This document shows, in pieces, positions 1-64,000 of a stretch of 64,000 nt of DNA. The notes beneath the pieces were generated by a model that saw only the letters and a program-made list of their open reading frames with translations, was not told the DNA's origin and searched no databases. Within the stretch, counting starts at the first letter, position 1. Each line of letters opens with the position of its first letter. Source of the stretch: Ignavibacteriota bacterium (GTDB lineage: Bacteria > Bacteroidota > Ignavibacteria > Tepidaquicellales > OLB5); NCBI GenBank assembly GCA_003820375.1, contig RPQH01000006.1:8861-72860 (forward strand), given 5' to 3'. The position numbers and the translations under genes are program-made.

Positions 1-64
1 ATCTGTCTTCCGAAAAACAATGAATCTAACCGGAAATGTTACTTCAATTATCTGTTATAAAAAC

Positions 65-424
65 CTATTTATATTTTAAAACAGGCAGTTCCAGATAATC
101 ATATTTACTTTTATCAATTGGAATAACATTTATCTTGAAATTTTTCTTCTTATTTACCTGGATGTAATATTCTCCTACAGGAACATCATAGAAATAAAAT
201 TCTCCATTTTCGTCAGAAATTGTTTTTGATATGAGAATCCATGATTTATCCTGAGTATTTAATTTATAAAGGGCAAGAGTAACCTTATTAAAGGGAACAT
301 TACTTTTTTCGAATTTATTATATTTTATAACCTGACCTTTAATATCTATATTTTGAGCTTGCGAAAAAGTGTTTAGGCAAAAAGAAATAAAGAAAAATAG
401 AATTAAATATATTATGTTCTTCAT
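65..424 (-). CDS. small secreted protein, carboxypeptidase-regulatory-like beta-sandwich (hypothetical)
   Basis: 119-aa ORF with a hydrophobic signal-like N-terminus (LILFFFISFCLNTFSQA). The 'IKGQV...NGEFYFYDVPVGEYYIQV' pattern resembles CarboxypepD_reg-type domains. Confidence 0.4.
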   Translation of the reverse strand: MKNIIYLILFFFISFCLNTFSQAQNIDIKGQVIKYNKFEKSNVPFNKVTLALYKLNTQDKSWILISKTISDENGEFYFYDVPVGEYYIQVNKKKNFKINVIPIDKSKYDYLELPVLKYK

Positions 425-447
425 ATGATTAATTTATTTATATTTTT

Positions 448-1089
448 TTAATTATTATTCTCCTCAATAGGGGGGCCTGAATCTTCATCGAGAGAATTAA
501 ATTTTATCGGAGATGTTTCTGCATCCTGCTGTTTATATGAATTTAAATCTTCAGTTCTTATAAGGCGGACTTCATCGATATTTATGGTTCTATTAGCTTC
601 ATCAATTTTATATTCGTTTTTTTTCATGTCATACGGAAAAGTTTTCGAATTAAATTTTTTCGGGTAACCGAATGTAATAATTGGAGTTTCTCCATCTGTA
701 GGTACACAGAATTTTGCCAAACTTGAATTTTTAACTCTTTCTATGGGTGGCTCAAAATCTATTTTTACTCCATCGATTATTTGATCAACATCGCCTTCTA
801 TCTGCTTTCCATTTTTATCAAAAAAAGTGATTTTAGTGGTTACTGTCCAGACCTGATGACAGCTGTCTTTGATGTGTCCTTCAATATTTTTTACCAGAAA
901 AAAGCTCATTGTTGCAACAATAACATAAGCTGCAAATGCGCCTGATGTATTAATCTGCAAATTTCCAATCATACCTGTTGCTTTGATTGGAGTTTTTGGA
1001 AAAAGTTTAAGAATCACAATAGCAGGTAACAATGGTAAAGCTAAGTATAAAATATAAAGTAAAAATGAATAAATAATTGGTGTTTCCAT
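448..1089 (-). CDS. membrane protein of unknown function
   Basis: 213-aa ORF with two hydrophobic N-terminal helices (IIYSFLLYILYLALPLLPAIVIL; AFAAYVIVATMSFFLV) and a soluble C-terminal part. It lies 24 nt upstream of the co-oriented 65-424 ORF. Confidence 0.45.
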   Translation of the reverse strand: METPIIYSFLLYILYLALPLLPAIVILKLFPKTPIKATGMIGNLQINTSGAFAAYVIVATMSFFLVKNIEGHIKDSCHQVWTVTTKITFFDKNGKQIEGDVDQIIDGVKIDFEPPIERVKNSSLAKFCVPTDGETPIITFGYPKKFNSKTFPYDMKKNEYKIDEANRTINIDEVRLIRTEDLNSYKQQDAETSPIKFNSLDEDSGPPIEENNN

Positions 1090-1586
1090 AGTTATTTAAA
1101 TTTATGAATTATGACAAATTATTATTTAGTTTTTGTATTTTGTATTGACCTGTCAGGTGATATTTAGTTAATACAAATCAGATTGAATATGTATAAACAG
1201 GTAATAAATAAAACATGTTGTATCGATTATAAAATCAATGTATGTTTACAGGTTTTTCAGAATAGATACGGATTTAGTCTTTGTATTTATACCAACTAAA
1301 TGTATTGAGATGAATAAGTAGTTAACCGAAAATAGTTAGGTATATCACTCAGTTAGTTGAAAATTTCAGATAAAATATTTTATCCGCACGGCTATCAAAT
1401 TTTTGTAATTTACGACATCAATAAGACAATCGCTAATACTAAAATAAATTGTATAAGTTGTATTGTCAAAGAGAAATTTTTAAAAGAACATTAAAAAAAT
1501 TCAGGCAATGTTGTAATATTATTGTAAAAAAATGATTATTTAATAATATTCCGGAATAATTATACACAAAAAAAACCAAAAATTTG

Positions 1587-1737
1587 TTAATTTCTTAATA
1601 TCATTCCATCTTCAATTCTTATTACATTATCCGCAAAATTAATAATCCTGCGGTCATGGCTTGCAATTAAAACTCCTTTATTTGCCTCTTTTGCGTAAGA
1701 GCATAATGGAATATTTGAGCTGCACAGCAAAATTTAT
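1587..1737 (-). pseudogene. C-terminal remnant of an ABC-transporter ATP-binding protein (LolD/MacB-like)
   Basis: My reverse-strand translation gives ...SYAKEANKGVLIASHDRRIINFADNVIRIEDGMILRN*, the typical extreme C-terminus of ABC ATPases. An in-frame stop lies about 48 codons upstream of its end, and no Walker A, Walker B or signature motif is present upstream. Confidence 0.55.
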
Positions 1738-2054
1738 TTGCTAATCCTTTAATGTTCTTTTATAAATATCAGGTTCTGTTTTTTATTCCACGAAAAAGTT
1801 CTATTCTCCATTCCTGTAGTAATGTAAGTATATAGTTTATCATTTTTTTCTTTCAATGATGAACCGGCTTTTCTATATTTATAGATACCCTTTGTATATT
1901 TCTTCTGAACAGCAGAAACAACAAATCGGGATTTTTTTTCTTGCATATCCTTAATTGTTAACAGCAAAATATTGTCAAATAACTTTGTTTGCTTGCCAAT
2001 CCGGGCATTTACAGAATAAGAATTTCTTTATTAATACGATTTTATTGAATATGG

Positions 2055-2342
2055 TTACAATCCGGAATTCAGCAATTCTTTTTCCAGCTTATCAAAAATC
2101 TTTTTTTCTATTCGTCCATTTGAATATAGTTTTTGATTTCCCTTATCCATGTTACCTGAAATTGGATTTAATTCCTGCCACACGCCTGCAAAATCAGTGG
2201 TTATTGTAACAGTAGATTTAACAGAATCTCCTCTTACTTCTATAAAAACTGAATAATCTGCACCGGTATATTCTCCGCCTTCGGTAGTTGTATATTTATA
2301 TATTTCTTTTTCTGTAATTACGCGGTAATCATATTGGACCAT
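2055..2342 (-). CDS. hypothetical protein
   Basis: 95-aa ORF with no recognisable motif. A short upstream ORF in another frame (about 2380-2450) hints at possible frameshift decay. Confidence 0.3.
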   Translation of the reverse strand: MVQYDYRVITEKEIYKYTTTEGGEYTGADYSVFIEVRGDSVKSTVTITTDFAGVWQELNPISGNMDKGNQKLYSNGRIEKKIFDKLEKELLNSGL

Positions 2343-2643
2343 ATGTTGTTCATTGCTGATAGATTTAATTACTTATGAATTTCTGCCAATAACAACACAT
2401 GTCCACATTTTCTTATATCTTGTGAATACAATAGATTCGGTCATTTTTTTTATTAAAAGTACCCTTTCTGTTTATTAATTAATAAAGCTTTTCATCCGAT
2501 TCTTCGCATACAATTTTTTGCTGTAAGGTTTCTGTAATAATTCCGATAAGGTTCAAAAATAACTTTGTATCAACACTGCTGAACAAAAGAAAAGACAGTG
2601 GGGAATACAAAAAATAATTTTTAAACCTTAAAAGAAAAAAACA

Positions 2644-2841
2644 ATGAAAAACTTAACCTTTTACGCCATCTTTACAGCATTTGCAGTTCTTTTTGCAGTC
2701 ACAACATCCACAACAGTTTCTTCAACTTATGAGAGTACTCAAGACAAAAGTATAATTTGCGACCCTGAAGATTCAACCGGTACACCAATAGATACAACAA
2801 TCGATGGTAATCCTATTATTATCCCTCCAATTGGTCACTAA
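2644..2841 (+). CDS. small secreted Ser/Thr-rich protein (hypothetical)
   Basis: 65-aa ORF with a signal-like N-terminus (FYAIFTAFAVLFAVTT), followed by a strong hairpin terminator. Confidence 0.35.
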   Translation: MKNLTFYAIFTAFAVLFAVTTSTTVSSTYESTQDKSIICDPEDSTGTPIDTTIDGNPIIIPPIGH

Positions 2842-2857
2842 ATAATTATTTATTACT

Positions 2858-2886
2858 AAAAAAGCAGGGTTAAACCCTGCTTTTTT
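2858..2886. terminator. bidirectional rho-independent terminator
   Basis: aaaaaagcaggg-ttaaa-ccctgctttttt: a perfect stem flanked by an A-run and a T-run, between convergent ORFs 2644-2841 (+) and 2870-4348 (-). It overlaps the last codons of the latter. Confidence 0.6.
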
Positions 2887-4348
2887 GCTTTAACAGCTCT
2901 TCTGCTTTTTCTATTAACCAGTTTCCTGCGTAGATAAACTTCTTTTGTACCTTTAATTCATCTATAAAGTAGTTAATGTTCATATCATCACTTTCGTACT
3001 CCATTGAATCCTCCTGGAGCTTTAGCAGCTTTAAAAGGGAATTAATGAACATTAAATATCCTTCGTAGTAATTAGCAGGAATTTCCTTATGTGATTTCAA
3101 ATATTTTCTTACAGTATCCGCAGCATTTAATAGTTCTTCTATGTCACCTGTTTCATATCCTATCCTGGCTAATATAAGCTTTGCATCAATGTAGTGAAAA
3201 TAATCTATGTAACTGATATTTTCCTGATATTGATGTGCCTTTTGATAATCTTTCTTGTATAAGTATAATTTTGCATAAGAAATATTAATTATATTATCCC
3301 TGTATTCGGGATTTATTAACTTTCCGTATTTTACGATAAAATATTCAAGCCAGTCAAATTCTTTCTGTCCGATACAGGATTCAATTACTATCTTAAAAGT
3401 TACAAAATCCAATTCATTCGCTCTTTTAATAATATCAAGTTCATCTTCCTTTTTTACCAGTTCAATAATATCTTTTTCAAACTCAATTTCACCATTATTT
3501 ACTTTTAACATACAAAAATTTATTAACTGGTCGAAAAAGGCTACCTTATCATCTGTCTGGATAAGCTTTTCGTTTTCCAGAAGATATTGTTTTGTTTCAT
3601 CAAAATATTCTTTTTGGTCCGGTGATAATAATAAATTAAGCAGTAGGTAATTTATATAAATTGTGTAATGGCTCTCTTTCAGGAATACAATATTTTCTTT
3701 AACAAATGCATTAATTTCATTTAGAAACTCCCATTCATATTTGGGGGCATTTCCCAGGAAATATTGTCTTGAAAACATTGCCTGGAAGATATGTAACTTG
3801 GAATATAAAAAGTTCAGGTCTATGCGGAGTGATTTCTCCTGTTCAAGTTCCGGGTTTTCAAGTATATTTTTACTGAATTTGTAACTTAGCTCCTCATCTA
3901 TTAAATCAAGGCCAAATTTATAATATTCTTCATCGCGCTTTGTATTTTTTAAATAATGTTTTTTTAAATCCTGGAATTTTATATCATATTTATCTGTCAA
4001 ACATTTTTTTCGGAGATGTTTTAAAAGCAGGAGTTGATGTTCTTCTTCATTTTGTCTTTCAAATTCCAGGTGTATTAAAAACAGTTCAAATGTCCTGACA
4101 AAATCAGATATAAGCTTTTTGATATTACTATCAGTTCTTTTTTCTTCATCCTGATAAATTAATTCTGCTATTTCTTCACGTGATACTTCCGGTGTTTTAT
4201 CTTGTGTGTATTTTGAATAAAAAATATCATACAGTTTATGAATTCTATTTGGAATCGAAAAGAATGGCGATTTAATAAAATCACCTAGTTTTTTAAATTC
4301 ATCTTTAGAAAGGCAGCTGAGCAGCTCAGTTATATCACTTTTCTTCAT
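2870..4348 (-). CDS. hypothetical helical-repeat (TPR-like) protein
   Basis: 492-aa uninterrupted ORF rich in predicted helices. No catalytic motif recognised. Confidence 0.55.
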   Translation of the reverse strand: MKKSDITELLSCLSKDEFKKLGDFIKSPFFSIPNRIHKLYDIFYSKYTQDKTPEVSREEIAELIYQDEEKRTDSNIKKLISDFVRTFELFLIHLEFERQNEEEHQLLLLKHLRKKCLTDKYDIKFQDLKKHYLKNTKRDEEYYKFGLDLIDEELSYKFSKNILENPELEQEKSLRIDLNFLYSKLHIFQAMFSRQYFLGNAPKYEWEFLNEINAFVKENIVFLKESHYTIYINYLLLNLLLSPDQKEYFDETKQYLLENEKLIQTDDKVAFFDQLINFCMLKVNNGEIEFEKDIIELVKKEDELDIIKRANELDFVTFKIVIESCIGQKEFDWLEYFIVKYGKLINPEYRDNIINISYAKLYLYKKDYQKAHQYQENISYIDYFHYIDAKLILARIGYETGDIEELLNAADTVRKYLKSHKEIPANYYEGYLMFINSLLKLLKLQEDSMEYESDDMNINYFIDELKVQKKFIYAGNWLIEKAEELLKQKSRV

Positions 4349-4580
4349 TGGCCTGAATTAATTTTTTTAAGAAAATTCACATCAGTAATATAAAATCAGT
4401 AAAAACAACCAATTAATAAATACTTTTTTTATTCCACGTTTTAAAAACAGTTCACATAATAGCTTTTGATTCTTTTGCCAAAGGAACAAAAGCTGTTACA
4501 TTTGCAAGAGAATCAATAAATACTGGAACAAAACCACCTATTTCTTCAAAAAACACAGAAAATGCATAATAAATAAACCT

Positions 4581-4958
4581 ATGGCACTGAGAAAAAGAAA
4601 ACCTACCCGGATTATGGAAAAAGCATTATTAAGGTATTCAGCTATGAAAAAAATAGATGATGATATGTGTAATGAAATAGACTATGGTGGTCCTGGAATA
4701 CCTTTGACCAAGGTGCACTTTAACCGGCAGATTGACCTATGTAAGCATCTCTTAAGCGAATATAATGAAATATTAAGCAAGGCAGATGAAAAAGCTGTTA
4801 AAATAAAAGAAGCAGAGGGAATACTTTCTGATATGTTCACTTCTGTTCTTGCAGGTGCCATAAGCAGGTTTGGAATTGATGCACATGAAATTAATTTATT
4901 GGGCGGAACAAGAAAATCAGACAGGAAAAAAACTGTCAGAAAAAAAGAAGAAATATAA
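4581..4958 (+). CDS. hypothetical protein with basic termini
   Basis: 125-aa ORF with Lys/Arg-rich N- and C-termini. No family recognised. Confidence 0.45.
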   Translation: MALRKRKPTRIMEKALLRYSAMKKIDDDMCNEIDYGGPGIPLTKVHFNRQIDLCKHLLSEYNEILSKADEKAVKIKEAEGILSDMFTSVLAGAISRFGIDAHEINLLGGTRKSDRKKTVRKKEEI

Positions 4959-5251
4959 TTGATTTGAACTTCCCTGTTAAAAGGCCATAATAACAGGATA
5001 CACTTAAAATTAATATATTAACAATAATACTTTCTTGAAAAACAAAGGAAAGTGTAAAGTCACACTACTTTCACTTATTAAGAATCCTATATTTAAAACC
5101 TGGTCTTATTTAAAAATGTTAATCCTGTAGTTTTATTTCTGAAAGCCATGATAAGGAAAAGTAGACTTAAATCCATAATCAATGCAGCGTTTTTACATAA
5201 TCGAAATTTAAATCAATCATTAAAAAGAAAAATATTTTTTGAAAGATTAAT

Positions 5252-6904
5252 ATGAAGATATTAATAATTATCATTCTAATTGTTTTTGTACAAGTTATAC
5301 AGGCACAAAGTTTTATGTGGGCAAAAAGATCCGGAGGTCCATCTAGTGATGCTTCAAAATGTGTTGTAAGTGATGTTCAGGGAAACTCATATGTTACAGG
5401 AAGATTTAAAGGACCGGCAACATTTGAAAGCCAAACAATTTACTCAACAGGTGCGAATGATTTGTATGTTGCAAAATATTCCTCCACAGGTAATTTGTTA
5501 TGGGTGAAGCAAGCCGGAAGTACTTCACAATATGGTCACATTGTTGGAAGAGCAGTAGATGTAAATTCTAACGGTGATGTTTTTGTAACCGGTGATTATG
5601 ACAGTACAATAAACTTTGGAAGTGGATTATCAATCTCAGCAAATGGACACGCAAGTGACATTTTTGTAGCTAAATATAATAGTTCCGGGCTTATTCAATG
5701 GGTTATTTCATGCGGAGGTACTGAGCATGATTTCGTTGATGATATAATTGTGGATGAAAGCGGTAATTCGTTTATTACCGGGCAATTTTATGGCAATGCT
5801 CAATTTGGACCATTTAATTTGGTTTCAGGTGGATGGGCAGATGTATTTTTAGCGAAGTTAAATTTCTCCGGTAACTTTCAATGGGCAAAAAAAGGAGGTG
5901 GTTCTAATTTCGATGCTGCTTATGGTTCAGCGTTTGATAATTCGGGAAATCTTATTATAACAGGTACTTTCACATCATCAGCTTTGTTTGGAAGCATTAG
6001 TTTTACTGCAAATGGAGCAGCAGCTTTTATTTTAAAATACGATAACAATGGTAATGCGCTTTCCGGACTACAGAGTTCAGGAAATACTGATGGTGTTTGG
6101 CCGACTGATATTGCAGTTTCGGCTTCTAATGAAATTTATATCTGCGGTTTTTATTATCAAAACATACAATTTGGAACTATTAATTTATTTTCTGCCGGAA
6201 TCAATGATTGTTTTATTGCAAAAATAAACACTGCATTAAATTGGGAATGGGCAAAAAGCGGAGGGGGAACCAACTACGATTATTTTGAAGCACTTAGCTT
6301 GTTAGAAAACGGAAATGTCTATACTGTGGGTTCCTTCAGCTCAACTGCAAATTTTAACGGAATTAATCTTGTCAGTTCAGGTAACACAGATATTGTTTTT
6401 GCAGGGTATGAATCCAATGGAAATATTGCATGGGCTATTCGTACTGGTAATACAGGTATTGACCATGGTAATGGAATTAGTATAGCAAGCAATAACTATA
6501 TATTTTTTACTGGTGAATTCTCGGGCAATACTATCTTTCCTCCAAACATCCAGTTAACAAGTAATGGCGAAGAAGATAGTTTTTTAGCAAGATTAGACAG
6601 TTTAGTGGTTTTTGTTCAGAATAAGCAGACCCGGATACCGGATAATTTTTCATTATCTCAAAACTATCCCAATCCTTTCAATCCTAAAACAAAGATACAA
6701 TTTTCCATACCATGGACATCAAATGTAAATTTAACTGTGTATGATATTCTTGGCAGGGAAATTTCTGTACTTGTTAATGAAGAACTGAAAGCCGGAAATT
6801 ATAATGCCGATTTCGATGCAGGTGATTTATCAAGTGGTATATATTTCTATAAGATAATAGCAGGTGATTTCAATGAAACAAAAAAGATGATTTTAGTAAG
6901 ATAA
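5252..6904 (+). CDS. secreted SBBP-repeat beta-propeller protein with T9SS C-terminal sorting domain
   Basis: Signal peptide (ILIIIILIVFVQVIQAQS). Repeated 'D..GN.Y.TG.F.....F......G..D.F.AK....G...W' units typical of SBBP repeats. C-terminal 'LSQNYPNPFNPKTKIQF...GIYFYKI...KKMILVR' is a T9SS type-A CTD. Confidence 0.8.
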   Translation: MKILIIIILIVFVQVIQAQSFMWAKRSGGPSSDASKCVVSDVQGNSYVTGRFKGPATFESQTIYSTGANDLYVAKYSSTGNLLWVKQAGSTSQYGHIVGRAVDVNSNGDVFVTGDYDSTINFGSGLSISANGHASDIFVAKYNSSGLIQWVISCGGTEHDFVDDIIVDESGNSFITGQFYGNAQFGPFNLVSGGWADVFLAKLNFSGNFQWAKKGGGSNFDAAYGSAFDNSGNLIITGTFTSSALFGSISFTANGAAAFILKYDNNGNALSGLQSSGNTDGVWPTDIAVSASNEIYICGFYYQNIQFGTINLFSAGINDCFIAKINTALNWEWAKSGGGTNYDYFEALSLLENGNVYTVGSFSSTANFNGINLVSSGNTDIVFAGYESNGNIAWAIRTGNTGIDHGNGISIASNNYIFFTGEFSGNTIFPPNIQLTSNGEEDSFLARLDSLVVFVQNKQTRIPDNFSLSQNYPNPFNPKTKIQFSIPWTSNVNLTVYDILGREISVLVNEELKAGNYNADFDAGDLSSGIYFYKIIAGDFNETKKMILVR

Positions 6905-6908
6905 AATA

Positions 6909-6954
6909 AACAATTCATCTGCTTCTTTGTATCTGCAAAGAAGCAGAATTAAAA
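6909..6954 (+). repeat. intercistronic hairpin element, copy 1
   Basis: aacaattcatctgcttctttgtatctgcaaagaagcagaattaaaa. The 11-bp perfect stem ctgcttctttg/caaagaagcag spans 6919-6946. An identical 46-nt copy lies at 8750-8795. Confidence 0.85.
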
Positions 6955-6977
6955 TATAACATATAGGAGAAAAACAA

Positions 6978-8741
6978 ATGATAAAGTGGTTCAGTTTGAT
7001 TTTAGCAATATTAACAATATCTATAGGATTTTACTCTTGCAGTGATGATGTTATCAATCCCGGAAACAATAATGGTTCGGGTGCGATGGTTAAAACTACA
7101 GTGATAGGTATTGTACAAGATGAAAACGGAAATGTCTTAAATGGTGTAGAAATTACCATTGGAGACCAAACAAGAATTTCTAATAATAATGGGTTATATA
7201 TATTTCAGGATATTAATGTACCTCAAAAACGGGTATTTGTAAAAGCCAGCCGTTATGGTTGTTTCAATGCAATATCGGCGGCAATACCAAATGCAAATTC
7301 AGTTACACAAATTAGCATCAGTATGTTAACAATGGATGTTACATACAATCTAAATGGCGGCACCGGAGGAACAGTAACCTTGCCGGATGGAACGAGTATT
7401 CAGATTCAGGGAAATTCATTGCAGCTTTCCAGCGGTGTAACTTATACAGGGGATGTTTATATCATTTCAAAAACCATTGATCCAACGTCAGAAGAATTTC
7501 CATTAGTAGTGCCGGGAGGAGATTTATTAGCCAGAAGGTCAGATTCATCAGATGCAATTTTATCACCTTATTCAATTGTGAATACGGAAATATATACTCA
7601 ATCAGGTGAAAAGCTTTACCTGAAACCCGGAAACACATCAACAATTACTTTTTCAATACCTGCCGGCTTGATTGCTAGTGCACCAGCCAGTTTACCATTA
7701 TGGTATTTTGATGAAAATACCGGAATGTGGAAAGAAGATGGTTCAGCACAAAAGCAAGGTGATAAATATATTGGGAATGTAAGTCATTTCACATGCTGGG
7801 GCTGCCTGAAGCCATATTACAGTGCAACTATTAAAGGCAGAGTAGTAGATTGTAATAACCGTCCATTGCCATCAGCAATTATATTGACCGGTTATATTTG
7901 GAATTTTACTAATGCCCAGGGATATTTTCAGCGATTAGCACCAGTTGGTGAACAATTTATTGTTGGAGCACATCCAATTTGGAATCATGGATTGTTTACA
8001 ATTTCGCCCTTTACAGTTGGTCCTCTGGCAAATCAACAGGTGTATGACATGGGCAACATTAAAATTGATTGTCCGCAGATGTTTGTATTGACAAAAGGTA
8101 AAGTCATTTGCGGAAACCAACCTGTTTTTAATGCGATATTATTATTTAAAAATTCTGAAAATGAAGTTTCCAGTACATATACAGAAGGAGACGGGACTTA
8201 CAGATTAACAACAAAAGCAAATACCAATTATGAAGTTTTTGCTTTTAAACATTTGGCATCTGCATGGAAAACTATAACAACAACTCAATCCGGTGATACT
8301 ACTATAGTGGACGATATTTTATTATGTGACACTACTTCTTCAGATAAAGAAAATTGCTTTACAATAAACGGAGATGGTTTTAATAATGAAAACGTATTTT
8401 TCCCGGAGCCGTTAAATGCAGGATACTATATGACTGAATACAACTCCACTTCTATTTCGGTTCAAAGAACCTATGGTGATTCAGCCCTTTTTGGTTTATT
8501 ATTTCCAGGTAATCAGACAGGTACATTCGATAGTACAAACTCTAATTCAAATATATATGTGGGAGTTATGTACCAGTTAAAATATTATTACATGCGTTTT
8601 ATGCCATATAGCATTACTGTTGATGAGTACGGACCTGTAGGAGGATTTATCATTGGAAGGTTCAATGGAATACTATATAGAGATAATACAATACCTGTCA
8701 ATATAACAAATGGAAAATTCAAAGTAAGAAGATTAAGTTAA
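6978..8741 (+). CDS. lipoprotein with carboxypeptidase-regulatory-like domains
   Basis: Lipobox-like 'ISIGFYSC'. Several 'G.V.D.NG.PL.....' CarboxypepD_reg-like segments (e.g. VIGIVQDENGNVLNGVEITI, IKGRVVDCNNRPLPSAIIL). AGGAG lies 9 nt upstream of the ATG. Confidence 0.65.
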   Translation: MIKWFSLILAILTISIGFYSCSDDVINPGNNNGSGAMVKTTVIGIVQDENGNVLNGVEITIGDQTRISNNNGLYIFQDINVPQKRVFVKASRYGCFNAISAAIPNANSVTQISISMLTMDVTYNLNGGTGGTVTLPDGTSIQIQGNSLQLSSGVTYTGDVYIISKTIDPTSEEFPLVVPGGDLLARRSDSSDAILSPYSIVNTEIYTQSGEKLYLKPGNTSTITFSIPAGLIASAPASLPLWYFDENTGMWKEDGSAQKQGDKYIGNVSHFTCWGCLKPYYSATIKGRVVDCNNRPLPSAIILTGYIWNFTNAQGYFQRLAPVGEQFIVGAHPIWNHGLFTISPFTVGPLANQQVYDMGNIKIDCPQMFVLTKGKVICGNQPVFNAILLFKNSENEVSSTYTEGDGTYRLTTKANTNYEVFAFKHLASAWKTITTTQSGDTTIVDDILLCDTTSSDKENCFTINGDGFNNENVFFPEPLNAGYYMTEYNSTSISVQRTYGDSALFGLLFPGNQTGTFDSTNSNSNIYVGVMYQLKYYYMRFMPYSITVDEYGPVGGFIIGRFNGILYRDNTIPVNITNGKFKVRRLS

Positions 8742-8749
8742 ATATATTT

Positions 8750-8795
8750 AACAATTCATCTGCTTCTTTGTATCTGCAAAGAAGCAGAATTAAAA
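8750..8795 (+). repeat. intercistronic hairpin element, copy 2
   Basis: Identical 46-nt sequence to 6909-6954, with the stem at 8760-8787. The downstream 'aggagaaaaacaaa' ribosome-binding region is also duplicated. Confidence 0.85.
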
Positions 8796-8819
8796 AATAA
8801 CAATAAGGAGAAAAACAAA

Positions 8820-11800
8820 ATGTTTTACAAAAATTTACCAAAGATGTTGTTGTGCTTATTAATACTTGGCTTTTTCCAGTTGGCACAATCCAGCGATAAA
8901 ATAAAAATTAAGCTTCACCAACCCCCTCCAAACAAATTGGGAACCGGTTCGCTCTGGAAGCTTGATGTAACAAACTTAACTAAATCACCAATCACAATTT
9001 ACCTTAAAGGAACCTTAACAGAAGAAGCCAACGGATTCATTGTTGAAGGTGAAACCAAACCATTTGAAGTAAAGTCAGGAAAATCAACTTATGGATATGA
9101 TGACTTCAAAAGCGGCAATATAAAATGGGTAAATAAAAAATATGAAGAGCCGATTATAAGAACCGGTGAAGTACCCAGTGGAAAATATACCATTTGTATC
9201 TCCGCTTATTTTGAAGATGGTTCTACAGCAGATGTAGAGCAATGTATAGAACAAATTATTAATAAAGAATCTTTATCTCAAATTGTATTGATAAGTCCGA
9301 ATGATGGTGAAGAAATTGATGCTAATGCAGGAATTAATTTTGTTTGGACAGGAACGGGATTGAAGGGACCTTATACTCTGCAAATCGTAGAGCTAAAAAA
9401 CGGTCAAACACCTGAGCAGGCTTTTAAAGAGAATAGGATATTTTATAGCAAAGAAAAGATTGGCAATACATCATACCAATATCCACCAGATGCCCCAATA
9501 ATAATAAATGGTAAATCCTACACATGGATGATAAAAACAGATAAATTCAGAAGCGATATGGTGTCATTTACAACATTGCAGGTGAACATTTGTACAAATA
9601 TAGATGCCGATTTGCAGCCAATTATAGGAAATTATGGAAACTTTACATTTAAAATAAATACTACGGTTAGCTCCTATAACTGGGTAAAACTTCTGGATTA
9701 CCCCGCAATTTTTACTTCAGCAACAAGCAATATTTCGGGATGGAATATAAATTTAAATCCCAGCAGCCCGCCTTATAATTGGGTAAGTTGGGGAGGAAGC
9801 TACTACTTACCAACTGGTAATTATAATATAGGGCAGGTAGGTCTTAACGTCGGATTATTACCAACATATATTAGATATGAATGTTCAACAAATAATGGGA
9901 CAACAATTTATTGTACCGATAGTTTTTATGTTAAGAAGCCAGATCAACCCAGTGAATGTATATTGTGTGATGCCGGAACTGTACAAGGTCCCAATCTTTT
10001 AATAAATGGGAATTTTGATGCCGGGAATACAGGATTTACAACCGTAAATAGTAATTTTAATTCCGGTTCATTTTTAGGTAATGGTGGTGAGTATGATGTG
10101 GTTGCAGATGCTAATACTAAAAATTCTGCGTGGCATTCATTTGACCATACATCGGGTACCGGTACGGGAAAGTTTTTAGTATGTGATGGCAATAGAAATT
10201 TACAAACAGTTATATGGAAAAATAATATATCAAACTTACATACAAACACAAAATATATTTTCTGTGCATCCACTATAAATCTTGTCAGACCTAATGTTCC
10301 TCAAAATGAAGTGGATCCTATACTACAATTAAGAATAAACGGTACTGATATAGGTAGTACTGTCACACTTACAAATATACAAAACTGGAGAACGTTTAGT
10401 GAATTCTGGAATTCGGGTACGTCTACACAAGCAATAATTGAGATTGTTATGATAAGTATTCCATATCTAATCGGTAACGATGTAGGATTAGATGATATTT
10501 CATTTAATGCTTGTAATGCATTAGAATGTAAAGTCTGCGGTGAAGGAACAATTCAAGGTCCTAATCTTTTAACAAATGGAGATTTTAGTGGAGGAAATGT
10601 GGGATTTACATCCGGTGCATCATATAACCACACCACTGCATTAACACCTAATCAATTTGATGTTTGTTCAAATGCTTCACTAAAAAATAATGCATGGAGC
10701 CCTTTTGACCACACAAGTGGAACGGCATCAGGCTCATTCTTTGTATGTGATGGAGCTAGTACAGGAAATACAAGTCTTTGGCATACATCAAACTCAATCA
10801 CTGTTAATAAAAACACAAAATATGTGTTTTGTGCATGGGCAAGAAATCTTGTCACACCACCGAATAATATGGAAGATCCAGTACTAGTACTAAAAATAAA
10901 TGGAATACCTATTGGCAATCCGCAAACACTTTCAGAAGGAGAGGGATGGAGAGTTGGCTCAATAATTTGGAATTCCGGAACTTCTACTTCTGCGGATATT
11001 GAAATAATATTAACCTCACAAGGATATGGTGGAAATGATGTAGCCTTAGATGATATATCATTCAGTGAGTGTTCAGTTACTAAATGCAGTGAGTGTGAAA
11101 ATGAACCAACAGGTCCTGCGCTAACCGTAAATGGTAATTTTAATGCCGGTAATTTAGGATTTACATCAAGTGCTGCGTTTGATAATACTTCACCTTATGG
11201 CCCTGGGACATACAACATAGTGCAAAATGCACATACAATAAATCCTCAATGGCATTCATTTGATCATACGTCAGCTAATGGAACCGGAAGCTTTTTAGTA
11301 TGTGATGGGTTCATGAATAATACAACTGTAATGTGGGAACAATCAATTGATCAGCCGGTTGAAGAAAATAAAATTCAACCATGGAAGCAATATGTTTTTT
11401 GTGCATGGTTAATAAACCTTGATAGTTTACACATAACAGGTGCTGTAAATCCCAAAGTGCAATTGAGAATTAATAATGTTAATATAGGTCCGGAAATTGA
11501 GCTAAATAATTATGGAGTTTGGACAGAATTAAGTGAAACATGGAGTTCCGGAAATTCAAGTTCGGCAAATATTGAGCTTGTACTTACAACCCAGGGTTAT
11601 TTGGGTAACGATGTAGGTTTAGATGATATTTGCCTTCAGGAATTGATGCAGCAAGTTGATATACAATCTACTCATTTCACAATTCAAACAAATTGGGTCA
11701 GTGCATCAACTTATAATATCATTGCAACTCAACCACCACCGCCATCAGGACATTCATTTAATTGGCCGGGAGATTGCGGTTACTGGTGGAAAGTCTGCGC

Positions 11801-12077
11801 CATTGATGCAAGTGGTAATTGTACAGCTCCAATTGCAGAAAACCTTCCAGCATGGTGGACCTATAATTCAACTACATTTCCCGGCTATAATGGTGGAACT
11901 GCTAATGGCAATTTTGAGGTAGGCGTGATTTACCGTATATCATATGGTGTTTGGTGTCATTGTCTAAGCTGGAATTCATTTAGCTGTGATATACAAATGG
12001 GAAGTGATAGAAAACTAAAGGTAATAGAAAACAAAGGTACTATACCTTCACCCAAATTAAGTGAATTAGAAAAATAA
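8820..12077 (+). CDS. large secreted protein: N-terminal 'QPPP' module, three tandem jelly-roll/CBM-like domains and a Cys/Trp-rich C-terminal domain
   Basis: 1085-aa ORF with a signal peptide (LLCLLILGFFQLAQS). Internal triplication is described separately. No T9SS CTD recognised. Confidence 0.75.
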   Translation: MFYKNLPKMLLCLLILGFFQLAQSSDKIKIKLHQPPPNKLGTGSLWKLDVTNLTKSPITIYLKGTLTEEANGFIVEGETKPFEVKSGKSTYGYDDFKSGNIKWVNKKYEEPIIRTGEVPSGKYTICISAYFEDGSTADVEQCIEQIINKESLSQIVLISPNDGEEIDANAGINFVWTGTGLKGPYTLQIVELKNGQTPEQAFKENRIFYSKEKIGNTSYQYPPDAPIIINGKSYTWMIKTDKFRSDMVSFTTLQVNICTNIDADLQPIIGNYGNFTFKINTTVSSYNWVKLLDYPAIFTSATSNISGWNINLNPSSPPYNWVSWGGSYYLPTGNYNIGQVGLNVGLLPTYIRYECSTNNGTTIYCTDSFYVKKPDQPSECILCDAGTVQGPNLLINGNFDAGNTGFTTVNSNFNSGSFLGNGGEYDVVADANTKNSAWHSFDHTSGTGTGKFLVCDGNRNLQTVIWKNNISNLHTNTKYIFCASTINLVRPNVPQNEVDPILQLRINGTDIGSTVTLTNIQNWRTFSEFWNSGTSTQAIIEIVMISIPYLIGNDVGLDDISFNACNALECKVCGEGTIQGPNLLTNGDFSGGNVGFTSGASYNHTTALTPNQFDVCSNASLKNNAWSPFDHTSGTASGSFFVCDGASTGNTSLWHTSNSITVNKNTKYVFCAWARNLVTPPNNMEDPVLVLKINGIPIGNPQTLSEGEGWRVGSIIWNSGTSTSADIEIILTSQGYGGNDVALDDISFSECSVTKCSECENEPTGPALTVNGNFNAGNLGFTSSAAFDNTSPYGPGTYNIVQNAHTINPQWHSFDHTSANGTGSFLVCDGFMNNTTVMWEQSIDQPVEENKIQPWKQYVFCAWLINLDSLHITGAVNPKVQLRINNVNIGPEIELNNYGVWTELSETWSSGNSSSANIELVLTTQGYLGNDVGLDDICLQELMQQVDIQSTHFTIQTNWVSASTYNIIATQPPPPSGHSFNWPGDCGYWWKVCAIDASGNCTAPIAENLPAWWTYNSTTFPGYNGGTANGNFEVGVIYRISYGVWCHCLSWNSFSCDIQMGSDRKLKVIENKGTIPSPKLSELEK
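9957..11640 (+). repeat. three tandem 186-190-codon domain repeats inside the CDS
   Basis: Units start at 9957, 10527 and 11085, each at a C-x2-C motif. Each reads 'C..C..G...GPNLL.NG.F..GN.GFT....W..FDHTS....G.F.VCDG......W.......NTKY.FCA......P......I.L..NG..IG......W......WNSGTS..A.IE......Y.GNDV.LDDI'. Confidence 0.85.
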
Positions 12078-12185
12078 TGATAATAAATTCTAAATGTGAA
12101 ATTCATTAGAATTATTTTTTGTGCTGGGTGGAAATCTGCCCAGCACAATTTCACAAACTTTATAAAATTTATATAAGTCTAAAAC

Positions 12186-14795
12186 ATGAACAACATTAAA
12201 TACATATTAATAATCCTGGTTTTCATTGCAAACGGACTGGTTTATTCTCAGGGTGAGGTTATAGTACGTCTAAAACAGCCTCCTCCTTATAAAATAAACC
12301 TTGAAGATATGTGGAAACTTACTACCACAAATAATTCCGGGACAACTTACTCCGGTTATTTTAAAGGCATTATTACAAAAGCAGGATTTGGTGTTGTGGT
12401 AGAAGGAACAACCGCTGTTATGAATATACCTCCGGGGACTAAAATTGTTAGTCCCCGTGAAGTTGAACCGGTAGATGTTGATGAAAAAGCAGATAACATT
12501 AAAAACGTCCTCAAAACAACCGGTACTTTACCAAATGGCTCTTATGAAATATGCATTACTCTTTATGATAATGCTACAAATCTTCCGCTTGGGAATACAT
12601 GTATTATGCAGGAAGTTTTAAGTGTTTCACAAAGTGAACTTATCTCACCACAGGATGGAGAACTTGTAACTGCTCATTTGCCGGCATTCTCGTGGACACC
12701 GCCAAGACCGCTGCGTTCAACTTCTAATGTTACATATATGATTTCTGTGGTTGAAATAATGAGCATTCAAAGCGGAACCGATGCAATGGAATCTAATCCG
12801 GAGTTTCATCAAATACAGGGATTAAGAAATACTTTTTATCAATACCCCACATCATCAAAGCAATTTAAGCCGGGAAGAAAGTATGCCTGGCAGGTTAGCT
12901 GTTATATAGAGAACTTCTTAATCAGTAAAAGTGATGTGCAGGAGTTTTCTTATTCAGCTTTGAACGACACAAATATTTTTCTCCAGGTGAGCAAGGAAAA
13001 GCCGCATATACCGATTCATAGGCCACCAATGTCCTTTAACAACTTTCGGTTAAAGCCATCATCAGCAAGTGAATTACAACTGAAAAAACAAACTCCTTTG
13101 TTTTTATTTTCGGGCAGTTCGGAAATTTATGGAGAATCTTCAAACCGTACGGGGACTTTATCCAACAACCCGCAAAGGTTCGCTGATTGGTCGATAAATC
13201 CAACTCTATATATAAAAGGAGTTCCGTTAGGGATAAACTTATTAATTTCTACCCGGCAGCAGGGAATAAAACAAAGCATGAATATGGCCGGAATGTCTTT
13301 TGACCCGGCTACTTTAAAAGATGTAGTTGAGCAGAAAGTGCAAAATTATCTCGAATCTAAACGAGATGAGATAGAACAGAAGGTTACAAAAGAAGGTGAA
13401 AAATACAGAAATAAGATAGAAACTGAATATAAGAACAAATTCACAAGCGGACTGCCATTTATATTTAAAGCATTTAACTCATTTAAATCACTTGGTATTG
13501 GCACAACTTATCCTGAATGGACAAAATATACTTTGAGCGGAGTACCTCAAACAGGATTAAGCTTTGAGTTTAATCCCGGATTATTTTACATTGCGGGTTC
13601 AGCTTTCAAGAACAAAGACCCGATAGAAAACAAAACTTTCCGCAGGAATATTTATGCAGGCAGACTTGGTATTGGAAAAAAAGAATATTCGCATTTCTTT
13701 ATAACAACATTGTTCGCAAAGGATTTTGAAAATTCAATAAAAGTTAATGATACGAATTCAGTATTAAGACCGGCAGCAAATTATATTGTTGGAACCGAAG
13801 GCAAGCTCAGCCTTTTCAGAAATAAATTCTCTATTGAAGGTGAGGTAAATGCATCATTATTTACATCAGATGTTACAGCACCTGAGCTTGCATCGGATAA
13901 AATACCAACAATTTTGAAGAACATTTTCAATCCCAGGTCAACCAGCAGTATAGATGGATATGTATCCGGAAAAATGTCATACGAGAACCAAAAATCAAAT
14001 ACAAAGACATATTTCAAGGTAACGATGATAGGACCCGGTTACAAATCGCTTGGCAGTTCATCTACACAAAACGATAAGCTTGAGTTCGAATACAAGCTTG
14101 ACCAAAAGCTGGTAAAGAACCGTATTGCTGTAAGTATAAAAGTGCTGAATTTCAGAGATAACCTGATAGAAAATTGGAAGAGCTTCACGTCAAATACAAC
14201 GATGGGTATTTTAAACTTAACATTGAACTTTCCCAAATACCCGCGACTTGCAATAATCTACATTCCGTTATTTTCAAAAAACAACTCTTCCAATGATACT
14301 GATAAGACTAATGACCAGACACATGCATTTACATTTGTTGCTTCGTATAATACAAAGGTAAGCAGTTTAACATTATCGACTTTTGTAACTGCAGGGATAA
14401 CGGATAATTCAACTTTTAAATCCCGGAATGACGGCTTTACAAAAAATATTACATTAACCGAAATGTTCAACTTCAAATTCCCGCTGACACTTTCAGGAAA
14501 CATTGGTTTGGTTCAAACGTCAGATAAGTTAAACGGTTATACACGATTAATTACAGGCGGATTTACTGCGGGTTATGTTCTCAAAAATAATTGGACAAAC
14601 AATGCGGGTTTCGGGATTGATGTTTCACAAGATATGAATAAAAAGTTTATTTTCTTTCTTAATTCAACATATGCTTTTAACGAATATCTATCTCTTGATG
14701 TAAGAGCTGAAAAAAATGTTTATAGAGACTGGATATATAATAATTCAAATTATGATGAGTTTAATTTAATATCTACTCTTTCTGCGAATTGGTAA
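12186..14795 (+). CDS. putative outer-membrane beta-barrel protein carrying the same N-terminal 'QPPP' module as the preceding gene
   Basis: 869-aa ORF with a signal peptide. Residues about 25-245 align by eye with residues about 30-245 of 8820-12077. The C-terminal 550 aa or so has alternating hydrophobic patterning and ends in an aromatic residue (...STLSANW), as in OM barrels. The barrel call is inference. Confidence 0.55.
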   Translation: MNNIKYILIILVFIANGLVYSQGEVIVRLKQPPPYKINLEDMWKLTTTNNSGTTYSGYFKGIITKAGFGVVVEGTTAVMNIPPGTKIVSPREVEPVDVDEKADNIKNVLKTTGTLPNGSYEICITLYDNATNLPLGNTCIMQEVLSVSQSELISPQDGELVTAHLPAFSWTPPRPLRSTSNVTYMISVVEIMSIQSGTDAMESNPEFHQIQGLRNTFYQYPTSSKQFKPGRKYAWQVSCYIENFLISKSDVQEFSYSALNDTNIFLQVSKEKPHIPIHRPPMSFNNFRLKPSSASELQLKKQTPLFLFSGSSEIYGESSNRTGTLSNNPQRFADWSINPTLYIKGVPLGINLLISTRQQGIKQSMNMAGMSFDPATLKDVVEQKVQNYLESKRDEIEQKVTKEGEKYRNKIETEYKNKFTSGLPFIFKAFNSFKSLGIGTTYPEWTKYTLSGVPQTGLSFEFNPGLFYIAGSAFKNKDPIENKTFRRNIYAGRLGIGKKEYSHFFITTLFAKDFENSIKVNDTNSVLRPAANYIVGTEGKLSLFRNKFSIEGEVNASLFTSDVTAPELASDKIPTILKNIFNPRSTSSIDGYVSGKMSYENQKSNTKTYFKVTMIGPGYKSLGSSSTQNDKLEFEYKLDQKLVKNRIAVSIKVLNFRDNLIENWKSFTSNTTMGILNLTLNFPKYPRLAIIYIPLFSKNNSSNDTDKTNDQTHAFTFVASYNTKVSSLTLSTFVTAGITDNSTFKSRNDGFTKNITLTEMFNFKFPLTLSGNIGLVQTSDKLNGYTRLITGGFTAGYVLKNNWTNNAGFGIDVSQDMNKKFIFFLNSTYAFNEYLSLDVRAEKNVYRDWIYNNSNYDEFNLISTLSANW

Positions 14796-14811
14796 GATAA
14801 TAAGCTGAATA

Positions 14812-14848
14812 TAAAAGGGTGAAGCAATTTATGCTTTGCCCTTTTATT
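14812..14848 (+). terminator. rho-independent terminator closing the 5252-14795 operon
   Basis: aaaaggg-tgaagca...tgctttg-cccttttatt: an imperfect GC-anchored hairpin followed by a T-rich run, 17 nt after the stop codon. Confidence 0.5.
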
Positions 14849-15491
14849 ACCAAATATTCTTTTGGTAAAGTTTTATTTGAGTGATAGTTAAGATTAATTA
14901 ATTAAGATGTTTATTAAATTAATCACAGTTGATCTCATGCAGTAGAAATACTGGAAGTTGTAAAATAAAATGTATAATATTACTGCGATAACCTGAAATA
15001 TTGAAACTATGTAATTTATTGTTTTCATTTTTTTCTCCTGTTATGTTTAAATTTTAGTTAATGTCAATGTTTGATTTGCTTATGTAGTTACTGTTCAGGA
15101 ATTGGCTGTAATCGGATTCATTGTGTTTTTGAATGGCTGCACCGTCAGGTAAAAAAATCCAGTAGAATTTGAAATTGTCAGTGCTGTTTGCCTGTATTTT
15201 GTTCTTTTTTGTTTTGGTTGCGGTTTTCATTTTTATAGTCCCTTCTATTTTGGTTGTTTTTCTTATACAAAGTTATTTTCAAAGCTTAGGGACTTTCTTA
15301 CAAAAACCTTACAGGAAAATTGTTGAAAAACAGAGGGAATTTGCGAGATTAACCACTTTTTTGTGAAAGGTACGATTTACTCAAAAGGTTATTATTAATA
15401 ATTATAAACCATAATAAATATTTACCATATGTTTAAAAAAAAGTTTATATTTAACATCAGTTTATCAATAAGCTGTAAATAATAGTATATT

Positions 15492-18400
15492 ATGCCCGAG
15501 CTTATTTTCCAGAATAGAGTTTCCCCCAAAAAAATACCTGATAATATCGTTTCAAGGAAACGATTATTAGATAAAATGCTTGCTAACAAGCAGAAAAGTG
15601 TGATTATTGTAGAATCACCTGCAGGATATGGCAAAACCACATTAGTCCAGGATTTTTTATTGACTTCAGATATTCAATATTGCTGGTATTATGCCACTGA
15701 GGATGTTAATAACTTTTACACTTTTATAAGCTATATAATACATTCGATAAGAAAACTGCAGGAGAATTTTGGCGGGAATATATTTGAAGTAATTGAATCA
15801 CTCCGGCAAAGCATGTCCCTTCCTAATAATTTAAATACAATAATCACTACAGTTCTGGGAGTATTTATTAATGAATTTCTGCAATGTTTTAAAAATGATG
15901 TTTACCTGGTAATAGATGATTTGCATAAGCTTGAAGAAGATGAATGGCTGAATCTGACTTTTAAGAATTTAATAGCCGATTTACCCGAAAATCTCCACAT
16001 AATAATTACAACCCGTACTTCACCGAAATTTGACACGGCAGTTCTTTCAGCTAAAAGAAATCTGCTTTATATAGGTTCAAAAGAATTATATTTTGATAAT
16101 AAAGAAATAATTCTTCTCCTGGAAAAAGTTTATTCTATTAATTACCGTGAGGAAGATATTTCTGCATTCGGAAAAAAAATTAACGGCTGGATAACCGGAA
16201 TTCATCTTGTATTACAGTCATATGGTAAGGATTTCTATAAAGCCACTTTTGGAAAGAATGAACTGCCTGAAAACATATTTTATTTTTTTGCCAATGACAT
16301 CTTTAATGACCTGGATGATGATGTAAAAACATTTTTAATTAATACTGCTCTGCTTGAAAATTTCAATCCTGAAACATGCAATAATATATTAAATATTAGT
16401 AACAGCCAAAAAATTATCAGTTACTTATTACGAAAAAATATTTTTATTGAAAGTACTGAATCATTTCCTGAAGATACAAGCTCAAAGAACACCTGTTATA
16501 ATTATCACGGGCTTTTTAAGCAATTCTTGGTTACAAAATTGAAGAAAACATTAACGGGGGATGAAGTTTGCGGACTTTCAAAAAAAATATATACCTACTA
16601 TAAAAATCACGATGATCTTGAATCTTCAATTAAGTTTGCTCTGCTCTGTAAAGAATATGAGTGTGCAATCGAAATAATAATAAAGTTATTTCCTTCCCTT
16701 TTTGATGAATTGAGATTCAATACATTGTGGAATTGGCTTTCTGAAATTCCGGAAAAATGTATTTCAAATAATTATCTTCTTAAGTTTTATAAAGGCAAAT
16801 TACTCAAATCTTTAAAAGGTGATATTAATAACTCATGCATATGTTTCAGGGAATGTCTGATGTTAAATGAATTTATAAATAACGAAGATTTGTTAACCGA
16901 TTGTATTGTGCAATTAACGGATGTATACCGGTTACTGGGGAATGCTGATGAAGCATTATTCTATCTTAACGACGCTATAGAGAAAATACATAAGCCGGAA
17001 AATAAAGTAATATTATATTATTGGCAAGCAAGTATAAATTACAGATTAGGTCCCATAAAATATGATGAAGTTGTTGATATTATAAACAAGTGTTTAAGTT
17101 TACTTGAAGAAAATGGAATAAAAGGAAATAATGCTGAAATCTTTAATTTATTAGGCAATATATACTTAGATAAAGGTGAATTAGTTAAAGCATTTTTTTA
17201 TTACGAGTTGGTTATTAAGAATGAAAAAAATATATACAAAAAATTTCAAGCTTTAAATTTAATTCAATTATTATCATCCGCTGGTGAGTATGTGAAAGCA
17301 AAGGCATACCTTGATGAAGCTTATGAAATATCTCAAAAATATCCTTCTGCATTTTTTGAAAGAAATTTTCTCAGGATTAAAGCAATGTTTTGCCTTGAAT
17401 GCGGGGATTATGAAGAATGTATTAATTCATACTGGAAATTAATAGATATTGAAATAAAAAATAATACACCCCAATTTATTTTTTGGTATTATCTTCTGAT
17501 GGGTGAGGTGAGTACTTTCTTAAACAAATATGAAATTGCAGCTCAGTTTTATGAACTTGCAGCTAAGTATATAATACAAAATGATGAATATGAACTTCTG
17601 GAGTATGAATTGCGAAAAACAATCCTGTTGAATAAAAGCCAGACAGACCCTGAGTTTGAGAAGTTGCTTTTAAAAACATTAAAATATTATGAGTCACATA
17701 ATATGTTGAATAGTAAGGTCCAATTGGAGCTATATTTAGCAGATTATTATTTTAAAAACGGTTCACTGGATGCTGCACTTGTATATCTGACTTCTTCGCT
17801 TTCTGTTTCTTCAAACAAGAAATATGTTTCATTTCTTGAACAAAATTATTTGAATTTCAGATATCTTTTTGATCTGGCTTTTTCATATGGTATTGAAAAA
17901 AATCTAATCAATAATTGTAAACTGCAATTATTCGAAAAAATAAATTATCAATGGTTATCAGAAGATTGCAAGTTACGTCTTAAAAATGAGCTCGAATGTC
18001 TATATGATATTAAATTATTTACATTTGGAAGCATAGAATTATTTGTCAGGGGAGTTCCTATAACAGAAGAAAGATGGATAAGGAAAAAAAGTAAATTAAT
18101 TCTAGTTTACCTGTTACTGAATCCAGAAAAAAAGTTTACCAAAGATAAAATGATGGATATGTTTTTTAGTGACCTATCAGCAGAGTCTGCAGAAAATATC
18201 TTTCACCAGGCAATTACCAATATAAGGAACTGTGTTAAACCGGTTTATAAAGAATTTAATAGTGGGATGACAAGTGTAGACAAACCAAAATCTAAAAAGG
18301 ATAAAAAAACAGGAGCTTCAACTTTTCCGGAAATAAATTTCGTGATTTATGAAGATAAAATTCTTCGATTGAATGAAGATTATTATTATAAGGTTGATGC

Positions 18401-18827
18401 TATTGATTTCAATAAACTTTACAATAAAGTTAAATCCTCAGAATCCAGTATTGATATTAAAGAAGACTCAGCAACAAAAGCTATTCGTCTTTACAATGGT
18501 GATTTTCTTGCAGGACAATATGAACAATGGTGTGAAGAAATGAGAGAAGAATATTTAAACAAATATATTGTTCTGTGTGAAACACTGATAAATATTTATC
18601 TTAAGAAGAAAAAAGATTTTGAACTTACAGTTTATGCAGAAAAGCTTTTAAAAGTTGATAAGTTAAATGAAGATGCATATTTCAATTTAATTCAAGCATA
18701 TGTAAATATAGGTAACATTAATTTAGCCAGAAGTAAATATTCCAATATGATGAAGGTATTTTGTGAAGAATTAGGAGAGAAACCTTCCTGCAGTGTTCTA
18801 GATAAAATAAAAAAGATCTTACTTTAA
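15492..18827 (+). CDS. MalT-like STAND ATPase regulator with TPR-like middle region and C-terminal winged-helix + BTAD (SARP-type) output
   Basis: N-terminus 'VIIVESPAGYGKTTL' (Walker A, very MalT-like) and 'YLVIDDLHKL' (Walker B). Long helical-repeat middle region. The C-terminal 260 aa or so, 'FTFGSIELFVRGVPI...W.RKKSKLILVYLLLNP...AIRLYNGDFLAG...W...REEYLNKY...AYFNLIQAYVNIGNINLARSKY', is an OmpR-type wHTH plus BTAD. Confidence 0.75.
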   Translation: MPELIFQNRVSPKKIPDNIVSRKRLLDKMLANKQKSVIIVESPAGYGKTTLVQDFLLTSDIQYCWYYATEDVNNFYTFISYIIHSIRKLQENFGGNIFEVIESLRQSMSLPNNLNTIITTVLGVFINEFLQCFKNDVYLVIDDLHKLEEDEWLNLTFKNLIADLPENLHIIITTRTSPKFDTAVLSAKRNLLYIGSKELYFDNKEIILLLEKVYSINYREEDISAFGKKINGWITGIHLVLQSYGKDFYKATFGKNELPENIFYFFANDIFNDLDDDVKTFLINTALLENFNPETCNNILNISNSQKIISYLLRKNIFIESTESFPEDTSSKNTCYNYHGLFKQFLVTKLKKTLTGDEVCGLSKKIYTYYKNHDDLESSIKFALLCKEYECAIEIIIKLFPSLFDELRFNTLWNWLSEIPEKCISNNYLLKFYKGKLLKSLKGDINNSCICFRECLMLNEFINNEDLLTDCIVQLTDVYRLLGNADEALFYLNDAIEKIHKPENKVILYYWQASINYRLGPIKYDEVVDIINKCLSLLEENGIKGNNAEIFNLLGNIYLDKGELVKAFFYYELVIKNEKNIYKKFQALNLIQLLSSAGEYVKAKAYLDEAYEISQKYPSAFFERNFLRIKAMFCLECGDYEECINSYWKLIDIEIKNNTPQFIFWYYLLMGEVSTFLNKYEIAAQFYELAAKYIIQNDEYELLEYELRKTILLNKSQTDPEFEKLLLKTLKYYESHNMLNSKVQLELYLADYYFKNGSLDAALVYLTSSLSVSSNKKYVSFLEQNYLNFRYLFDLAFSYGIEKNLINNCKLQLFEKINYQWLSEDCKLRLKNELECLYDIKLFTFGSIELFVRGVPITEERWIRKKSKLILVYLLLNPEKKFTKDKMMDMFFSDLSAESAENIFHQAITNIRNCVKPVYKEFNSGMTSVDKPKSKKDKKTGASTFPEINFVIYEDKILRLNEDYYYKVDAIDFNKLYNKVKSSESSIDIKEDSATKAIRLYNGDFLAGQYEQWCEEMREEYLNKYIVLCETLINIYLKKKKDFELTVYAEKLLKVDKLNEDAYFNLIQAYVNIGNINLARSKYSNMMKVFCEELGEKPSCSVLDKIKKILL

Positions 18828-18847
18828 AAAATAAAAAAGAAACACTT

Positions 18848-20140
18848 ATGAAAAACTTTTACATTTTATTAATAATTGCTGTGTTTTTTTCTGATATTTA
18901 TTCCCAGGTATGGAATGAACAAATTCAGCCTCCTCCCATTAAAACATTTTGGTGTGTAAGTGTTGTTAATTCGAACATCATTTGGATATGCGGTGAGCAG
19001 AATTCAATTCTATATACTTCTAATGGAGGAACTAGCTGGCAGTCCAGAAATAACGGCCTACCTGCAAACTGTGATGTTTATTCTATTACTTCAATTGATT
19101 CATCCACCGCTATTTGTGCACCTTATGTTGCGTCAATTGGGGGATATATCTACAGGACCACTGATGCCGGATTAAATTGGACCCAAGTGTTTGAACAGCA
19201 ATATGGTCTTATTTGCGGTGTAAAATTCTTATCTTCAACATATGGATTAGGATTCGGAAACCCTGTTGGATATAGATGGACCTTGCTCAGAACAAATAAT
19301 GGAGGTATTTCATTTGATACCAGCATATCTAATTTGCCATCTTTAGAAACTGAAACAGGCTATCCTAATTCTTTGTATTTAAATGAAAATGTTATGATGT
19401 TTGGAACCAATTGTTATGATAGCTCAGGAATTTATAGAAGTTCAAATGGAGGTGTAAATTGGACATTAACTCAACTTCAAGGAATGAATTTTACAGCTGG
19501 GATTTCTTTCAGAACAGATTCTTCTGATTATGGTATTGCAGTTGGCAATTTATGTTACTATTCGAGTAATAGAGGTAACACTTGGACATTAAAAAGTGGT
19601 ATGCCAGATACAGGTTATTTTTATACAGTCGCCAACATGGGGGCAAAATTCTGGGTTAGTTCATATAATAAAATTTTGTATTCTTCTAATGGTGGAGCAA
19701 ACTTTAGTGTCCAGTATGTTTCTCCTTCAGGAGGAATTTACACAAATTTCGGATTTACGCAATCCTCAACAGATAATATACTGACCACAATTAAAGGCTG
19801 GGGAGTTACAAATACTAATGCCATTGGTGGATATGAAGACGTTTTTGGAGTTAAACAAATTAGCTTTGAAGTACCAAATGATTTTTATTTATCACAGAAT
19901 TATCCCAATCCTTTTAATCCTTTTACAAAAATTCATTTTGCTATACCACATCCATCAAATGTGAAATTAACTGTACTTGATATTCTTGGCAGGGAAATCT
20001 CTGTGTTGGTTAATGATAATTTAAAGGCAGGAAATTATGAATCAAACTGGGATGGTTCATCATATCCAAGCGGGATATATTTTTGTAAGCTGGAGTCCGG
20101 ATATAATTCTGTAATACGCAAAATGATATTGTTGAAATAA
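18848..20140 (+). CDS. BNR/Asp-box repeat (Ycf48/sortilin-like beta-propeller) protein with T9SS CTD
   Basis: Six Asp-box-like motifs (TSNGGTSW, TTDAGLNW, TNNGGISF, SSNGGVNW, SSNRGNTW, SSNGGANF), a signal peptide, and a C-terminal 'LSQNYPNPFNPFTKIHF...GIYFCKL...RKMILLK'. It starts 20 nt after the regulator gene. Confidence 0.8.
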   Translation: MKNFYILLIIAVFFSDIYSQVWNEQIQPPPIKTFWCVSVVNSNIIWICGEQNSILYTSNGGTSWQSRNNGLPANCDVYSITSIDSSTAICAPYVASIGGYIYRTTDAGLNWTQVFEQQYGLICGVKFLSSTYGLGFGNPVGYRWTLLRTNNGGISFDTSISNLPSLETETGYPNSLYLNENVMMFGTNCYDSSGIYRSSNGGVNWTLTQLQGMNFTAGISFRTDSSDYGIAVGNLCYYSSNRGNTWTLKSGMPDTGYFYTVANMGAKFWVSSYNKILYSSNGGANFSVQYVSPSGGIYTNFGFTQSSTDNILTTIKGWGVTNTNAIGGYEDVFGVKQISFEVPNDFYLSQNYPNPFNPFTKIHFAIPHPSNVKLTVLDILGREISVLVNDNLKAGNYESNWDGSSYPSGIYFCKLESGYNSVIRKMILLK

Positions 20141-20167
20141 AACAAAAAAGGTTTGTATTATATTCCG

Positions 20168-20192
20168 GGATTTATTTTTTATAAATCCTTTT
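20168..20192 (+). terminator. weak AT-rich hairpin terminator
   Basis: ggatttat-ttttt-ataaatcc followed by tttt, 28 nt after the stop at 20140. Confidence 0.35.
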
Positions 20193-20254
20193 AAAACTAT
20201 ATGTGCATAGCTAGCTATTGGTGCTTTCACATTATAATATTATTGAATTAGTTT

Positions 20255-20570
20255 TTAAGTAATTATTAAAAACAATTAAACAGTTTGCCGTTCCTTTTAG
20301 TGCTGATGCGTATCTCACTTTTATCCTTTAGAACAACTATTTCAGATATCCGGCTTGAGCCCTCATTAACTTCATAAAAAAGAGAATTGGCAAGTATTGC
20401 ATCGGATATCCAGTAAAGTACCGTTTCAAGTGCGGCAGGTTTAATTTTTACCGGCCACCTTTTTTAGTTCATCAGAAAAACTCAATAATCATTCAGCACC
20501 GGGGGCAATAACCCATGACTCTTTTATAATATTATCTTCCAGCCACTGCTCAATTATATTTTTTTCTTAT
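20255..20570 (-). pseudogene. frameshifted remnant of an unidentified gene
   Basis: Three consecutive reverse-strand reading segments sit in different frames: KNIIEQWLEDNIIKESWVIAPGAE* / LLSFSDELKKVAGKN* / ...IKPAALETVLYWISDAILANSLFYEVNEGSSRISEIVVLKDKSEIRISTKRNGKL.... The longest segment has no Met. Family not recognised. Confidence 0.3.
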
Positions 20571-20666
20571 TTGAATATTTATACAGAGCAATGTGAAATG
20601 TATATTTTTTTGAGTTAACTGTATTTATATTTGTATATATTATTTACTACTAATTAAAGCACAAAT

Positions 20667-21092
20667 ATGTTTACGAAGTCTTGCGATTATGGCATCTTGG
20701 CAACCTTCTATATTGCGAATAATTCAAATGAAAAAAAATATGTAGGTCTTAAAGAAATAGCTGATGCAACATCTATTCCACCGCATTTTTTAAGCAAAGT
20801 TTTGAGTATCCTGGTTAAAAATAAAATTCTCAGTTCAACAAAAGGTTTGAACGGCGGATTTAAATTAAAAAGAAATGCTACTAAGATAAATATGCTGGAT
20901 ATAATTAAGGCTATTGACGGTACCGATATTTTTGATAATTGTTTGCTGGGATTAAAAGAATGTTCGGATGAAAATCCATGTTTAATACATGATCACTATA
21001 AGATTATTAAAGAAGATTTTATAAATTTACTAAGCAAAGAAACTTTACAGGTACTTATTGAGCATTTGAAAAACAGGGAAAATAAGAATTAG
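20667..21092 (+). CDS. Rrf2-family transcriptional regulator (BadM/IscR-like), probably Fe-S binding
   Basis: 141 aa. N-terminal wHTH 'DYGILATFYIA...KEIADATSIPPHFLSKVLSILVKNKILSSTKGLNGGFKL'. Three-Cys motif C-x7-C-x5-C (CLLGLKECSDENPC). Confidence 0.85.
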   Translation: MFTKSCDYGILATFYIANNSNEKKYVGLKEIADATSIPPHFLSKVLSILVKNKILSSTKGLNGGFKLKRNATKINMLDIIKAIDGTDIFDNCLLGLKECSDENPCLIHDHYKIIKEDFINLLSKETLQVLIEHLKNRENKN

Positions 21093-21098
21093 ACCCGG

Positions 21099-22034
21099 TT
21101 AACCGAACAGTTCATCATAACACTGCTGTAAATAAATTTTAATCATTTCCTTACGGTATTTCCTCGAAAGCATGTCGTTATCTACAGAGCGTGAATTTTT
21201 AATTGCTTCTTTACACATTGCTTCATAATCTATATGATTATTCCCACTAACAACTACAGGCTTAGGGTCAACACCACTCATGCATATAACTACATTACCG
21301 GAATTATCAGTTGTTACTGCGATTGACAGGGAAGTATAATCTAATGATTCTCTCTGCCTGAGCTTTTTAAATATTGTTCGGTAACCTTTATCCATTGGCA
21401 GAACAATTGATTTAATAATAGATGTTTTACTTAAATTAACGGGATTCACACCATCTCCGGTATAAATATCCTCGAGATTTAAGATATTTGTTCCGCTTAT
21501 ATCTGCAACTTCAATTTTTGCATTCATGCTAATTAGCACAGGTGCTGTATCTGAAACAAATTCAGAGTAACATGCTTTCCCTGTACCTGTTACAATGCAA
21601 ATATCACCGTTGCATTTCAGGCAATAACCAACAGCTTCCCTCCACCATTCGGACTGATTATAATACAAACACCTGTTCTCGCACAATAAATTACCGCCCA
21701 GAGTTGCAGTGTTCCGTACAAGCGGAGATGCAACCGAGTCAGCCGCCTTAATTAATGCAGGAAAGTTTTCTTTAATATAAATATTGTCCTTCAGTTCCGA
21801 CAACTTTGTTAAAGCCGGAATATAAATTAAATTATCCTTTACTGAAAACTGCTTTAGCTCATCTATGCCTGTCAGGTCAACCAGGCATCCTGTATCAATA
21901 TTTCCCTGGTATTTATTAACCAGCAGGTCCGTTCCTCCGGCAATATATTTAAAGCCGTCTCTATTAGAGGCAGTAAATTCCAAAGCTTCTTTCAAAGTTT
22001 TAGGTTTAAGGAATAATTTTTCTTCTGTATTCAA
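21099..22034 (-). CDS. FAD-binding (medium) subunit of a xanthine-dehydrogenase-family molybdoenzyme, with a Cys-rich insertion as in 4-hydroxybenzoyl-CoA reductase beta (HcrB-like)
   Basis: 311 aa. 'IAGGTDLLV' FAD-binding motif and 'TLGGNL'. Cys-rich insert LLCENRCLYYNQSEWWREAVGYCLKCNGDICIVTGTGKAC, with Cys at residues 118/122/138/141/146/155. Confidence 0.8.
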   Translation of the reverse strand: MNTEEKLFLKPKTLKEALEFTASNRDGFKYIAGGTDLLVNKYQGNIDTGCLVDLTGIDELKQFSVKDNLIYIPALTKLSELKDNIYIKENFPALIKAADSVASPLVRNTATLGGNLLCENRCLYYNQSEWWREAVGYCLKCNGDICIVTGTGKACYSEFVSDTAPVLISMNAKIEVADISGTNILNLEDIYTGDGVNPVNLSKTSIIKSIVLPMDKGYRTIFKKLRQRESLDYTSLSIAVTTDNSGNVVICMSGVDPKPVVVSGNNHIDYEAMCKEAIKNSRSVDNDMLSRKYRKEMIKIYLQQCYDELFG

Positions 22035-22037
22035 ATT

Positions 22038-24848
22038 TTACTTTACTCCGGAAAAATTCTTCTTTTTCTTTTTTAACAATTTTAAACCATTCAATATATC
22101 CTCCGGTTTAATCGGTAAAGAAGTTATTCTTACACCGGTTGCATCATATATAGCATTTGCTATTGCCGGGATCGAAGGATGTAAAGCTCCCTCACCGCAT
22201 TCTTTGGCTCCAAATGGTCCTTCCGGGTCAATACTTTCTATAATTGTAGTATCAAACTCAGGCGTATCAAGTGATGTAGGTATCTTATAGCCAAGCAAAT
22301 TTCCGTTAAGCAAAAGTCCTTCATGGTACCGCATTTCTTCACTCATAGCCTGTCCAAGTCCCATATGCCATGAGCCTTCCAATTGTCCTTCCACTGCGAG
22401 CGGGTTCAATGCTCTGCCGCAATCGTGTGCTCCCCACATATTAAGTACTTTTACGGCCCCTGTTTCTACATCCACTTTTACTTCAGCAACTAATGCTCCA
22501 AAGCTGTAAGAGGGGCTTAGCCCTGCACCCGCCCCTTTAAAATCTCCCCCCAGCTTAGGTGAGTTGTAATGTCCTCCGGATTGGAGTGCACCATTCTTCT
22601 TTGTTGCAATTCTTATAGCATCTTCCCAGCTTATTTCAACAGATTTGTCATTAGAAAATACTTTATTATTGGTAATATTTAATTCATCTTCAACTACTTT
22701 AAATTCGCTTGCAACAGCTGTGAGAATTTTACTTTTCATTTCTTCTGCTGCCATCTTAGCTGCATTGCCTGCCATGAATGTTACCCTGCTTGAGTAACTT
22801 CCCAGGTCAATAGGTGTTAATAAAGTATCTGCCGCTAATACAAAAATATTATCAACTGAAATTCCAAGAACTTCGGCAACTATTATTGCAAGCATTGTAT
22901 CGCTTCCCTGCCCGATATCACTTGCTCCAGAGCTAATTACAACACGTCCGTCCATATCTATTTTCAAATGTACTACTGATTGCGGGTATTCATTCCAGTG
23001 TATTCGTAAAGCACTTCCGCTAATAAAAAATCCGCATCCGACACCGATTCCGTGACCTTCTTTTAATTTCCCGAATTTTTCTTTCCATCCGGAGCGTTCC
23101 ATTACTGCTTTTAAGCTCTCTGCACTGCCGTTGGATGTAATTCTGAATTGCCCTACGGTCAGTGTATTTGAATCGAGAAAGTTTTTCAATCTCAGCTCAC
23201 ACGGGTCAATATCAGCTTTCCTTGCCAGTTCATCTATTAATGTTTCAACTGCAAAGCGGGAATTAACTGCACCATGACCTCTCATCGCTCCGCTTTGAGG
23301 TTTATTTGTATAAACTCTTCTTGTCCGGAAACCGAAATTATTAATATTGTATGGAGCTTGTAATAAAACACCATTATAATATGTTGTAACAACACCGAAA
23401 CTGCCATAGGCACCTCCATCTATTAATATGTCTGCGTCAAGAGTTTTAAGTTCACCTGAACTCCCCATACCAAGCTGCATTGTCATTTTAGTCGGATGCC
23501 TGCCATGATTGGTAAGAAAAACTTCTTCCCTGTTTAATCTGACACGTACGGGTTGTCCGGTTAATCTTGATAAATGAGCTACAATCATTTCATGCGGGAA
23601 AGGATCACTTTTCCCTCCGAATCCGCCGCCGACATATGGTTTAATTACTCTTATCCTGTTCATCGGTACTTCTAATACTTTTGCAAGATATTTATGAAGG
23701 TAATGCGGTACCTGTGTTGCCGTAATAATTGTTAACCCGTTTTCATCCCAATATGCTGTTGCAGCATGCGGCTCGGTGAATGCATGGTTTAATCCCTGGA
23801 ATTTAAAATCAAGCTTGCATGATAATTCGGAATTTTTTATTCCCTCTTCCTGGTCACCGAATCTGAGTTCTGCTGTTTTATGGATGTTATTGTTTAATTT
23901 AGTCTGATGATGTATCTTTTCATTTTCACCTGTATCTTTAAGTGAGTCTTCTATCTCAAAGAATGGTTTAAGCTCCAAGTATTCTACCTCAATTAGTCCG
24001 CATGCTTTTGAAGCTATTTCTTCCGTAACGGCAGCAACTGCAGCAACTATTTCTCCGATATATCTTGTTTTTTCAACCGCCATTGCAGTTTCATTTTCCG
24101 AAATAGGCAATACACCAAAACTGATTGGAATGTCCTTTCCGGTTATTACGGCTTTTACTCCCGGCAATTCTTTTGCTTTTGCAGTATTTATATTAACTAT
24201 TCTTGCATGAGGATAAGTGCTTCTAAGAAACTTGCAGTGAAGAGCATTCTTTATTCTGATATCATCTGCATATTCAGCTTCTCCTTTAACTTTCTTTTTT
24301 GCTTCAATATATGATCTCGGCTTTCCTACTACACTGAATTCTGAATCACTTTCTGCTTTTTTTTTCTTATCAGGTAAAGCATTACCGTTCTTTTCTGAAA
24401 CATATTCGGAAATTGCTTCAATTATTTTTTTATAACCCGTGCATCTGCAAAGATTACCTGATATAGCTTCTTTTATTTCATTGGAGGAGGGATTAGGATT
24501 TTTATTTAAGTAGCCAAGTATGCTCATAACCATTCCGGGTGTGCAATATCCGCACTGTATTGACCCTTTTTCTACAAACTTTTTTTGCAAATCATGAAGC
24601 TCACCATTTACTGCAATTCCCTCTATAGTTGTAATGCGGGCACCGTCATACCTGATTGCAGGAGCAATACAGCTTAATAGGGGAGAACCATCCACTAATA
24701 CAGTACAAGCCCCGCAGCTTCCTTGTTCGCATCCTAACTTAGTTCCGGTTAATCCTGCCTTTTCCCTTATTACAGTTGAAAGCATCTCATGACCTTTAAC
24801 TAAAAAGTCATACTCTTTATTATTTATGTATAATTTAATTTGCTTCAT
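22038..24848 (-). CDS. fused [2Fe-2S] small subunit + molybdopterin large subunit of a xanthine-dehydrogenase-family enzyme (4-hydroxybenzoyl-CoA reductase gamma-alpha-like)
   Basis: 936 aa. N-terminal 'GCEQGSCGACTV', 'CGYCTPGM' and 'CRCTGY' (two 2Fe-2S sites). Lys-rich linker at about residues 150-175. Large-subunit motifs 'VGGGFGGKS' and 'AKECGEGA'. Confidence 0.9.
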   Translation of the reverse strand: MKQIKLYINNKEYDFLVKGHEMLSTVIREKAGLTGTKLGCEQGSCGACTVLVDGSPLLSCIAPAIRYDGARITTIEGIAVNGELHDLQKKFVEKGSIQCGYCTPGMVMSILGYLNKNPNPSSNEIKEAISGNLCRCTGYKKIIEAISEYVSEKNGNALPDKKKKAESDSEFSVVGKPRSYIEAKKKVKGEAEYADDIRIKNALHCKFLRSTYPHARIVNINTAKAKELPGVKAVITGKDIPISFGVLPISENETAMAVEKTRYIGEIVAAVAAVTEEIASKACGLIEVEYLELKPFFEIEDSLKDTGENEKIHHQTKLNNNIHKTAELRFGDQEEGIKNSELSCKLDFKFQGLNHAFTEPHAATAYWDENGLTIITATQVPHYLHKYLAKVLEVPMNRIRVIKPYVGGGFGGKSDPFPHEMIVAHLSRLTGQPVRVRLNREEVFLTNHGRHPTKMTMQLGMGSSGELKTLDADILIDGGAYGSFGVVTTYYNGVLLQAPYNINNFGFRTRRVYTNKPQSGAMRGHGAVNSRFAVETLIDELARKADIDPCELRLKNFLDSNTLTVGQFRITSNGSAESLKAVMERSGWKEKFGKLKEGHGIGVGCGFFISGSALRIHWNEYPQSVVHLKIDMDGRVVISSGASDIGQGSDTMLAIIVAEVLGISVDNIFVLAADTLLTPIDLGSYSSRVTFMAGNAAKMAAEEMKSKILTAVASEFKVVEDELNITNNKVFSNDKSVEISWEDAIRIATKKNGALQSGGHYNSPKLGGDFKGAGAGLSPSYSFGALVAEVKVDVETGAVKVLNMWGAHDCGRALNPLAVEGQLEGSWHMGLGQAMSEEMRYHEGLLLNGNLLGYKIPTSLDTPEFDTTIIESIDPEGPFGAKECGEGALHPSIPAIANAIYDATGVRITSLPIKPEDILNGLKLLKKKKKNFSGVK

Positions 24849-24854
24849 TAGCTG

Positions 24855-25595
24855 CTAAAAGTTTGCTCCAATACTTTTCCCGCCATCAACATAAATGGTT
24901 TGACCTGTAATAAACTGTGTCTTTTCATCTGATAAGAAAGCAACAGCATTTGCTACATCTTCCGGTTTGCCGATAGTTTTTGTTGGTTGTGCCTGTATTA
25001 ATTTATCCCGTACTTCAGGAGTTAATGCCTGTGTTAATGGAGTATCTATTAATCCCGGTGCAATAGCATTTACAAAAACATTATATCTTCCCAGTTCCAG
25101 TGCAAGAGCGCGGGTTAACCCTACTATACCTGCTTTGGAAGAGGAGTAATTGGTCTGTCCCGGATTGCCAAGCCATGCCCTTGATGAAATATTTATTATT
25201 CTGCCGGCTTTCCGGTTTTTCATTACAATGGCTGCTTCGCGGCACATTAACCATGTGCCTTTCAAATTAATATCTATAACCTGCTCGAAATCATCGAGGC
25301 TCATTTTATTGATAAGCCTGTCTATTATAATCCCGGCATTATTAACTAAAATATCAACCTTGCCGTATTCCTTTACAATACTATTAAAAAGATTCTTTAC
25401 CTGTTGTTCATCTTTAATATCGCAATTAAAGTACCTTGCTTTCTCTTCTCCCAACTCATTAATTAACTTTTTCCCTTCGGTATCATCAATATCAACAGCA
25501 CAGATGAAGCAGCAATCCTCTGATAGTCTTTCAGATATTGCTTTGCCAATTCCTTTGGCGGCACCTGTAATAATGGCTATCCTGTTATTTTTCAT
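24855..25595 (-). CDS. short-chain dehydrogenase/reductase (FabG-like 3-oxoacyl reductase)
   Basis: 246 aa. 'TGAAKGIGKAI' (TGxxxGxG), 'NNAG' and 'YSSSKAG' (YxxxK). Confidence 0.9.
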   Translation of the reverse strand: MKNNRIAIITGAAKGIGKAISERLSEDCCFICAVDIDDTEGKKLINELGEEKARYFNCDIKDEQQVKNLFNSIVKEYGKVDILVNNAGIIIDRLINKMSLDDFEQVIDINLKGTWLMCREAAIVMKNRKAGRIINISSRAWLGNPGQTNYSSSKAGIVGLTRALALELGRYNVFVNAIAPGLIDTPLTQALTPEVRDKLIQAQPTKTIGKPEDVANAVAFLSDEKTQFITGQTIYVDGGKSIGANF

Positions 25596-26355
25596 GCACC
25601 GTGTTTTTTACTTTTATAATTTCAGCTAAAATACTAATTGCAATTTCTTCTGGTGTTTCTGCATTAATATCCAGTCCAACCGGCATATTTACTTTCTTAA
25701 GGTCTTCTTCAGTGCCTATATCACCTTCCAGAAAAAGTTTTTCAGTCATCTTTATCTTCCTGCTGCTGCCTATCATCCCTAAATATGCAAATGGCTTTTT
25801 TATGCAGTATGCTAAAATATCCCTATCTGCCTGGTGGCTGTATGTTAAGATAACTATAAAAACATTTTCATCAAAAGGAAGAGCTTTTAAAGCAGTCAGA
25901 AATTCCAGGTTCATCTTGTTTATTCCGGCGACATTAATTGAATCAATATATTCTTTCCTGTCATCTATAATGAATATATCAAAATCAAGCGATGATGCAA
26001 ATTGTGCAAGGGCATTTCCTGTATGTCCTGCACCAAATATATAGAGCTTTCTTTTATTCATTAATGGTTCTATAAATATTTCAACAGTTCCTCCGCAGCA
26101 CATTGCATGCTGGTAGAGGAGATCGTGTTTAAAAACACAAGCTTTGTTTTGTTTGATAACCTTTAATGCATCCTTTATAACACTTAACTCCAGTTCACCG
26201 CCGCCTATACTGCCTTTAACCGTGCCATCTTCATATACTAGCATCTTAGCACCTGTTTTACGCGGCGTGGAACCTTTCGTAGAAATTATTGTACATAATG
26301 CGGTCTTGCGATTATTTCTTCCCGCTTTTAATATTTCGTCATAGATACTGTTCAT
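25585..26355 (-). CDS. XdhC/CoxI-family molybdoenzyme maturation protein
   Basis: 256 aa. N-terminal XdhC_CoxI-like 'ALCTIISTKGSTPRKTGAKMLV..DG...GSIGGG.LE' and C-terminal Rossmann 'LYIFGAGHTGNALA'. Overlaps the SDR gene by 11 nt. Confidence 0.85.
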   Translation of the reverse strand: MNSIYDEILKAGRNNRKTALCTIISTKGSTPRKTGAKMLVYEDGTVKGSIGGGELELSVIKDALKVIKQNKACVFKHDLLYQHAMCCGGTVEIFIEPLMNKRKLYIFGAGHTGNALAQFASSLDFDIFIIDDRKEYIDSINVAGINKMNLEFLTALKALPFDENVFIVILTYSHQADRDILAYCIKKPFAYLGMIGSSRKIKMTEKLFLEGDIGTEEDLKKVNMPVGLDINAETPEEIAISILAEIIKVKNTVHEK

Positions 26356-26371
26356 TTATCAGAAATATTTT

Positions 26372-26968
26372 TTATTTATTATTAATAAAATATTTTCGGT
26401 AATCGGCCATAGTATTTATATTTGCAAGAACATTTTCACTTTTAACCGGGATACCTATTTTATTAAACTCGTGCAATATATCCCTCAGGTTTGAATTAAT
26501 ATTTTTTTCTTCTTTTAATCTCCTGATTATCTTTTCACCTATTAAAACCGGATGTCCTGACTTATCATTATAAACAGGAATCACATAACGTTCAATGTTT
26601 CTTTTATTATACATTTTCTTGAGCAGAAGAACACTAATAAACGGGTTGTCAGCATTCTGAATAAATAAGTAAGATTTTTCGTCTGCTTCAGCCAAACCAA
26701 GCGATAATGAATAAAATCTTCCACGCTCCTGATGCTCGTTTATTGTTACTTTTATGTTATAACTGTCTTCTAATTTTTTTATAACTGCATTTTCGGAAAA
26801 TTTTTTATTGAGTACGATAATAATCTTCTTACAACCGAGGTTAAAGTAAGCCTTAATAATTTTCTCAATAAAAGTCATACGCTCCGAATAGGAGAGAAAA
26901 AGTTTTGGTTTATTAGTTCTGGCCGAGTTACCGCCTGCTAACACAACAGCAGTCAAATTTTTTTTCAT
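26372..26968 (-). CDS. MobA/MocA-like nucleotidyltransferase (molybdenum cofactor cytidylyl/guanylyl-transferase)
   Basis: 198 aa. 'AVVLAGGNSAR' NTP-transferase motif. Sits at the head of the Mo-enzyme operon. Confidence 0.75.
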   Translation of the reverse strand: MKKNLTAVVLAGGNSARTNKPKLFLSYSERMTFIEKIIKAYFNLGCKKIIIVLNKKFSENAVIKKLEDSYNIKVTINEHQERGRFYSLSLGLAEADEKSYLFIQNADNPFISVLLLKKMYNKRNIERYVIPVYNDKSGHPVLIGEKIIRRLKEEKNINSNLRDILHEFNKIGIPVKSENVLANINTMADYRKYFINNK

Positions 26969-27111
26969 ACCGTATGTTATTAATTTTCGCTAACTAACAT
27001 TCGTTAATTTTGGTTAAATCCTTTATTATCAATCTAGATACTTGCAATTTAATTAGAAATTTGATAATTTGACATAGCGATATTTAGATAAATAGATATA
27101 TATATCGGGTA

Positions 27112-28290
27112 TTGAAAAACATTGACCAAATATTAGAACACTGTAAAGAACTGGCTTTTGACCTTGAGTTTTCTTATGCAAAGAACTGGAAGTCAGCTCA
27201 AACGGACAGAGTGTTGATTGGATACATGCCCATTTATTTTCCAAGGGAGATAACTCACGCTGCTAATGCTCTTGCTGTTGGTATATTGGGAACAGGAGAC
27301 CGCAAGCAAATTATCAAAGGTGATGCTTTCTACCAATCTTATATTTGTCACATTCCGAGAGGAATAATTGAGCTTGCACTTGACGGCAACCTTGACGAAA
27401 TAGATGGGTTTATTTTTCCATCCATTTGTGATGTTATAAGAAATCTTTCAGGGACTTTCCAGATTCTTAAAAAAGGTAAGTTTGTTAAATATCTCGATTA
27501 CCCTCAAAACTTTCTGTCTCACATCGGAGGAAAGTTTTATAAAACAGAACTACTCCATATACTTCATGAGATTCAAAAAATAAATAACATTGAAGTCACA
27601 CCGGAAAAACTGAACAACTCCATAAAACTTTATAATATTAATCAAAGGCTTCTTAAAGAAATATATAATATCCGGCAGGAATATCCGTGGAGAATATCAT
27701 TTGAAAATCTTTATTATGTGGTCAGGGCAGGAATGGTAATTACTGTAGAAGAGCATAATAAGATACTTGAAGATGTTCTTGAATTCTTAAACATCAATAA
27801 CGGAGAGCCAATGGATAAAATAAAAGTAGTTATTTCTGGCGCCTTTTGTGAACAGCCGCCGATCGGATTAATAAAAACAATCGAGCTGGCAGGCTGTTAC
27901 ATAGTAGATGATGATTTATTGCTTGGCTCCAGATGGATGAAAGGCGATGTTGCCGATAATACTGATGACCCGCTGAATGCTCTGTCGGAAGCTTACATGA
28001 ATCTAAGTACTTTTTCGTCCTCTGTATATTCGGTTGGTAAGCCAAAAGGCGAACAGCTTGTACAGTTAATTAAGGAAAGAAATGCCGACGGAATTATATT
28101 TGCTGCCCCAAGCTTTTGTGACCCTGCACTTCTGGATCTTCCGGTAATGCAGAAAGCATGTGATGATGCAAACATCCGTTACATCAGCTTCCAGTACAAT
28201 GAAAATACCGGGCAGTATAAAGTAATTAAAGAACAGGTCGGAGCATTCTCCGACTCAATAAAGTTGTGGGAAGATACAGTTTCCAGTTAA
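27112..28290 (+). CDS. bcrC: benzoyl-CoA reductase (class I, ATP-dependent) subunit C (gamma)
   Basis: 392 aa with a TTG start. HgdA/B-BcrB/C family look ('LIGYMPIYFPREITHAANALAVGILG', 'IFAAPSFCDP'). It is the first gene of a 392/430/461/281-aa set that matches Thauera bcrCBAD order and sizes. Confidence 0.75.
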   Translation: MKNIDQILEHCKELAFDLEFSYAKNWKSAQTDRVLIGYMPIYFPREITHAANALAVGILGTGDRKQIIKGDAFYQSYICHIPRGIIELALDGNLDEIDGFIFPSICDVIRNLSGTFQILKKGKFVKYLDYPQNFLSHIGGKFYKTELLHILHEIQKINNIEVTPEKLNNSIKLYNINQRLLKEIYNIRQEYPWRISFENLYYVVRAGMVITVEEHNKILEDVLEFLNINNGEPMDKIKVVISGAFCEQPPIGLIKTIELAGCYIVDDDLLLGSRWMKGDVADNTDDPLNALSEAYMNLSTFSSSVYSVGKPKGEQLVQLIKERNADGIIFAAPSFCDPALLDLPVMQKACDDANIRYISFQYNENTGQYKVIKEQVGAFSDSIKLWEDTVSS

Positions 28291-28372
28291 TAATTAATAA
28301 TGTTTACGGTTACTTATTAATAATATAATAAGTTTTACAGCTGCTATTTAATAATTTAAATAAGGTACAGCC

Positions 28373-29665
28373 TTGTCTAAAGAAGTAGAAAAAGAAAAGA
28401 GCATGGTTCTCCAGAAGGAGATGGTTGCCCGTTTGTTTGATGAACTCAGCGCTGCAAATGAAACAGGCAAAAAAGTTGTCTATACATTTGTTCCCGGTAA
28501 TCTATCAGAGCTGATACTTGCATTCGATATGCTTCCCGTATACCCGGAAATAAATGCTTTGCAGTCCGGAATGAGGAAGCTTTCGGGAAACTATATCCGT
28601 GAGGCTGAAAAGTTCGGGCATTCGGAAGATGTTTGTACATATGTGAAATGTGATATAGGTATGATGCTGAGCGGAAATATCGGACCTACAGGAAAAAAAC
28701 TGCCTGACCCGGACCTTTTACTCCTTAGTTATACAGGGTGCTTTACTTTTATGAAATGGTTTGAGAACCTTGAAAAGCTTTATCCCGGTGTTCCTATTGC
28801 AATGCTTCATACTCCTTACCAGGAGAGCGGAAAAATAACACCTGATATGACTGAATATATGGTAAAGCAGATTAAAGAAGAAGTGATTCCAAAAATGGAA
28901 TTGGTATCAGGCAAAAAGCTGGATGAAGAAAAGTTAAATGCAATTATTCAGAACTCAATTGAAATTGAAGACCTTATAGTGAAGATTTTTGATACTACGA
29001 AAAATGTCCCGTCTCCAATTGATGCATATTTCGCAGGTGTGTATTACATAGGACCAATCAATATCGGGTTCAGAGGGACTAAAGACGCAGTTGATTATTA
29101 CACAGAGCTTTTAAAAGAAATTGAATACAGAGTAGAAAACAAGCTTGGTCCTGTAACCCCGGAAGGAGTAATGGAAGAAAGATTCCGGCTTGTAGTTGAA
29201 GGACCTCCTAACTGGACAAACTTCAGGGAGTTCTGGAAGTTATTTTATGACCATGGTGCTGTAGTTGTTGCCTCTACTTACACTAAAGTAGGCGGTATGC
29301 ATGACCTGGGATTCAGGCATGATGTTAAGCGTCCGTTTGAAAGCTTAGCTGAATATTGTATGAATTGTTATACTAATTTAAATCTTACACAAAGGATTAG
29401 CCTGCTGTCTAAATATATAAAAGATTACAATGCTGACGGGCTTCTTGTTAACTCAATAAAAAGCTGTAATTCATTTTCTGCAGGTCAGCTTATAATGATG
29501 AGAAAAATAGAGGAAGACCTTGAAACCCCCGTAGGCTTTATAGAATCCGACCTGGTTGACCCGAGATATTTTTCTTTCTCGAATATCAAAAACAGGCTTG
29601 ATTCTTTTTTCCAGATGCTTGACCAGCGAAGAGTTATTTTAAAAGATAAAACAGCAGTGATATGA
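28373..29665 (+). CDS. bcrB: benzoyl-CoA reductase subunit B (beta)
   Basis: 430 aa with a TTG start (an alternative ATG lies 10 codons in). Same dehydratase/BCR catalytic-subunit family ('VVYTFVPGNLSELILAFDMLPVYPE', 'LLVNSIKSCNSFSAGQ'). Overlaps the next gene by 4 nt. Confidence 0.75.
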   Translation: MSKEVEKEKSMVLQKEMVARLFDELSAANETGKKVVYTFVPGNLSELILAFDMLPVYPEINALQSGMRKLSGNYIREAEKFGHSEDVCTYVKCDIGMMLSGNIGPTGKKLPDPDLLLLSYTGCFTFMKWFENLEKLYPGVPIAMLHTPYQESGKITPDMTEYMVKQIKEEVIPKMELVSGKKLDEEKLNAIIQNSIEIEDLIVKIFDTTKNVPSPIDAYFAGVYYIGPINIGFRGTKDAVDYYTELLKEIEYRVENKLGPVTPEGVMEERFRLVVEGPPNWTNFREFWKLFYDHGAVVVASTYTKVGGMHDLGFRHDVKRPFESLAEYCMNCYTNLNLTQRISLLSKYIKDYNADGLLVNSIKSCNSFSAGQLIMMRKIEEDLETPVGFIESDLVDPRYFSFSNIKNRLDSFFQMLDQRRVILKDKTAVI

Positions 29666-31047
29666 ATAAATATTATTTAGGCGTTGACCTTGGCTCAACA
29701 ACATCCAAAGCAGTTATCATTAACGATAGAGATGAGATAATTGGCAGGGGGATAACAAATACCCGCGCAAACTACAGGGTAGCTGTTGATATCGCACGGC
29801 TGGAGTCTATATACAATGCAAGATTTTTTTTAATAAAAAAACTTCTTAATGAAGAAATAAAGATAAATCCGATTTATCAAAGATATCTTGATGATATTGA
29901 AAAAGCTTTCCAGTACCTGCAGTTTAAAAAAAGATTAAGCAGCTTATTAAGCCAGTTAAAACTTACAGTTGAGTCACGTTTTTCTGATTTTATCAGGGAT
30001 AAAATATATACAAACATAGAAAATATAATAGAGAAGATTGACACTTTAATAAAAGATGAATATTTGAGCGGTAATTTGGGTTCAAAGAACCAATTTTTCA
30101 GAGATATTGTAAATGAAAAATATCACGATGAAGTTACAGCACTGGATATAGATATGTTTGAACCGTTAATGCTTGCTTTTGATAAAAGCATTACGCCGGT
30201 AGAAAATGAAATGGTTGAATTTGATTTCAGGGAGCTTGTTTACGATGCTATGAGCATTCTCGAAGATAAATATAACGGTCTGGCAAACAGAACCTATAAT
30301 GATGTAAGTGTTCATTTTGATGCTGAGCTTAATCTATTGAAGGGCAGCTACGGCAAAATAACAGATACATTCAAGGAGCATCTTGACAGAGTTGCCGGGC
30401 AGGATTTTCACATTTCGAATATGGTTGGCACAGGTTACGGCAGGGCACTGCTACCATTCCCGGAAGAGTGCATTAAATCAGAGATTCTTTGCCATGCATT
30501 CGGAGCACATGCAATATTTCCCGGAACAAGAACCGTACTCGATATCGGCGGGCAGGATACTAAAGCAATTCAGGTTGATTCGCACGGACTGGTAACAAGC
30601 TTTTATATGAATGACAGGTGTGCTGCAGGTTGCGGAAGATACCTCGGTTATATAGCCGATGAATTAAATATTTCACTTAATGAATTAGGCTCAACAGCTC
30701 TTAGCGCAACTAAAGAAACTAATATCTGTTCAACCTGCACTGTATTTGCCGGTGCAGAGCTGAGAGAACAATTAAATGTAGGCGAAAAGCGTGAGGATAT
30801 TCTTGCCGGACTTCATAAGGCAATTGTAATGCGTGCAATGTCATTAATAGCCCGTTCCGGCGGTGTCAGAAATGAATTTACTTTCACAGGCGGTGTTGCA
30901 AGAAATAAAGCTGTTTTAAAATATGTTACCGAGCTTGTTAAAAAAAATTACGGGGATGATTTGAAGATCAACATACATACAGACTCTATTTTTATGGGTG
31001 CATTAGGCGGTGCAATGTTTGCAAGAAGAAATGTTAACATAAATTAA
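29662..31047 (+). CDS. bcrA: benzoyl-CoA reductase subunit A (alpha, ATP-binding, long form)
   Basis: 461 aa. BcrAD_BadFG ATPase motifs 'LGVDLGSTTSKAV', 'DIGGQDTKAI', 'MNDRCAAGCGRYL' and 'CSTCTVFAGAE', with a roughly 190-aa insertion after the first phosphate loop, as in BcrA/BadF. Confidence 0.85.
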   Translation: MNKYYLGVDLGSTTSKAVIINDRDEIIGRGITNTRANYRVAVDIARLESIYNARFFLIKKLLNEEIKINPIYQRYLDDIEKAFQYLQFKKRLSSLLSQLKLTVESRFSDFIRDKIYTNIENIIEKIDTLIKDEYLSGNLGSKNQFFRDIVNEKYHDEVTALDIDMFEPLMLAFDKSITPVENEMVEFDFRELVYDAMSILEDKYNGLANRTYNDVSVHFDAELNLLKGSYGKITDTFKEHLDRVAGQDFHISNMVGTGYGRALLPFPEECIKSEILCHAFGAHAIFPGTRTVLDIGGQDTKAIQVDSHGLVTSFYMNDRCAAGCGRYLGYIADELNISLNELGSTALSATKETNICSTCTVFAGAELREQLNVGEKREDILAGLHKAIVMRAMSLIARSGGVRNEFTFTGGVARNKAVLKYVTELVKKNYGDDLKINIHTDSIFMGALGGAMFARRNVNIN

Positions 31048-31107
31048 ATTTTCATTTGTTAAACATAGCTGTACAATAAAGATTGTATAAGCAATAAATA
31101 AACAAAT

Positions 31108-31953
31108 ATGTCAAACGAAATAATTACACTTGGTATAGATGTAGGCGGAAGCTACATAAAAGCTGCCTTGATGCATTATTCAAATAACTGCACCATAATT
31201 GATAAAAAGTGTGAGAAGGTCAGGAAAAGAAATCCTTCTGTATTATCCGAAGAAATTATAGAATACCTGTTGGAAAAAAATAATCTTAAACACACAGATA
31301 TAGCATATTCTGCATCAACAGGCGAAGGCGAAATGGTAACACGGAAGACCGGGCATTTCTACAGCATGACTACACATGCCAAAGGCGGGCAGTTCTTTTT
31401 TCCCGAAGCAAGAACTGTTGTTGATATGGGTGCTCTTTATGTCAGGGCGATAAAAATAAATCATGAGGGTAAAGTACTGGATTATAAAATGACCGGACAG
31501 TGTGCTTCAGGTTCAGGGCAGTTTATTGAGAATATTTCAAGGTATCTCGGCCTGGCTATAGAAGAAGTCGGCAGTATTTCACTGCAGTCTCAAAACCCGG
31601 AAACTCCTTCCGGTATTTGTGCAGTACTGGCTGAAACCGATGTAATTAATATGGTATCAAGAGGAATTTCTACTCAAAACATAATCAAAGGGATACATTT
31701 ATCCATAGCAAACAGAGTCATACGTTTGCTGTCATCATTAAAAGCTGAATCCCCGATATTTTTAACCGGCGGAATGGCTATGAATACCGGTATGGTACAG
31801 GCTATTAATGAATTGAAAACCGAAAGCAAATACAAATGGGATATTACTACTAATGATGATGCAATTTATGCAGGAGCATACGGCGCTGCTTTGTGGAGCG
31901 GATTCAGGTTTTTTAAATTGAAAGAAAAGAAAAGCATTATATATGCTGCTTAA
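31108..31953 (+). CDS. bcrD: benzoyl-CoA reductase subunit D (delta, ATP-binding, short form)
   Basis: 281 aa. 'LGIDVGGSYIKAA', 'MTGQCASGSGQFIE' and 'SGICAVLAETDVIN'. The size matches BcrD/BadG. Confidence 0.85.
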   Translation: MSNEIITLGIDVGGSYIKAALMHYSNNCTIIDKKCEKVRKRNPSVLSEEIIEYLLEKNNLKHTDIAYSASTGEGEMVTRKTGHFYSMTTHAKGGQFFFPEARTVVDMGALYVRAIKINHEGKVLDYKMTGQCASGSGQFIENISRYLGLAIEEVGSISLQSQNPETPSGICAVLAETDVINMVSRGISTQNIIKGIHLSIANRVIRLLSSLKAESPIFLTGGMAMNTGMVQAINELKTESKYKWDITTNDDAIYAGAYGAALWSGFRFFKLKEKKSIIYAA

Positions 31954-32026
31954 TTCTAAATAAAAATCTCGAATTGTTGTGAAAATATTTCTATAATATT
32001 TATTACACAAATTAAAATTTATCAGC

Positions 32027-33751
32027 ATGCAAGTCATTGAATCGGGAAAAAAATTAGGAGCTTTAATTCCTAATATTGCTACAATGCTAAGCAATAACCA
32101 AAAAAAATATTCCAGCAGAATAATTTATCAGGAAAGAATAAATAACAGTTATGCTGGTATTACATGGAATGAGTTTTTAAGCAAGATAGAAAATATTGCA
32201 TTCAACCTGAAAAATTTTGATTTTCAAGCAGGCGATAAGGTTATGGTATTTTCAAAGAACCGGCTTGAAATGCTTCTGCTCGAGCTTGCGGTGATGTCTT
32301 CAGGCGGTATATCCGTTCCAATTTTTTTCAATTATAATGAGGGTACTGTTGAATCGTTAATAAACCATTCGGATGCTAAGTTTATTGCCGTTGGTGACAA
32401 GTCGCAGCTAGACAGGGTAAATCCTTCTTTAAAGTTAAAAAGGATTTTTTCATTTGATGAAATTACTGATAATAATTATAATAACCTTACCTGGTTTTCA
32501 GAATTGCTTAAGGATAAAAACGGAAACAGCTCATTCCTGAATTTTGATTCTCAGCCCGATGATATATGCCTTAATATGTACACTTCAGGAACAATGGGCA
32601 GGCAAAAATGTGTCCAGTTAACTCATAAAAATATTTTATCTCAGCAGGCGGCTTTAAAATTAATATGGAATGTCGATGAAAACGACAGGTTCTTAAGTTA
32701 CTTACGCTGGCATCACAGCTTTGGCGGGATATTCGAAAAATTTACTGCTTTATATAATGGCGCTGCAATTTCTCTTGAATCAAGCAATGGCTTGAATCCG
32801 GATACTATATTAGAAAACTGGAAGCTGGTAAAGCCGACAATTTTCTTCAGTGTTCCGATGATATACCACTCACTTATCGATATGACATTAAGGGATAAAG
32901 AGATAGAAAAATGTTTCTTCCATGAAGAACTGAAATTTGTTTTTACAGCAGCAGCTCCGCTTCCGCATCATATATCGGATGAATTTGAAAAACGGAAAAT
33001 AAATGTGCTTGAAGGGTGGGGACTAACCGAAACTTCACCATGCTGTACAGTAACAGATCCGGAATTAAAACGGGAACCGGGCGTAATAGGTTTTCCTATA
33101 CCCGGTGTAAAGATAAGGTTAGCTGATGATAATGAAATGCAGGTTAGCGGTCCCAATATTATGGTCGGTTATTATAAGAATGATGAGGAAAATGAAAAAA
33201 GCTTTACTGAAGACGGATGGTTCTGTACGGGTGATATCGGAGAGCTCACCGATAAAGGATTTAAGCTTATTACACGAAAAGACAGGATATTTAAATTATC
33301 CAATGCAGAGAAAATTATTCCTACAGAACTGGAAAACATAATAACCAATAAGTGTCATTATATATCATATGCATTGGTTGAAGGGAACGGGAGAAATTAT
33401 CCTGTTGCATTGCTGTTTCCTGATAAAATGCTGCTGGAAGAATCTAAAAACGGACATCATATCGATATTCATGATTGTAACTGTCCAAAAGACCTTTGCG
33501 AACTGTCAGATTGCTTAAAAGGATGCCTTATAAATATTAACAACGGCTTAAAGCAAAAATATACTGTAATAAAAGCTGCTATGATTATAGATGATGCATT
33601 GAAGGTTGATAATGGTACACTTACCCCATCACTTAAGCTTGCTCCAAATAATGTTAAAGGTATTTATAAAGCTCATTTGGAAAAACTATATGGTTCAATT
33701 GAACCCGTTAAAGAACAAACCTATATAATTTATTTAAATGGAAAGCAATAA
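32027..33751 (+). CDS. AMP-forming acyl-CoA ligase (FadD/long-chain-type rather than canonical benzoate-CoA ligase type)
   Basis: 574 aa. 'YTSGTMGRQKCV' (AMP-binding box), 'GWGLTETS' and 'TGDIGELTDKGFKLITRKDRIFKLSNAEKIIP'. Confidence 0.85.
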   Translation: MQVIESGKKLGALIPNIATMLSNNQKKYSSRIIYQERINNSYAGITWNEFLSKIENIAFNLKNFDFQAGDKVMVFSKNRLEMLLLELAVMSSGGISVPIFFNYNEGTVESLINHSDAKFIAVGDKSQLDRVNPSLKLKRIFSFDEITDNNYNNLTWFSELLKDKNGNSSFLNFDSQPDDICLNMYTSGTMGRQKCVQLTHKNILSQQAALKLIWNVDENDRFLSYLRWHHSFGGIFEKFTALYNGAAISLESSNGLNPDTILENWKLVKPTIFFSVPMIYHSLIDMTLRDKEIEKCFFHEELKFVFTAAAPLPHHISDEFEKRKINVLEGWGLTETSPCCTVTDPELKREPGVIGFPIPGVKIRLADDNEMQVSGPNIMVGYYKNDEENEKSFTEDGWFCTGDIGELTDKGFKLITRKDRIFKLSNAEKIIPTELENIITNKCHYISYALVEGNGRNYPVALLFPDKMLLEESKNGHHIDIHDCNCPKDLCELSDCLKGCLININNGLKQKYTVIKAAMIIDDALKVDNGTLTPSLKLAPNNVKGIYKAHLEKLYGSIEPVKEQTYIIYLNGKQ

Positions 33752-33771
33752 TTCGTTTTAATTAAAATAAT

Positions 33772-34989
33772 ATGATTGAAATAAAATCGACCGGCTTATT
33801 AAAAGAAGTAATGAAGAACTATTTCACCGGTATTGGGACCGGTGGAAGAAAAGTTGCGTGGTGTACAAGTGTTGGACCGGCAGAACTTCTCCGGTCGTTT
33901 GGATTTGATGTATATTTTCCGGAGAACCATGGTGCTTTGCTTGGTGCATCAAGAATAGCAGATATATATATCCCCAATGCACAGAAAAACGGTTACTCAA
34001 ACCAGATTTGTTCATACACAACCAGTGATATAGGTGCTTTCCTTTGCAATGAAACTCCGTTGAAAAAGCATTACGGCTTAGATTCTATACCAAAACCCGA
34101 TTTAATAGTTTACTGTACAAATCAATGCAGAGAAGTTGAAGACTGGTTTACTTTTTATGCTGATAATTTTAAATGCCCTGTTGTTGGAATTAATCCTCCA
34201 AGATACTTAGATGAGGTAAGAATTGAAGAGGTTGAAGTTGTCATAAGCCAGTTTAAAAAGCTTATTACTGTTTGTGAATCAGTCACCGGTATAAAGTTTG
34301 ATTTGGATAAATTCAAAAATGTATTAAAATTAAGTAAGGAAGCCACCTTATTATGGCAGGATGTATTAAAGACTTCAACTTCTATCCCTGCACCATTTAA
34401 CTTTTTTGACGGCACAATCCATATGGGTCCAATTGTAGTTATGAGAGGAACACAGGAAGCAAAGGATTATTACAATGTTTTATTAAGCGAGCTGCAGCAG
34501 TTTGTTGAGCAAGGCAAGGGATTTTTGAAAGAGGAAAACTGCAGGCTTTTCTGGGATGGAATGCCCATATGGGGCAAGATAAGAGTATTATCCGATTTGT
34601 TCTCGCAAAGCAACGCAGTGGTTGTTGCTTCAACATATTGCAATAGCTGGATATTTGATGATTTTGATGAAGAAAATCCGCTTGAATCTTCTGCTTTAGC
34701 ATATATTAAAATTTTTATAAACAGAAGTGAAAAAGCAAAAATTGAGTTTTTTAAAAAATGGTTCGAGGAGTACAAAATAGATGGTATTATTTATCATGAT
34801 TCCAAAACCTGTTTTAACAACTCAAACTCCAGGTTTGGATTGCCTCTGCGGTTAAAAAAAATTACTCAAATTCCTTACCTTGTTGTGGAAGGTGACCTGA
34901 ACGACCTGAGATTCTTTTCTGAAGGACAAACAATAAACAAGATAGAAACTTTCGTTGAGCAAATAGAAAACCAGAAAATTTATAAATGA
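33772..34989 (+). CDS. single 2-hydroxyacyl-CoA dehydratase / BCR catalytic-subunit-family protein (HgdA/B-like)
   Basis: 405 aa. 'KVAWCTSVGPAELLRSFGFDVYFPENH', 'ICSYTTSD' and 'IIYHDSKTCFNNS' are family-typical Cys-containing blocks. No partner subunit gene lies adjacent. Confidence 0.7.
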   Translation: MIEIKSTGLLKEVMKNYFTGIGTGGRKVAWCTSVGPAELLRSFGFDVYFPENHGALLGASRIADIYIPNAQKNGYSNQICSYTTSDIGAFLCNETPLKKHYGLDSIPKPDLIVYCTNQCREVEDWFTFYADNFKCPVVGINPPRYLDEVRIEEVEVVISQFKKLITVCESVTGIKFDLDKFKNVLKLSKEATLLWQDVLKTSTSIPAPFNFFDGTIHMGPIVVMRGTQEAKDYYNVLLSELQQFVEQGKGFLKEENCRLFWDGMPIWGKIRVLSDLFSQSNAVVVASTYCNSWIFDDFDEENPLESSALAYIKIFINRSEKAKIEFFKKWFEEYKIDGIIYHDSKTCFNNSNSRFGLPLRLKKITQIPYLVVEGDLNDLRFFSEGQTINKIETFVEQIENQKIYK

Positions 34990-35027
34990 GGTTTGCCTGC
35001 AATCAGGGCAATTAGAATATAACAGCT

Positions 35028-36896
35028 ATGGAAAACGAAATAAACAAAAACGGCACTCCTCTTCCAAAAATTGGAATTATCGGCCTGGGTCCCGTAGGTA
35101 TGATTCTGGCTGTTCATTTAAAGGAAGCCGGATGCGACCTTGCTATTTGTGATAATGATAAGATAAAAATTAATTTAATAAGAAAAGAAGGAATCCGCTT
35201 AGAAGAGAGTATTAATAAGCACTGTTTCTTTGATAAGGTTTATACAAGCATTCAGGAACTTAAAGACTTTATGCCCGATATTTTAGTTTTTTCTTTAAAG
35301 ACCCACCAGATGTCGGCTGTTCTTTCTGAAGCAGCTAAATTAAAACATGATAACCTCTGTGTAGTAAGTGCACAGAACGGTATTGATTCCGAGAAAATGC
35401 TGTCACGTGTTTTTGGAGAATCAAGAACACTCAGGTTTGTAGTAAATTATGCAGGTAATTTAAATGCACCGAATATAGTAAAAGTAACGTTTTTCATCCC
35501 GCCTAATTACATAGCTTCAATGGATGACAGTCACGCTAATGAAGCAAAATATATAGCCGGGCAGTTAAACAGTATTAACCTGACAACAGAAGCTGTTAAT
35601 TCATATGATATTTTAAAAAGAATATGGGAGAAGACCATCTTAAATTCTGCACTCAGTGCAATCTGTGGTATCGGGAAGTTAACAATGAAAGAAGCAATGG
35701 ATATCCCCGATACGGAAGAGATTGTTGAAATGCTCATCCAGGAAGCTGTCGAAGTTGCTGAAGCTGAAAAAATTAAGTTTGAAGATGATTTTATAAGAAA
35801 ATGCATGCGATACCTTAGAAGAGGCGGCAATCACTTCCCCTCGCTTGCAGTTGACCTGATAAATAATAAAGAAACGGAAATAGATTATTTTAATGGTGCG
35901 ATAGTTGAATACGGCAGAAAACACTATATCAGAACATCATTGAACCTGGCATTTACCAATATGGTAAAAGCAATGACGCACAAAAATATTATTTCACAGT
36001 TCTCGGGAACAGGTTTAAATCCGCCCGAAAAGAAATCAAAGCATCACCAGATACATTTGCATCACGATAGAAAAGCTGCTCCAATTAAGGGCGAAAATCA
36101 TTTCCTTGGAATTGACCTCGGCTCAGCCTATATCAAATTTACTGTGATCGATTCCAATGATGAAATTGTTTTTAATTCAACGCTTAAAACTTTAAACAGG
36201 GATAAAATAGCCTTAAGGCATGTTCTGGAAGCAATCCGTTCTGAATACCCGGTCAGTTATACATGTTCCACAGGGTACGGAAGAAAGCATTTTCATGATT
36301 CTGAAGTAATCAAAACTGAGATAAACTGCGCAGCAGCAGCAGTTTCTTATTACTATCCGGGACCGAAAAATATTATCGATATTGGCGGTGAAGACATAAA
36401 GATAATCAGGTGTGATGATTTTAATAATGTAGAGAATTTTTATCTGAATGATAAATGTGCGGCAGGCACAGGCTCTTTTATTTCCGAGATTGCCGAACGT
36501 GCAGATATTAAAGTATCGGAGATGAGTGACCTGGCTTCTAAATCAACATTTGCAAAAGAGCTTAACAGTTTTTGTACAGTGTTTGCTAAAACTGAAATCA
36601 TGAGCTGGTTATTCGATGGAATATCGGTTGGTGATATTTCAAAAGGGATATATATATCACTGGCAAATAAGGTATCCCGCCTCAGGGTTGATACAAATGT
36701 TCCATCCTATATGATAGGAGGGGTTATTGAATTCCACCCTTATCTTAAAACACTGTTAGAAGAAAAATTCTTATCCGAGGTAAGTATTCTTGAAAAGCCC
36801 CAGCACGTAGTATCGTTTGGTGCTGCCTTAATCGCAAAGCAATCTTATTTAAAACAACTTCAAAAAGAAGAACTGATAAAAAGCAAATTAATATGA
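35028..36896 (+). CDS. fusion protein: N-terminal ketopantoate-reductase (PanE/ApbA)-family NAD(P)H oxidoreductase + C-terminal HgdC-type [4Fe-4S] activator ATPase
   Basis: 622 aa. N-terminal part: 'KIGIIGLGPVGMILA' Rossmann, 'WEKTILNSA' and 'PSLAVDLINNKETEIDYFNGAIVEYG' (ApbA_C-like). C-terminal part from about residue 357: 'LGIDLGSAYIKF', 'DIGGEDIKII', 'LNDKCAAGTGSF' and 'NSFCTVFAKTEI'. Confidence 0.8.
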   Translation: MENEINKNGTPLPKIGIIGLGPVGMILAVHLKEAGCDLAICDNDKIKINLIRKEGIRLEESINKHCFFDKVYTSIQELKDFMPDILVFSLKTHQMSAVLSEAAKLKHDNLCVVSAQNGIDSEKMLSRVFGESRTLRFVVNYAGNLNAPNIVKVTFFIPPNYIASMDDSHANEAKYIAGQLNSINLTTEAVNSYDILKRIWEKTILNSALSAICGIGKLTMKEAMDIPDTEEIVEMLIQEAVEVAEAEKIKFEDDFIRKCMRYLRRGGNHFPSLAVDLINNKETEIDYFNGAIVEYGRKHYIRTSLNLAFTNMVKAMTHKNIISQFSGTGLNPPEKKSKHHQIHLHHDRKAAPIKGENHFLGIDLGSAYIKFTVIDSNDEIVFNSTLKTLNRDKIALRHVLEAIRSEYPVSYTCSTGYGRKHFHDSEVIKTEINCAAAAVSYYYPGPKNIIDIGGEDIKIIRCDDFNNVENFYLNDKCAAGTGSFISEIAERADIKVSEMSDLASKSTFAKELNSFCTVFAKTEIMSWLFDGISVGDISKGIYISLANKVSRLRVDTNVPSYMIGGVIEFHPYLKTLLEEKFLSEVSILEKPQHVVSFGAALIAKQSYLKQLQKEELIKSKLI

Positions 36897-38155
36897 AATC
36901 TTATCACAACAGGGAAAAAGGAATTGGAATTTTATATGACGGCGTTTATTTCGTTAACGGAGCAAGAACACCGTTCGGCAAATTCTGCGGAACCCTGGCA
37001 AAAGTTTCACCTACTGATTTAGGTATTTATGCATCAAAAGCAGCATTTAAAAATTCTGCCTTAACTCCTGAAGAAATAGATCAGGTTATTGTCGCAAATA
37101 TAGGTCAGGCATGTACTGACGCATATTTTCTGGCAAGACATATATCACTTTTCAGCGGTGTTCCAATAACGGTACCGGCAATGATGGTTCAAAGGATTTG
37201 TGCATCAGGATTGGAAACAATTAATTCAGCCGCAGAACAAATAACACTTGGAAAAGCTGAAAAAGTTTTGTGCTGCGGAACAGAGAATATGTCACTTGCT
37301 CCCACCGTGAGTTACGGAAACAGGATGGGCTACGGATTGGGGAAAATTGAATTTAAGGATATGCTCTGGGAAGCGCTTGATGATACAGCCTGCGGATATC
37401 CAATGGGTGAAACAGCAGAAAATCTTGCTAAAAAATACAGTATTACACGCCGGGAAATTGATGAATTTGCAAAACAATCCCATGACAGGGCTGCGGAAGC
37501 AGTCCAGAAAGGGTTTTATTGTGATGAGATTTCACCTGTCAGCTCTGAAGTATTTAGTGTTGATGGATTGAAACAAAGGAAAGTAAATCTTCCGAAAAAT
37601 GTAACAGCTTTTAATTCGGATGAAAATATCAGGCAAACTACCGTTGAAGCTCTGGGCAGGCTGCCTTCTGCTTTTATTAAAGACGGAGTACAGACAGCGG
37701 GGAATTCCAGCGGAATTGTAGATGGTGCAGCAGCTGGTATCGTCGCTTCAACTAAAGCTGTTGAAGAATACGGTTTAAAGCCGCTCTCTAAAATTATTGG
37801 CGTTGCTTCATGCGGGGTTGATCCTAAATATATGGGAATCGGTCCTGTTCCCGCAATTGAAATTTTGCTGGAGCTTACCGGATTAAATCTTGATGAAATA
37901 GACCTGTTCGAAATTAATGAAGCTTTTGGTGCTCAATATATTGCATGTGAAAAAGAACTAAATCTTGACAGAAATAAAGTAAACGTTAACGGCGGCGCAA
38001 TTGCAATAGGACATCCTCTTGGTGCAACAGGTATAAGACAGGTTTTAACTCTCTCAAGAGAATTGATTAACAGAAAAGTTAAGTATGGAATAGCAACAGC
38101 CTGTGTTGGCGGAGGACAGGGCACAGCAGTTTTAATTGAAAATATAAATTCATAA
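36893..38155 (+). CDS. acetyl-CoA C-acyltransferase (thiolase)
   Basis: 420 aa. Active-site 'RICASGLETI', 'NVNGGAIAIGHPLGATG' and 'CVGGGQG'. Overlaps the upstream gene by 4 nt. Confidence 0.9.
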   Translation: MKSYHNREKGIGILYDGVYFVNGARTPFGKFCGTLAKVSPTDLGIYASKAAFKNSALTPEEIDQVIVANIGQACTDAYFLARHISLFSGVPITVPAMMVQRICASGLETINSAAEQITLGKAEKVLCCGTENMSLAPTVSYGNRMGYGLGKIEFKDMLWEALDDTACGYPMGETAENLAKKYSITRREIDEFAKQSHDRAAEAVQKGFYCDEISPVSSEVFSVDGLKQRKVNLPKNVTAFNSDENIRQTTVEALGRLPSAFIKDGVQTAGNSSGIVDGAAAGIVASTKAVEEYGLKPLSKIIGVASCGVDPKYMGIGPVPAIEILLELTGLNLDEIDLFEINEAFGAQYIACEKELNLDRNKVNVNGGAIAIGHPLGATGIRQVLTLSRELINRKVKYGIATACVGGGQGTAVLIENINS

Positions 38156-38200
38156 ATAAGAAATCACATAACATAAATTTTTAACCTTAAATAATTTTCA

Positions 38201-39265
38201 ATGGACAATAAGATTTATTCATGGCAAATGACCGAGATGAAGAAAGATTTTCAGTTGACAGAAAAACCATTTCCGGAGCTTAAAGAAGGAATGGCTTTAG
38301 TCCGGGTTTCCGGGTGCGGAGTTTGTCATACTGATTTAAGCTTCTGGTATTTCGGAGTTCAAACCAAACATCCTCTGCCGCTGACTCTTGGACATGAGAT
38401 AAGCGGTACTGTTATTGATGGCCCTGCAGAATGGCTCAACAAAAAAGTAATTATTCCCGCTGTGCTTCCGTGCGGTGAGTGTGATTTATGTAAAAGCGGA
38501 AGAAGCAACATTTGCAGGAAGCAATTAATGCCCGGAAATGATTTTGACGGCGGATTTTCTTCTCACATTGTTGTTCCATACAAGTATTTATGTCCCGTTC
38601 CGGATGAAGTGTTAAAGTGTTATTCAATGGAGCAGCTTTCTGTTATCGCAGATGCAATTTCTACCCCATACCAGGTAATAGAAAAGTCGGAACTTGTGCC
38701 TGGTGACCTTGCAATAACAATAGGTGTCGGTGGCGTAGGAATTTACGGAGCGCAAATTGCTAAAATAAAAGGCGCAAAAGTTATTGCACTCGATATCAAT
38801 GATGACAGGTTAGAAATCGCCAAATCGGTTGGTGCAGATGAAGTATTAAATATCAAAGATATGGATATCAAATCAATAAAAGAAAAGATAAAAGTAATTG
38901 CAAAAGAGCTGAATGCCCCGAAGCACTCATGGAAAATATTTGAGTTTTCCGGTACAAAAGCAGGACAGGAATTAGCTTATAATTTAATAACTTTTGCATC
39001 AACTCTTTCTATAGTTGGTTTTACTCTTGACAGAGTTGAAGTCAGGTTAAGCAATCTTATGGCATTTGATGCCAAACTAATTGGTACATGGGGATGTAAA
39101 CCGGAATTATATCCTGAAGTTGTTGACCTTGTTGCAAAAGATAAAATTAAGCTTAACCGGTTTGTTGAATTATTTCCTTTGTCAAAAATAAACGAGGTGT
39201 TTAAAAATACTTTGGAACATAAATACAGCAAACGTTCAGTACTAATACCTGATTTTAATAATTAA
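38201..39265 (+). CDS. had: Zn-dependent alcohol dehydrogenase, probable 6-hydroxycyclohex-1-ene-1-carbonyl-CoA dehydrogenase
   Basis: 354 aa. 'GCGVCHTDLSFWYFG', 'GHEISG', a structural-Zn Cys cluster 'CGECDLCKSGRSNIC' and Rossmann 'GVGGVGIYGAQ'. It lies directly upstream of the oah-like gene. Confidence 0.7.
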   Translation: MDNKIYSWQMTEMKKDFQLTEKPFPELKEGMALVRVSGCGVCHTDLSFWYFGVQTKHPLPLTLGHEISGTVIDGPAEWLNKKVIIPAVLPCGECDLCKSGRSNICRKQLMPGNDFDGGFSSHIVVPYKYLCPVPDEVLKCYSMEQLSVIADAISTPYQVIEKSELVPGDLAITIGVGGVGIYGAQIAKIKGAKVIALDINDDRLEIAKSVGADEVLNIKDMDIKSIKEKIKVIAKELNAPKHSWKIFEFSGTKAGQELAYNLITFASTLSIVGFTLDRVEVRLSNLMAFDAKLIGTWGCKPELYPEVVDLVAKDKIKLNRFVELFPLSKINEVFKNTLEHKYSKRSVLIPDFNN

Positions 39266-39278
39266 CAAAAAATTTACA

Positions 39279-40379
39279 ATGAAAATACTTAATTCGCATA
39301 ACCTAAACGAAATCCAATATTCAGAAATAATAGTCGAAAAAAGACCATGTCTGCAAAAAGATGGGACTCCGGCAGAAGGGTTATTCAATACATGGATAAT
39401 ATTGAATAATGCCAAACAGTTTAATTCTTATACAACACAGGCAGTCAAAGAAGTTATACTTGCATTCCGTGAAGCTTCAAATGATAGAAGCACAATTGCT
39501 GTTGTTTTTACTGCAGTAGGTGATAAAGCATTTTGTACAGGTGGAAACACTAAAGAGTATGCAGAATATTATGCAGGCAATCCACAGGAATATAAACAAT
39601 ATATGCGGTTATTCAATGATATGGTTTCAGCTATATTAATGTGTGATAAACCTGTTATTAACCGGGTAAACGGCATGCGTATCGGCGGAGGACAGGAAAT
39701 CGGAATGGCTTGTGATTTTTCTATTGCACAGGATTTAGCAAGATTCGGGCAGGCAGGTCCTAAACATGGCAGTGCACCCGATGGCGGCTCAACTGACTTT
39801 CTGCATCTTTTTGTAGGAATTGAAAAAGCTATGTACTCTTGCACAATATGCGATCCCTGGAGTGCACATGAAGCTTTAAGATTTAGCCTTATAACCGAAG
39901 TTGTTCCGGCTTTAAAGCTGGATGGAAAATATATTCCAAATCCTCTTGTACATACCGATAAATGGGTAAATGAGTTTGGACAAATAGTATATGGTACAGC
40001 AAAAAAAGGTGAAGATTTAGCACAGGCAAAAGAATTTTTAAAACAATGTGAAGTAGATTTTACTTTGTTTGATGAAGTAATAGAACGCTACTGTACTAAG
40101 TTAATGTACCTGTTCCCGAATTGTTTAAGCAAGACATTAAATTCATTGAGGAAGAAGAAGCTTGAACACTGGGATAAAAATAAAGAAAGTAACCGTGACT
40201 GGCTTGCATTAAATATGATGACGGAAGCGAAAGCAGGCTTCAAAGCTTTTAATGACGGACCTAAAGATAACAGGGAAGTTGATTTTGTAAGATTAAGGCA
40301 ATTGCTTGCAGGCGGCTGTGAGTGGAGTGATGAGCTTATCAGGGAGATTTCACCTCAATTTCAAAAAGTAAATGATTAA
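39279..40379 (+). CDS. oah: 6-oxocyclohex-1-ene-1-carbonyl-CoA hydrolase (ring-cleaving crotonase, BamA/Oah)
   Basis: 366 aa, long-form crotonase. 'FCTGGNTKEYAEYYAGNPQEYKQYMRLFNDMV...CDKPVINRVNGMRIGGGQEIGMACDFSIAQDLARFGQAGPKHGSAPDGGSTDF' matches my recollection of the conserved BamA/Oah core. Confidence 0.8.
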   Translation: MKILNSHNLNEIQYSEIIVEKRPCLQKDGTPAEGLFNTWIILNNAKQFNSYTTQAVKEVILAFREASNDRSTIAVVFTAVGDKAFCTGGNTKEYAEYYAGNPQEYKQYMRLFNDMVSAILMCDKPVINRVNGMRIGGGQEIGMACDFSIAQDLARFGQAGPKHGSAPDGGSTDFLHLFVGIEKAMYSCTICDPWSAHEALRFSLITEVVPALKLDGKYIPNPLVHTDKWVNEFGQIVYGTAKKGEDLAQAKEFLKQCEVDFTLFDEVIERYCTKLMYLFPNCLSKTLNSLRKKKLEHWDKNKESNRDWLALNMMTEAKAGFKAFNDGPKDNREVDFVRLRQLLAGGCEWSDELIREISPQFQKVND

Positions 40380-40399
40380 CCTTAAAATTAAATTTTAAT

Positions 40400-41173
40400 A
40401 TGAACAAAATTAAATTAGATTATTTGCAAAATGATTCTGTTGCACATATTGTTTTAAATGCACCAAAAGGAAATGTTCTTGATGCAGTTATGATGAACGA
40501 ACTAACAGAAGTATTCAGTGAACTAAAAACAAATAATAATATTAAAGTAATTACATTTGAAGGTGAAGGTAATCATTTTTCATTCGGGGCAAGTGTGGAT
40601 GAGCATAAAAAAGAACTAGCGGCAGCTATGCTAAAGAGCTTCCATGAATTATTTTACAATATCATAAACCTTAGTATTCCAACAATTGCAAAAATATCAG
40701 GACAGTGTCTTGGCGGGGGACTTGAGCTTGCATTAATTTGCAATTTCTTATTTGCAGATAAAACGGCAAAGCTTGGGCAGCCGGAAATAATCCTGGGGGT
40801 ATTCCCGCCGCCGGCTTCTGTAATTCTTCCGTTAAAAATTGGGTCGGCTAAAGCGGAAGAAATTTTATTAACAGGTAAAACTATTTCTGCTGATGAAGCA
40901 AAGGCTATAGGTATTGTGAATGAAGTATTCGAAAATAAAAATATTCTTGAAAATAGTGTAAACGAATTCATAGAAAAAAACCTGCTTCCAAAGAGTGCAT
41001 CATCTTTAAGATATGCTGTGAAAGCGGCAAGATCTAATTTTAATTGCGTACTAAGAGATAACCTGAAAGTTCTTGAATCATTATATGTCAATAAGCTGAT
41101 GGAGACAAATGATGCAAACGAGGGAATTAATTCATTTTTAGAAAAAAGAAAGCCGGTTTGGCAGAATAATTAA
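40400..41173 (+). CDS. dch: enoyl-CoA hydratase family, probable cyclohexa-1,5-diene-1-carbonyl-CoA hydratase
   Basis: 257 aa crotonase fold ('FSFGASVDEH', 'GQCLGGGLELALICNFLFA'). The functional call rests on its position next to had and oah. Confidence 0.6.
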   Translation: MNKIKLDYLQNDSVAHIVLNAPKGNVLDAVMMNELTEVFSELKTNNNIKVITFEGEGNHFSFGASVDEHKKELAAAMLKSFHELFYNIINLSIPTIAKISGQCLGGGLELALICNFLFADKTAKLGQPEIILGVFPPPASVILPLKIGSAKAEEILLTGKTISADEAKAIGIVNEVFENKNILENSVNEFIEKNLLPKSASSLRYAVKAARSNFNCVLRDNLKVLESLYVNKLMETNDANEGINSFLEKRKPVWQNN

Positions 41174-41193
41174 TATATATTTCTAATTAATAA

Positions 41194-43203
41194 ATGAAAA
41201 ATATAAATAATGTAGGAGTTATTGGGGCAGGTACAATGGGCTCAGCTCTTGCTCAAAAGTTTGCACAGGAAGGTTTTTGTGTTACTCTGTGCGATAGAGA
41301 ATCGAAATTCGTTAACAACGGAATTGAAAAAATTAAAAATACTTTGAACGAAGGGGTTGAGAGAAGAATTTTTTCAATAGAGCAAACGGAGAAAATATTA
41401 AATAATATTTCAGGAAGTACAGAATTATCAGACCTTAAAAAATGCGATATTGTTATAGAAGCAATCTTTGAAAATTTTGATGCAAAAATCAATTTATTTA
41501 AGGATTTAAGAGATGTTCTTAATCCGGATACTATAGTTGCAACCAATACTTCATCATATTCTGTTGATGAACTCTCAAACTTTATATCCCAGCCTGAAAG
41601 ATTTATTGGTTTACATTACTTTTATCATGCAGCAAAAAACCGCCTTGTTGAAATAATACCCGGCTCAAAGACTTCTGATGAAGTTATAAAATCCGTTCAG
41701 AATTTTTCAATACTCTCCGGTAAAGACCCGATAATGTGCAAAGATTCATATGGCTTTGTTGTAAACCGTTTCTTTGTACCGTGGTTAAATGAAGCTGTTA
41801 GACTGTTGGATGAGCTAACAGCATCAACGGGAGAAATCGATGCGATTTGCATGAAAGCATTTTCAATTTCCATGGGGCCATTTGCATTAATGAATGCTAC
41901 CGGTGTTCCGATTGCATATCATGCTCAAAAGACGCTGGAAAAATTCGGAGATTTTTATAAAACTTCGGAATTTTTAAAAAGGCAGGCAGAATATAATAAG
42001 CCATGGGATATTGACGAAGCAGATTTAAAGGATATAAGCGAAAATGTTTTTAAAAAAGTAAGTGAAAGAATGCTGGGTGTAGTTTTCCTGGTTTGTTCAC
42101 AAATTCTTGATGAAAAAATTTGTTCTGCAGTTGAAATAAACAGGGGTGCACGAATCGGCTTAAGATGGAGAAGAGGTCCGATTGATCTAATGAAAAAAGC
42201 AGGCAAAGAAAAGGTCGCGGCATTAATTAATAAATTTACAAACAGGTATACTATAGATTTACCAGCTTCAATTGATGAGAAGAATTGGGCAATGGAATAC
42301 GTTAAACTTGAGAAGTTTAATGAAAATGCACTCATAACAATCAACCGTCCTGAGGATATGAATGCGTTGAATGAGGAGATAATGCAGCAGCTTTCCGAAA
42401 AATTTGATTTGGCAGATAATAACCCGGATATTAAAAGAATATTTATTACCGGTTCAGGAAAAGCTTTTGTTGCCGGTGCAGATATTAAGTTCTTTATTGA
42501 TAATATAAAATCAAAAACACTTGATAATATTATTACATTCACAAAATTCGGACAGCGGGTTTTTAATAAGATAGATAATTCCAATAAAACAGTTATATCA
42601 ATTGTTAATGGACTTACACTTGGCGGAGGTCTTGAACTGGCTTTATGCAGTGATATAATTTTAGCATCCCCGAAAGCTGTATTTGCTTTCCCGGAAACCG
42701 GAATTGGTATTTATCCGGGATTAGGCGGAACGCAGAGAACTCCTGTGAAAATAGGTTCAGGTCTTGCAAAATATTTAATTTATACCGGTGATTTTCTAAA
42801 TGCTGCTGAAGCTGAGAAAATCGGTATTGTAAATGCAGTCATTCAGCCGAATGAAGTTATGGATATTGTAACAGGTGTTAAAGAAATTCCGGGTATAATC
42901 TCAGGAAAAAGAATTTCTGATGAAAGGTATTTAACAATTGAAAAGTTTTTTAATAATTTCCCGGTTAATGAATTAATCTGCGGTGAAGCTTATAAAAACA
43001 ATTTACCCGAAGCATTAGCAGAAAAATTAGTTAAAAAGCTTAAGCAAAAGGCTCCTGTTGCATTAAATATTTCAGAGAAGCTTATAAATGAAGCTAAAGG
43101 CTGTGAATCGGAATTAAATTTCCTTGCTTACATTTTCTCAACTTCAGATGCCTTGCTTGGACTCAGCTCGGTAGGAAAGAAAGTTGAATTTTCGGGTAAG
43201 TAA
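41194..43203 (+). CDS. bifunctional 3-hydroxyacyl-CoA dehydrogenase / enoyl-CoA hydratase
   Basis: 669 aa. N-terminal 'VGVIGAGTMGSALAQ' NAD Rossmann (3HCDH). C-terminal crotonase 'ITINRPEDMNALN...GSGKAFVAGADIKFF...GLTLGGGLELALCSD'. Confidence 0.85.
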   Translation: MKNINNVGVIGAGTMGSALAQKFAQEGFCVTLCDRESKFVNNGIEKIKNTLNEGVERRIFSIEQTEKILNNISGSTELSDLKKCDIVIEAIFENFDAKINLFKDLRDVLNPDTIVATNTSSYSVDELSNFISQPERFIGLHYFYHAAKNRLVEIIPGSKTSDEVIKSVQNFSILSGKDPIMCKDSYGFVVNRFFVPWLNEAVRLLDELTASTGEIDAICMKAFSISMGPFALMNATGVPIAYHAQKTLEKFGDFYKTSEFLKRQAEYNKPWDIDEADLKDISENVFKKVSERMLGVVFLVCSQILDEKICSAVEINRGARIGLRWRRGPIDLMKKAGKEKVAALINKFTNRYTIDLPASIDEKNWAMEYVKLEKFNENALITINRPEDMNALNEEIMQQLSEKFDLADNNPDIKRIFITGSGKAFVAGADIKFFIDNIKSKTLDNIITFTKFGQRVFNKIDNSNKTVISIVNGLTLGGGLELALCSDIILASPKAVFAFPETGIGIYPGLGGTQRTPVKIGSGLAKYLIYTGDFLNAAEAEKIGIVNAVIQPNEVMDIVTGVKEIPGIISGKRISDERYLTIEKFFNNFPVNELICGEAYKNNLPEALAEKLVKKLKQKAPVALNISEKLINEAKGCESELNFLAYIFSTSDALLGLSSVGKKVEFSGK

Positions 43204-43238
43204 CAGGTGATGTATATTTCTTCTTTGTATATAAAGCT

Positions 43239-43268
43239 AAAGCCCATTAATTCATTAACGGGCTTTTT
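43239..43268 (+). terminator. rho-independent terminator closing the aromatic operon
   Basis: aaagcccattaa-ttca-ttaacgggcttt followed by tt. It sits between convergent genes, 36 nt after the stop at 43203. Confidence 0.6.
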
Positions 43269-43297
43269 CAAGAAGATACCGTTTTAAAGACAGGTTA

Positions 43298-44566
43298 TTA
43301 CTTCAGTTTATGTAAAGCATCCTTCATTGCAATGGAAGCGTCATGAGCATCCTGCACACTGCATGTTCCGACCGAGAGTCTGTACCAGGGCGATTCTTTT
43401 GATGCACCAAAAGCATAAAAGGGAACTAATGCTGTTTTTGCTTCATCAAGAACATATTTCAATACATCATCCGTTGATTTAAGGATGTTCCCGCCCGGTG
43501 TTTTCATACCGTTAAGCTCCAGCTTCACAGTCAGGTACATAGCCCCTTGCGGTGATATTGCATCAACTTTATAACCTTCGCTTTTCAATTGTGTGAATGT
43601 ATCATAAAAAATATTTAGCCGCTTTATCAGCTCGTTTTTAAAATTCATGAAGTATTTATCAACATCGTCTTTTTTCTTTAAGAACCTGGCAAGCCCAATT
43701 TGTTCAGGTTTTGGAGCCCATGCACCTATATGCGACATTATCGTATTCATTTTATCTATTACCGGTTGAGGACCAAAAGCCCAGCCAACCCGAACGCCGG
43801 TTGCTGCAAAACATTTAGATATTCCGTCAATGAAAATTATATAGTCTCTTATTTCCGGGCAAAGCTCAACCGGGTTAAAATGTTTTATTTCGCCATACGT
43901 AAGTATCCAATAGATCTGGTCGAAAAATAAGTAGATTGGCTTTTTACCTTTGCCGCGTCTTTTATTCTCTTCTACTACCATTTCGCATATCTTTCTCAAT
44001 TCATCTTTTGTAAAAGCTGTCCCGGAAGGATTTAACGGTGAGTTAAGGGCTATCAAAGATGCTTCGTTGATATATGGTTTCATCGAATCAGCAGTAGGCA
44101 CAAAGTTTGTTTCGGGGGATGTTTCTATTGGAGCACCTTTTCCGCCGGAAAGCTGTACATAACAATTATTGTTCCATGAAGGTGCAGGATAAATAATCGT
44201 ATCACCGGGATCAACAATAGCCATGAACATAGAGTAGGTTAGCGGTCTTGCACCTGCCCCGATAAGTATTTCGGAAGGTTTGTAATCTATTCCCCCCCGC
44301 TCTTTAAGAAATTCTGATATTGCCTCACGTGTAATTTTTACCCCGTTTGAAGGCGGGTAGTTTGTCTGGTCTTCACAATAAGCTTTGATTATTTCTTCTC
44401 TTAATCCCAGAGGTATGGGGAAAACCTTTGGTGAAAAATCACCGATTGTTAAGTTAAATATTTTTTCCCCTTTTTCAATTCTTTTGTTGATTGCTCCTGA
44501 TATTTTCCTGATTTCCGAACCGATCAGGTTTTGAGCAGTTTGTGATAATATATATTCTGTTAACAT
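43298..44566 (-). CDS. class I/II pyridoxal-phosphate aminotransferase
   Basis: 422 aa. 'NSPLNPSG' and the PLP-lysine block 'DGISKCFAATGVRVGW'. Confidence 0.85.
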   Translation of the reverse strand: MLTEYILSQTAQNLIGSEIRKISGAINKRIEKGEKIFNLTIGDFSPKVFPIPLGLREEIIKAYCEDQTNYPPSNGVKITREAISEFLKERGGIDYKPSEILIGAGARPLTYSMFMAIVDPGDTIIYPAPSWNNNCYVQLSGGKGAPIETSPETNFVPTADSMKPYINEASLIALNSPLNPSGTAFTKDELRKICEMVVEENKRRGKGKKPIYLFFDQIYWILTYGEIKHFNPVELCPEIRDYIIFIDGISKCFAATGVRVGWAFGPQPVIDKMNTIMSHIGAWAPKPEQIGLARFLKKKDDVDKYFMNFKNELIKRLNIFYDTFTQLKSEGYKVDAISPQGAMYLTVKLELNGMKTPGGNILKSTDDVLKYVLDEAKTALVPFYAFGASKESPWYRLSVGTCSVQDAHDASIAMKDALHKLK

Positions 44567-44721
44567 AATCTCCTGATAAAGTTAGTTACTCATAAACAAA
44601 TATAATCATCAAAGTACTTTATAAATATGCAGAATCCCGGGTGAGGTGTAAAAGTTATAAAATTCTGTACATAGATTTTCATATAAAAATTTCTTATTTT
44701 TGGGGTTACAGCTACAGATTT

Positions 44722-44796
44722 CGGGGTGTGGCTCAGCCCGGTTAGAGCGCCTGGTTCGGGACCAGGAGGTCGGAAGTTCGAATCTTCTCACCCCGA
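44722..44796 (+). tRNA. tRNA-Pro (anticodon CGG)
   Basis: Hand-folded cloverleaf: acceptor CGGGGTG/CACCCCG, D-stem GCTC/GAGC, anticodon stem CCTGG/CCAGG with loop TTCGGGA, T-arm GGAAG-TTCGAAT-CTTCT, discriminator A. CCA is not encoded. Confidence 0.9.
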
Positions 44797-44811
44797 CAAA
44801 AAACGACAATA

Positions 44812-44847
44812 ATAGCTCGGAACAAAGTTTTTCCGAGCTATTTTTTT
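44812..44847 (+). terminator. rho-independent terminator after tRNA-Pro
   Basis: atagctcggaa-caaagttt-ttccgagctat: an 11-bp perfect stem running into a 7-T tract. Confidence 0.65.
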
Positions 44848-44858
44848 CTGCTTTTTTG

Positions 44859-45098
44859 TGTCAGTAAAAGTGTCAGCGATTTTGTAGCGATGGTGTGAAA
44901 AACAAGTAAAAAATCGGCAAATTTGGGAAGGGTTTTTAAATGAAAACAGCGGAAACACAATGATTTTCGCCATTTCATATCATTCGGGGGGATGAGCTTA
45001 AAAAACCTCAAAAACAGCCAAAAATCACTCTTATACCGCACCGAAAATCCTCATTTAAAGCGGAATTTTAAAGGGTGTTACTGACACTTTCACTGACA
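44859..45098. repeat. 240-bp element bounded by 18-bp inverted repeats, each arm holding two GTGTCAG heptamers
   Basis: The left arm tgtcagtaaaagtgtcag (44859-44876) and right arm ctgacactttcactgaca (45081-45098) are reverse complements with one mismatch. No credible ORF lies between them. Confidence 0.6.
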
Positions 45099-45215
45099 GT
45101 TTTGTAATAACAATAATTGAAAAAAATGCCTGAAATCATTCATGAAACCTTCTAACATTTTCATTAAACTTTCATTCTTAATCCAAAAGCATAAACTAAA
45201 TTTGTTTAAAATTTC

Positions 45216-45803
45216 CTACATAATCTCTCTGGCTTTTATTTTTGGTTTTGCAGATTTTCTTCCCCATATAGCTACACCATAATGATCTGAAAAGTGAATA
45301 GTTTTATCGTTGGGTCCGTATGATTCTTTATCATACCACCTTGCATCAAGCTCTTTAATTTTTATGTAACCTATGGTTCTGTTAAGTGAAGGATCTTCAA
45401 AATAAATGTTATCTTTATCGTATCCGATAGCAACCAGCCAATGTCCGTTTTTACAATCTTTTTTCCGTAATTCATAGCTGCGTTTATCGCCCCATGCCTG
45501 AACCATTATCATAACAGTTTTCCTGGCATCAATACATCTTTTTAACCTGCTTATAGTCATTCTTCGGTATTCTTTATATTTTAATCCTATTTTCCTGACT
45601 GCATTAATTATCTGGTATGGGTCTGAGCCCGAATCATCCAGGTTCATCAATTCTGAAACAAATTTTTCATTTACCGGGATATCACTGTAATAATTTATTA
45701 TGGATACTAAAGCGGCTGCACCGCATGAATAATCAGACTCCTGATATACATTAGGTACAGGAATTTTGATCTTTGTAATTGGGATACTTTTTATTTTAAT
45801 CAT
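45216..45803 (-). CDS. papain-like cysteine peptidase, C39-like
   Basis: 195 aa. 'QESDYSCGAAALVSIINYY' (catalytic-Cys block typical of Peptidase_C39-like domains) and 'NGHWLVAIGYD' (His block). It is the last gene of the injection-system operon. Confidence 0.6.
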   Translation of the reverse strand: MIKIKSIPITKIKIPVPNVYQESDYSCGAAALVSIINYYSDIPVNEKFVSELMNLDDSGSDPYQIINAVRKIGLKYKEYRRMTISRLKRCIDARKTVMIMVQAWGDKRSYELRKKDCKNGHWLVAIGYDKDNIYFEDPSLNRTIGYIKIKELDARWYDKESYGPNDKTIHFSDHYGVAIWGRKSAKPKIKAREIM

Positions 45804-45829
45804 ACTATTTTTTAAGTGAACTAACTTGT

Positions 45830-47170
45830 TTAAAAGGATTTTTCTTCCTTTTGAAATTCCTTGCCGATTCCATTCAGTAAGGTTTGAAGTTTTATTTTTT
45901 TCTCTTTAACGGCAAAAGTCCTGATTGAAGCGTATTGCATTACATTAACTATCATCGCACCGGTTAGTTCATATTTAATGGCTATCTGCTCTAAATTAAT
46001 TTCTTCATCAAGCTTAAGTTGGAAAGGTATGCATTTATTCCAGAGCTGTAAACGGTCATTGGCGTCGGGTTTTGGGAAATGTACTATTGTATTAAATCTT
46101 CTTGTAAATGCTTCATCTATGTTTGATTTAAAATTAGATGCAAGTATTATCAAGCCCTGGAAGTCTTCCACTTTTTGAAGAAGGTAAGAAACTTCCTGGT
46201 TGGCATATTTATCATGTGCATTTGATACATTTGTGCGTTTGGCAAATAATGCATCAGCTTCATCAAAAAATAATATCCATTCCTTATTCGTTGCTTTATC
46301 AAAAACCTTATTTAGATTTTTTTCTGTTTCACCGATATATTTTGAAACAACTAAGGACAGGTCAATACGGTAAACCGGTTTATTGAATTCTTTTCCGAGC
46401 AGTGAAGCAGTAAGTGTTTTACCTGTACCGGGCGGACCATAAAATAATACCCTGTATCCGGGTTTAATTTTAGGAGAAAGATTTTTATCAGAATACAGCT
46501 TATCGTGATGTTCGAGCCAGTATTTGATATCACAAAGAAGGTCTGAAGTTTGCGTGTGTATTATAAGGTCTTTCCATTCCATTCTTGTTGTGAGCAGCTT
46601 AGCGGGGAAATCAGGACTGAAGGACGGACCGGGCATATTTCCTGTCAAGAAGAATTCTATCCATTCGGGAGCAAGCACCAACCTCCCACTCATAGCAGGT
46701 TCACCTTCCTTCATACTCTCGAGCCATAGGATACCATTTTTATGGAAGAAATGATTTTGAGAAAAGTATTGTTGAACCTCAATCCTTTTTTCAATATCAT
46801 TTCCTGCCAAAATAAACTGAACCGTTTCGCCTGTTGGCAGCATACCGCGATGATTACCGCTTTTAACACCACCGAACTCGGGAAAATCCCCTCCATCAGG
46901 TAAAAATTCCTGGATGATTGAATCAAAATAACCTGGAATAATATTTGGTATTAAAGCAAGCAGAAAAATAATTTTTTCATTTGAATCAAGTTCAAAACTA
47001 TCTATGTGAATGGAGTGTTCTTTAATAAAATAATTATTGTTAAAAATGTAATGCTCAGAATGATTTTCATTTTGTGCTAATTGAAAGTAATCTGCAAGCC
47101 TGTTCTTAATAATGCTTTTAAAGAGTTCTAATAATTGTGGTATGTTTTTATTCATGTATATTGTTTGCAT
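45830..47170 (-). CDS. eCIS-associated AAA+ ATPase (Afp15/Pvc15-like)
   Basis: 446 aa. A non-AAA N-terminal domain, then 'VLFYGPPGTGKT' (Walker A) and 'ILFFDEADALF' (Walker B). Its context is inside a contractile-injection locus. Confidence 0.8.
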   Translation of the reverse strand: MQTIYMNKNIPQLLELFKSIIKNRLADYFQLAQNENHSEHYIFNNNYFIKEHSIHIDSFELDSNEKIIFLLALIPNIIPGYFDSIIQEFLPDGGDFPEFGGVKSGNHRGMLPTGETVQFILAGNDIEKRIEVQQYFSQNHFFHKNGILWLESMKEGEPAMSGRLVLAPEWIEFFLTGNMPGPSFSPDFPAKLLTTRMEWKDLIIHTQTSDLLCDIKYWLEHHDKLYSDKNLSPKIKPGYRVLFYGPPGTGKTLTASLLGKEFNKPVYRIDLSLVVSKYIGETEKNLNKVFDKATNKEWILFFDEADALFAKRTNVSNAHDKYANQEVSYLLQKVEDFQGLIILASNFKSNIDEAFTRRFNTIVHFPKPDANDRLQLWNKCIPFQLKLDEEINLEQIAIKYELTGAMIVNVMQYASIRTFAVKEKKIKLQTLLNGIGKEFQKEEKSF

Positions 47171-47309
47171 ATAAATTATTTAGCCTTAATAATTTTAGGT
47201 TTATATAGAATGTAATTTTTTTGAAATCTTGATTTTTCACTTTTCTTTGATTAGTGACCGTTCTTTCATAATTTATGTAAGTAATAAAAAATAATAATTC
47301 TTGCATTAA

Positions 47310-47867
47310 CTATTTTGAAAATAGGATCAATGGTTTTGGATTTAAAAGTTTAGCTGTGCAAGTATCTATATCTGCACCGTCGTTTACTGTATATTTTAAC
47401 TCAACTTTATGCTTTGTGAAAATTGCACCACGATCCTTATATTTTTCCTTGGTAATTACTCCACTACCTTCGATTGTGAAATTGCTTACTTTACATAAAT
47501 CAATGGTGATAGTATCATTGGTTACACTTCCATATACCTTTTGACGGATACCATAAAAATTATCAAAACAAATCTTTGAACCTTCGTTCAAGCATGAAAC
47601 AACTACTTTATATGTAGAAGATCCATTTAAAGTGCTGTTTTCAAAACAAGTCAGTGGTCCCGTGACTTTTTCGCAAGGATTTTGCGGAATATTTTCGGAA
47701 TCTGCCTTTTCTTCTGCTTCCTGTTCATAAATATCATTTGGCTGATTTATTGTCAGCTTTGGCTGGAAAAATAATGAACTGCCATTATTCTTTTTGGCTT
47801 TTGAGAATAACTGCCCATAATTTTTTTGAGTTTTAAAAGAACCTATATGCTCAAAAATTGTGTTCAA
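47310..47867 (-). CDS. small Cys-containing protein carrying only the shared N-terminal leader motif (candidate eCIS cargo)
   Basis: 185 aa. Residues 33-53 read FFQPKLTINQPNDIYEQEAEE, followed by a beta-rich region of about 130 aa with 6 Cys. No DUF4157 core and no HExxH. Confidence 0.55.
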   Translation of the reverse strand: MNTIFEHIGSFKTQKNYGQLFSKAKKNNGSSLFFQPKLTINQPNDIYEQEAEEKADSENIPQNPCEKVTGPLTCFENSTLNGSSTYKVVVSCLNEGSKICFDNFYGIRQKVYGSVTNDTITIDLCKVSNFTIEGSGVITKEKYKDRGAIFTKHKVELKYTVNDGADIDTCTAKLLNPKPLILFSK

Positions 47868-47906
47868 ATATTTAAGCGGTCATACATGTTTAACTTTTTT
47901 GTTGTT

Positions 47907-49031
47907 TTATTTGCACTTTGAAGCATCACCTGATCCATAACCAAAGCATGACTTTTCACAAGCATCTGCTAAATTACCATGCCCAAATAAACGCCATTCT
48001 GTCAAATGAACTATCTCATGTAAAATTGTTGATGCAAGAGGACCACATAAATTATTATTCAGAGCATTAGGATAAATATTTACAGTTTGTGTCAAATATC
48101 TAGAAGCCATACCACAATCATCTCCTGATTGCTCACAATCAATGTTTAATCCATCAAATTCATTCAATACTTCGTCCTTTAAAGAATCGCTTCTAATGCA
48201 ATTACTATAAAACACCTTATTAAATGCGAGTTTTACAGCAGAAATTACATTGTCTTTTACATATGGATTCTTTTCACATTCATTATATGTAACATTGAAT
48301 GAATATAATTTAGTATGTAATGGTTGGGTAGGAACTGTGGGATTTGATAAGGAACGCCGGTAATCGCGATTAAGCAATCCACCATATCCTCCGCCCTGTC
48401 CTAATGGTGTAATAAGTTGGCGTTGTAGATACTCTAAAGGTTTATTAGTTTGCTGCACAACATGTGTCAACTCGTGTCCTATCAGCTTTTTCCCGGTATT
48501 AGTCTCAGGTGCATACTGCTTCTCACCAAACACTATATTATTACCTGAAGTATATGCCAGTGCATTAATACTTTGTGCAGATTTCTCTGCTTCTGAACCT
48601 GTATGTACCCTCACATTAGAAAAATCATATCCAAATCTTGGCTCAAAAAAACTGCGTGTGGATGAGTCAAGTGATTTACCTGATGATGAATTTAATACAT
48701 CATGTACAATTTGCGGAGCTGTTGATGCTTCAATGCTTCCAGCTTCTTTTCTCTGCAGTTTTTCTTTTTCCTCTTTACACAGATTACATTTTCTCTGAAT
48801 AGAACTATTTGCAGGTTTAAAGAAAGTATTTCTATTAACATCTTTATCTGTCATTCTCATTACTTTATCAGCCATTGCATCTGCTTCCTGCTCATAAATG
48901 TCATTAGGTTGACTTACTTTTAGCTTGGGCTGAAAAAACGAAGTATTATCTATACTCCTGTTATTTTTAGAGCATTTTAAACAACATTTTTTTGGATCAA
49001 CTGGTACTAATATTTTAGTTGCAACTTGCAT
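47907..49031 (-). CDS. DUF4157 ('eCIS core domain') metalloprotease-like protein with a second C-terminal HExxH domain (candidate effector)
   Basis: 374 aa. Leader FFQPKLKVSQPNDIYEQEAD. DUF4157-type block 'SGKSLDSSTRSFFEPRFGYDFSNVRVHTG..A..SAQSINALAYTSGNNIVFG...GKKLIGHELTHVVQQ'. C-terminal Cys-rich domain with 'ILHEIVHLTEW'. Confidence 0.8.
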   Translation of the reverse strand: MQVATKILVPVDPKKCCLKCSKNNRSIDNTSFFQPKLKVSQPNDIYEQEADAMADKVMRMTDKDVNRNTFFKPANSSIQRKCNLCKEEKEKLQRKEAGSIEASTAPQIVHDVLNSSSGKSLDSSTRSFFEPRFGYDFSNVRVHTGSEAEKSAQSINALAYTSGNNIVFGEKQYAPETNTGKKLIGHELTHVVQQTNKPLEYLQRQLITPLGQGGGYGGLLNRDYRRSLSNPTVPTQPLHTKLYSFNVTYNECEKNPYVKDNVISAVKLAFNKVFYSNCIRSDSLKDEVLNEFDGLNIDCEQSGDDCGMASRYLTQTVNIYPNALNNNLCGPLASTILHEIVHLTEWRLFGHGNLADACEKSCFGYGSGDASKCK

Positions 49032-49115
49032 AAGTTTTAAAACCTTACTAAAATTTCTTATTTTAGATTGTCAATTATTATTGTGATGAATAAGTATATT
49101 AAATCACATAAAAAA

Positions 49116-50279
49116 TTATATCACTCCGAATGAAATTTCAGGAAGTATTGTAATATTATCTAAGTTTACTCCCGGTATATCCATTTCATTTGTATAAATA
49201 TAATTCGCAATTAAATTATTGTTAGCATCAAAAAATGCCTGATCATAATACCAGGGTGCTACTATTGTTAATACGTTTGGTCCCTTTCCTTGAAAAGAAA
49301 CTGCTAATAGCTCATTATGTAAAGCATTATATTTATATTTTCCGTACCAATTATGAACATTAACGGTTTTTCCCCTTATCCTTTCTTTCATAGTGATTCC
49401 TACATAACCTCTTGCAAATCCTGAAGATGCTCCAAAAATCAAAGAAGCTAATTGTGATAATCCCAACCTCTTCCCTAATACCGTTGTTGCAACTCCAGCA
49501 AGTGCTGAAACTAAACCTGTACCAATAGCATCTCTTTTCCAATCAGTATTAAAATTTTTTACTGAACTTAAATCAACATTTGCATATTGAATTAAGCACG
49601 TTGAGTCATACGAGGCTATACGAATAAAAGGATTATACCAATTTACTGCTTCGTCCCCACAAGATCTAAAAATGGCATTAACAACTACTTTATTCTGCTG
49701 TAAAACATGTGTCAATTCATGAGCAATCAATTTCTTCCCAGTATTTGTTTCTGGTGCATACTGCCTATCCCCAAACACTATGTTATTTCCAGATGTATAA
49801 GCTAGTGCATTAATTGATTGTGCAGACTTTGCAGCTTCAGAACCTGTATGTACTTTTACATTAGAGAAATTATATCCAAATCTTGGCTCAAAAAAACTGC
49901 GTGTAGACGAATCAAGTGATTTACCTGATGATGAACTCAATACGTCATGCACTATTTGCGGAGCTGTTGTTGATTCACTGCTGCCTGATTCTTTCCTTTG
50001 CAGCTTTTCTTTTTCTTCCTTACATAAATTGCATTTCCTTTGTATTGAATTACCGGAAGGTTTAAAGAAAGTATTTTGATTATTAACATCTTTATCTGTC
50101 ATCCTCATCACTTTATCAGCCATTAAGTCTGCTTCCTGCTCATAAATGTCATTAGGTTGATTTACCTGTAGCTTCGGCTGAAAAAAATATGGATTACTAT
50201 TCTCTTTTGTGCGAGAGAATAATATTGAATTATTCTTGCTTGATTTTTCAGGATCTATGTGTTTAGTTACAGTTTCCAT
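49116..50279 (-). CDS. DUF4157 ('eCIS core domain') protein with an unrelated C-terminal domain (candidate effector)
   Basis: 387 aa. Residues 32-195 are nearly identical to the 47907-49031 product, including 'LIAHELTHVLQQ'. The C-terminal 190 aa or so are unrelated and contain a hydrophobic Gly/Ala-rich stretch (GTGLVSALAGVATTVLG...LIFGASSGFA). Confidence 0.8.
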   Translation of the reverse strand: METVTKHIDPEKSSKNNSILFSRTKENSNPYFFQPKLQVNQPNDIYEQEADLMADKVMRMTDKDVNNQNTFFKPSGNSIQRKCNLCKEEKEKLQRKESGSSESTTAPQIVHDVLSSSSGKSLDSSTRSFFEPRFGYNFSNVKVHTGSEAAKSAQSINALAYTSGNNIVFGDRQYAPETNTGKKLIAHELTHVLQQNKVVVNAIFRSCGDEAVNWYNPFIRIASYDSTCLIQYANVDLSSVKNFNTDWKRDAIGTGLVSALAGVATTVLGKRLGLSQLASLIFGASSGFARGYVGITMKERIRGKTVNVHNWYGKYKYNALHNELLAVSFQGKGPNVLTIVAPWYYDQAFFDANNNLIANYIYTNEMDIPGVNLDNITILPEISFGVI

Positions 50280-50338
50280 TTTTCTATTGTCTACCTTTAT
50301 TTTATAAATTTCAGGTGATTACAACAAATATTTTTATT

Positions 50339-50641
50339 TTATTTCCCGGCTTTTGCCATCAGCCAGCACATAATTATCCATTGGAAAGCACTAAACCAGG
50401 CAATAACCAGGGCTGTTAAAAAATAATCAAGCAGCCACCAGAATTCGAATAATTTCAACCGGTATATTGCAGTTAATGCAAAAGCCACCCAGAATCCCAG
50501 ACAATAACCGCAGTTTAGTAGCGAACCGATAAAAGTATTTTTACTTATAAACCATTCCCGTAAAGTTTTAAATAACTGTGATTCAGCTATTGTAAAGGAT
50601 ATTGCAGCATTAACAAATGAAATCAGAATTATTTCATTCAT
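50339..50641 (-). CDS. small integral membrane protein (DUF1360-like)
   Basis: 100 aa with three hydrophobic segments. 'LLNCGYCLGFWVAFAL' resembles the CxxC-W block of DUF1360 proteins. Confidence 0.45.
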   Translation of the reverse strand: MNEIILISFVNAAISFTIAESQLFKTLREWFISKNTFIGSLLNCGYCLGFWVAFALTAIYRLKLFEFWWLLDYFLTALVIAWFSAFQWIIMCWLMAKAGK

Positions 50642-50870
50642 TATAAATCATGTATATTTTTAAATGTCGTCAGCAGCCGGTGGAACAGTGAGCAACCGGT
50701 CTTAACATATATTTTTTTATCTGTATTTTAGTTCTCATTATTAAACGTCTTCCTTTCTTGTTAAATTTCTTAATTTTTGTGACCTAGGGGAATATTAGTA
50801 TATTAAAAAATAAAATTTCTAAAAACAAAATAATATCAAAAAATAGATTATGCAAAATGTATTTCTAGAC

Positions 50871-52337
50871 TTACCATTCAACAATTATATGTTTTTTCAT
50901 CCAAGGTAATTTTATATAAGAAAATCCCCAAGGCATTTTATCAATCAATATATCCCATCCTTTTTTTTCAACCTGAAGCAGCCAGTGATCATCTAAAAAT
51001 GATAATTTTCCATTTCTTTTGAGGAACGAATCTCTCAATCCGCTAGCTGTTGTATTTTTTAATGCTTTCCAATGCCCTATTACTGATAGAAGTAAGTCAT
51101 TTGTTTCGTTTTTTTCAAAATCACTTAATTTAATTACTGCAGGTAACGAGTTGTCAACTTCATATCCGCAGATTATCTTATTCAGTAACAGATCGAACTC
51201 CGGATACTCCTCCACTCCTGTAATTAAGTATTGCGTAAGTGCAATTGCTCTTTGCTGTAATTCAATATTTTGCCATTCGTTTTTTTCAGTATATCCACAA
51301 TTTTCGAAAAAGAGTGGTAAGAAAGAATGTAATATTACTAAACCACTATTTGAGATATACCAGCTATGCTCATCGCTCGATGTCTTACTCTGCTTTTCAT
51401 GGGCTTTGTTTTTTCCAAAATCAGCTGTTGTCAAATCTTTTTTCCCGGTTGTAATTCTGTGTTCCTGAATGTATTTAGAGCTTTTTTTGATAACATCTGC
51501 TGTTTCTTTACTGAGTTTATTTGAATTATTTTCAGTGTATAAAATAATCTGCTCTATTTCCTGCAAAGAAAGGTTGGAGATAATGTTCTGACCAAACGCC
51601 TGTTTAATTTCTGTTTGAACATCCTCTTTATTTTCCAGCTTATCACTCAACAGCTCGAAAATTTCTATAGCAGTCTTAAAAATTAACCCGGTTATTTTTG
51701 TATCACTATATTTCAAATATCTTAATATTTTTTTCCAATCGGATAAAGTTTTTATCTCAATTTTATTATCAAAAAGTCTCAAAATAAACTCCTCAACTAT
51801 ATTGTCTCCAAATTGGAAAATAAATCTATCACGAACTTTTTGCTCAGATTTAAATAGTGTGAAAAGTTTGTTAAAAAAACCTTCATCATGTTTTTCAATT
51901 ACCTTAATAATCAATTTCTGTAATTCAGTAATATCTATATTAGATCTACTCCATGGCAAATCTCCTGTTTTGAGAAAATGTAAGATAGTATGTTCATCAT
52001 TTAACTTCTGCGCAACGAATTTAATATTAGCTATAGGATTAAGCATATTCGACGTGCAGGAAATTTTATCAAGATAGCGTTCAAATTCATAAATGACCTT
52101 ATCAACTAATCCATTCTTCCAGTTAGAATAATTAATTACTCCTGCGTCAATTTCCAATTTTTCTATTTGAATAATATTTTCGCCGAAGTTTTTCCTATTA
52201 AATAAATTTTCTATTGCCGGAATTAAAACTTGTTTGCATAAATCTGCCAATTCATTTTGAAATGAAAAAGCATCTATAGAATTTTGCATTTCTACTTCTA
52301 AAATTTCTTTACCAATTTTATGAACCTGAACCGTCAT
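50871..52337 (-). CDS. contractile-injection-system tape-measure-like protein (Afp14 position)
   Basis: 488 aa. The N-terminal pattern 'ILEVEM.....AF..Q.EL........L.PA.E.....K.......IQIEKLEIDAGVI' matches my recollection of proteins annotated as CIS tape measure. Overlaps the upstream gene by 4 nt. The assignment rests partly on position. Confidence 0.5.
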   Translation of the reverse strand: MTVQVHKIGKEILEVEMQNSIDAFSFQNELADLCKQVLIPAIENLFNRKNFGENIIQIEKLEIDAGVINYSNWKNGLVDKVIYEFERYLDKISCTSNMLNPIANIKFVAQKLNDEHTILHFLKTGDLPWSRSNIDITELQKLIIKVIEKHDEGFFNKLFTLFKSEQKVRDRFIFQFGDNIVEEFILRLFDNKIEIKTLSDWKKILRYLKYSDTKITGLIFKTAIEIFELLSDKLENKEDVQTEIKQAFGQNIISNLSLQEIEQIILYTENNSNKLSKETADVIKKSSKYIQEHRITTGKKDLTTADFGKNKAHEKQSKTSSDEHSWYISNSGLVILHSFLPLFFENCGYTEKNEWQNIELQQRAIALTQYLITGVEEYPEFDLLLNKIICGYEVDNSLPAVIKLSDFEKNETNDLLLSVIGHWKALKNTTASGLRDSFLKRNGKLSFLDDHWLLQVEKKGWDILIDKMPWGFSYIKLPWMKKHIIVEW

Positions 52338-55300
52338 GCTATAAAATGATTATCGAAAGTCATTCCGGTATTTTTTTTATTTTTGTAAATCTTATCAGAA
52401 ATAGTATATTTTACAGCAGAATTACATTTCTCATCGATATCATTTATAATTTCCAGTTCAACATTTATCGGCATTTTACCTGATGGAGGAGTAAGTTTGT
52501 TCTTCACAAAATCTACTTCAATATCTTTTGTATAAAAAGTAAGTTTTATTTTTCCCTGAATTATATTCCAATTAAATCCTGTTGCATATTTATTTTTGGC
52601 TGATAACATCAAATAGGAGTTTTGCCAACTACCTTCACGTGTTGTTGTATTTCTTATATCAGTTATTTCTTTTATTTCAATATTGAAATCAGCATTAGGA
52701 GACAAAATAATCAATGTAACTTCTTTTTCTTTTACCGAAGGAAGTGTATAGTTAATTAAGTACGAATATTGTTCCTTCTTATATGTCTTAACTAAATCAA
52801 TTTTTACTTTTATTGTATCAATTATTTCTGCTTCTGATTTTAGAATATTAACAGGTTTTAAATTATCCGGTTCTAATACAAATATTTCTTGATTAATACA
52901 CTTCATAATTGTTAATTTTTCGACCGGTAATTTAAATTTTATTTCTTCTTCATATTTATCTTCACATTCTCTATTTTTAACTACTAATTGAATTACATTA
53001 CCTGTTTCGTTTGCTTTAAATTTAAAATTTTCAGGTGCAATAGAGCGGGAGAAAATTTTATTTTTGAAATACCATTCATAAGATGCACTTTCAATAGTAT
53101 CTGTCGAATTATTTATAAGCGATATCTCGACTTTTTCATTATCTGTTTTTTCAACTTTATAAGCAAAATTTGCTTTTGGTTTAGGAACTATTGTTATAGT
53201 TTTTGTATCAGAAATTCCCGAATTATTCTTAAATGCTATTTTATGCGTACCCGGTATTAGATTTCCCGGAATAAAATAAAAGTTTTCATTCTCATATCTG
53301 ATGTTTTCGTCTTTAGCAGAATTATCATCAACTAAAAAAGAACCTCCTTCCTTTGGATCTGTTTGCAATTTAATTCCAATTTTCGAATCACTGCATATGG
53401 TTTCTTTATCGATTTCAAGTGTTGGTTTGATGGCTTCCTCTTTATGTGTTTCCTGCAATATATAAGCAACCGGCTGGCAATCACTGCAGCAAACATAAGG
53501 AATATAAAAATCAGCAATCACCATTCCATCAGTTAATTCAAAACGCGATTCCCGGGGTGGCTTTTCTATAATATCAATTATTTTTTTCTTCTTTTCTTCC
53601 GGCAATTCTTTACAATCATCCATCATATTATTCATAGCATCCTTAAGCTTTAAATAAATGTCAGGATCTTTATATAGAGTTGCAATTTGAGTTAACCGGG
53701 TATTAAATTCCATCTCATCCGGCTTAACCTCGGGCTTAAGAAGTGCGTGGAAATTTGTTAGTAGTAAATTACCGAGTTCTTTATTTATATACAAAGTCCC
53801 GGGGTCAATTAACCTGTTTCTTCTTTCTTCATGATAAACAAGAATAAATGTTCCACCTTTAGGTACACCTGCTTTATGTTCCAGTCCGGGATGCTTCCTG
53901 AAATAGTTTATAAAGTTTTTTGCAAGACGGTATTGTGCGGTTCTCCTTATGTATTCGTTTTTTAACGATTCCAGTCTTTCTATAAAGCATGACTGGTTCA
54001 ATAATTGTATGTTCTTGACAAATATATTTAACAATCCTTGTTCTTCCTCATTTAGAGGTTGAACAGAAGTTTTGCTCATAATTAAAGGTATATAAAAGTC
54101 ATTTATCAGACGATGGTTAAAATTAATAGTTTCACTTAACTTCGCATACATGGATTTTATTAATGTGATATTAATTTCTGCGAGTTCGTGTTCAGTTAAT
54201 TCTTTTATTAAATCTTCAACATTGTCTATAAAATCAAAAAAGTAATGATATAATTTTAACCGGTCATTGCTAATATTGCTAAGATTAACCGGATTTTCAA
54301 AAACTTCTTTCAAATTCTCGGAATAATATTTCCCAATAGTAGTTTCCTGAGTTTGTCTGAATAATCTTTCAAATGTATTTCCTTTTTGGTAATTTTTTAA
54401 TGCCTGGTATTCATTAACCATTGAAGAAATATATGGTTTATTCACTTTAAAATTCAGAGCATTATTCATTGAATGAAAAATAAATATATCTATATTTTCT
54501 TTTGCCGCAGAAGGGTCACTTTCAGACTTGGCAGTTGAAGTATCAGAATTTAATACAGGAGGATTAAATACATAACTTATTTGTGGCTCATATTTTATAT
54601 TTGCAACAAAACTGTAGGCATCATGGATTTTGCAGATAAATTCTGTAATCAGAGTACGGTAATCACTTTCTAAATCTTCGATCACACATTTCGGTTCTTC
54701 TCCTTTAACTAACGCACCAATATAATCGGCACTTAAAGCAGCAGTTTCAAATGGCAAATTAAACTGCAACTGTAGTGATTTTACTACATTTAATGCCGTT
54801 GAAATATATTTGCCGATATGCCCTTCGATTCTGAAAAAATTAAATCGCTCTAAATCATAGAGCAGAGGACTTACTATATTAGGAGCTGTGCAATAAATTG
54901 AAGAATAATAACTCAAATTAAACCTCTCATTGCCGCGTTTAATTTTATCATAATTCCAATATCGGTATAGTTCATTGCCCGGGTCAACAGTGTTGTAATA
55001 ATAAGGGATACAGCGATCGGATAAATAAGTGTAGCCGTTCCGGCTTGGTGTAATTTTAACAAATTTCTTCTCGAAATCTGCAATAGAATCAAATGAAACT
55101 TCCTGTATAAGCAAGCGTATTCTGGTAAAAAGCAGTCGTACTTCCTCAAGCTTTTCTTCTTGATTATTATATAAGGGGGTATAAATAAAATATTCACGGT
55201 ATTTGCTCTTTATAAAAGGATTGGTGTTTACAGATGCCTCACCAAGCATCAGGTGTAATGGAAATCTCATTTCATCTGAGCAGCACCAGGAAGTGACGTG

Positions 55301-56278
55301 AAAAACCTTATTCTTGAATTCATAATATGCATTTAATATATCGTCAATAAAATCATAGAAATATTGAATTAAAACAGGTTGTGAACTGATAATTTTATCT
55401 CTTAAACTTTTAAATTGTTCGAAAACCTGACTGAATGGATTATTAGGTTCATCTTTTAACAGATAATAATAATTTACATAACAATAGTTCAAAACTTCAG
55501 CAATGCCTTTAAGTTTTGCATCATCTACCAGCCCGGCGAACGCCTGCAAGACATCATCAGCAGATTTAAGATCCTGGTCAGGCACGTTATATCTCTGCAA
55601 TTCGATATGATGCAGTGAGGGACTAACGGAGGATTTAATATCGGGAAGAGGTTTCTCATACTGTTTTTTTAAACTGTTTAAAATTGTTTTCTTTACTAAT
55701 AATGCTTTTACATCAAAATCCATTCTGCTTCCCTTATCATTACAATCATTATTATCGCAATTTTTTAAATTTACTTCTTCTGTTTCAAGGAAAAGGACTA
55801 CCGCGTATTTATCAAGATTCAGTTCTGAAATTATTGAAGCAGATTTTTTTTCATCAGTGTTTAGATTATCAAATTCCTCAGATGTAATCAGTTGAAATAT
55901 CTTTCCTTTATATATATCATTATAACTATCATTGACTTTTTCTTTATAAAAAGGAACAGCGGTATTATCATTATCCCGGCATGTGCAAATAAGATTTAGG
56001 TGTTCCGGAAAGCTGCGGGAATTATAGGGCATATAATGCCGGAATTCTGTATTGCAGAATGTCATAATAAATCCTTGAGAGGTTATCCCGCATCCTTTTG
56101 AAATCTTTATTACATCATTACCTGCTGTAATTTCCAGACCGCAGACAATTCCCATTCCTATGATTTTATTTTTCGTCAGACGGTCCTGTTGTTCCAAATA
56201 ATTTATTAGTGTATTTAAGTGACGGTCACTTAATACCTGGTTAGGTTCAAAAACAGGAAATGTATTGATAATATCCAT
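52334..56278 (-). CDS. large eCIS structural protein (Afp13 position) with C-terminal PKD/Ig-like domains; possible target-recognition component
   Basis: 1314 aa. Its N-terminus, 'FPVFEPNQVLSDRHLNTLINYLEQQDRL...GMGIVCGLEI', seems to me common in eCIS loci. The C-terminal 'PKANFAYKVEK...ISLINNSTD...YEWYF' is PKD-like. Confidence 0.5.
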   Translation of the reverse strand: MDIINTFPVFEPNQVLSDRHLNTLINYLEQQDRLTKNKIIGMGIVCGLEITAGNDVIKISKGCGITSQGFIMTFCNTEFRHYMPYNSRSFPEHLNLICTCRDNDNTAVPFYKEKVNDSYNDIYKGKIFQLITSEEFDNLNTDEKKSASIISELNLDKYAVVLFLETEEVNLKNCDNNDCNDKGSRMDFDVKALLVKKTILNSLKKQYEKPLPDIKSSVSPSLHHIELQRYNVPDQDLKSADDVLQAFAGLVDDAKLKGIAEVLNYCYVNYYYLLKDEPNNPFSQVFEQFKSLRDKIISSQPVLIQYFYDFIDDILNAYYEFKNKVFHVTSWCCSDEMRFPLHLMLGEASVNTNPFIKSKYREYFIYTPLYNNQEEKLEEVRLLFTRIRLLIQEVSFDSIADFEKKFVKITPSRNGYTYLSDRCIPYYYNTVDPGNELYRYWNYDKIKRGNERFNLSYYSSIYCTAPNIVSPLLYDLERFNFFRIEGHIGKYISTALNVVKSLQLQFNLPFETAALSADYIGALVKGEEPKCVIEDLESDYRTLITEFICKIHDAYSFVANIKYEPQISYVFNPPVLNSDTSTAKSESDPSAAKENIDIFIFHSMNNALNFKVNKPYISSMVNEYQALKNYQKGNTFERLFRQTQETTIGKYYSENLKEVFENPVNLSNISNDRLKLYHYFFDFIDNVEDLIKELTEHELAEINITLIKSMYAKLSETINFNHRLINDFYIPLIMSKTSVQPLNEEEQGLLNIFVKNIQLLNQSCFIERLESLKNEYIRRTAQYRLAKNFINYFRKHPGLEHKAGVPKGGTFILVYHEERRNRLIDPGTLYINKELGNLLLTNFHALLKPEVKPDEMEFNTRLTQIATLYKDPDIYLKLKDAMNNMMDDCKELPEEKKKKIIDIIEKPPRESRFELTDGMVIADFYIPYVCCSDCQPVAYILQETHKEEAIKPTLEIDKETICSDSKIGIKLQTDPKEGGSFLVDDNSAKDENIRYENENFYFIPGNLIPGTHKIAFKNNSGISDTKTITIVPKPKANFAYKVEKTDNEKVEISLINNSTDTIESASYEWYFKNKIFSRSIAPENFKFKANETGNVIQLVVKNRECEDKYEEEIKFKLPVEKLTIMKCINQEIFVLEPDNLKPVNILKSEAEIIDTIKVKIDLVKTYKKEQYSYLINYTLPSVKEKEVTLIILSPNADFNIEIKEITDIRNTTTREGSWQNSYLMLSAKNKYATGFNWNIIQGKIKLTFYTKDIEVDFVKNKLTPPSGKMPINVELEIINDIDEKCNSAVKYTISDKIYKNKKNTGMTFDNHFIA

Positions 56279-56280
56279 TT

Positions 56281-59200
56281 TTATAGTTTATTAAATGTTC
56301 CTAAAATTGTTTTACCAAGCAATAAGGGATTACTACTTTCTTTGTTTTCATCACAATTATGTAAGGTCGCTAAAATGTATTCACTATGGAGATTTTTAAG
56401 TATTTCCAATATAGCATTATTAGCGTCTCTGAATTTACCTTCTTTATCCAGGTCTGCTGTATCAGAATAATAATCAGCTATTGATTCAAGCCAGTTTTTA
56501 TATCGTACTTCAAACTCCCGAAGCATTTCATTACTTAGCCAGCATATTTTTAACATTACATGTGCTGGAGCTTCTTCCCGTATCTTATTTTCAAAATATT
56601 CTCTGAATGCCATGCTGTCAAAGTGCCCGGGCCAATATGGCATTATCACGGATATGCGGTATGAATAGGGATCTGCATCACATATACATTCACAATTATG
56701 AAGACAAACTTCCATTAAATCGAATGCTGGTTTACGGGGGCGTAATAATATATGTTCAATTAAATGAAGTCCAACTGGATCATTACATTCTCTTTTAAAT
56801 TCTTCTGTAAATTTTTTGATATCATTATTGGCGTCTTCTTCATTCGTGTAAGTTTTTTCGCTGGTTAATATGTTTGCGAGTTTAAAATTTTTATTGTTAT
56901 TATCCCATGTGTAATTGTCAGAATTTTTTCCAAGAATAACAGCGTCCAGTGCTTCTTTCCTGGCATTTTCTTTATTTTCATATTTTCCGGAAAGCATTTT
57001 TATTCCATCCAATGATGTGATTGAAAAAGAGTAGTAACATTTTAAAACTTCCTTTTCATTTTCATCTACGCTTTCTTCGTTACAATATATTTCAATATTC
57101 TTAATACAATACAAAAATCTCCTTGTGTAATCATTAATACCTGTCAGCAAACTGATTCGCCTTTCAAGTCCGGAAACATTATCTGTGTCCCATATCCCGG
57201 ATCTATCTATTGTAAAGTCATTATTTTGCGGAAGGTAATTAAAGCTCTTGCTCCGGGAACTGCTAACCTGGTCATATATTTTCAATGTACGTATCTTCGC
57301 TGCTAGTAATTCAGCAGGGTCAATATTTTCTTCTGTTTTCTCTTTATAATTAATTCTATACATCATCAATGCATAATCACTGAATGATTCGGAAAAACGC
57401 GCTAACAAGTGATCAAGGAAACGGCTGCGTCTTTCTTCAAAAAGATCCTTTGATTCGTATAAAATTTGCCATTTGTTTTTTGGCTCATGAACGGAATCCG
57501 GATTGTTTATTATTTGCTCTAGCAAAGCATTTCCATTTACAGTTTTATAAATATGCTTAACTTCTTTTATTCCACTGAGAAATTGTGCATAATAAGTATT
57601 TTTGATTTCTTCGACTGAAAATAACCTATGAGAGTGAGTTAATTGTGAAAAAAAGTCAGCAAGTAATTGTTCAAAAAACATCAAGTACGCTTTTAACTGT
57701 CTTTGACTGGCAATTCTTTGAGCAGTTACGGGAGTAGTTAACCCATATTCCCCGGTACCGTAAGTAGGAGGTAAATCGTATTGAACAGGATAGTAGCTTT
57801 CTGTATCTCTTTTTTTACCGATTGGAACCGGAATATCATCCTGTAATCCTGATAACTTAGCACGTGAACGTTGTGCATGAAGGAGCAATATGGTATCCTT
57901 TACTTCATCATAACGTGCAATAAAAGGAAACTGGTTTTTGAATAAAAGTATCTTTGACCTGTCTTTACTAAGGACCGGTTTGCACATAGGAGAAATATTC
58001 ATGCACCACTTTTTACCTGTATAATTTTTCATGGGCATTCCATCTTTGCCATATTTAGTCATTGTAAAATTCCTTATGGCAACAACTCCTTCGATATCCA
58101 TCAATAAATTAATAATATCCGATGTAATAATTTTTGAACGCAGTTGTGTTTCTTCTAGCTGAGTGTTTTCGATAAAACCATGTTTCAAAACAACTCCGTT
58201 AAAAATTCCATCAACTGGTACTTTTTTCTCAATTAGTTCTTTAAGTGAATAAAAACCTACGTTTGGGTTTAGATAATTTTCAACAATAAAAAATATTTCC
58301 GCTTGAATTTTATCAATATCGGTATCCGGCTTAGCATCAACATCAAAACAGAAGGCGATTTTCTCATCTTCAATTGTAGTTACTGAGGTAAAATCTTCAC
58401 ATAAGTTACGGTGTTCATGAAGGATCTTGATAGCACTTTGAATAATTTGTCTTGCTTTCCTGATCTTATTAAAATACTTTTCAAAAATACCAGCAACAAA
58501 CTGTTTATCATTGAACATTTTTTGCACATCATCAACTGTTACATTTTTTTCTTCCGGTTTTAAGGGCATTGTAATATTAAACTCTTTAACAGAATTGTTA
58601 GTGAGCTTTAAAGATTTACATTTCCAATGATTTTCACTTTCCTCTATAATTACCGATAATATATTTACCTTGTCTTTAGCATTTTCGGCAAAGCTAAAAT
58701 CTGCATCCTTCCATGAAGGAAGTTCAATTGAAAACAAAAATTCTCCCTGGGAAATATTTCCGTTAGCAGGATTTTCAATAATTATTTCACCGTTATTAAG
58801 ATCTCCAAACCCATCTGTATATTCAAGGTCAATCAGTACTTTGTATAAACCGGAAATATATAGCGGCAAACCTGTATTGTTATAGGTTAATTTATCTTTT
58901 TTGCAATCAGCATAAATATGTACTTCGTTAACCGGCAAGGGATTTTTATTATCGTCATACCAGACTTTATCTGCTATCAGCCATGCATTATGTATTCCAT
59001 CCAGATCTATCAATAATTTCCTGTAATCATTTATTGTCAGGGGATTATTTGTCAGAATTCTTTTCGCAGTGAAAAAAGTTTGATTATCAACAATATTTCC
59101 ATCTTCTTTGGTTAGTAGATCATTGATATCAAAACCACACCTGTAACCAAGTTCGCTTATTGCATAACATAATACTTCTAGAATGGTGATACCTGGGTCA

Positions 59201-59337
59201 TGAGAATTGAAGTCGGTCCAGAACTCCGAACCCAGATTCTCTATATAATTAATTCCTTCCTTACGCAAAAAATAATAATCCTGCGAAGGAGGAAGAGTAC
59301 TATTCTTTTCTATTATTAATTTTTCATCCATTAGCAA
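56281..59337 (-). CDS. baseplate wedge protein (Afp12/Cis12 position)
   Basis: 1018 aa. N-terminal 'FWTDFNSHDPGITILEVLCYAISELGYR' is typical of baseplate-assembly (gpJ/gpI-like) proteins. Overlaps the upstream gene by 7 nt. Confidence 0.55.
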   Translation of the reverse strand: MLMDEKLIIEKNSTLPPSQDYYFLRKEGINYIENLGSEFWTDFNSHDPGITILEVLCYAISELGYRCGFDINDLLTKEDGNIVDNQTFFTAKRILTNNPLTINDYRKLLIDLDGIHNAWLIADKVWYDDNKNPLPVNEVHIYADCKKDKLTYNNTGLPLYISGLYKVLIDLEYTDGFGDLNNGEIIIENPANGNISQGEFLFSIELPSWKDADFSFAENAKDKVNILSVIIEESENHWKCKSLKLTNNSVKEFNITMPLKPEEKNVTVDDVQKMFNDKQFVAGIFEKYFNKIRKARQIIQSAIKILHEHRNLCEDFTSVTTIEDEKIAFCFDVDAKPDTDIDKIQAEIFFIVENYLNPNVGFYSLKELIEKKVPVDGIFNGVVLKHGFIENTQLEETQLRSKIITSDIINLLMDIEGVVAIRNFTMTKYGKDGMPMKNYTGKKWCMNISPMCKPVLSKDRSKILLFKNQFPFIARYDEVKDTILLLHAQRSRAKLSGLQDDIPVPIGKKRDTESYYPVQYDLPPTYGTGEYGLTTPVTAQRIASQRQLKAYLMFFEQLLADFFSQLTHSHRLFSVEEIKNTYYAQFLSGIKEVKHIYKTVNGNALLEQIINNPDSVHEPKNKWQILYESKDLFEERRSRFLDHLLARFSESFSDYALMMYRINYKEKTEENIDPAELLAAKIRTLKIYDQVSSSRSKSFNYLPQNNDFTIDRSGIWDTDNVSGLERRISLLTGINDYTRRFLYCIKNIEIYCNEESVDENEKEVLKCYYSFSITSLDGIKMLSGKYENKENARKEALDAVILGKNSDNYTWDNNNKNFKLANILTSEKTYTNEEDANNDIKKFTEEFKRECNDPVGLHLIEHILLRPRKPAFDLMEVCLHNCECICDADPYSYRISVIMPYWPGHFDSMAFREYFENKIREEAPAHVMLKICWLSNEMLREFEVRYKNWLESIADYYSDTADLDKEGKFRDANNAILEILKNLHSEYILATLHNCDENKESSNPLLLGKTILGTFNKL

Positions 59338-62300
59338 TTAGTAAGTGGCTCAATTATATGTTTGGTTTTTGTTTCTTCGTTAAAATAAGAAATTAGTACT
59401 GAACGGGAGCTGGAAGCAATTGCTTCCTCAATATCCCGCTTTTCCTCCAGATGATTTACCCCATTGCGGTTTATAATATGATGCATTTTAAAACATGCAA
59501 TGTAATTAACATAAGGCCTTTCTTCAACAAAATTTAAAATTGAACTTTTGACAATTTTCCCATTAAATGAAATTTCATTACCTTCATCATATGCCCAGGG
59601 ACAAAGAAATTTTTCTATTTCAATATTAAGTAATTGCAGGTAATAAGATTCATCCAGGTTATCATAAAATTTCACTTTAAAATCAAACTGGATCTCTTCA
59701 AATTGAGGATTTCTGACATGAAGCTTTATAAATGGAGAAGTAATTGATTGCAAATATTTTTCTATTTTAATCAGCATACCTATTGGTGTACAAGGTCGTA
59801 AAGGATCAACCTTAGTTTTGTTTCTTAAATCAGGAATAGGAATGATCGTCACATGTCCCGGAAGATTTTCACAAAATATTTCTTCTTCCTGCTTTAAATA
59901 AAAACCGGAATGATTAAGACATTTAACTTTGTATATATCTGGATATTTTTCAAGTATAATATGTTCATAATCCCAGATAGAAATTGCCCTCTGTTTATGT
60001 CGCAGCCGTTCACTGGTCCTGATGTAGAAATGTTCGTCGCTCTCTTTTGTTCTTCCACCATAAGAATCAAAGGGCTGGGTAATATTTTTTATTGCAGAAT
60101 CACTTATTAGTAATTTAGAAATGGCTTTTGAAGGGAGTACTTGCCTGAATTCAACGTGTTTAGATTCATCTTGTGCTAATTCAACTTTAGCTGCCTGTGC
60201 TGTTATTAATATCATTTTACATACTGCATCTGTACTTTTCTTTACGGCTGCTTTTATCCAATGAAGGTTATTTTCAAATGCTGTGGTTTGATTGCTTATA
60301 TCATACGGAAGTGATATTGTAACCACACCGGATTGAGTAAAGTTTTGAGTCCTGTCTATTATGAATTGTTTTTCAAATGGCTTCCAGAAATGATGTCCGG
60401 AAAGATAATACCATTCAACATTTTCCATAATTTTTAATGGATTTGAACTGCCTTCAGATACCTGAAATAAAATATTGACAACTGTGTTACTTGCTGCATT
60501 TTCAAGTCCTATAAACAATTCACCACTATTAATAATGTCCGGCAGCAGTGTGAATTTTTCAGTTGATTCTGTTCCCTGGATATCAGGTACTAACTGATAA
60601 TAGCCAAATGGGGTAAAATGATAAATATGATTGTTCTCGTTATCTGCTTTATTCAATGAGATATTTGCAGTTGCAGCATAATTTATTGAAAAGTCATTAA
60701 GAATAATTTCTTTTGCTGTCGGTATAGACGATAAGTTTACCTTGTAAACATTTTGGTCATTTAAACTAATTGTAGTACGGTTAATTTCGTTAACAACATT
60801 TTGAAGATGCGTTGTTAATGAATAATTATTATCAGCTAACTGCAGTTGTATAAATCCATCCAGTGATGTAGACTGAAGAGCTTCGTTTTTCTCAAAATTA
60901 ATTTTTGAAGGAATGAATGACACAGGAAAAATAGTTTTAGGTGATGAAAGCCTAAAATCATTCTTCCATTTTTGTTCTCTCAGATAATATACATTTGTTG
61001 ATAGAGCCGGAGATTTGTAGTTTTTCCAGGCAAAATTAAATTCTATCCAGTTTAAAGTTTTCTGGAAAGCTTCTCTGCTTCCAATATTAAAACGGGCATC
61101 TGCATCTGGTAAATCTCCAAATGGCTTGAAAGGTTTTGAAGCATCAATCGGACCGGAATTATTGCTCAGCATCAAATCCTTTATACCATTCACCTGTACC
61201 GAAATTTCTACTGATGATATTTTTTGATTACAAATTAAGGTATATGGTATTGCATTTTTGTCATCCTGGTTTAATATAAATTTTGCAAAAGGTAATGAAA
61301 CGTTCAGTTTTTCCTTATGAATTTTTTCTGAATACGGAACTACCGGAGGATCGCCCGGATTTAAAATAAATTTGAATTCAAGTGTCTTTGCTGACTGTAT
61401 CTTCACATTCAATCCATTTACTTTGTGCCAGTCTTTTTTTCCGGTTAATTTTACTTTAAAGCAGTCCAGTTTGACACCATTCAATAATTGATTAATTTCA
61501 TTTTCGAACTTAATTGATACCGTTATTATACGTTCACCTTCATTTAAATATAAAATATTGGATGCAATTCCAAAACCTGCTTCTGCATTACCTGCTTCAC
61601 GTGTATCTCCAAATGTGTACCAGCTATTATCTGCTGACATAATTTTAGCTCCCTGCCCGTCATCTGAATCTGCAATTTGTGATGCTATCAAAATATCTTT
61701 TGTATCATGCTTTATCTGCAGTGAATGTATTTTGCTGACTTTAGCTTTGTTAATGACAATATCTTCAGTAAGAGAATAGAATATTTCTTTTCCTGTTATA
61801 TCCTTTCCGCCTTTGAATAATGTATTTTTTTTCAAAAGATGTTGATTCTTTTGTTTCTGCAATTCAAATATCAGGTGTGCAAAATCAGGTTCTGGTTTTT
61901 GATTTTGAAGCCGGAGAACATCTTTATAATAAAAATCAAGATGCCTTTTTGAGTACGTATTTAAATGATCCTGAGAATAACGAAAGAGCTTTATAAATGT
62001 AAGAAATAATGTATAATGCGGTGTATGTTTTGGAAAATCTTTCAGGGTTTGGATAAATAACTCTTCAGCTTTTGTAACAAAAAATGAAATACCATAAAAT
62101 AAATTTTCTACCTGTGAGTTAAAGAGATTATGATTTATAATATAAATAATTTTTTCCTTTAAAACAGGAAATTCCGGAACAGTGAATGAGAATTCCAGGG
62201 GTTGGTTTGACTTCCACATTTCCGGCAGAGATTCAAAATCTGAAGAGTGAAACGAATTAACAGGTATCGGTGCATTATCTTCATCAATAACTGTAATCGA

Positions 62301-62828
62301 TTCATCAATAAGATTTAGCGTCGTTTTTATATAATCATAAAACCTGGTCTTTATCGTCATTATACTCTCTGAGAGTTTATTCTGAATAGTGACATTCAAC
62401 AGTTCTTTATATGAAAATTCATCCGGAATAAACCGGTACTGTTCATCAATCAGGTTCACCATTGAAAATATTAAATCAAACAGGAATTTAAATTGTTTCT
62501 TTGATTCTTCTTCAGAAGTGGATGTACTCTTAATCTTCTTGTAAAGAAGCTTTTGGTAATCGTAAATTGTACGAACTTCTATTTTTGACAATGTAGCCAG
62601 AGCTACACTAACATCCATTTTCATCAAATCTTCCCAGTCGCCGGAAAGATTATTATACTTGTCATAATAATTCAGGTAAGAAGCATATTTTTTCGCAAAT
62701 AATATCAGGTCAGCTTCATTTCGCTCATCAACATGAACATAACCGGGCAGAAGAGCTGCTATTACTCTATTTGTCTGGTTCAATCCCGAACGCTGAAGAG
62801 GTTTTTTATCTTTACAACTTTTACTCAT
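59331..62828 (-). CDS. baseplate wedge protein, baseplate-J/gp6-like (Afp11/Cis11 position)
   Basis: 1165 aa. N-terminal '...QRSGLNQTNRVIAALLPGYVHVDERNEADLILFAKKYA'. Near the C-terminus, 'RHKQRAISIWDYEHIILEKYPDIYKVKCL' resembles the conserved baseplate-J block. Overlaps gp25 by 4 nt. Confidence 0.6.
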   Translation of the reverse strand: MSKSCKDKKPLQRSGLNQTNRVIAALLPGYVHVDERNEADLILFAKKYASYLNYYDKYNNLSGDWEDLMKMDVSVALATLSKIEVRTIYDYQKLLYKKIKSTSTSEEESKKQFKFLFDLIFSMVNLIDEQYRFIPDEFSYKELLNVTIQNKLSESIMTIKTRFYDYIKTTLNLIDESITVIDEDNAPIPVNSFHSSDFESLPEMWKSNQPLEFSFTVPEFPVLKEKIIYIINHNLFNSQVENLFYGISFFVTKAEELFIQTLKDFPKHTPHYTLFLTFIKLFRYSQDHLNTYSKRHLDFYYKDVLRLQNQKPEPDFAHLIFELQKQKNQHLLKKNTLFKGGKDITGKEIFYSLTEDIVINKAKVSKIHSLQIKHDTKDILIASQIADSDDGQGAKIMSADNSWYTFGDTREAGNAEAGFGIASNILYLNEGERIITVSIKFENEINQLLNGVKLDCFKVKLTGKKDWHKVNGLNVKIQSAKTLEFKFILNPGDPPVVPYSEKIHKEKLNVSLPFAKFILNQDDKNAIPYTLICNQKISSVEISVQVNGIKDLMLSNNSGPIDASKPFKPFGDLPDADARFNIGSREAFQKTLNWIEFNFAWKNYKSPALSTNVYYLREQKWKNDFRLSSPKTIFPVSFIPSKINFEKNEALQSTSLDGFIQLQLADNNYSLTTHLQNVVNEINRTTISLNDQNVYKVNLSSIPTAKEIILNDFSINYAATANISLNKADNENNHIYHFTPFGYYQLVPDIQGTESTEKFTLLPDIINSGELFIGLENAASNTVVNILFQVSEGSSNPLKIMENVEWYYLSGHHFWKPFEKQFIIDRTQNFTQSGVVTISLPYDISNQTTAFENNLHWIKAAVKKSTDAVCKMILITAQAAKVELAQDESKHVEFRQVLPSKAISKLLISDSAIKNITQPFDSYGGRTKESDEHFYIRTSERLRHKQRAISIWDYEHIILEKYPDIYKVKCLNHSGFYLKQEEEIFCENLPGHVTIIPIPDLRNKTKVDPLRPCTPIGMLIKIEKYLQSITSPFIKLHVRNPQFEEIQFDFKVKFYDNLDESYYLQLLNIEIEKFLCPWAYDEGNEISFNGKIVKSSILNFVEERPYVNYIACFKMHHIINRNGVNHLEEKRDIEEAIASSSRSVLISYFNEETKTKHIIEPLTNC

Positions 62829-63244
62829 TTTATAATATCACTGCCTTCATTTTTGTAAAAAGGAAATACATAATTGTAACGTGTATTTTTACTTTGTATT
62901 GTGTAGTCAATACTTATGAGCACAATCCCTTGCAGTTCATTGCTTTCATCCAACTCTACTCCATTCAATTTAATACGTGGTTCATATAAATTAATTGTGG
63001 TTTTTACAAGGTCTTTTATATAAGTTTTGAATGTCGTAGAAAGAGATTCAAAAACAAGTTCATCCAGATTACAGCCATAATCAGGGCACATTACTCTTTC
63101 TCCTGGTCTTGTAGTAAGTAAAATATGCAAACTGCTTTCAATATCCTCCTCATCGCTCAGCATTTTTACATTTTTAGTATCTTTGTTGAATTCAGGAGGA
63201 AAGCTCCACCCTGTGCCAAGAAAGGATTTATGACCGTTTATCAT
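62825..63244 (-). CDS. GPW/gp25-family baseplate protein (Afp9/TssE-like)
   Basis: 139 aa. 'LGTGWSFP', 'SLHILLTTRPGERVMCPDYGCNLDELVFE' and 'YEPRI' are the classic gp25 pattern. Confidence 0.85.
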   Translation of the reverse strand: MINGHKSFLGTGWSFPPEFNKDTKNVKMLSDEEDIESSLHILLTTRPGERVMCPDYGCNLDELVFESLSTTFKTYIKDLVKTTINLYEPRIKLNGVELDESNELQGIVLISIDYTIQSKNTRYNYVFPFYKNEGSDIIK

Positions 63245-63352
63245 AATGTTTTATTGTATAATATTGTCTTCAAAAAATTATTCCATTTAATATTATTTGT
63301 CAGTTTTTAGCCGCTTCTTAAATAGTTTTAGATTAATTGTAATTATGTTTGT

Positions 63353-63643
63353 TTAACCTCCGATAATTACAGTTGGACATCCGGATACAATGCTTCCACC
63401 ATGCGCCGTGGAGTCTCCCATTCGGGCTGCCGGCTTATTATTTATCAAAACCGTTGATGAACCGGCAGCTATTGTATCGGTAGGACCGGTACAAACGCAT
63501 GTATCACCTGCAGTAGCTGCCGGCAAATTCCCGATTAATACTGTTACTGAGCCCGGAGGTAAAATTACTCCTCCTACATGTGGAACGTATCCATTTACCA
63601 TCGGGCAAACATGACTATCTGATATTCTTGCAGCTAAAGGCAT
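63353..63643 (-). CDS. PAAR-domain spike-tip protein (Afp10-like)
   Basis: 96 aa. 'GNLPAATAGDTCVCTGP', 'NNKPAARMGDSTAHGG' and 'PTVIIGG'. Confidence 0.9.
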   Translation of the reverse strand: MPLAARISDSHVCPMVNGYVPHVGGVILPPGSVTVLIGNLPAATAGDTCVCTGPTDTIAAGSSTVLINNKPAARMGDSTAHGGSIVSGCPTVIIGG

Positions 63644-63707
63644 TGTTTAGATTTATTATTTATTTTTTATATGAATATCTATTCTTCTGCATACCGGTAT
63701 TTTCTTC

Positions 63708-64000
63708 TTAATTAATTTTTACTATTCCACCCTTAATTTCAGTGATTCCGCTTCCATCTATTTTTATAGATGCACTTTTAAATTCAGCACTGCCGGGACC
63801 TGCTTTTAATTCAGAACCGCTTGCTGATAAAGAAAACTGTGAAGAAGGTTTCAGTGTAATATTTACACCTTCAATTGTTATATCTGACCCTGCTTTTATT
63901 TTTAAACTTGATGCACTTTCAATAGTCACCCCGCTGGATTCCATCTTAATACTATTACCACTTTCATCTTCGATTTTTATTATGCTTCCATTATCATCGA
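63708..64000 (-). CDS. VgrG/gp5-like spike protein, C-terminal part (5' end lies beyond the window)
   Basis: The reading frame stays open to the window edge; the ORF-track Met at 63944 is internal. It shows a repetitive beta-helix-like pattern (ITIEG.NITLK, IKIDGSGITEIKGG.VKIN) and sits immediately upstream of PAAR. Confidence 0.6.
   Translation of the reverse strand, partial: DDNGSIIKIEDESGNSIKMESSGVTIESASSLKIKAGSDITIEGVNITLKPSSQFSLSASGSELKAGPGSAEFKSASIKIDGSGITEIKGGIVKIN

Follow-up and report, generated by a model that had tools for sequence, protein, structure and literature searches.

[quoted passage not shown] In AlgoCIS, deletion of the N-terminal domain abolishes loading, but deletion of DUF4157 does not, and loading requires the Alg15 ATPase; the reporter fusions carried the N-terminal domain and DUF4157 together (bioRxiv 10.64898/2026.05.27.728243). 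Payloads of PVC and Afp (Pdp1, Pnf) similarly need a disordered N-terminal region for loading, plus a cluster-encoded AAA ATPase (Pvc15), yet unlike Cgo-type cargo they lack DUF4157, and PVC signals have no sequence similarity to the AlgoCIS N-terminal domain (bioRxiv 10.64898/2026.05.27.728243). The loading signal in published work is described only as a disordered N-terminus, "not conserved" between systems, and cargo choice and loading limit the use of eCIS as programmable protein-delivery tools.

DUF4157 is also the PVC-metallopeptidase of polymorphic toxins, in which a constant module precedes highly variable C-terminal toxins, several per genome, and many PVC-type toxins have no immunity genes (Zhang, Aravind et al. 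2012, PMC3482391). The 2012 description is silent on a motif upstream of the domain and on leader proteins lacking the peptidase. Pfam now lists PF13699, formerly DUF4157, under the name "eCIS_core."

We analyzed a window of 64,000 nucleotides of Ignavibacteriota DNA in which three tandem genes sharing an N-terminal leader lie within an eCIS cluster. The genes of the cluster are as follows.

62825 to 63244, minus strand: gp25, in the baseplate block
52334 to 63244, minus strand: upstream eCIS baseplate block, with homologues in related loci
50871 to 52337, minus strand: eCIS tape-measure protein, Cis14/Alg14-like (PF19268, CIS_TMP; E 1.4e-111)
50339 to 50641, minus strand: hydrophobic 100-aa product of a gene lying between CIS_TMP and the 387-aa gene (weak DUF1360 match, E 1.8e-4)
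49116 to 50279, minus strand: 387-aa probable Cgo-type cargo gene (ORF call, Pfam, motif scan)
47907 to 49031, minus strand: 374-aa probable Cgo-type cargo gene (ORF call, Pfam, motif scan, AF2)
47310 to 47867, minus strand: 185-aa candidate cargo gene (TTG start; ORF call)
45830 to 47170, minus strand: AAA+ ATPase, Cis15/Alg15-like, presumed cargo loader (PF00004, E 4e-29)

Gene order on this single strand is gp25, baseplate genes (a Baseplate_J-like protein of 1165 aa and proteins of 1018 and 1314 aa), CIS_TMP, the three leader genes, and the AAA ATPase. The three genes occupy the cargo slot of an AlgoCIS-like eCIS, and the eCIS setting proposed for them in a preliminary description, based on the sequence alone, is borne out by the tape-measure gene on one side and the AAA ATPase gene on the other. 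Intergenic gaps in this run are 39 to 139 nt, leaving no space for immunity genes between the cargo genes; no cognate immunity gene was found directly 3' of each toxin at the three-gene locus, and the one additional ORF called near the cargo genes (52 aa) overlaps the start of the ATPase gene. The 100-aa hydrophobic protein had no homologue in 68 related loci. A C39-like peptidase considered as a leader-processing enzyme was dropped (homologue in 0 of the 68 related loci).

The leader motif, FFQPKLxxxQPNDIYEQEA(D/E), starts one residue later in the 185-aa protein (residue 33) than in the 374-aa and 387-aa proteins (residue 32) and ends at about residue 52. The three copies are located as follows.

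50112 to 50186, minus strand: leader of the 387-aa gene (residues 32 to 56, 25 codons)
48864 to 48938, minus strand: leader of the 374-aa gene (residues 32 to 56, 25 codons; helix predicted at residues 45 to 59)
47697 to 47771, minus strand: leader of the 185-aa gene (FFQPKLTINQPNDIYEQEAEEKADS, residues 33 to 57, 25 codons)

The lengths, coordinates, and residue positions of the three minus-strand ORFs agree with those first described. A degenerate DNA pattern for QPNDIYEQEA had three matches in the window, solely at the three leaders (0 expected from 100 shuffles), and matches in a six-frame scan of the window with the leader model were confined to the three cargo ORFs. The 185-aa leader DNA is 75 to 77% identical to the other two, with mostly synonymous differences, so that the peptide motif is kept despite 23 to 25% nucleotide divergence. 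The similarity of the 185-aa and 387-aa proteins continues upstream of the motif (HI..K..KN..LFS.K.N), which extends the shared leader to roughly residues 6 to 56; the motif originally described as 20 residues long is real, but the leader is longer. AF2 models residues 41 to 60 of the 374-aa protein at pLDDT 87 to 95, with a confident helix at residues 45 to 59, between flanks below 50 (residues 1 to 37 and 73 to 93).

Beyond the leader, the 374-aa and 387-aa genes share a longer module.

49689 to 49916, minus strand: DUF4157/eCIS_core (PF13699) of the 387-aa protein, residues 122 to 197 (E 2.9e-30)
48441 to 48671, minus strand: DUF4157/eCIS_core (PF13699) of the 374-aa protein, residues 121 to 197, HELTH at 186 (E 8.4e-32)
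49690 to 50204, minus strand: diverged direct repeat, copy 2 (blastn, 516 nt, 82.9% identity)
48445 to 48957, minus strand: diverged direct repeat, copy 1 (blastn, 516 nt, 82.9% identity)

PF13699 scores were 109.6 bits (374 aa) and 104.7 bits (387 aa) against a gathering threshold of 22 bits. Both proteins carry the HExxHxxQ core, and DUF4157 of the 374-aa protein was modeled at pLDDT 92 to 97. Alignment at the nucleotide and amino acid levels recovered both the shared leader and a sharp 3' divergence: residues 32 to 194, DUF4157 included, are ~88% identical in protein, and similarity stops exactly after HELTHV(V/L)QQ. The reported sharing of this region and the complete divergence beyond it are confirmed, but at 82.9% nucleotide and ~88% amino acid identity the copies are not near-identical. 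With dS of ~0.95, dN of 0.064, and ω of ~0.07 (codons 32 to 199), the shared module of these paralogues is under purifying selection.

This sharp junction between a conserved N-terminal module and unrelated C-terminal domains is the layout of polymorphic toxins. The locus resembles the PVC-metallopeptidase toxins (PF13699) in its constant module, variable C-terminal domains, and lack of immunity genes, the last being frequent in that group; the cassette-swap architecture has been known since 2012 (PMC3482391). The proposal that the repeats allow cassette swapping is not supported at this locus, which shows no sign of recent exchange: the longest identical run between the copies is 33 nt, and the dS and ω values indicate that the paralogues are old and hence not the product of a recent swap. 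No orphan cassettes were seen near the three genes.

We compared the locus with 68 related loci from a genome scan, which does not include the window's own genome; the window itself matches a JGI metagenome contig at 100% identity. Leader-bearing genes occupy the same slot in these loci (1 to 7 per locus), and where both tape-measure and ATPase markers are present (n = 29), 57 of 64 leader genes sit between them. In 43 of the 68 loci the leader genes are followed directly by an AAA ATPase homologue (E as low as 1e-168), and in 45 a tape-measure homologue lies upstream of them. The motif was found in 172 of 195 DUF4157 ORFs of these loci, the remainder being contig edges or frameshift halves. 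It was matched by 16,372 protein-cluster representatives; a search with a 45-aa leader profile gave only 14 short fragments and was unsuitable as a census. Many proteins have two or three copies (up to five matched stretches), some flanking one DUF4157 on both sides, and hQxK/hQRK units are repeated along the linkers of leader proteins.

Scanning these loci for the leader without DUF4157, a check suggested at the outset, yielded five intact genes without a PF13699 match (L005:9908-10792, L010:6667-8055, L010:12898-13794, L028:4706-5623, and L034:9935-11617), along with a 525-aa database protein, P0064, that has the leader and no DUF4157. Four of the five genes have eCIS genes in their locus and precede its AAA ATPase gene, and a tape-measure gene is also visible in L005 and L010. 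HExxH is absent from four of the five and from the 185-aa protein. Short leader-only ORFs in L018, L022, L054, L058, and L062 were set aside as frameshift halves followed by a DUF4157 ORF in another frame. The motif can thus occur independently of DUF4157: it is nearly ubiquitous with the domain, as might be expected of an integral part of it, yet it is detached in six proteins besides the 185-aa one. Leader-only genes always share their locus with leader-plus-DUF4157 paralogues, so DUF4157 could act in trans.

A link to AlgoCIS comes from a 498-aa DUF4157 protein of Algoriphagus machipongonensis PR1, which reads FFGVQAKLETGKPGDKYEQEADAMADKVV at residues 28 to 56 in the Danov 2024 supplement and which we identify as Cgo1 by its match to the published Cgo1 length. 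The leader model scores residues 32 to 53 of this protein at 40.8 bits, and by that score the motif is homologous to a segment inside the Cgo1 N-terminal domain. A homologue search with a Cgo2-like 1209-aa Lunatimonas protein returned no Algoriphagus entry. Like the present genes, those of Cgo1 and Cgo2 stand in tandem in a Bacteroidota eCIS cluster with an AAA+ ATPase gene; in both products DUF4157 lies between a disordered N-terminal domain and a variable C-terminal one. In Cgo1, as in the 374-aa protein, the C-terminal domain has an additional HExxH. In contrast to Cgo1 and Cgo2, the present locus has three genes, one without DUF4157, and no relatives of its C-terminal domains were found. 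Linkers are short here, rather than the long acidic repeats of Cgo1.

The three genes therefore probably represent a Cgo-type cargo (effector) array of an AlgoCIS-like eCIS, each starting with a common N-terminal loading module. The module would combine FFQPKL-x3-QPND-x-YEQEA(D/E) with a basic and disordered stretch of ~30 residues in front of it and would be the counterpart of the Algoriphagus Cgo1/Cgo2 N-terminal domain. We infer that the adjacent Alg15-like AAA+ ATPase recognizes the module and feeds the protein into the lumen of the tube, that all three proteins are loaded into particles, and that the loader reads the motif itself and not the disordered tail next to it. The 374-aa and 387-aa products would follow the usual leader-DUF4157-toxin plan, with C-terminal domains that are unrelated to each other. 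The earlier suggestion of a separable loading tag is supported by the detachment from DUF4157 and the homology to the Cgo1 N-terminal domain; that the determinant is the 20-residue motif, as opposed to the rest of the N-terminal domain, is conjectural. The Cgo-type N-terminal domain holds a sharply conserved motif of ~25 residues, and natural fusions of it to non-DUF4157 domains exist in the cargo slot. The leader may serve as a simple sequence probe for eCIS effectors missed by DUF4157-based searches.

The leader helix also raises a structural idea on the nature of DUF4157. DUF4157 may be a minimal gluzincin and the leader helix its third-ligand (Glu) helix, circularly permuted to the N-terminus and tethered by the disordered linker, with loading set by the basic tail or the FF...QxK units and the helix inherited by the 185-aa gene merely through recombination. 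We regard this as possible but rather doubtful. Two supplement parts provide a sample of 18 DUF4157 toxin candidates chosen by others regardless of the motif. Sixteen of these carry it, 9 independent proteins only at the N-terminus and 7 only as a similar version, "ND..(G)LE.EAD.MG..A," ~25 residues after HExxHxxQQ; the two versions never occur together (0 of 18), and two proteins have neither. Gluzincins typically show this spacing and an ExxxD-like signature. In proteins with the N-terminal motif, no acidic position downstream of HExxHxxQQ is conserved, and D44, E47, E49, and A50 are invariant, in keeping with a displaced ligand helix, as is the confidently modeled helix amid disordered flanks. 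The family signature is HExxHxxQ-E, with Glu on the third helix (Zhang et al. 2012, PMC3482391). Like gluzincins, the DUF4157 proteins here combine an HExxH helix with a conserved acidic helix (YEQEAD, ExxxD-like), but this helix, the leader itself, lies ~130 residues upstream of HExxH, beyond the disordered linker, and in some other DUF4157 subfamilies ~27 residues after HExxH; its zinc ligand role and its contact with the HExxH site are putative.

Several observations argue against this reading. The leader model matches the C-terminal version weakly (4 to 9 bits on "E.EAD.M"), so homology between the two versions is not established, and H143 in "VRVH" is likewise invariant and could be the ligand. 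Multiple copies per protein, some on both sides of one DUF4157, and the retention of the motif in the five locus genes and P0064 also count against it, and in AlgoCIS the N-terminal domain is needed for loading where DUF4157 is not. On the other hand, two Bacteroidota DUF4157 cargo candidates of the same sample (Niastella and Aquimarina) keep FF...QRKC alone, without the EQEAD part, so the helix may be non-essential for loading. The claim that the motif is not merely part of DUF4157 is consequently unproven: near-obligate linkage (172 of 195 ORFs; 16 of the 18 sampled proteins), an ordered helix, and similar post-HExxH helices elsewhere mean that the motif may also belong to the metallopeptidase. 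In literature searches, neither the motif string nor a circular permutation of DUF4157 turned up anything relevant.

Both roles could be combined, which we consider unlikely: in a circularly permuted DUF4157 gluzincin, the leader might act as the displaced Glu helix and also as the feature that marks eCIS cargo for loading. Leader-only proteins such as the 185-aa one would then be read directly by the ATPase, or their helix would dock into the DUF4157 core of a neighboring cargo protein. If true, this would give a concrete mechanism for DUF4157, the domain of unknown role most widely associated with eCIS, and a portable tag of ~25 residues valid across phyla.

The 185-aa protein, as first described, is a leader without DUF4157 joined to an unrelated 6-Cys domain (Cys at 65, 74, 92, 100, 125, and 170), on which Pfam and a six-frame scan agree. 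It had zero Pfam, NCBIfam, or PADLOC matches, and its homologues among 5.8 billion proteins were leader matches only, to truncated DUF4157 proteins; by these searches, its C-terminal domain, predicted to be all-beta, is an orphan. Lacking DUF4157, it is a variant of Cgo-type cargo, and in the cargo array that we favor it would be a stripped-down member in which a small Cys-rich domain directly follows the leader core. The ORF could instead be a decaying, non-functional remnant in which a deletion fused the start of a former DUF4157 gene to unrelated sequence, as its TTG start, a C-terminal domain without homologues (5.8 billion proteins, 68 loci), the retention of only the first half of the helix ("EKADSENI" in place of "MADKVMRM"), and the frameshift halves elsewhere might suggest. 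This is very unlikely, considering that a 185-codon open frame at 33% GC has an estimated chance of ~6e-7 per start, that no frame downstream of the leader holds a DUF4157 remnant, that the leader peptide is conserved across many synonymous changes, and that intact leader-only genes of 294 to 560 aa fill the same slot in other loci. 

It is equally improbable that the motif is a processing site where DUF4157, in cis or trans, cuts near QPKL/QRK units to free the toxin after delivery: DUF4157 was indeed proposed as an autoproteolytic releasing peptidase (Zhang et al. 2012, PMC3482391), can have the motif on both sides, has it between peptidase and toxin in the C-terminal class of the sampled proteins, and is accompanied by linkers in which hQxK/hQRK units recur, but cleavage is wholly putative, Cgo1 toxicity did not need the HExxH motifs (PMC8894135), and a cut at an N-terminal motif would strip ~30 to 55 residues and leave the C-terminal domain unreleased.

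The C-terminal domains of the three proteins are unrelated to one another, with zero matches among the ORFs of the 68 loci, and PDB sequence searches with the three proteins found nothing. Structure prediction, also proposed at the outset, was of limited use: the 374-aa protein could be modeled, but the model is mostly disordered, which accounts for a best Foldseek match to PDB no better than E 1.7, and the single-sequence AF2 model of the 185-aa protein (pLDDT 39) is unreliable. In domain order, the 374-aa protein has the leader, disordered linker, DUF4157, and a Cys-rich domain with a second HExxH, and the 387-aa protein has the leader, linker, DUF4157, and a domain with a Gly/Ala-rich hydrophobic segment. 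The latter features are located as follows.

48006 to 48020, minus strand: second HExxH (HEIVH, residues 338 to 342) of the 374-aa protein (motif scan)
49395 to 49532, minus strand: Gly/Ala-rich hydrophobic stretch (~residues 250 to 295) of the 387-aa protein (Kyte-Doolittle)

These match the initial descriptions, as do the 6 Cys of the 185-aa protein. The 374-aa protein has eight Cys beyond residue 250, and its C-terminal domain is a putative zinc protease; its second-HExxH domain had no homologue in the 68 loci or PDB sequences. A by-eye likeness to an Anseongella protein ("ATILHE..H") was discarded when BLASTP did not confirm it. The hydrophobic stretch of the 387-aa protein, which would form Gly/Ala-rich helices, reaches a 19-residue Kyte-Doolittle maximum of 1.64 at residue 251, and it is possible that these are membrane-inserting helices.

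Three tandem genes between the tape-measure and ATPase genes of the AlgoCIS-like eCIS locus probably form a Cgo-type cargo array (Cgo1 and Cgo2 are the AlgoCIS cargo proteins of Algoriphagus machipongonensis), in which a common N-terminal loading module is carried by all three products, one of them a natural cargo without DUF4157. The three ORFs and the position-fixed leader, FFQPKL-x3-QPNDIYEQEA(D/E), reported in the preliminary description were confirmed:

47310-47867, minus strand, 185-aa ORF with a TTG start; leader from residue 33
47907-49031, minus strand, 374-aa ORF; leader from residue 32
49116-50279, minus strand, 387-aa ORF; leader from residue 32

The QPNDIYEQEA DNA pattern gave three matches in the window versus none in 100 shuffles, and a six-frame scan with the leader model, a profile of the motif, returned only these three ORFs. 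PF13699 (DUF4157, renamed eCIS_core) was matched at ~residues 121 to 197 of both the 374-aa and 387-aa proteins. The 185-aa protein had no match in Pfam, NCBIfam, or PADLOC, and a search of its gene in all frames found no DUF4157 remnant. The 374-aa and 387-aa genes have 516 nt in common at 82.9% identity, within the 80 to 90% estimated earlier, but their products, ~88% alike over residues 32 to 194, are not the near-identical pair first described. Similarity ends directly after HELTHV(V/L)QQ, and the shared part contains the DUF4157 HExxH core before the two proteins diverge. The DNA of the 185-aa leader is 75 to 77% identical to that of the other two; since the peptide is conserved despite this divergence, the comparison points to a leader kept by selection rather than copied recently. 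After the leader comes another conserved unit, FFKP..(S)IQRKC..C.EE...LQRKE, at residues 70 to 96 of the 374-aa and 387-aa proteins and in many relatives, so that FF-x-Q-x-K appears twice (first as FFQPKL, then as FFKP...IQRK); only the first unit is present in the 185-aa protein.

In AlgoCIS, the cgo1 and cgo2 products fill the tube lumen (PMC8894135), and the cargo genes lie between the tape-measure and ATPase genes, the same arrangement as in related loci. A 2026 preprint, which divides both Cgo1 and Cgo2 into N-terminal, DUF4157, and C-terminal domains, reports that loading is abolished by deletion of the N-terminal domain and not by deletion of either of the other two (10.64898/2026.05.27.728243). 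It also finds that the AAA+ protein Alg15 is required for loading and describes the loading sequence as one that differs from system to system without conservation. A 498-aa A. machipongonensis DUF4157 protein, listed in the Danov et al. 2024 supplement and matching the stated length of Cgo1, carries FFGVQAKLETGKPGDKYEQEADAMADKVV at residues 28 to 56, which the leader model scores at 40.8 bits. Taken with the N-terminal-domain deletions, this match in a Cgo1-length protein indicates that the motif is the single sharply conserved element within an experimentally defined loading region. The earlier proposal of a loading tag is partly supported, in that the motif falls inside the loading region of Cgo1 and is itself a candidate loading determinant. 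The locus is a known system in variant form, with the leader on a natural minimal cargo lacking DUF4157, and a defined, widely conserved motif together with natural minimal cargoes makes the loading signal directly testable.

A leader scan of 185,579 species-representative genomes yielded 68 loci, almost all from Bacteroidota (Mucilaginibacter, Chitinophagaceae, Parafilimonas, Ferruginibacter, Niabella, and Cyclobacteriaceae), with a few from Ignavibacteria and one from Terrimicrobiaceae. In most loci, leader genes are flanked by homologues of the window's tape measure and ATPase; where both markers are present (29 loci), the interval between them holds 57 of the 64 leader genes, with one to seven per slot. 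The largest cargo array in the set, in L010 (Mucilaginibacter sp. OK268, ~1955 to 13794), has eight consecutive leader ORFs that start after the tape-measure gene and end before the ATPase gene; two of the eight lack DUF4157. Four 20-kb loci with leader genes (L014, L018, L053, and L066) had no eCIS gene detected within 10 kb. Since L014 and L009 overlap on one contig, L014 is near an eCIS; L018, L053, and L066 are possible stand-alone cargo islands.

The view that the leader is separable, and not merely part of DUF4157, stood in part. Five intact leader genes in the 68 loci lack DUF4157 by both our own model and Pfam:

L005:9908-10792, leader without DUF4157, 294 aa
L010:6667-8055, leader without DUF4157, 462 aa
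L010:12898-13794, leader without DUF4157, 298 aa
L028:4706-5623, leader without DUF4157, 305 aa
L034:9935-11617, leader without DUF4157, 560 aa

Four of these five lie upstream of an AAA ATPase gene in loci with eCIS genes, and L005 and L010 have a tape-measure gene too. P0064, a database protein of 525 aa, likewise has the leader and no DUF4157. These genes and the 185-aa gene show that the motif is partly separable from DUF4157. Independence in general did not hold, as 172 of 195 DUF4157 ORFs of the loci carry the motif, the remainder being contig edges or frameshift pieces. Short "leader-only" ORFs in L018, L022, L054, L058, and L062 were discarded because a DUF4157 ORF follows in another frame; they are frameshifted cargo genes, pseudogenes or assembly errors, that mimic leader-only proteins. 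Among 1.84 billion proteins, a 32-column leader profile matched 16,372 cluster representatives (E ≤ 1e-3), the best-scoring of which have two to five matched motif stretches, some internal and some flanking one DUF4157 on both sides. Database proteins P0021 to P0170 (e.g., P0025, P0029, P0050, and P0128) contain two to five copies each. In some multicopy proteins, near-perfect tandem repeats of the leader precede a single DUF4157 domain, in some the motif stands both upstream of HExxHxxQQ and immediately behind it, and giant proteins with two or three DUF4157 domains have a motif for each.

The main rival explanation, possible though rather unlikely and compatible with a Cgo-type cargo array, is that the motif helix is structurally part of DUF4157. 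In gluzincins, the third zinc ligand is positioned ~25 residues after HExxH. The DUF4157 toxin candidates in supplement file 5, parts 4 and 11, of Danov et al. 2024 were chosen by others regardless of the motif; within these parts, nine independent proteins have the motif N-terminally only, seven have only a similar sequence, ND..GLE.EAD.MG..A, ~25 residues after HExxHxxQQ, at the gluzincin third-ligand position, two have neither version, and none has both. The PVC-metallopeptidase signature is HExxHxxQ-E (Zhang et al. 2012). For the 374-aa protein, AlphaFold2 modeling on a 27-sequence alignment gave pLDDT values of 87 to 95 for residues 41 to 60, with a helix at 45 to 59 (IYEQEADAMADKVMR), between segments below 50 (residues 1 to 37 and 73 to 93); DUF4157 scored 92 to 97. 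The commonness of the motif and its tight tie to DUF4157, its multiple stretches, the two-position pattern, the gluzincin position, and the modeled helix suggest that the helix may be a displaced metallopeptidase part. However, the leader model matches the C-terminal version at only 4 to 9 bits, so that this idea is still hypothetical; we found no discussion of it in the literature searched.

In the same parts of the Danov supplement, the HEAWHVVQQ-type DUF4157 subfamily (Westiella, Cellvibrio, Arsukibacterium, Owenweeksia, Bacteroides oleiciplenus, and Vibrio natriegens) and Streptomyces-type DUF4157 both lack the N-terminal motif, having ND..GLE.EAD.MG ~25 residues after HExxH in its place. 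Niastella and Aquimarina proteins there show neither version and have FF...QRKC units only.

Within the proposed Cgo-type cargo array, the window's pair resembles the PVC-metallopeptidase polymorphic toxins, whose known design joins one constant N-terminal module to varying, swapped toxin domains at the C terminus (Zhang et al. 2012). The suggestion that repeated DNA allows recombinational swapping of toxin cassettes found no backing here. Over codons 32 to 199, the 374-aa and 387-aa gene copies differ with a dS of 0.95 and a dN of 0.064 (ω, 0.07), the longest stretch of identity between them measures 33 nt and falls within the leader, and no trace of a recent swap was found between them at this locus. 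These values indicate that the two copies are old and that strong purifying selection acts on the module they have in common.

The C-terminal parts were accurately described: the 374-aa protein contains eight Cys and another HExxH at residue 338, a hydrophobic stretch rich in Gly and Ala occupies ~residues 250 to 295 of the 387-aa protein, and the 185-aa protein contains six Cys. Searches of the 68 loci and of PDB sequences gave no homologue for any of the three domains. A model of the 185-aa protein made without an alignment was unusable (pLDDT, 39), and Foldseek found nothing with the 374-aa model. We can only guess that the C-terminal domain of the 374-aa protein is a small Cys-rich zinc protease and that its counterpart in the 387-aa protein acts on membranes.

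In the window, a codirectional block runs from gp25 through a Baseplate_J-like protein and two large proteins to the CIS tape-measure protein (PF19268; E, 1e-111), which is followed by a 100-aa protein, the three cargo candidates, the AAA ATPase, and a C39-like peptidase. Its minor members and neighbors are as follows:

50339-50641, minus strand, 100-aa hydrophobic protein, encoded after the tape measure and before the first cargo gene; weak DUF1360 match (E, 1.8e-4)
45216-45803, minus strand, stand-alone C39-like cysteine peptidase directly after the eCIS ATPase gene; PF03412 (E, 1e-11) and PF13529 (E, 4e-10)
43298-44566, minus strand, aminotransferase, after the beta-oxidation-like cluster
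~33700-43200, plus strand, fatty-acid beta-oxidation-like cluster (thiolase, alcohol dehydrogenase, enoyl-CoA hydratases, and 3-hydroxyacyl-CoA dehydrogenase), adjoining the eCIS block

The 68 loci contain no homologue of the 100-aa protein or of the C39-like peptidase, and the peptidase has no leader motif. A C39-like papain fold (Tox-PLC39) is among the PVC-type toxin domains listed by Zhang et al. 2012, and the peptidase could be a leaderless effector or unrelated. A contig of JGI metagenome 3300027722 is 100% identical to the window, so the organism is uncultured. The beta-oxidation-like cluster and the aminotransferase mark the end of the eCIS locus.
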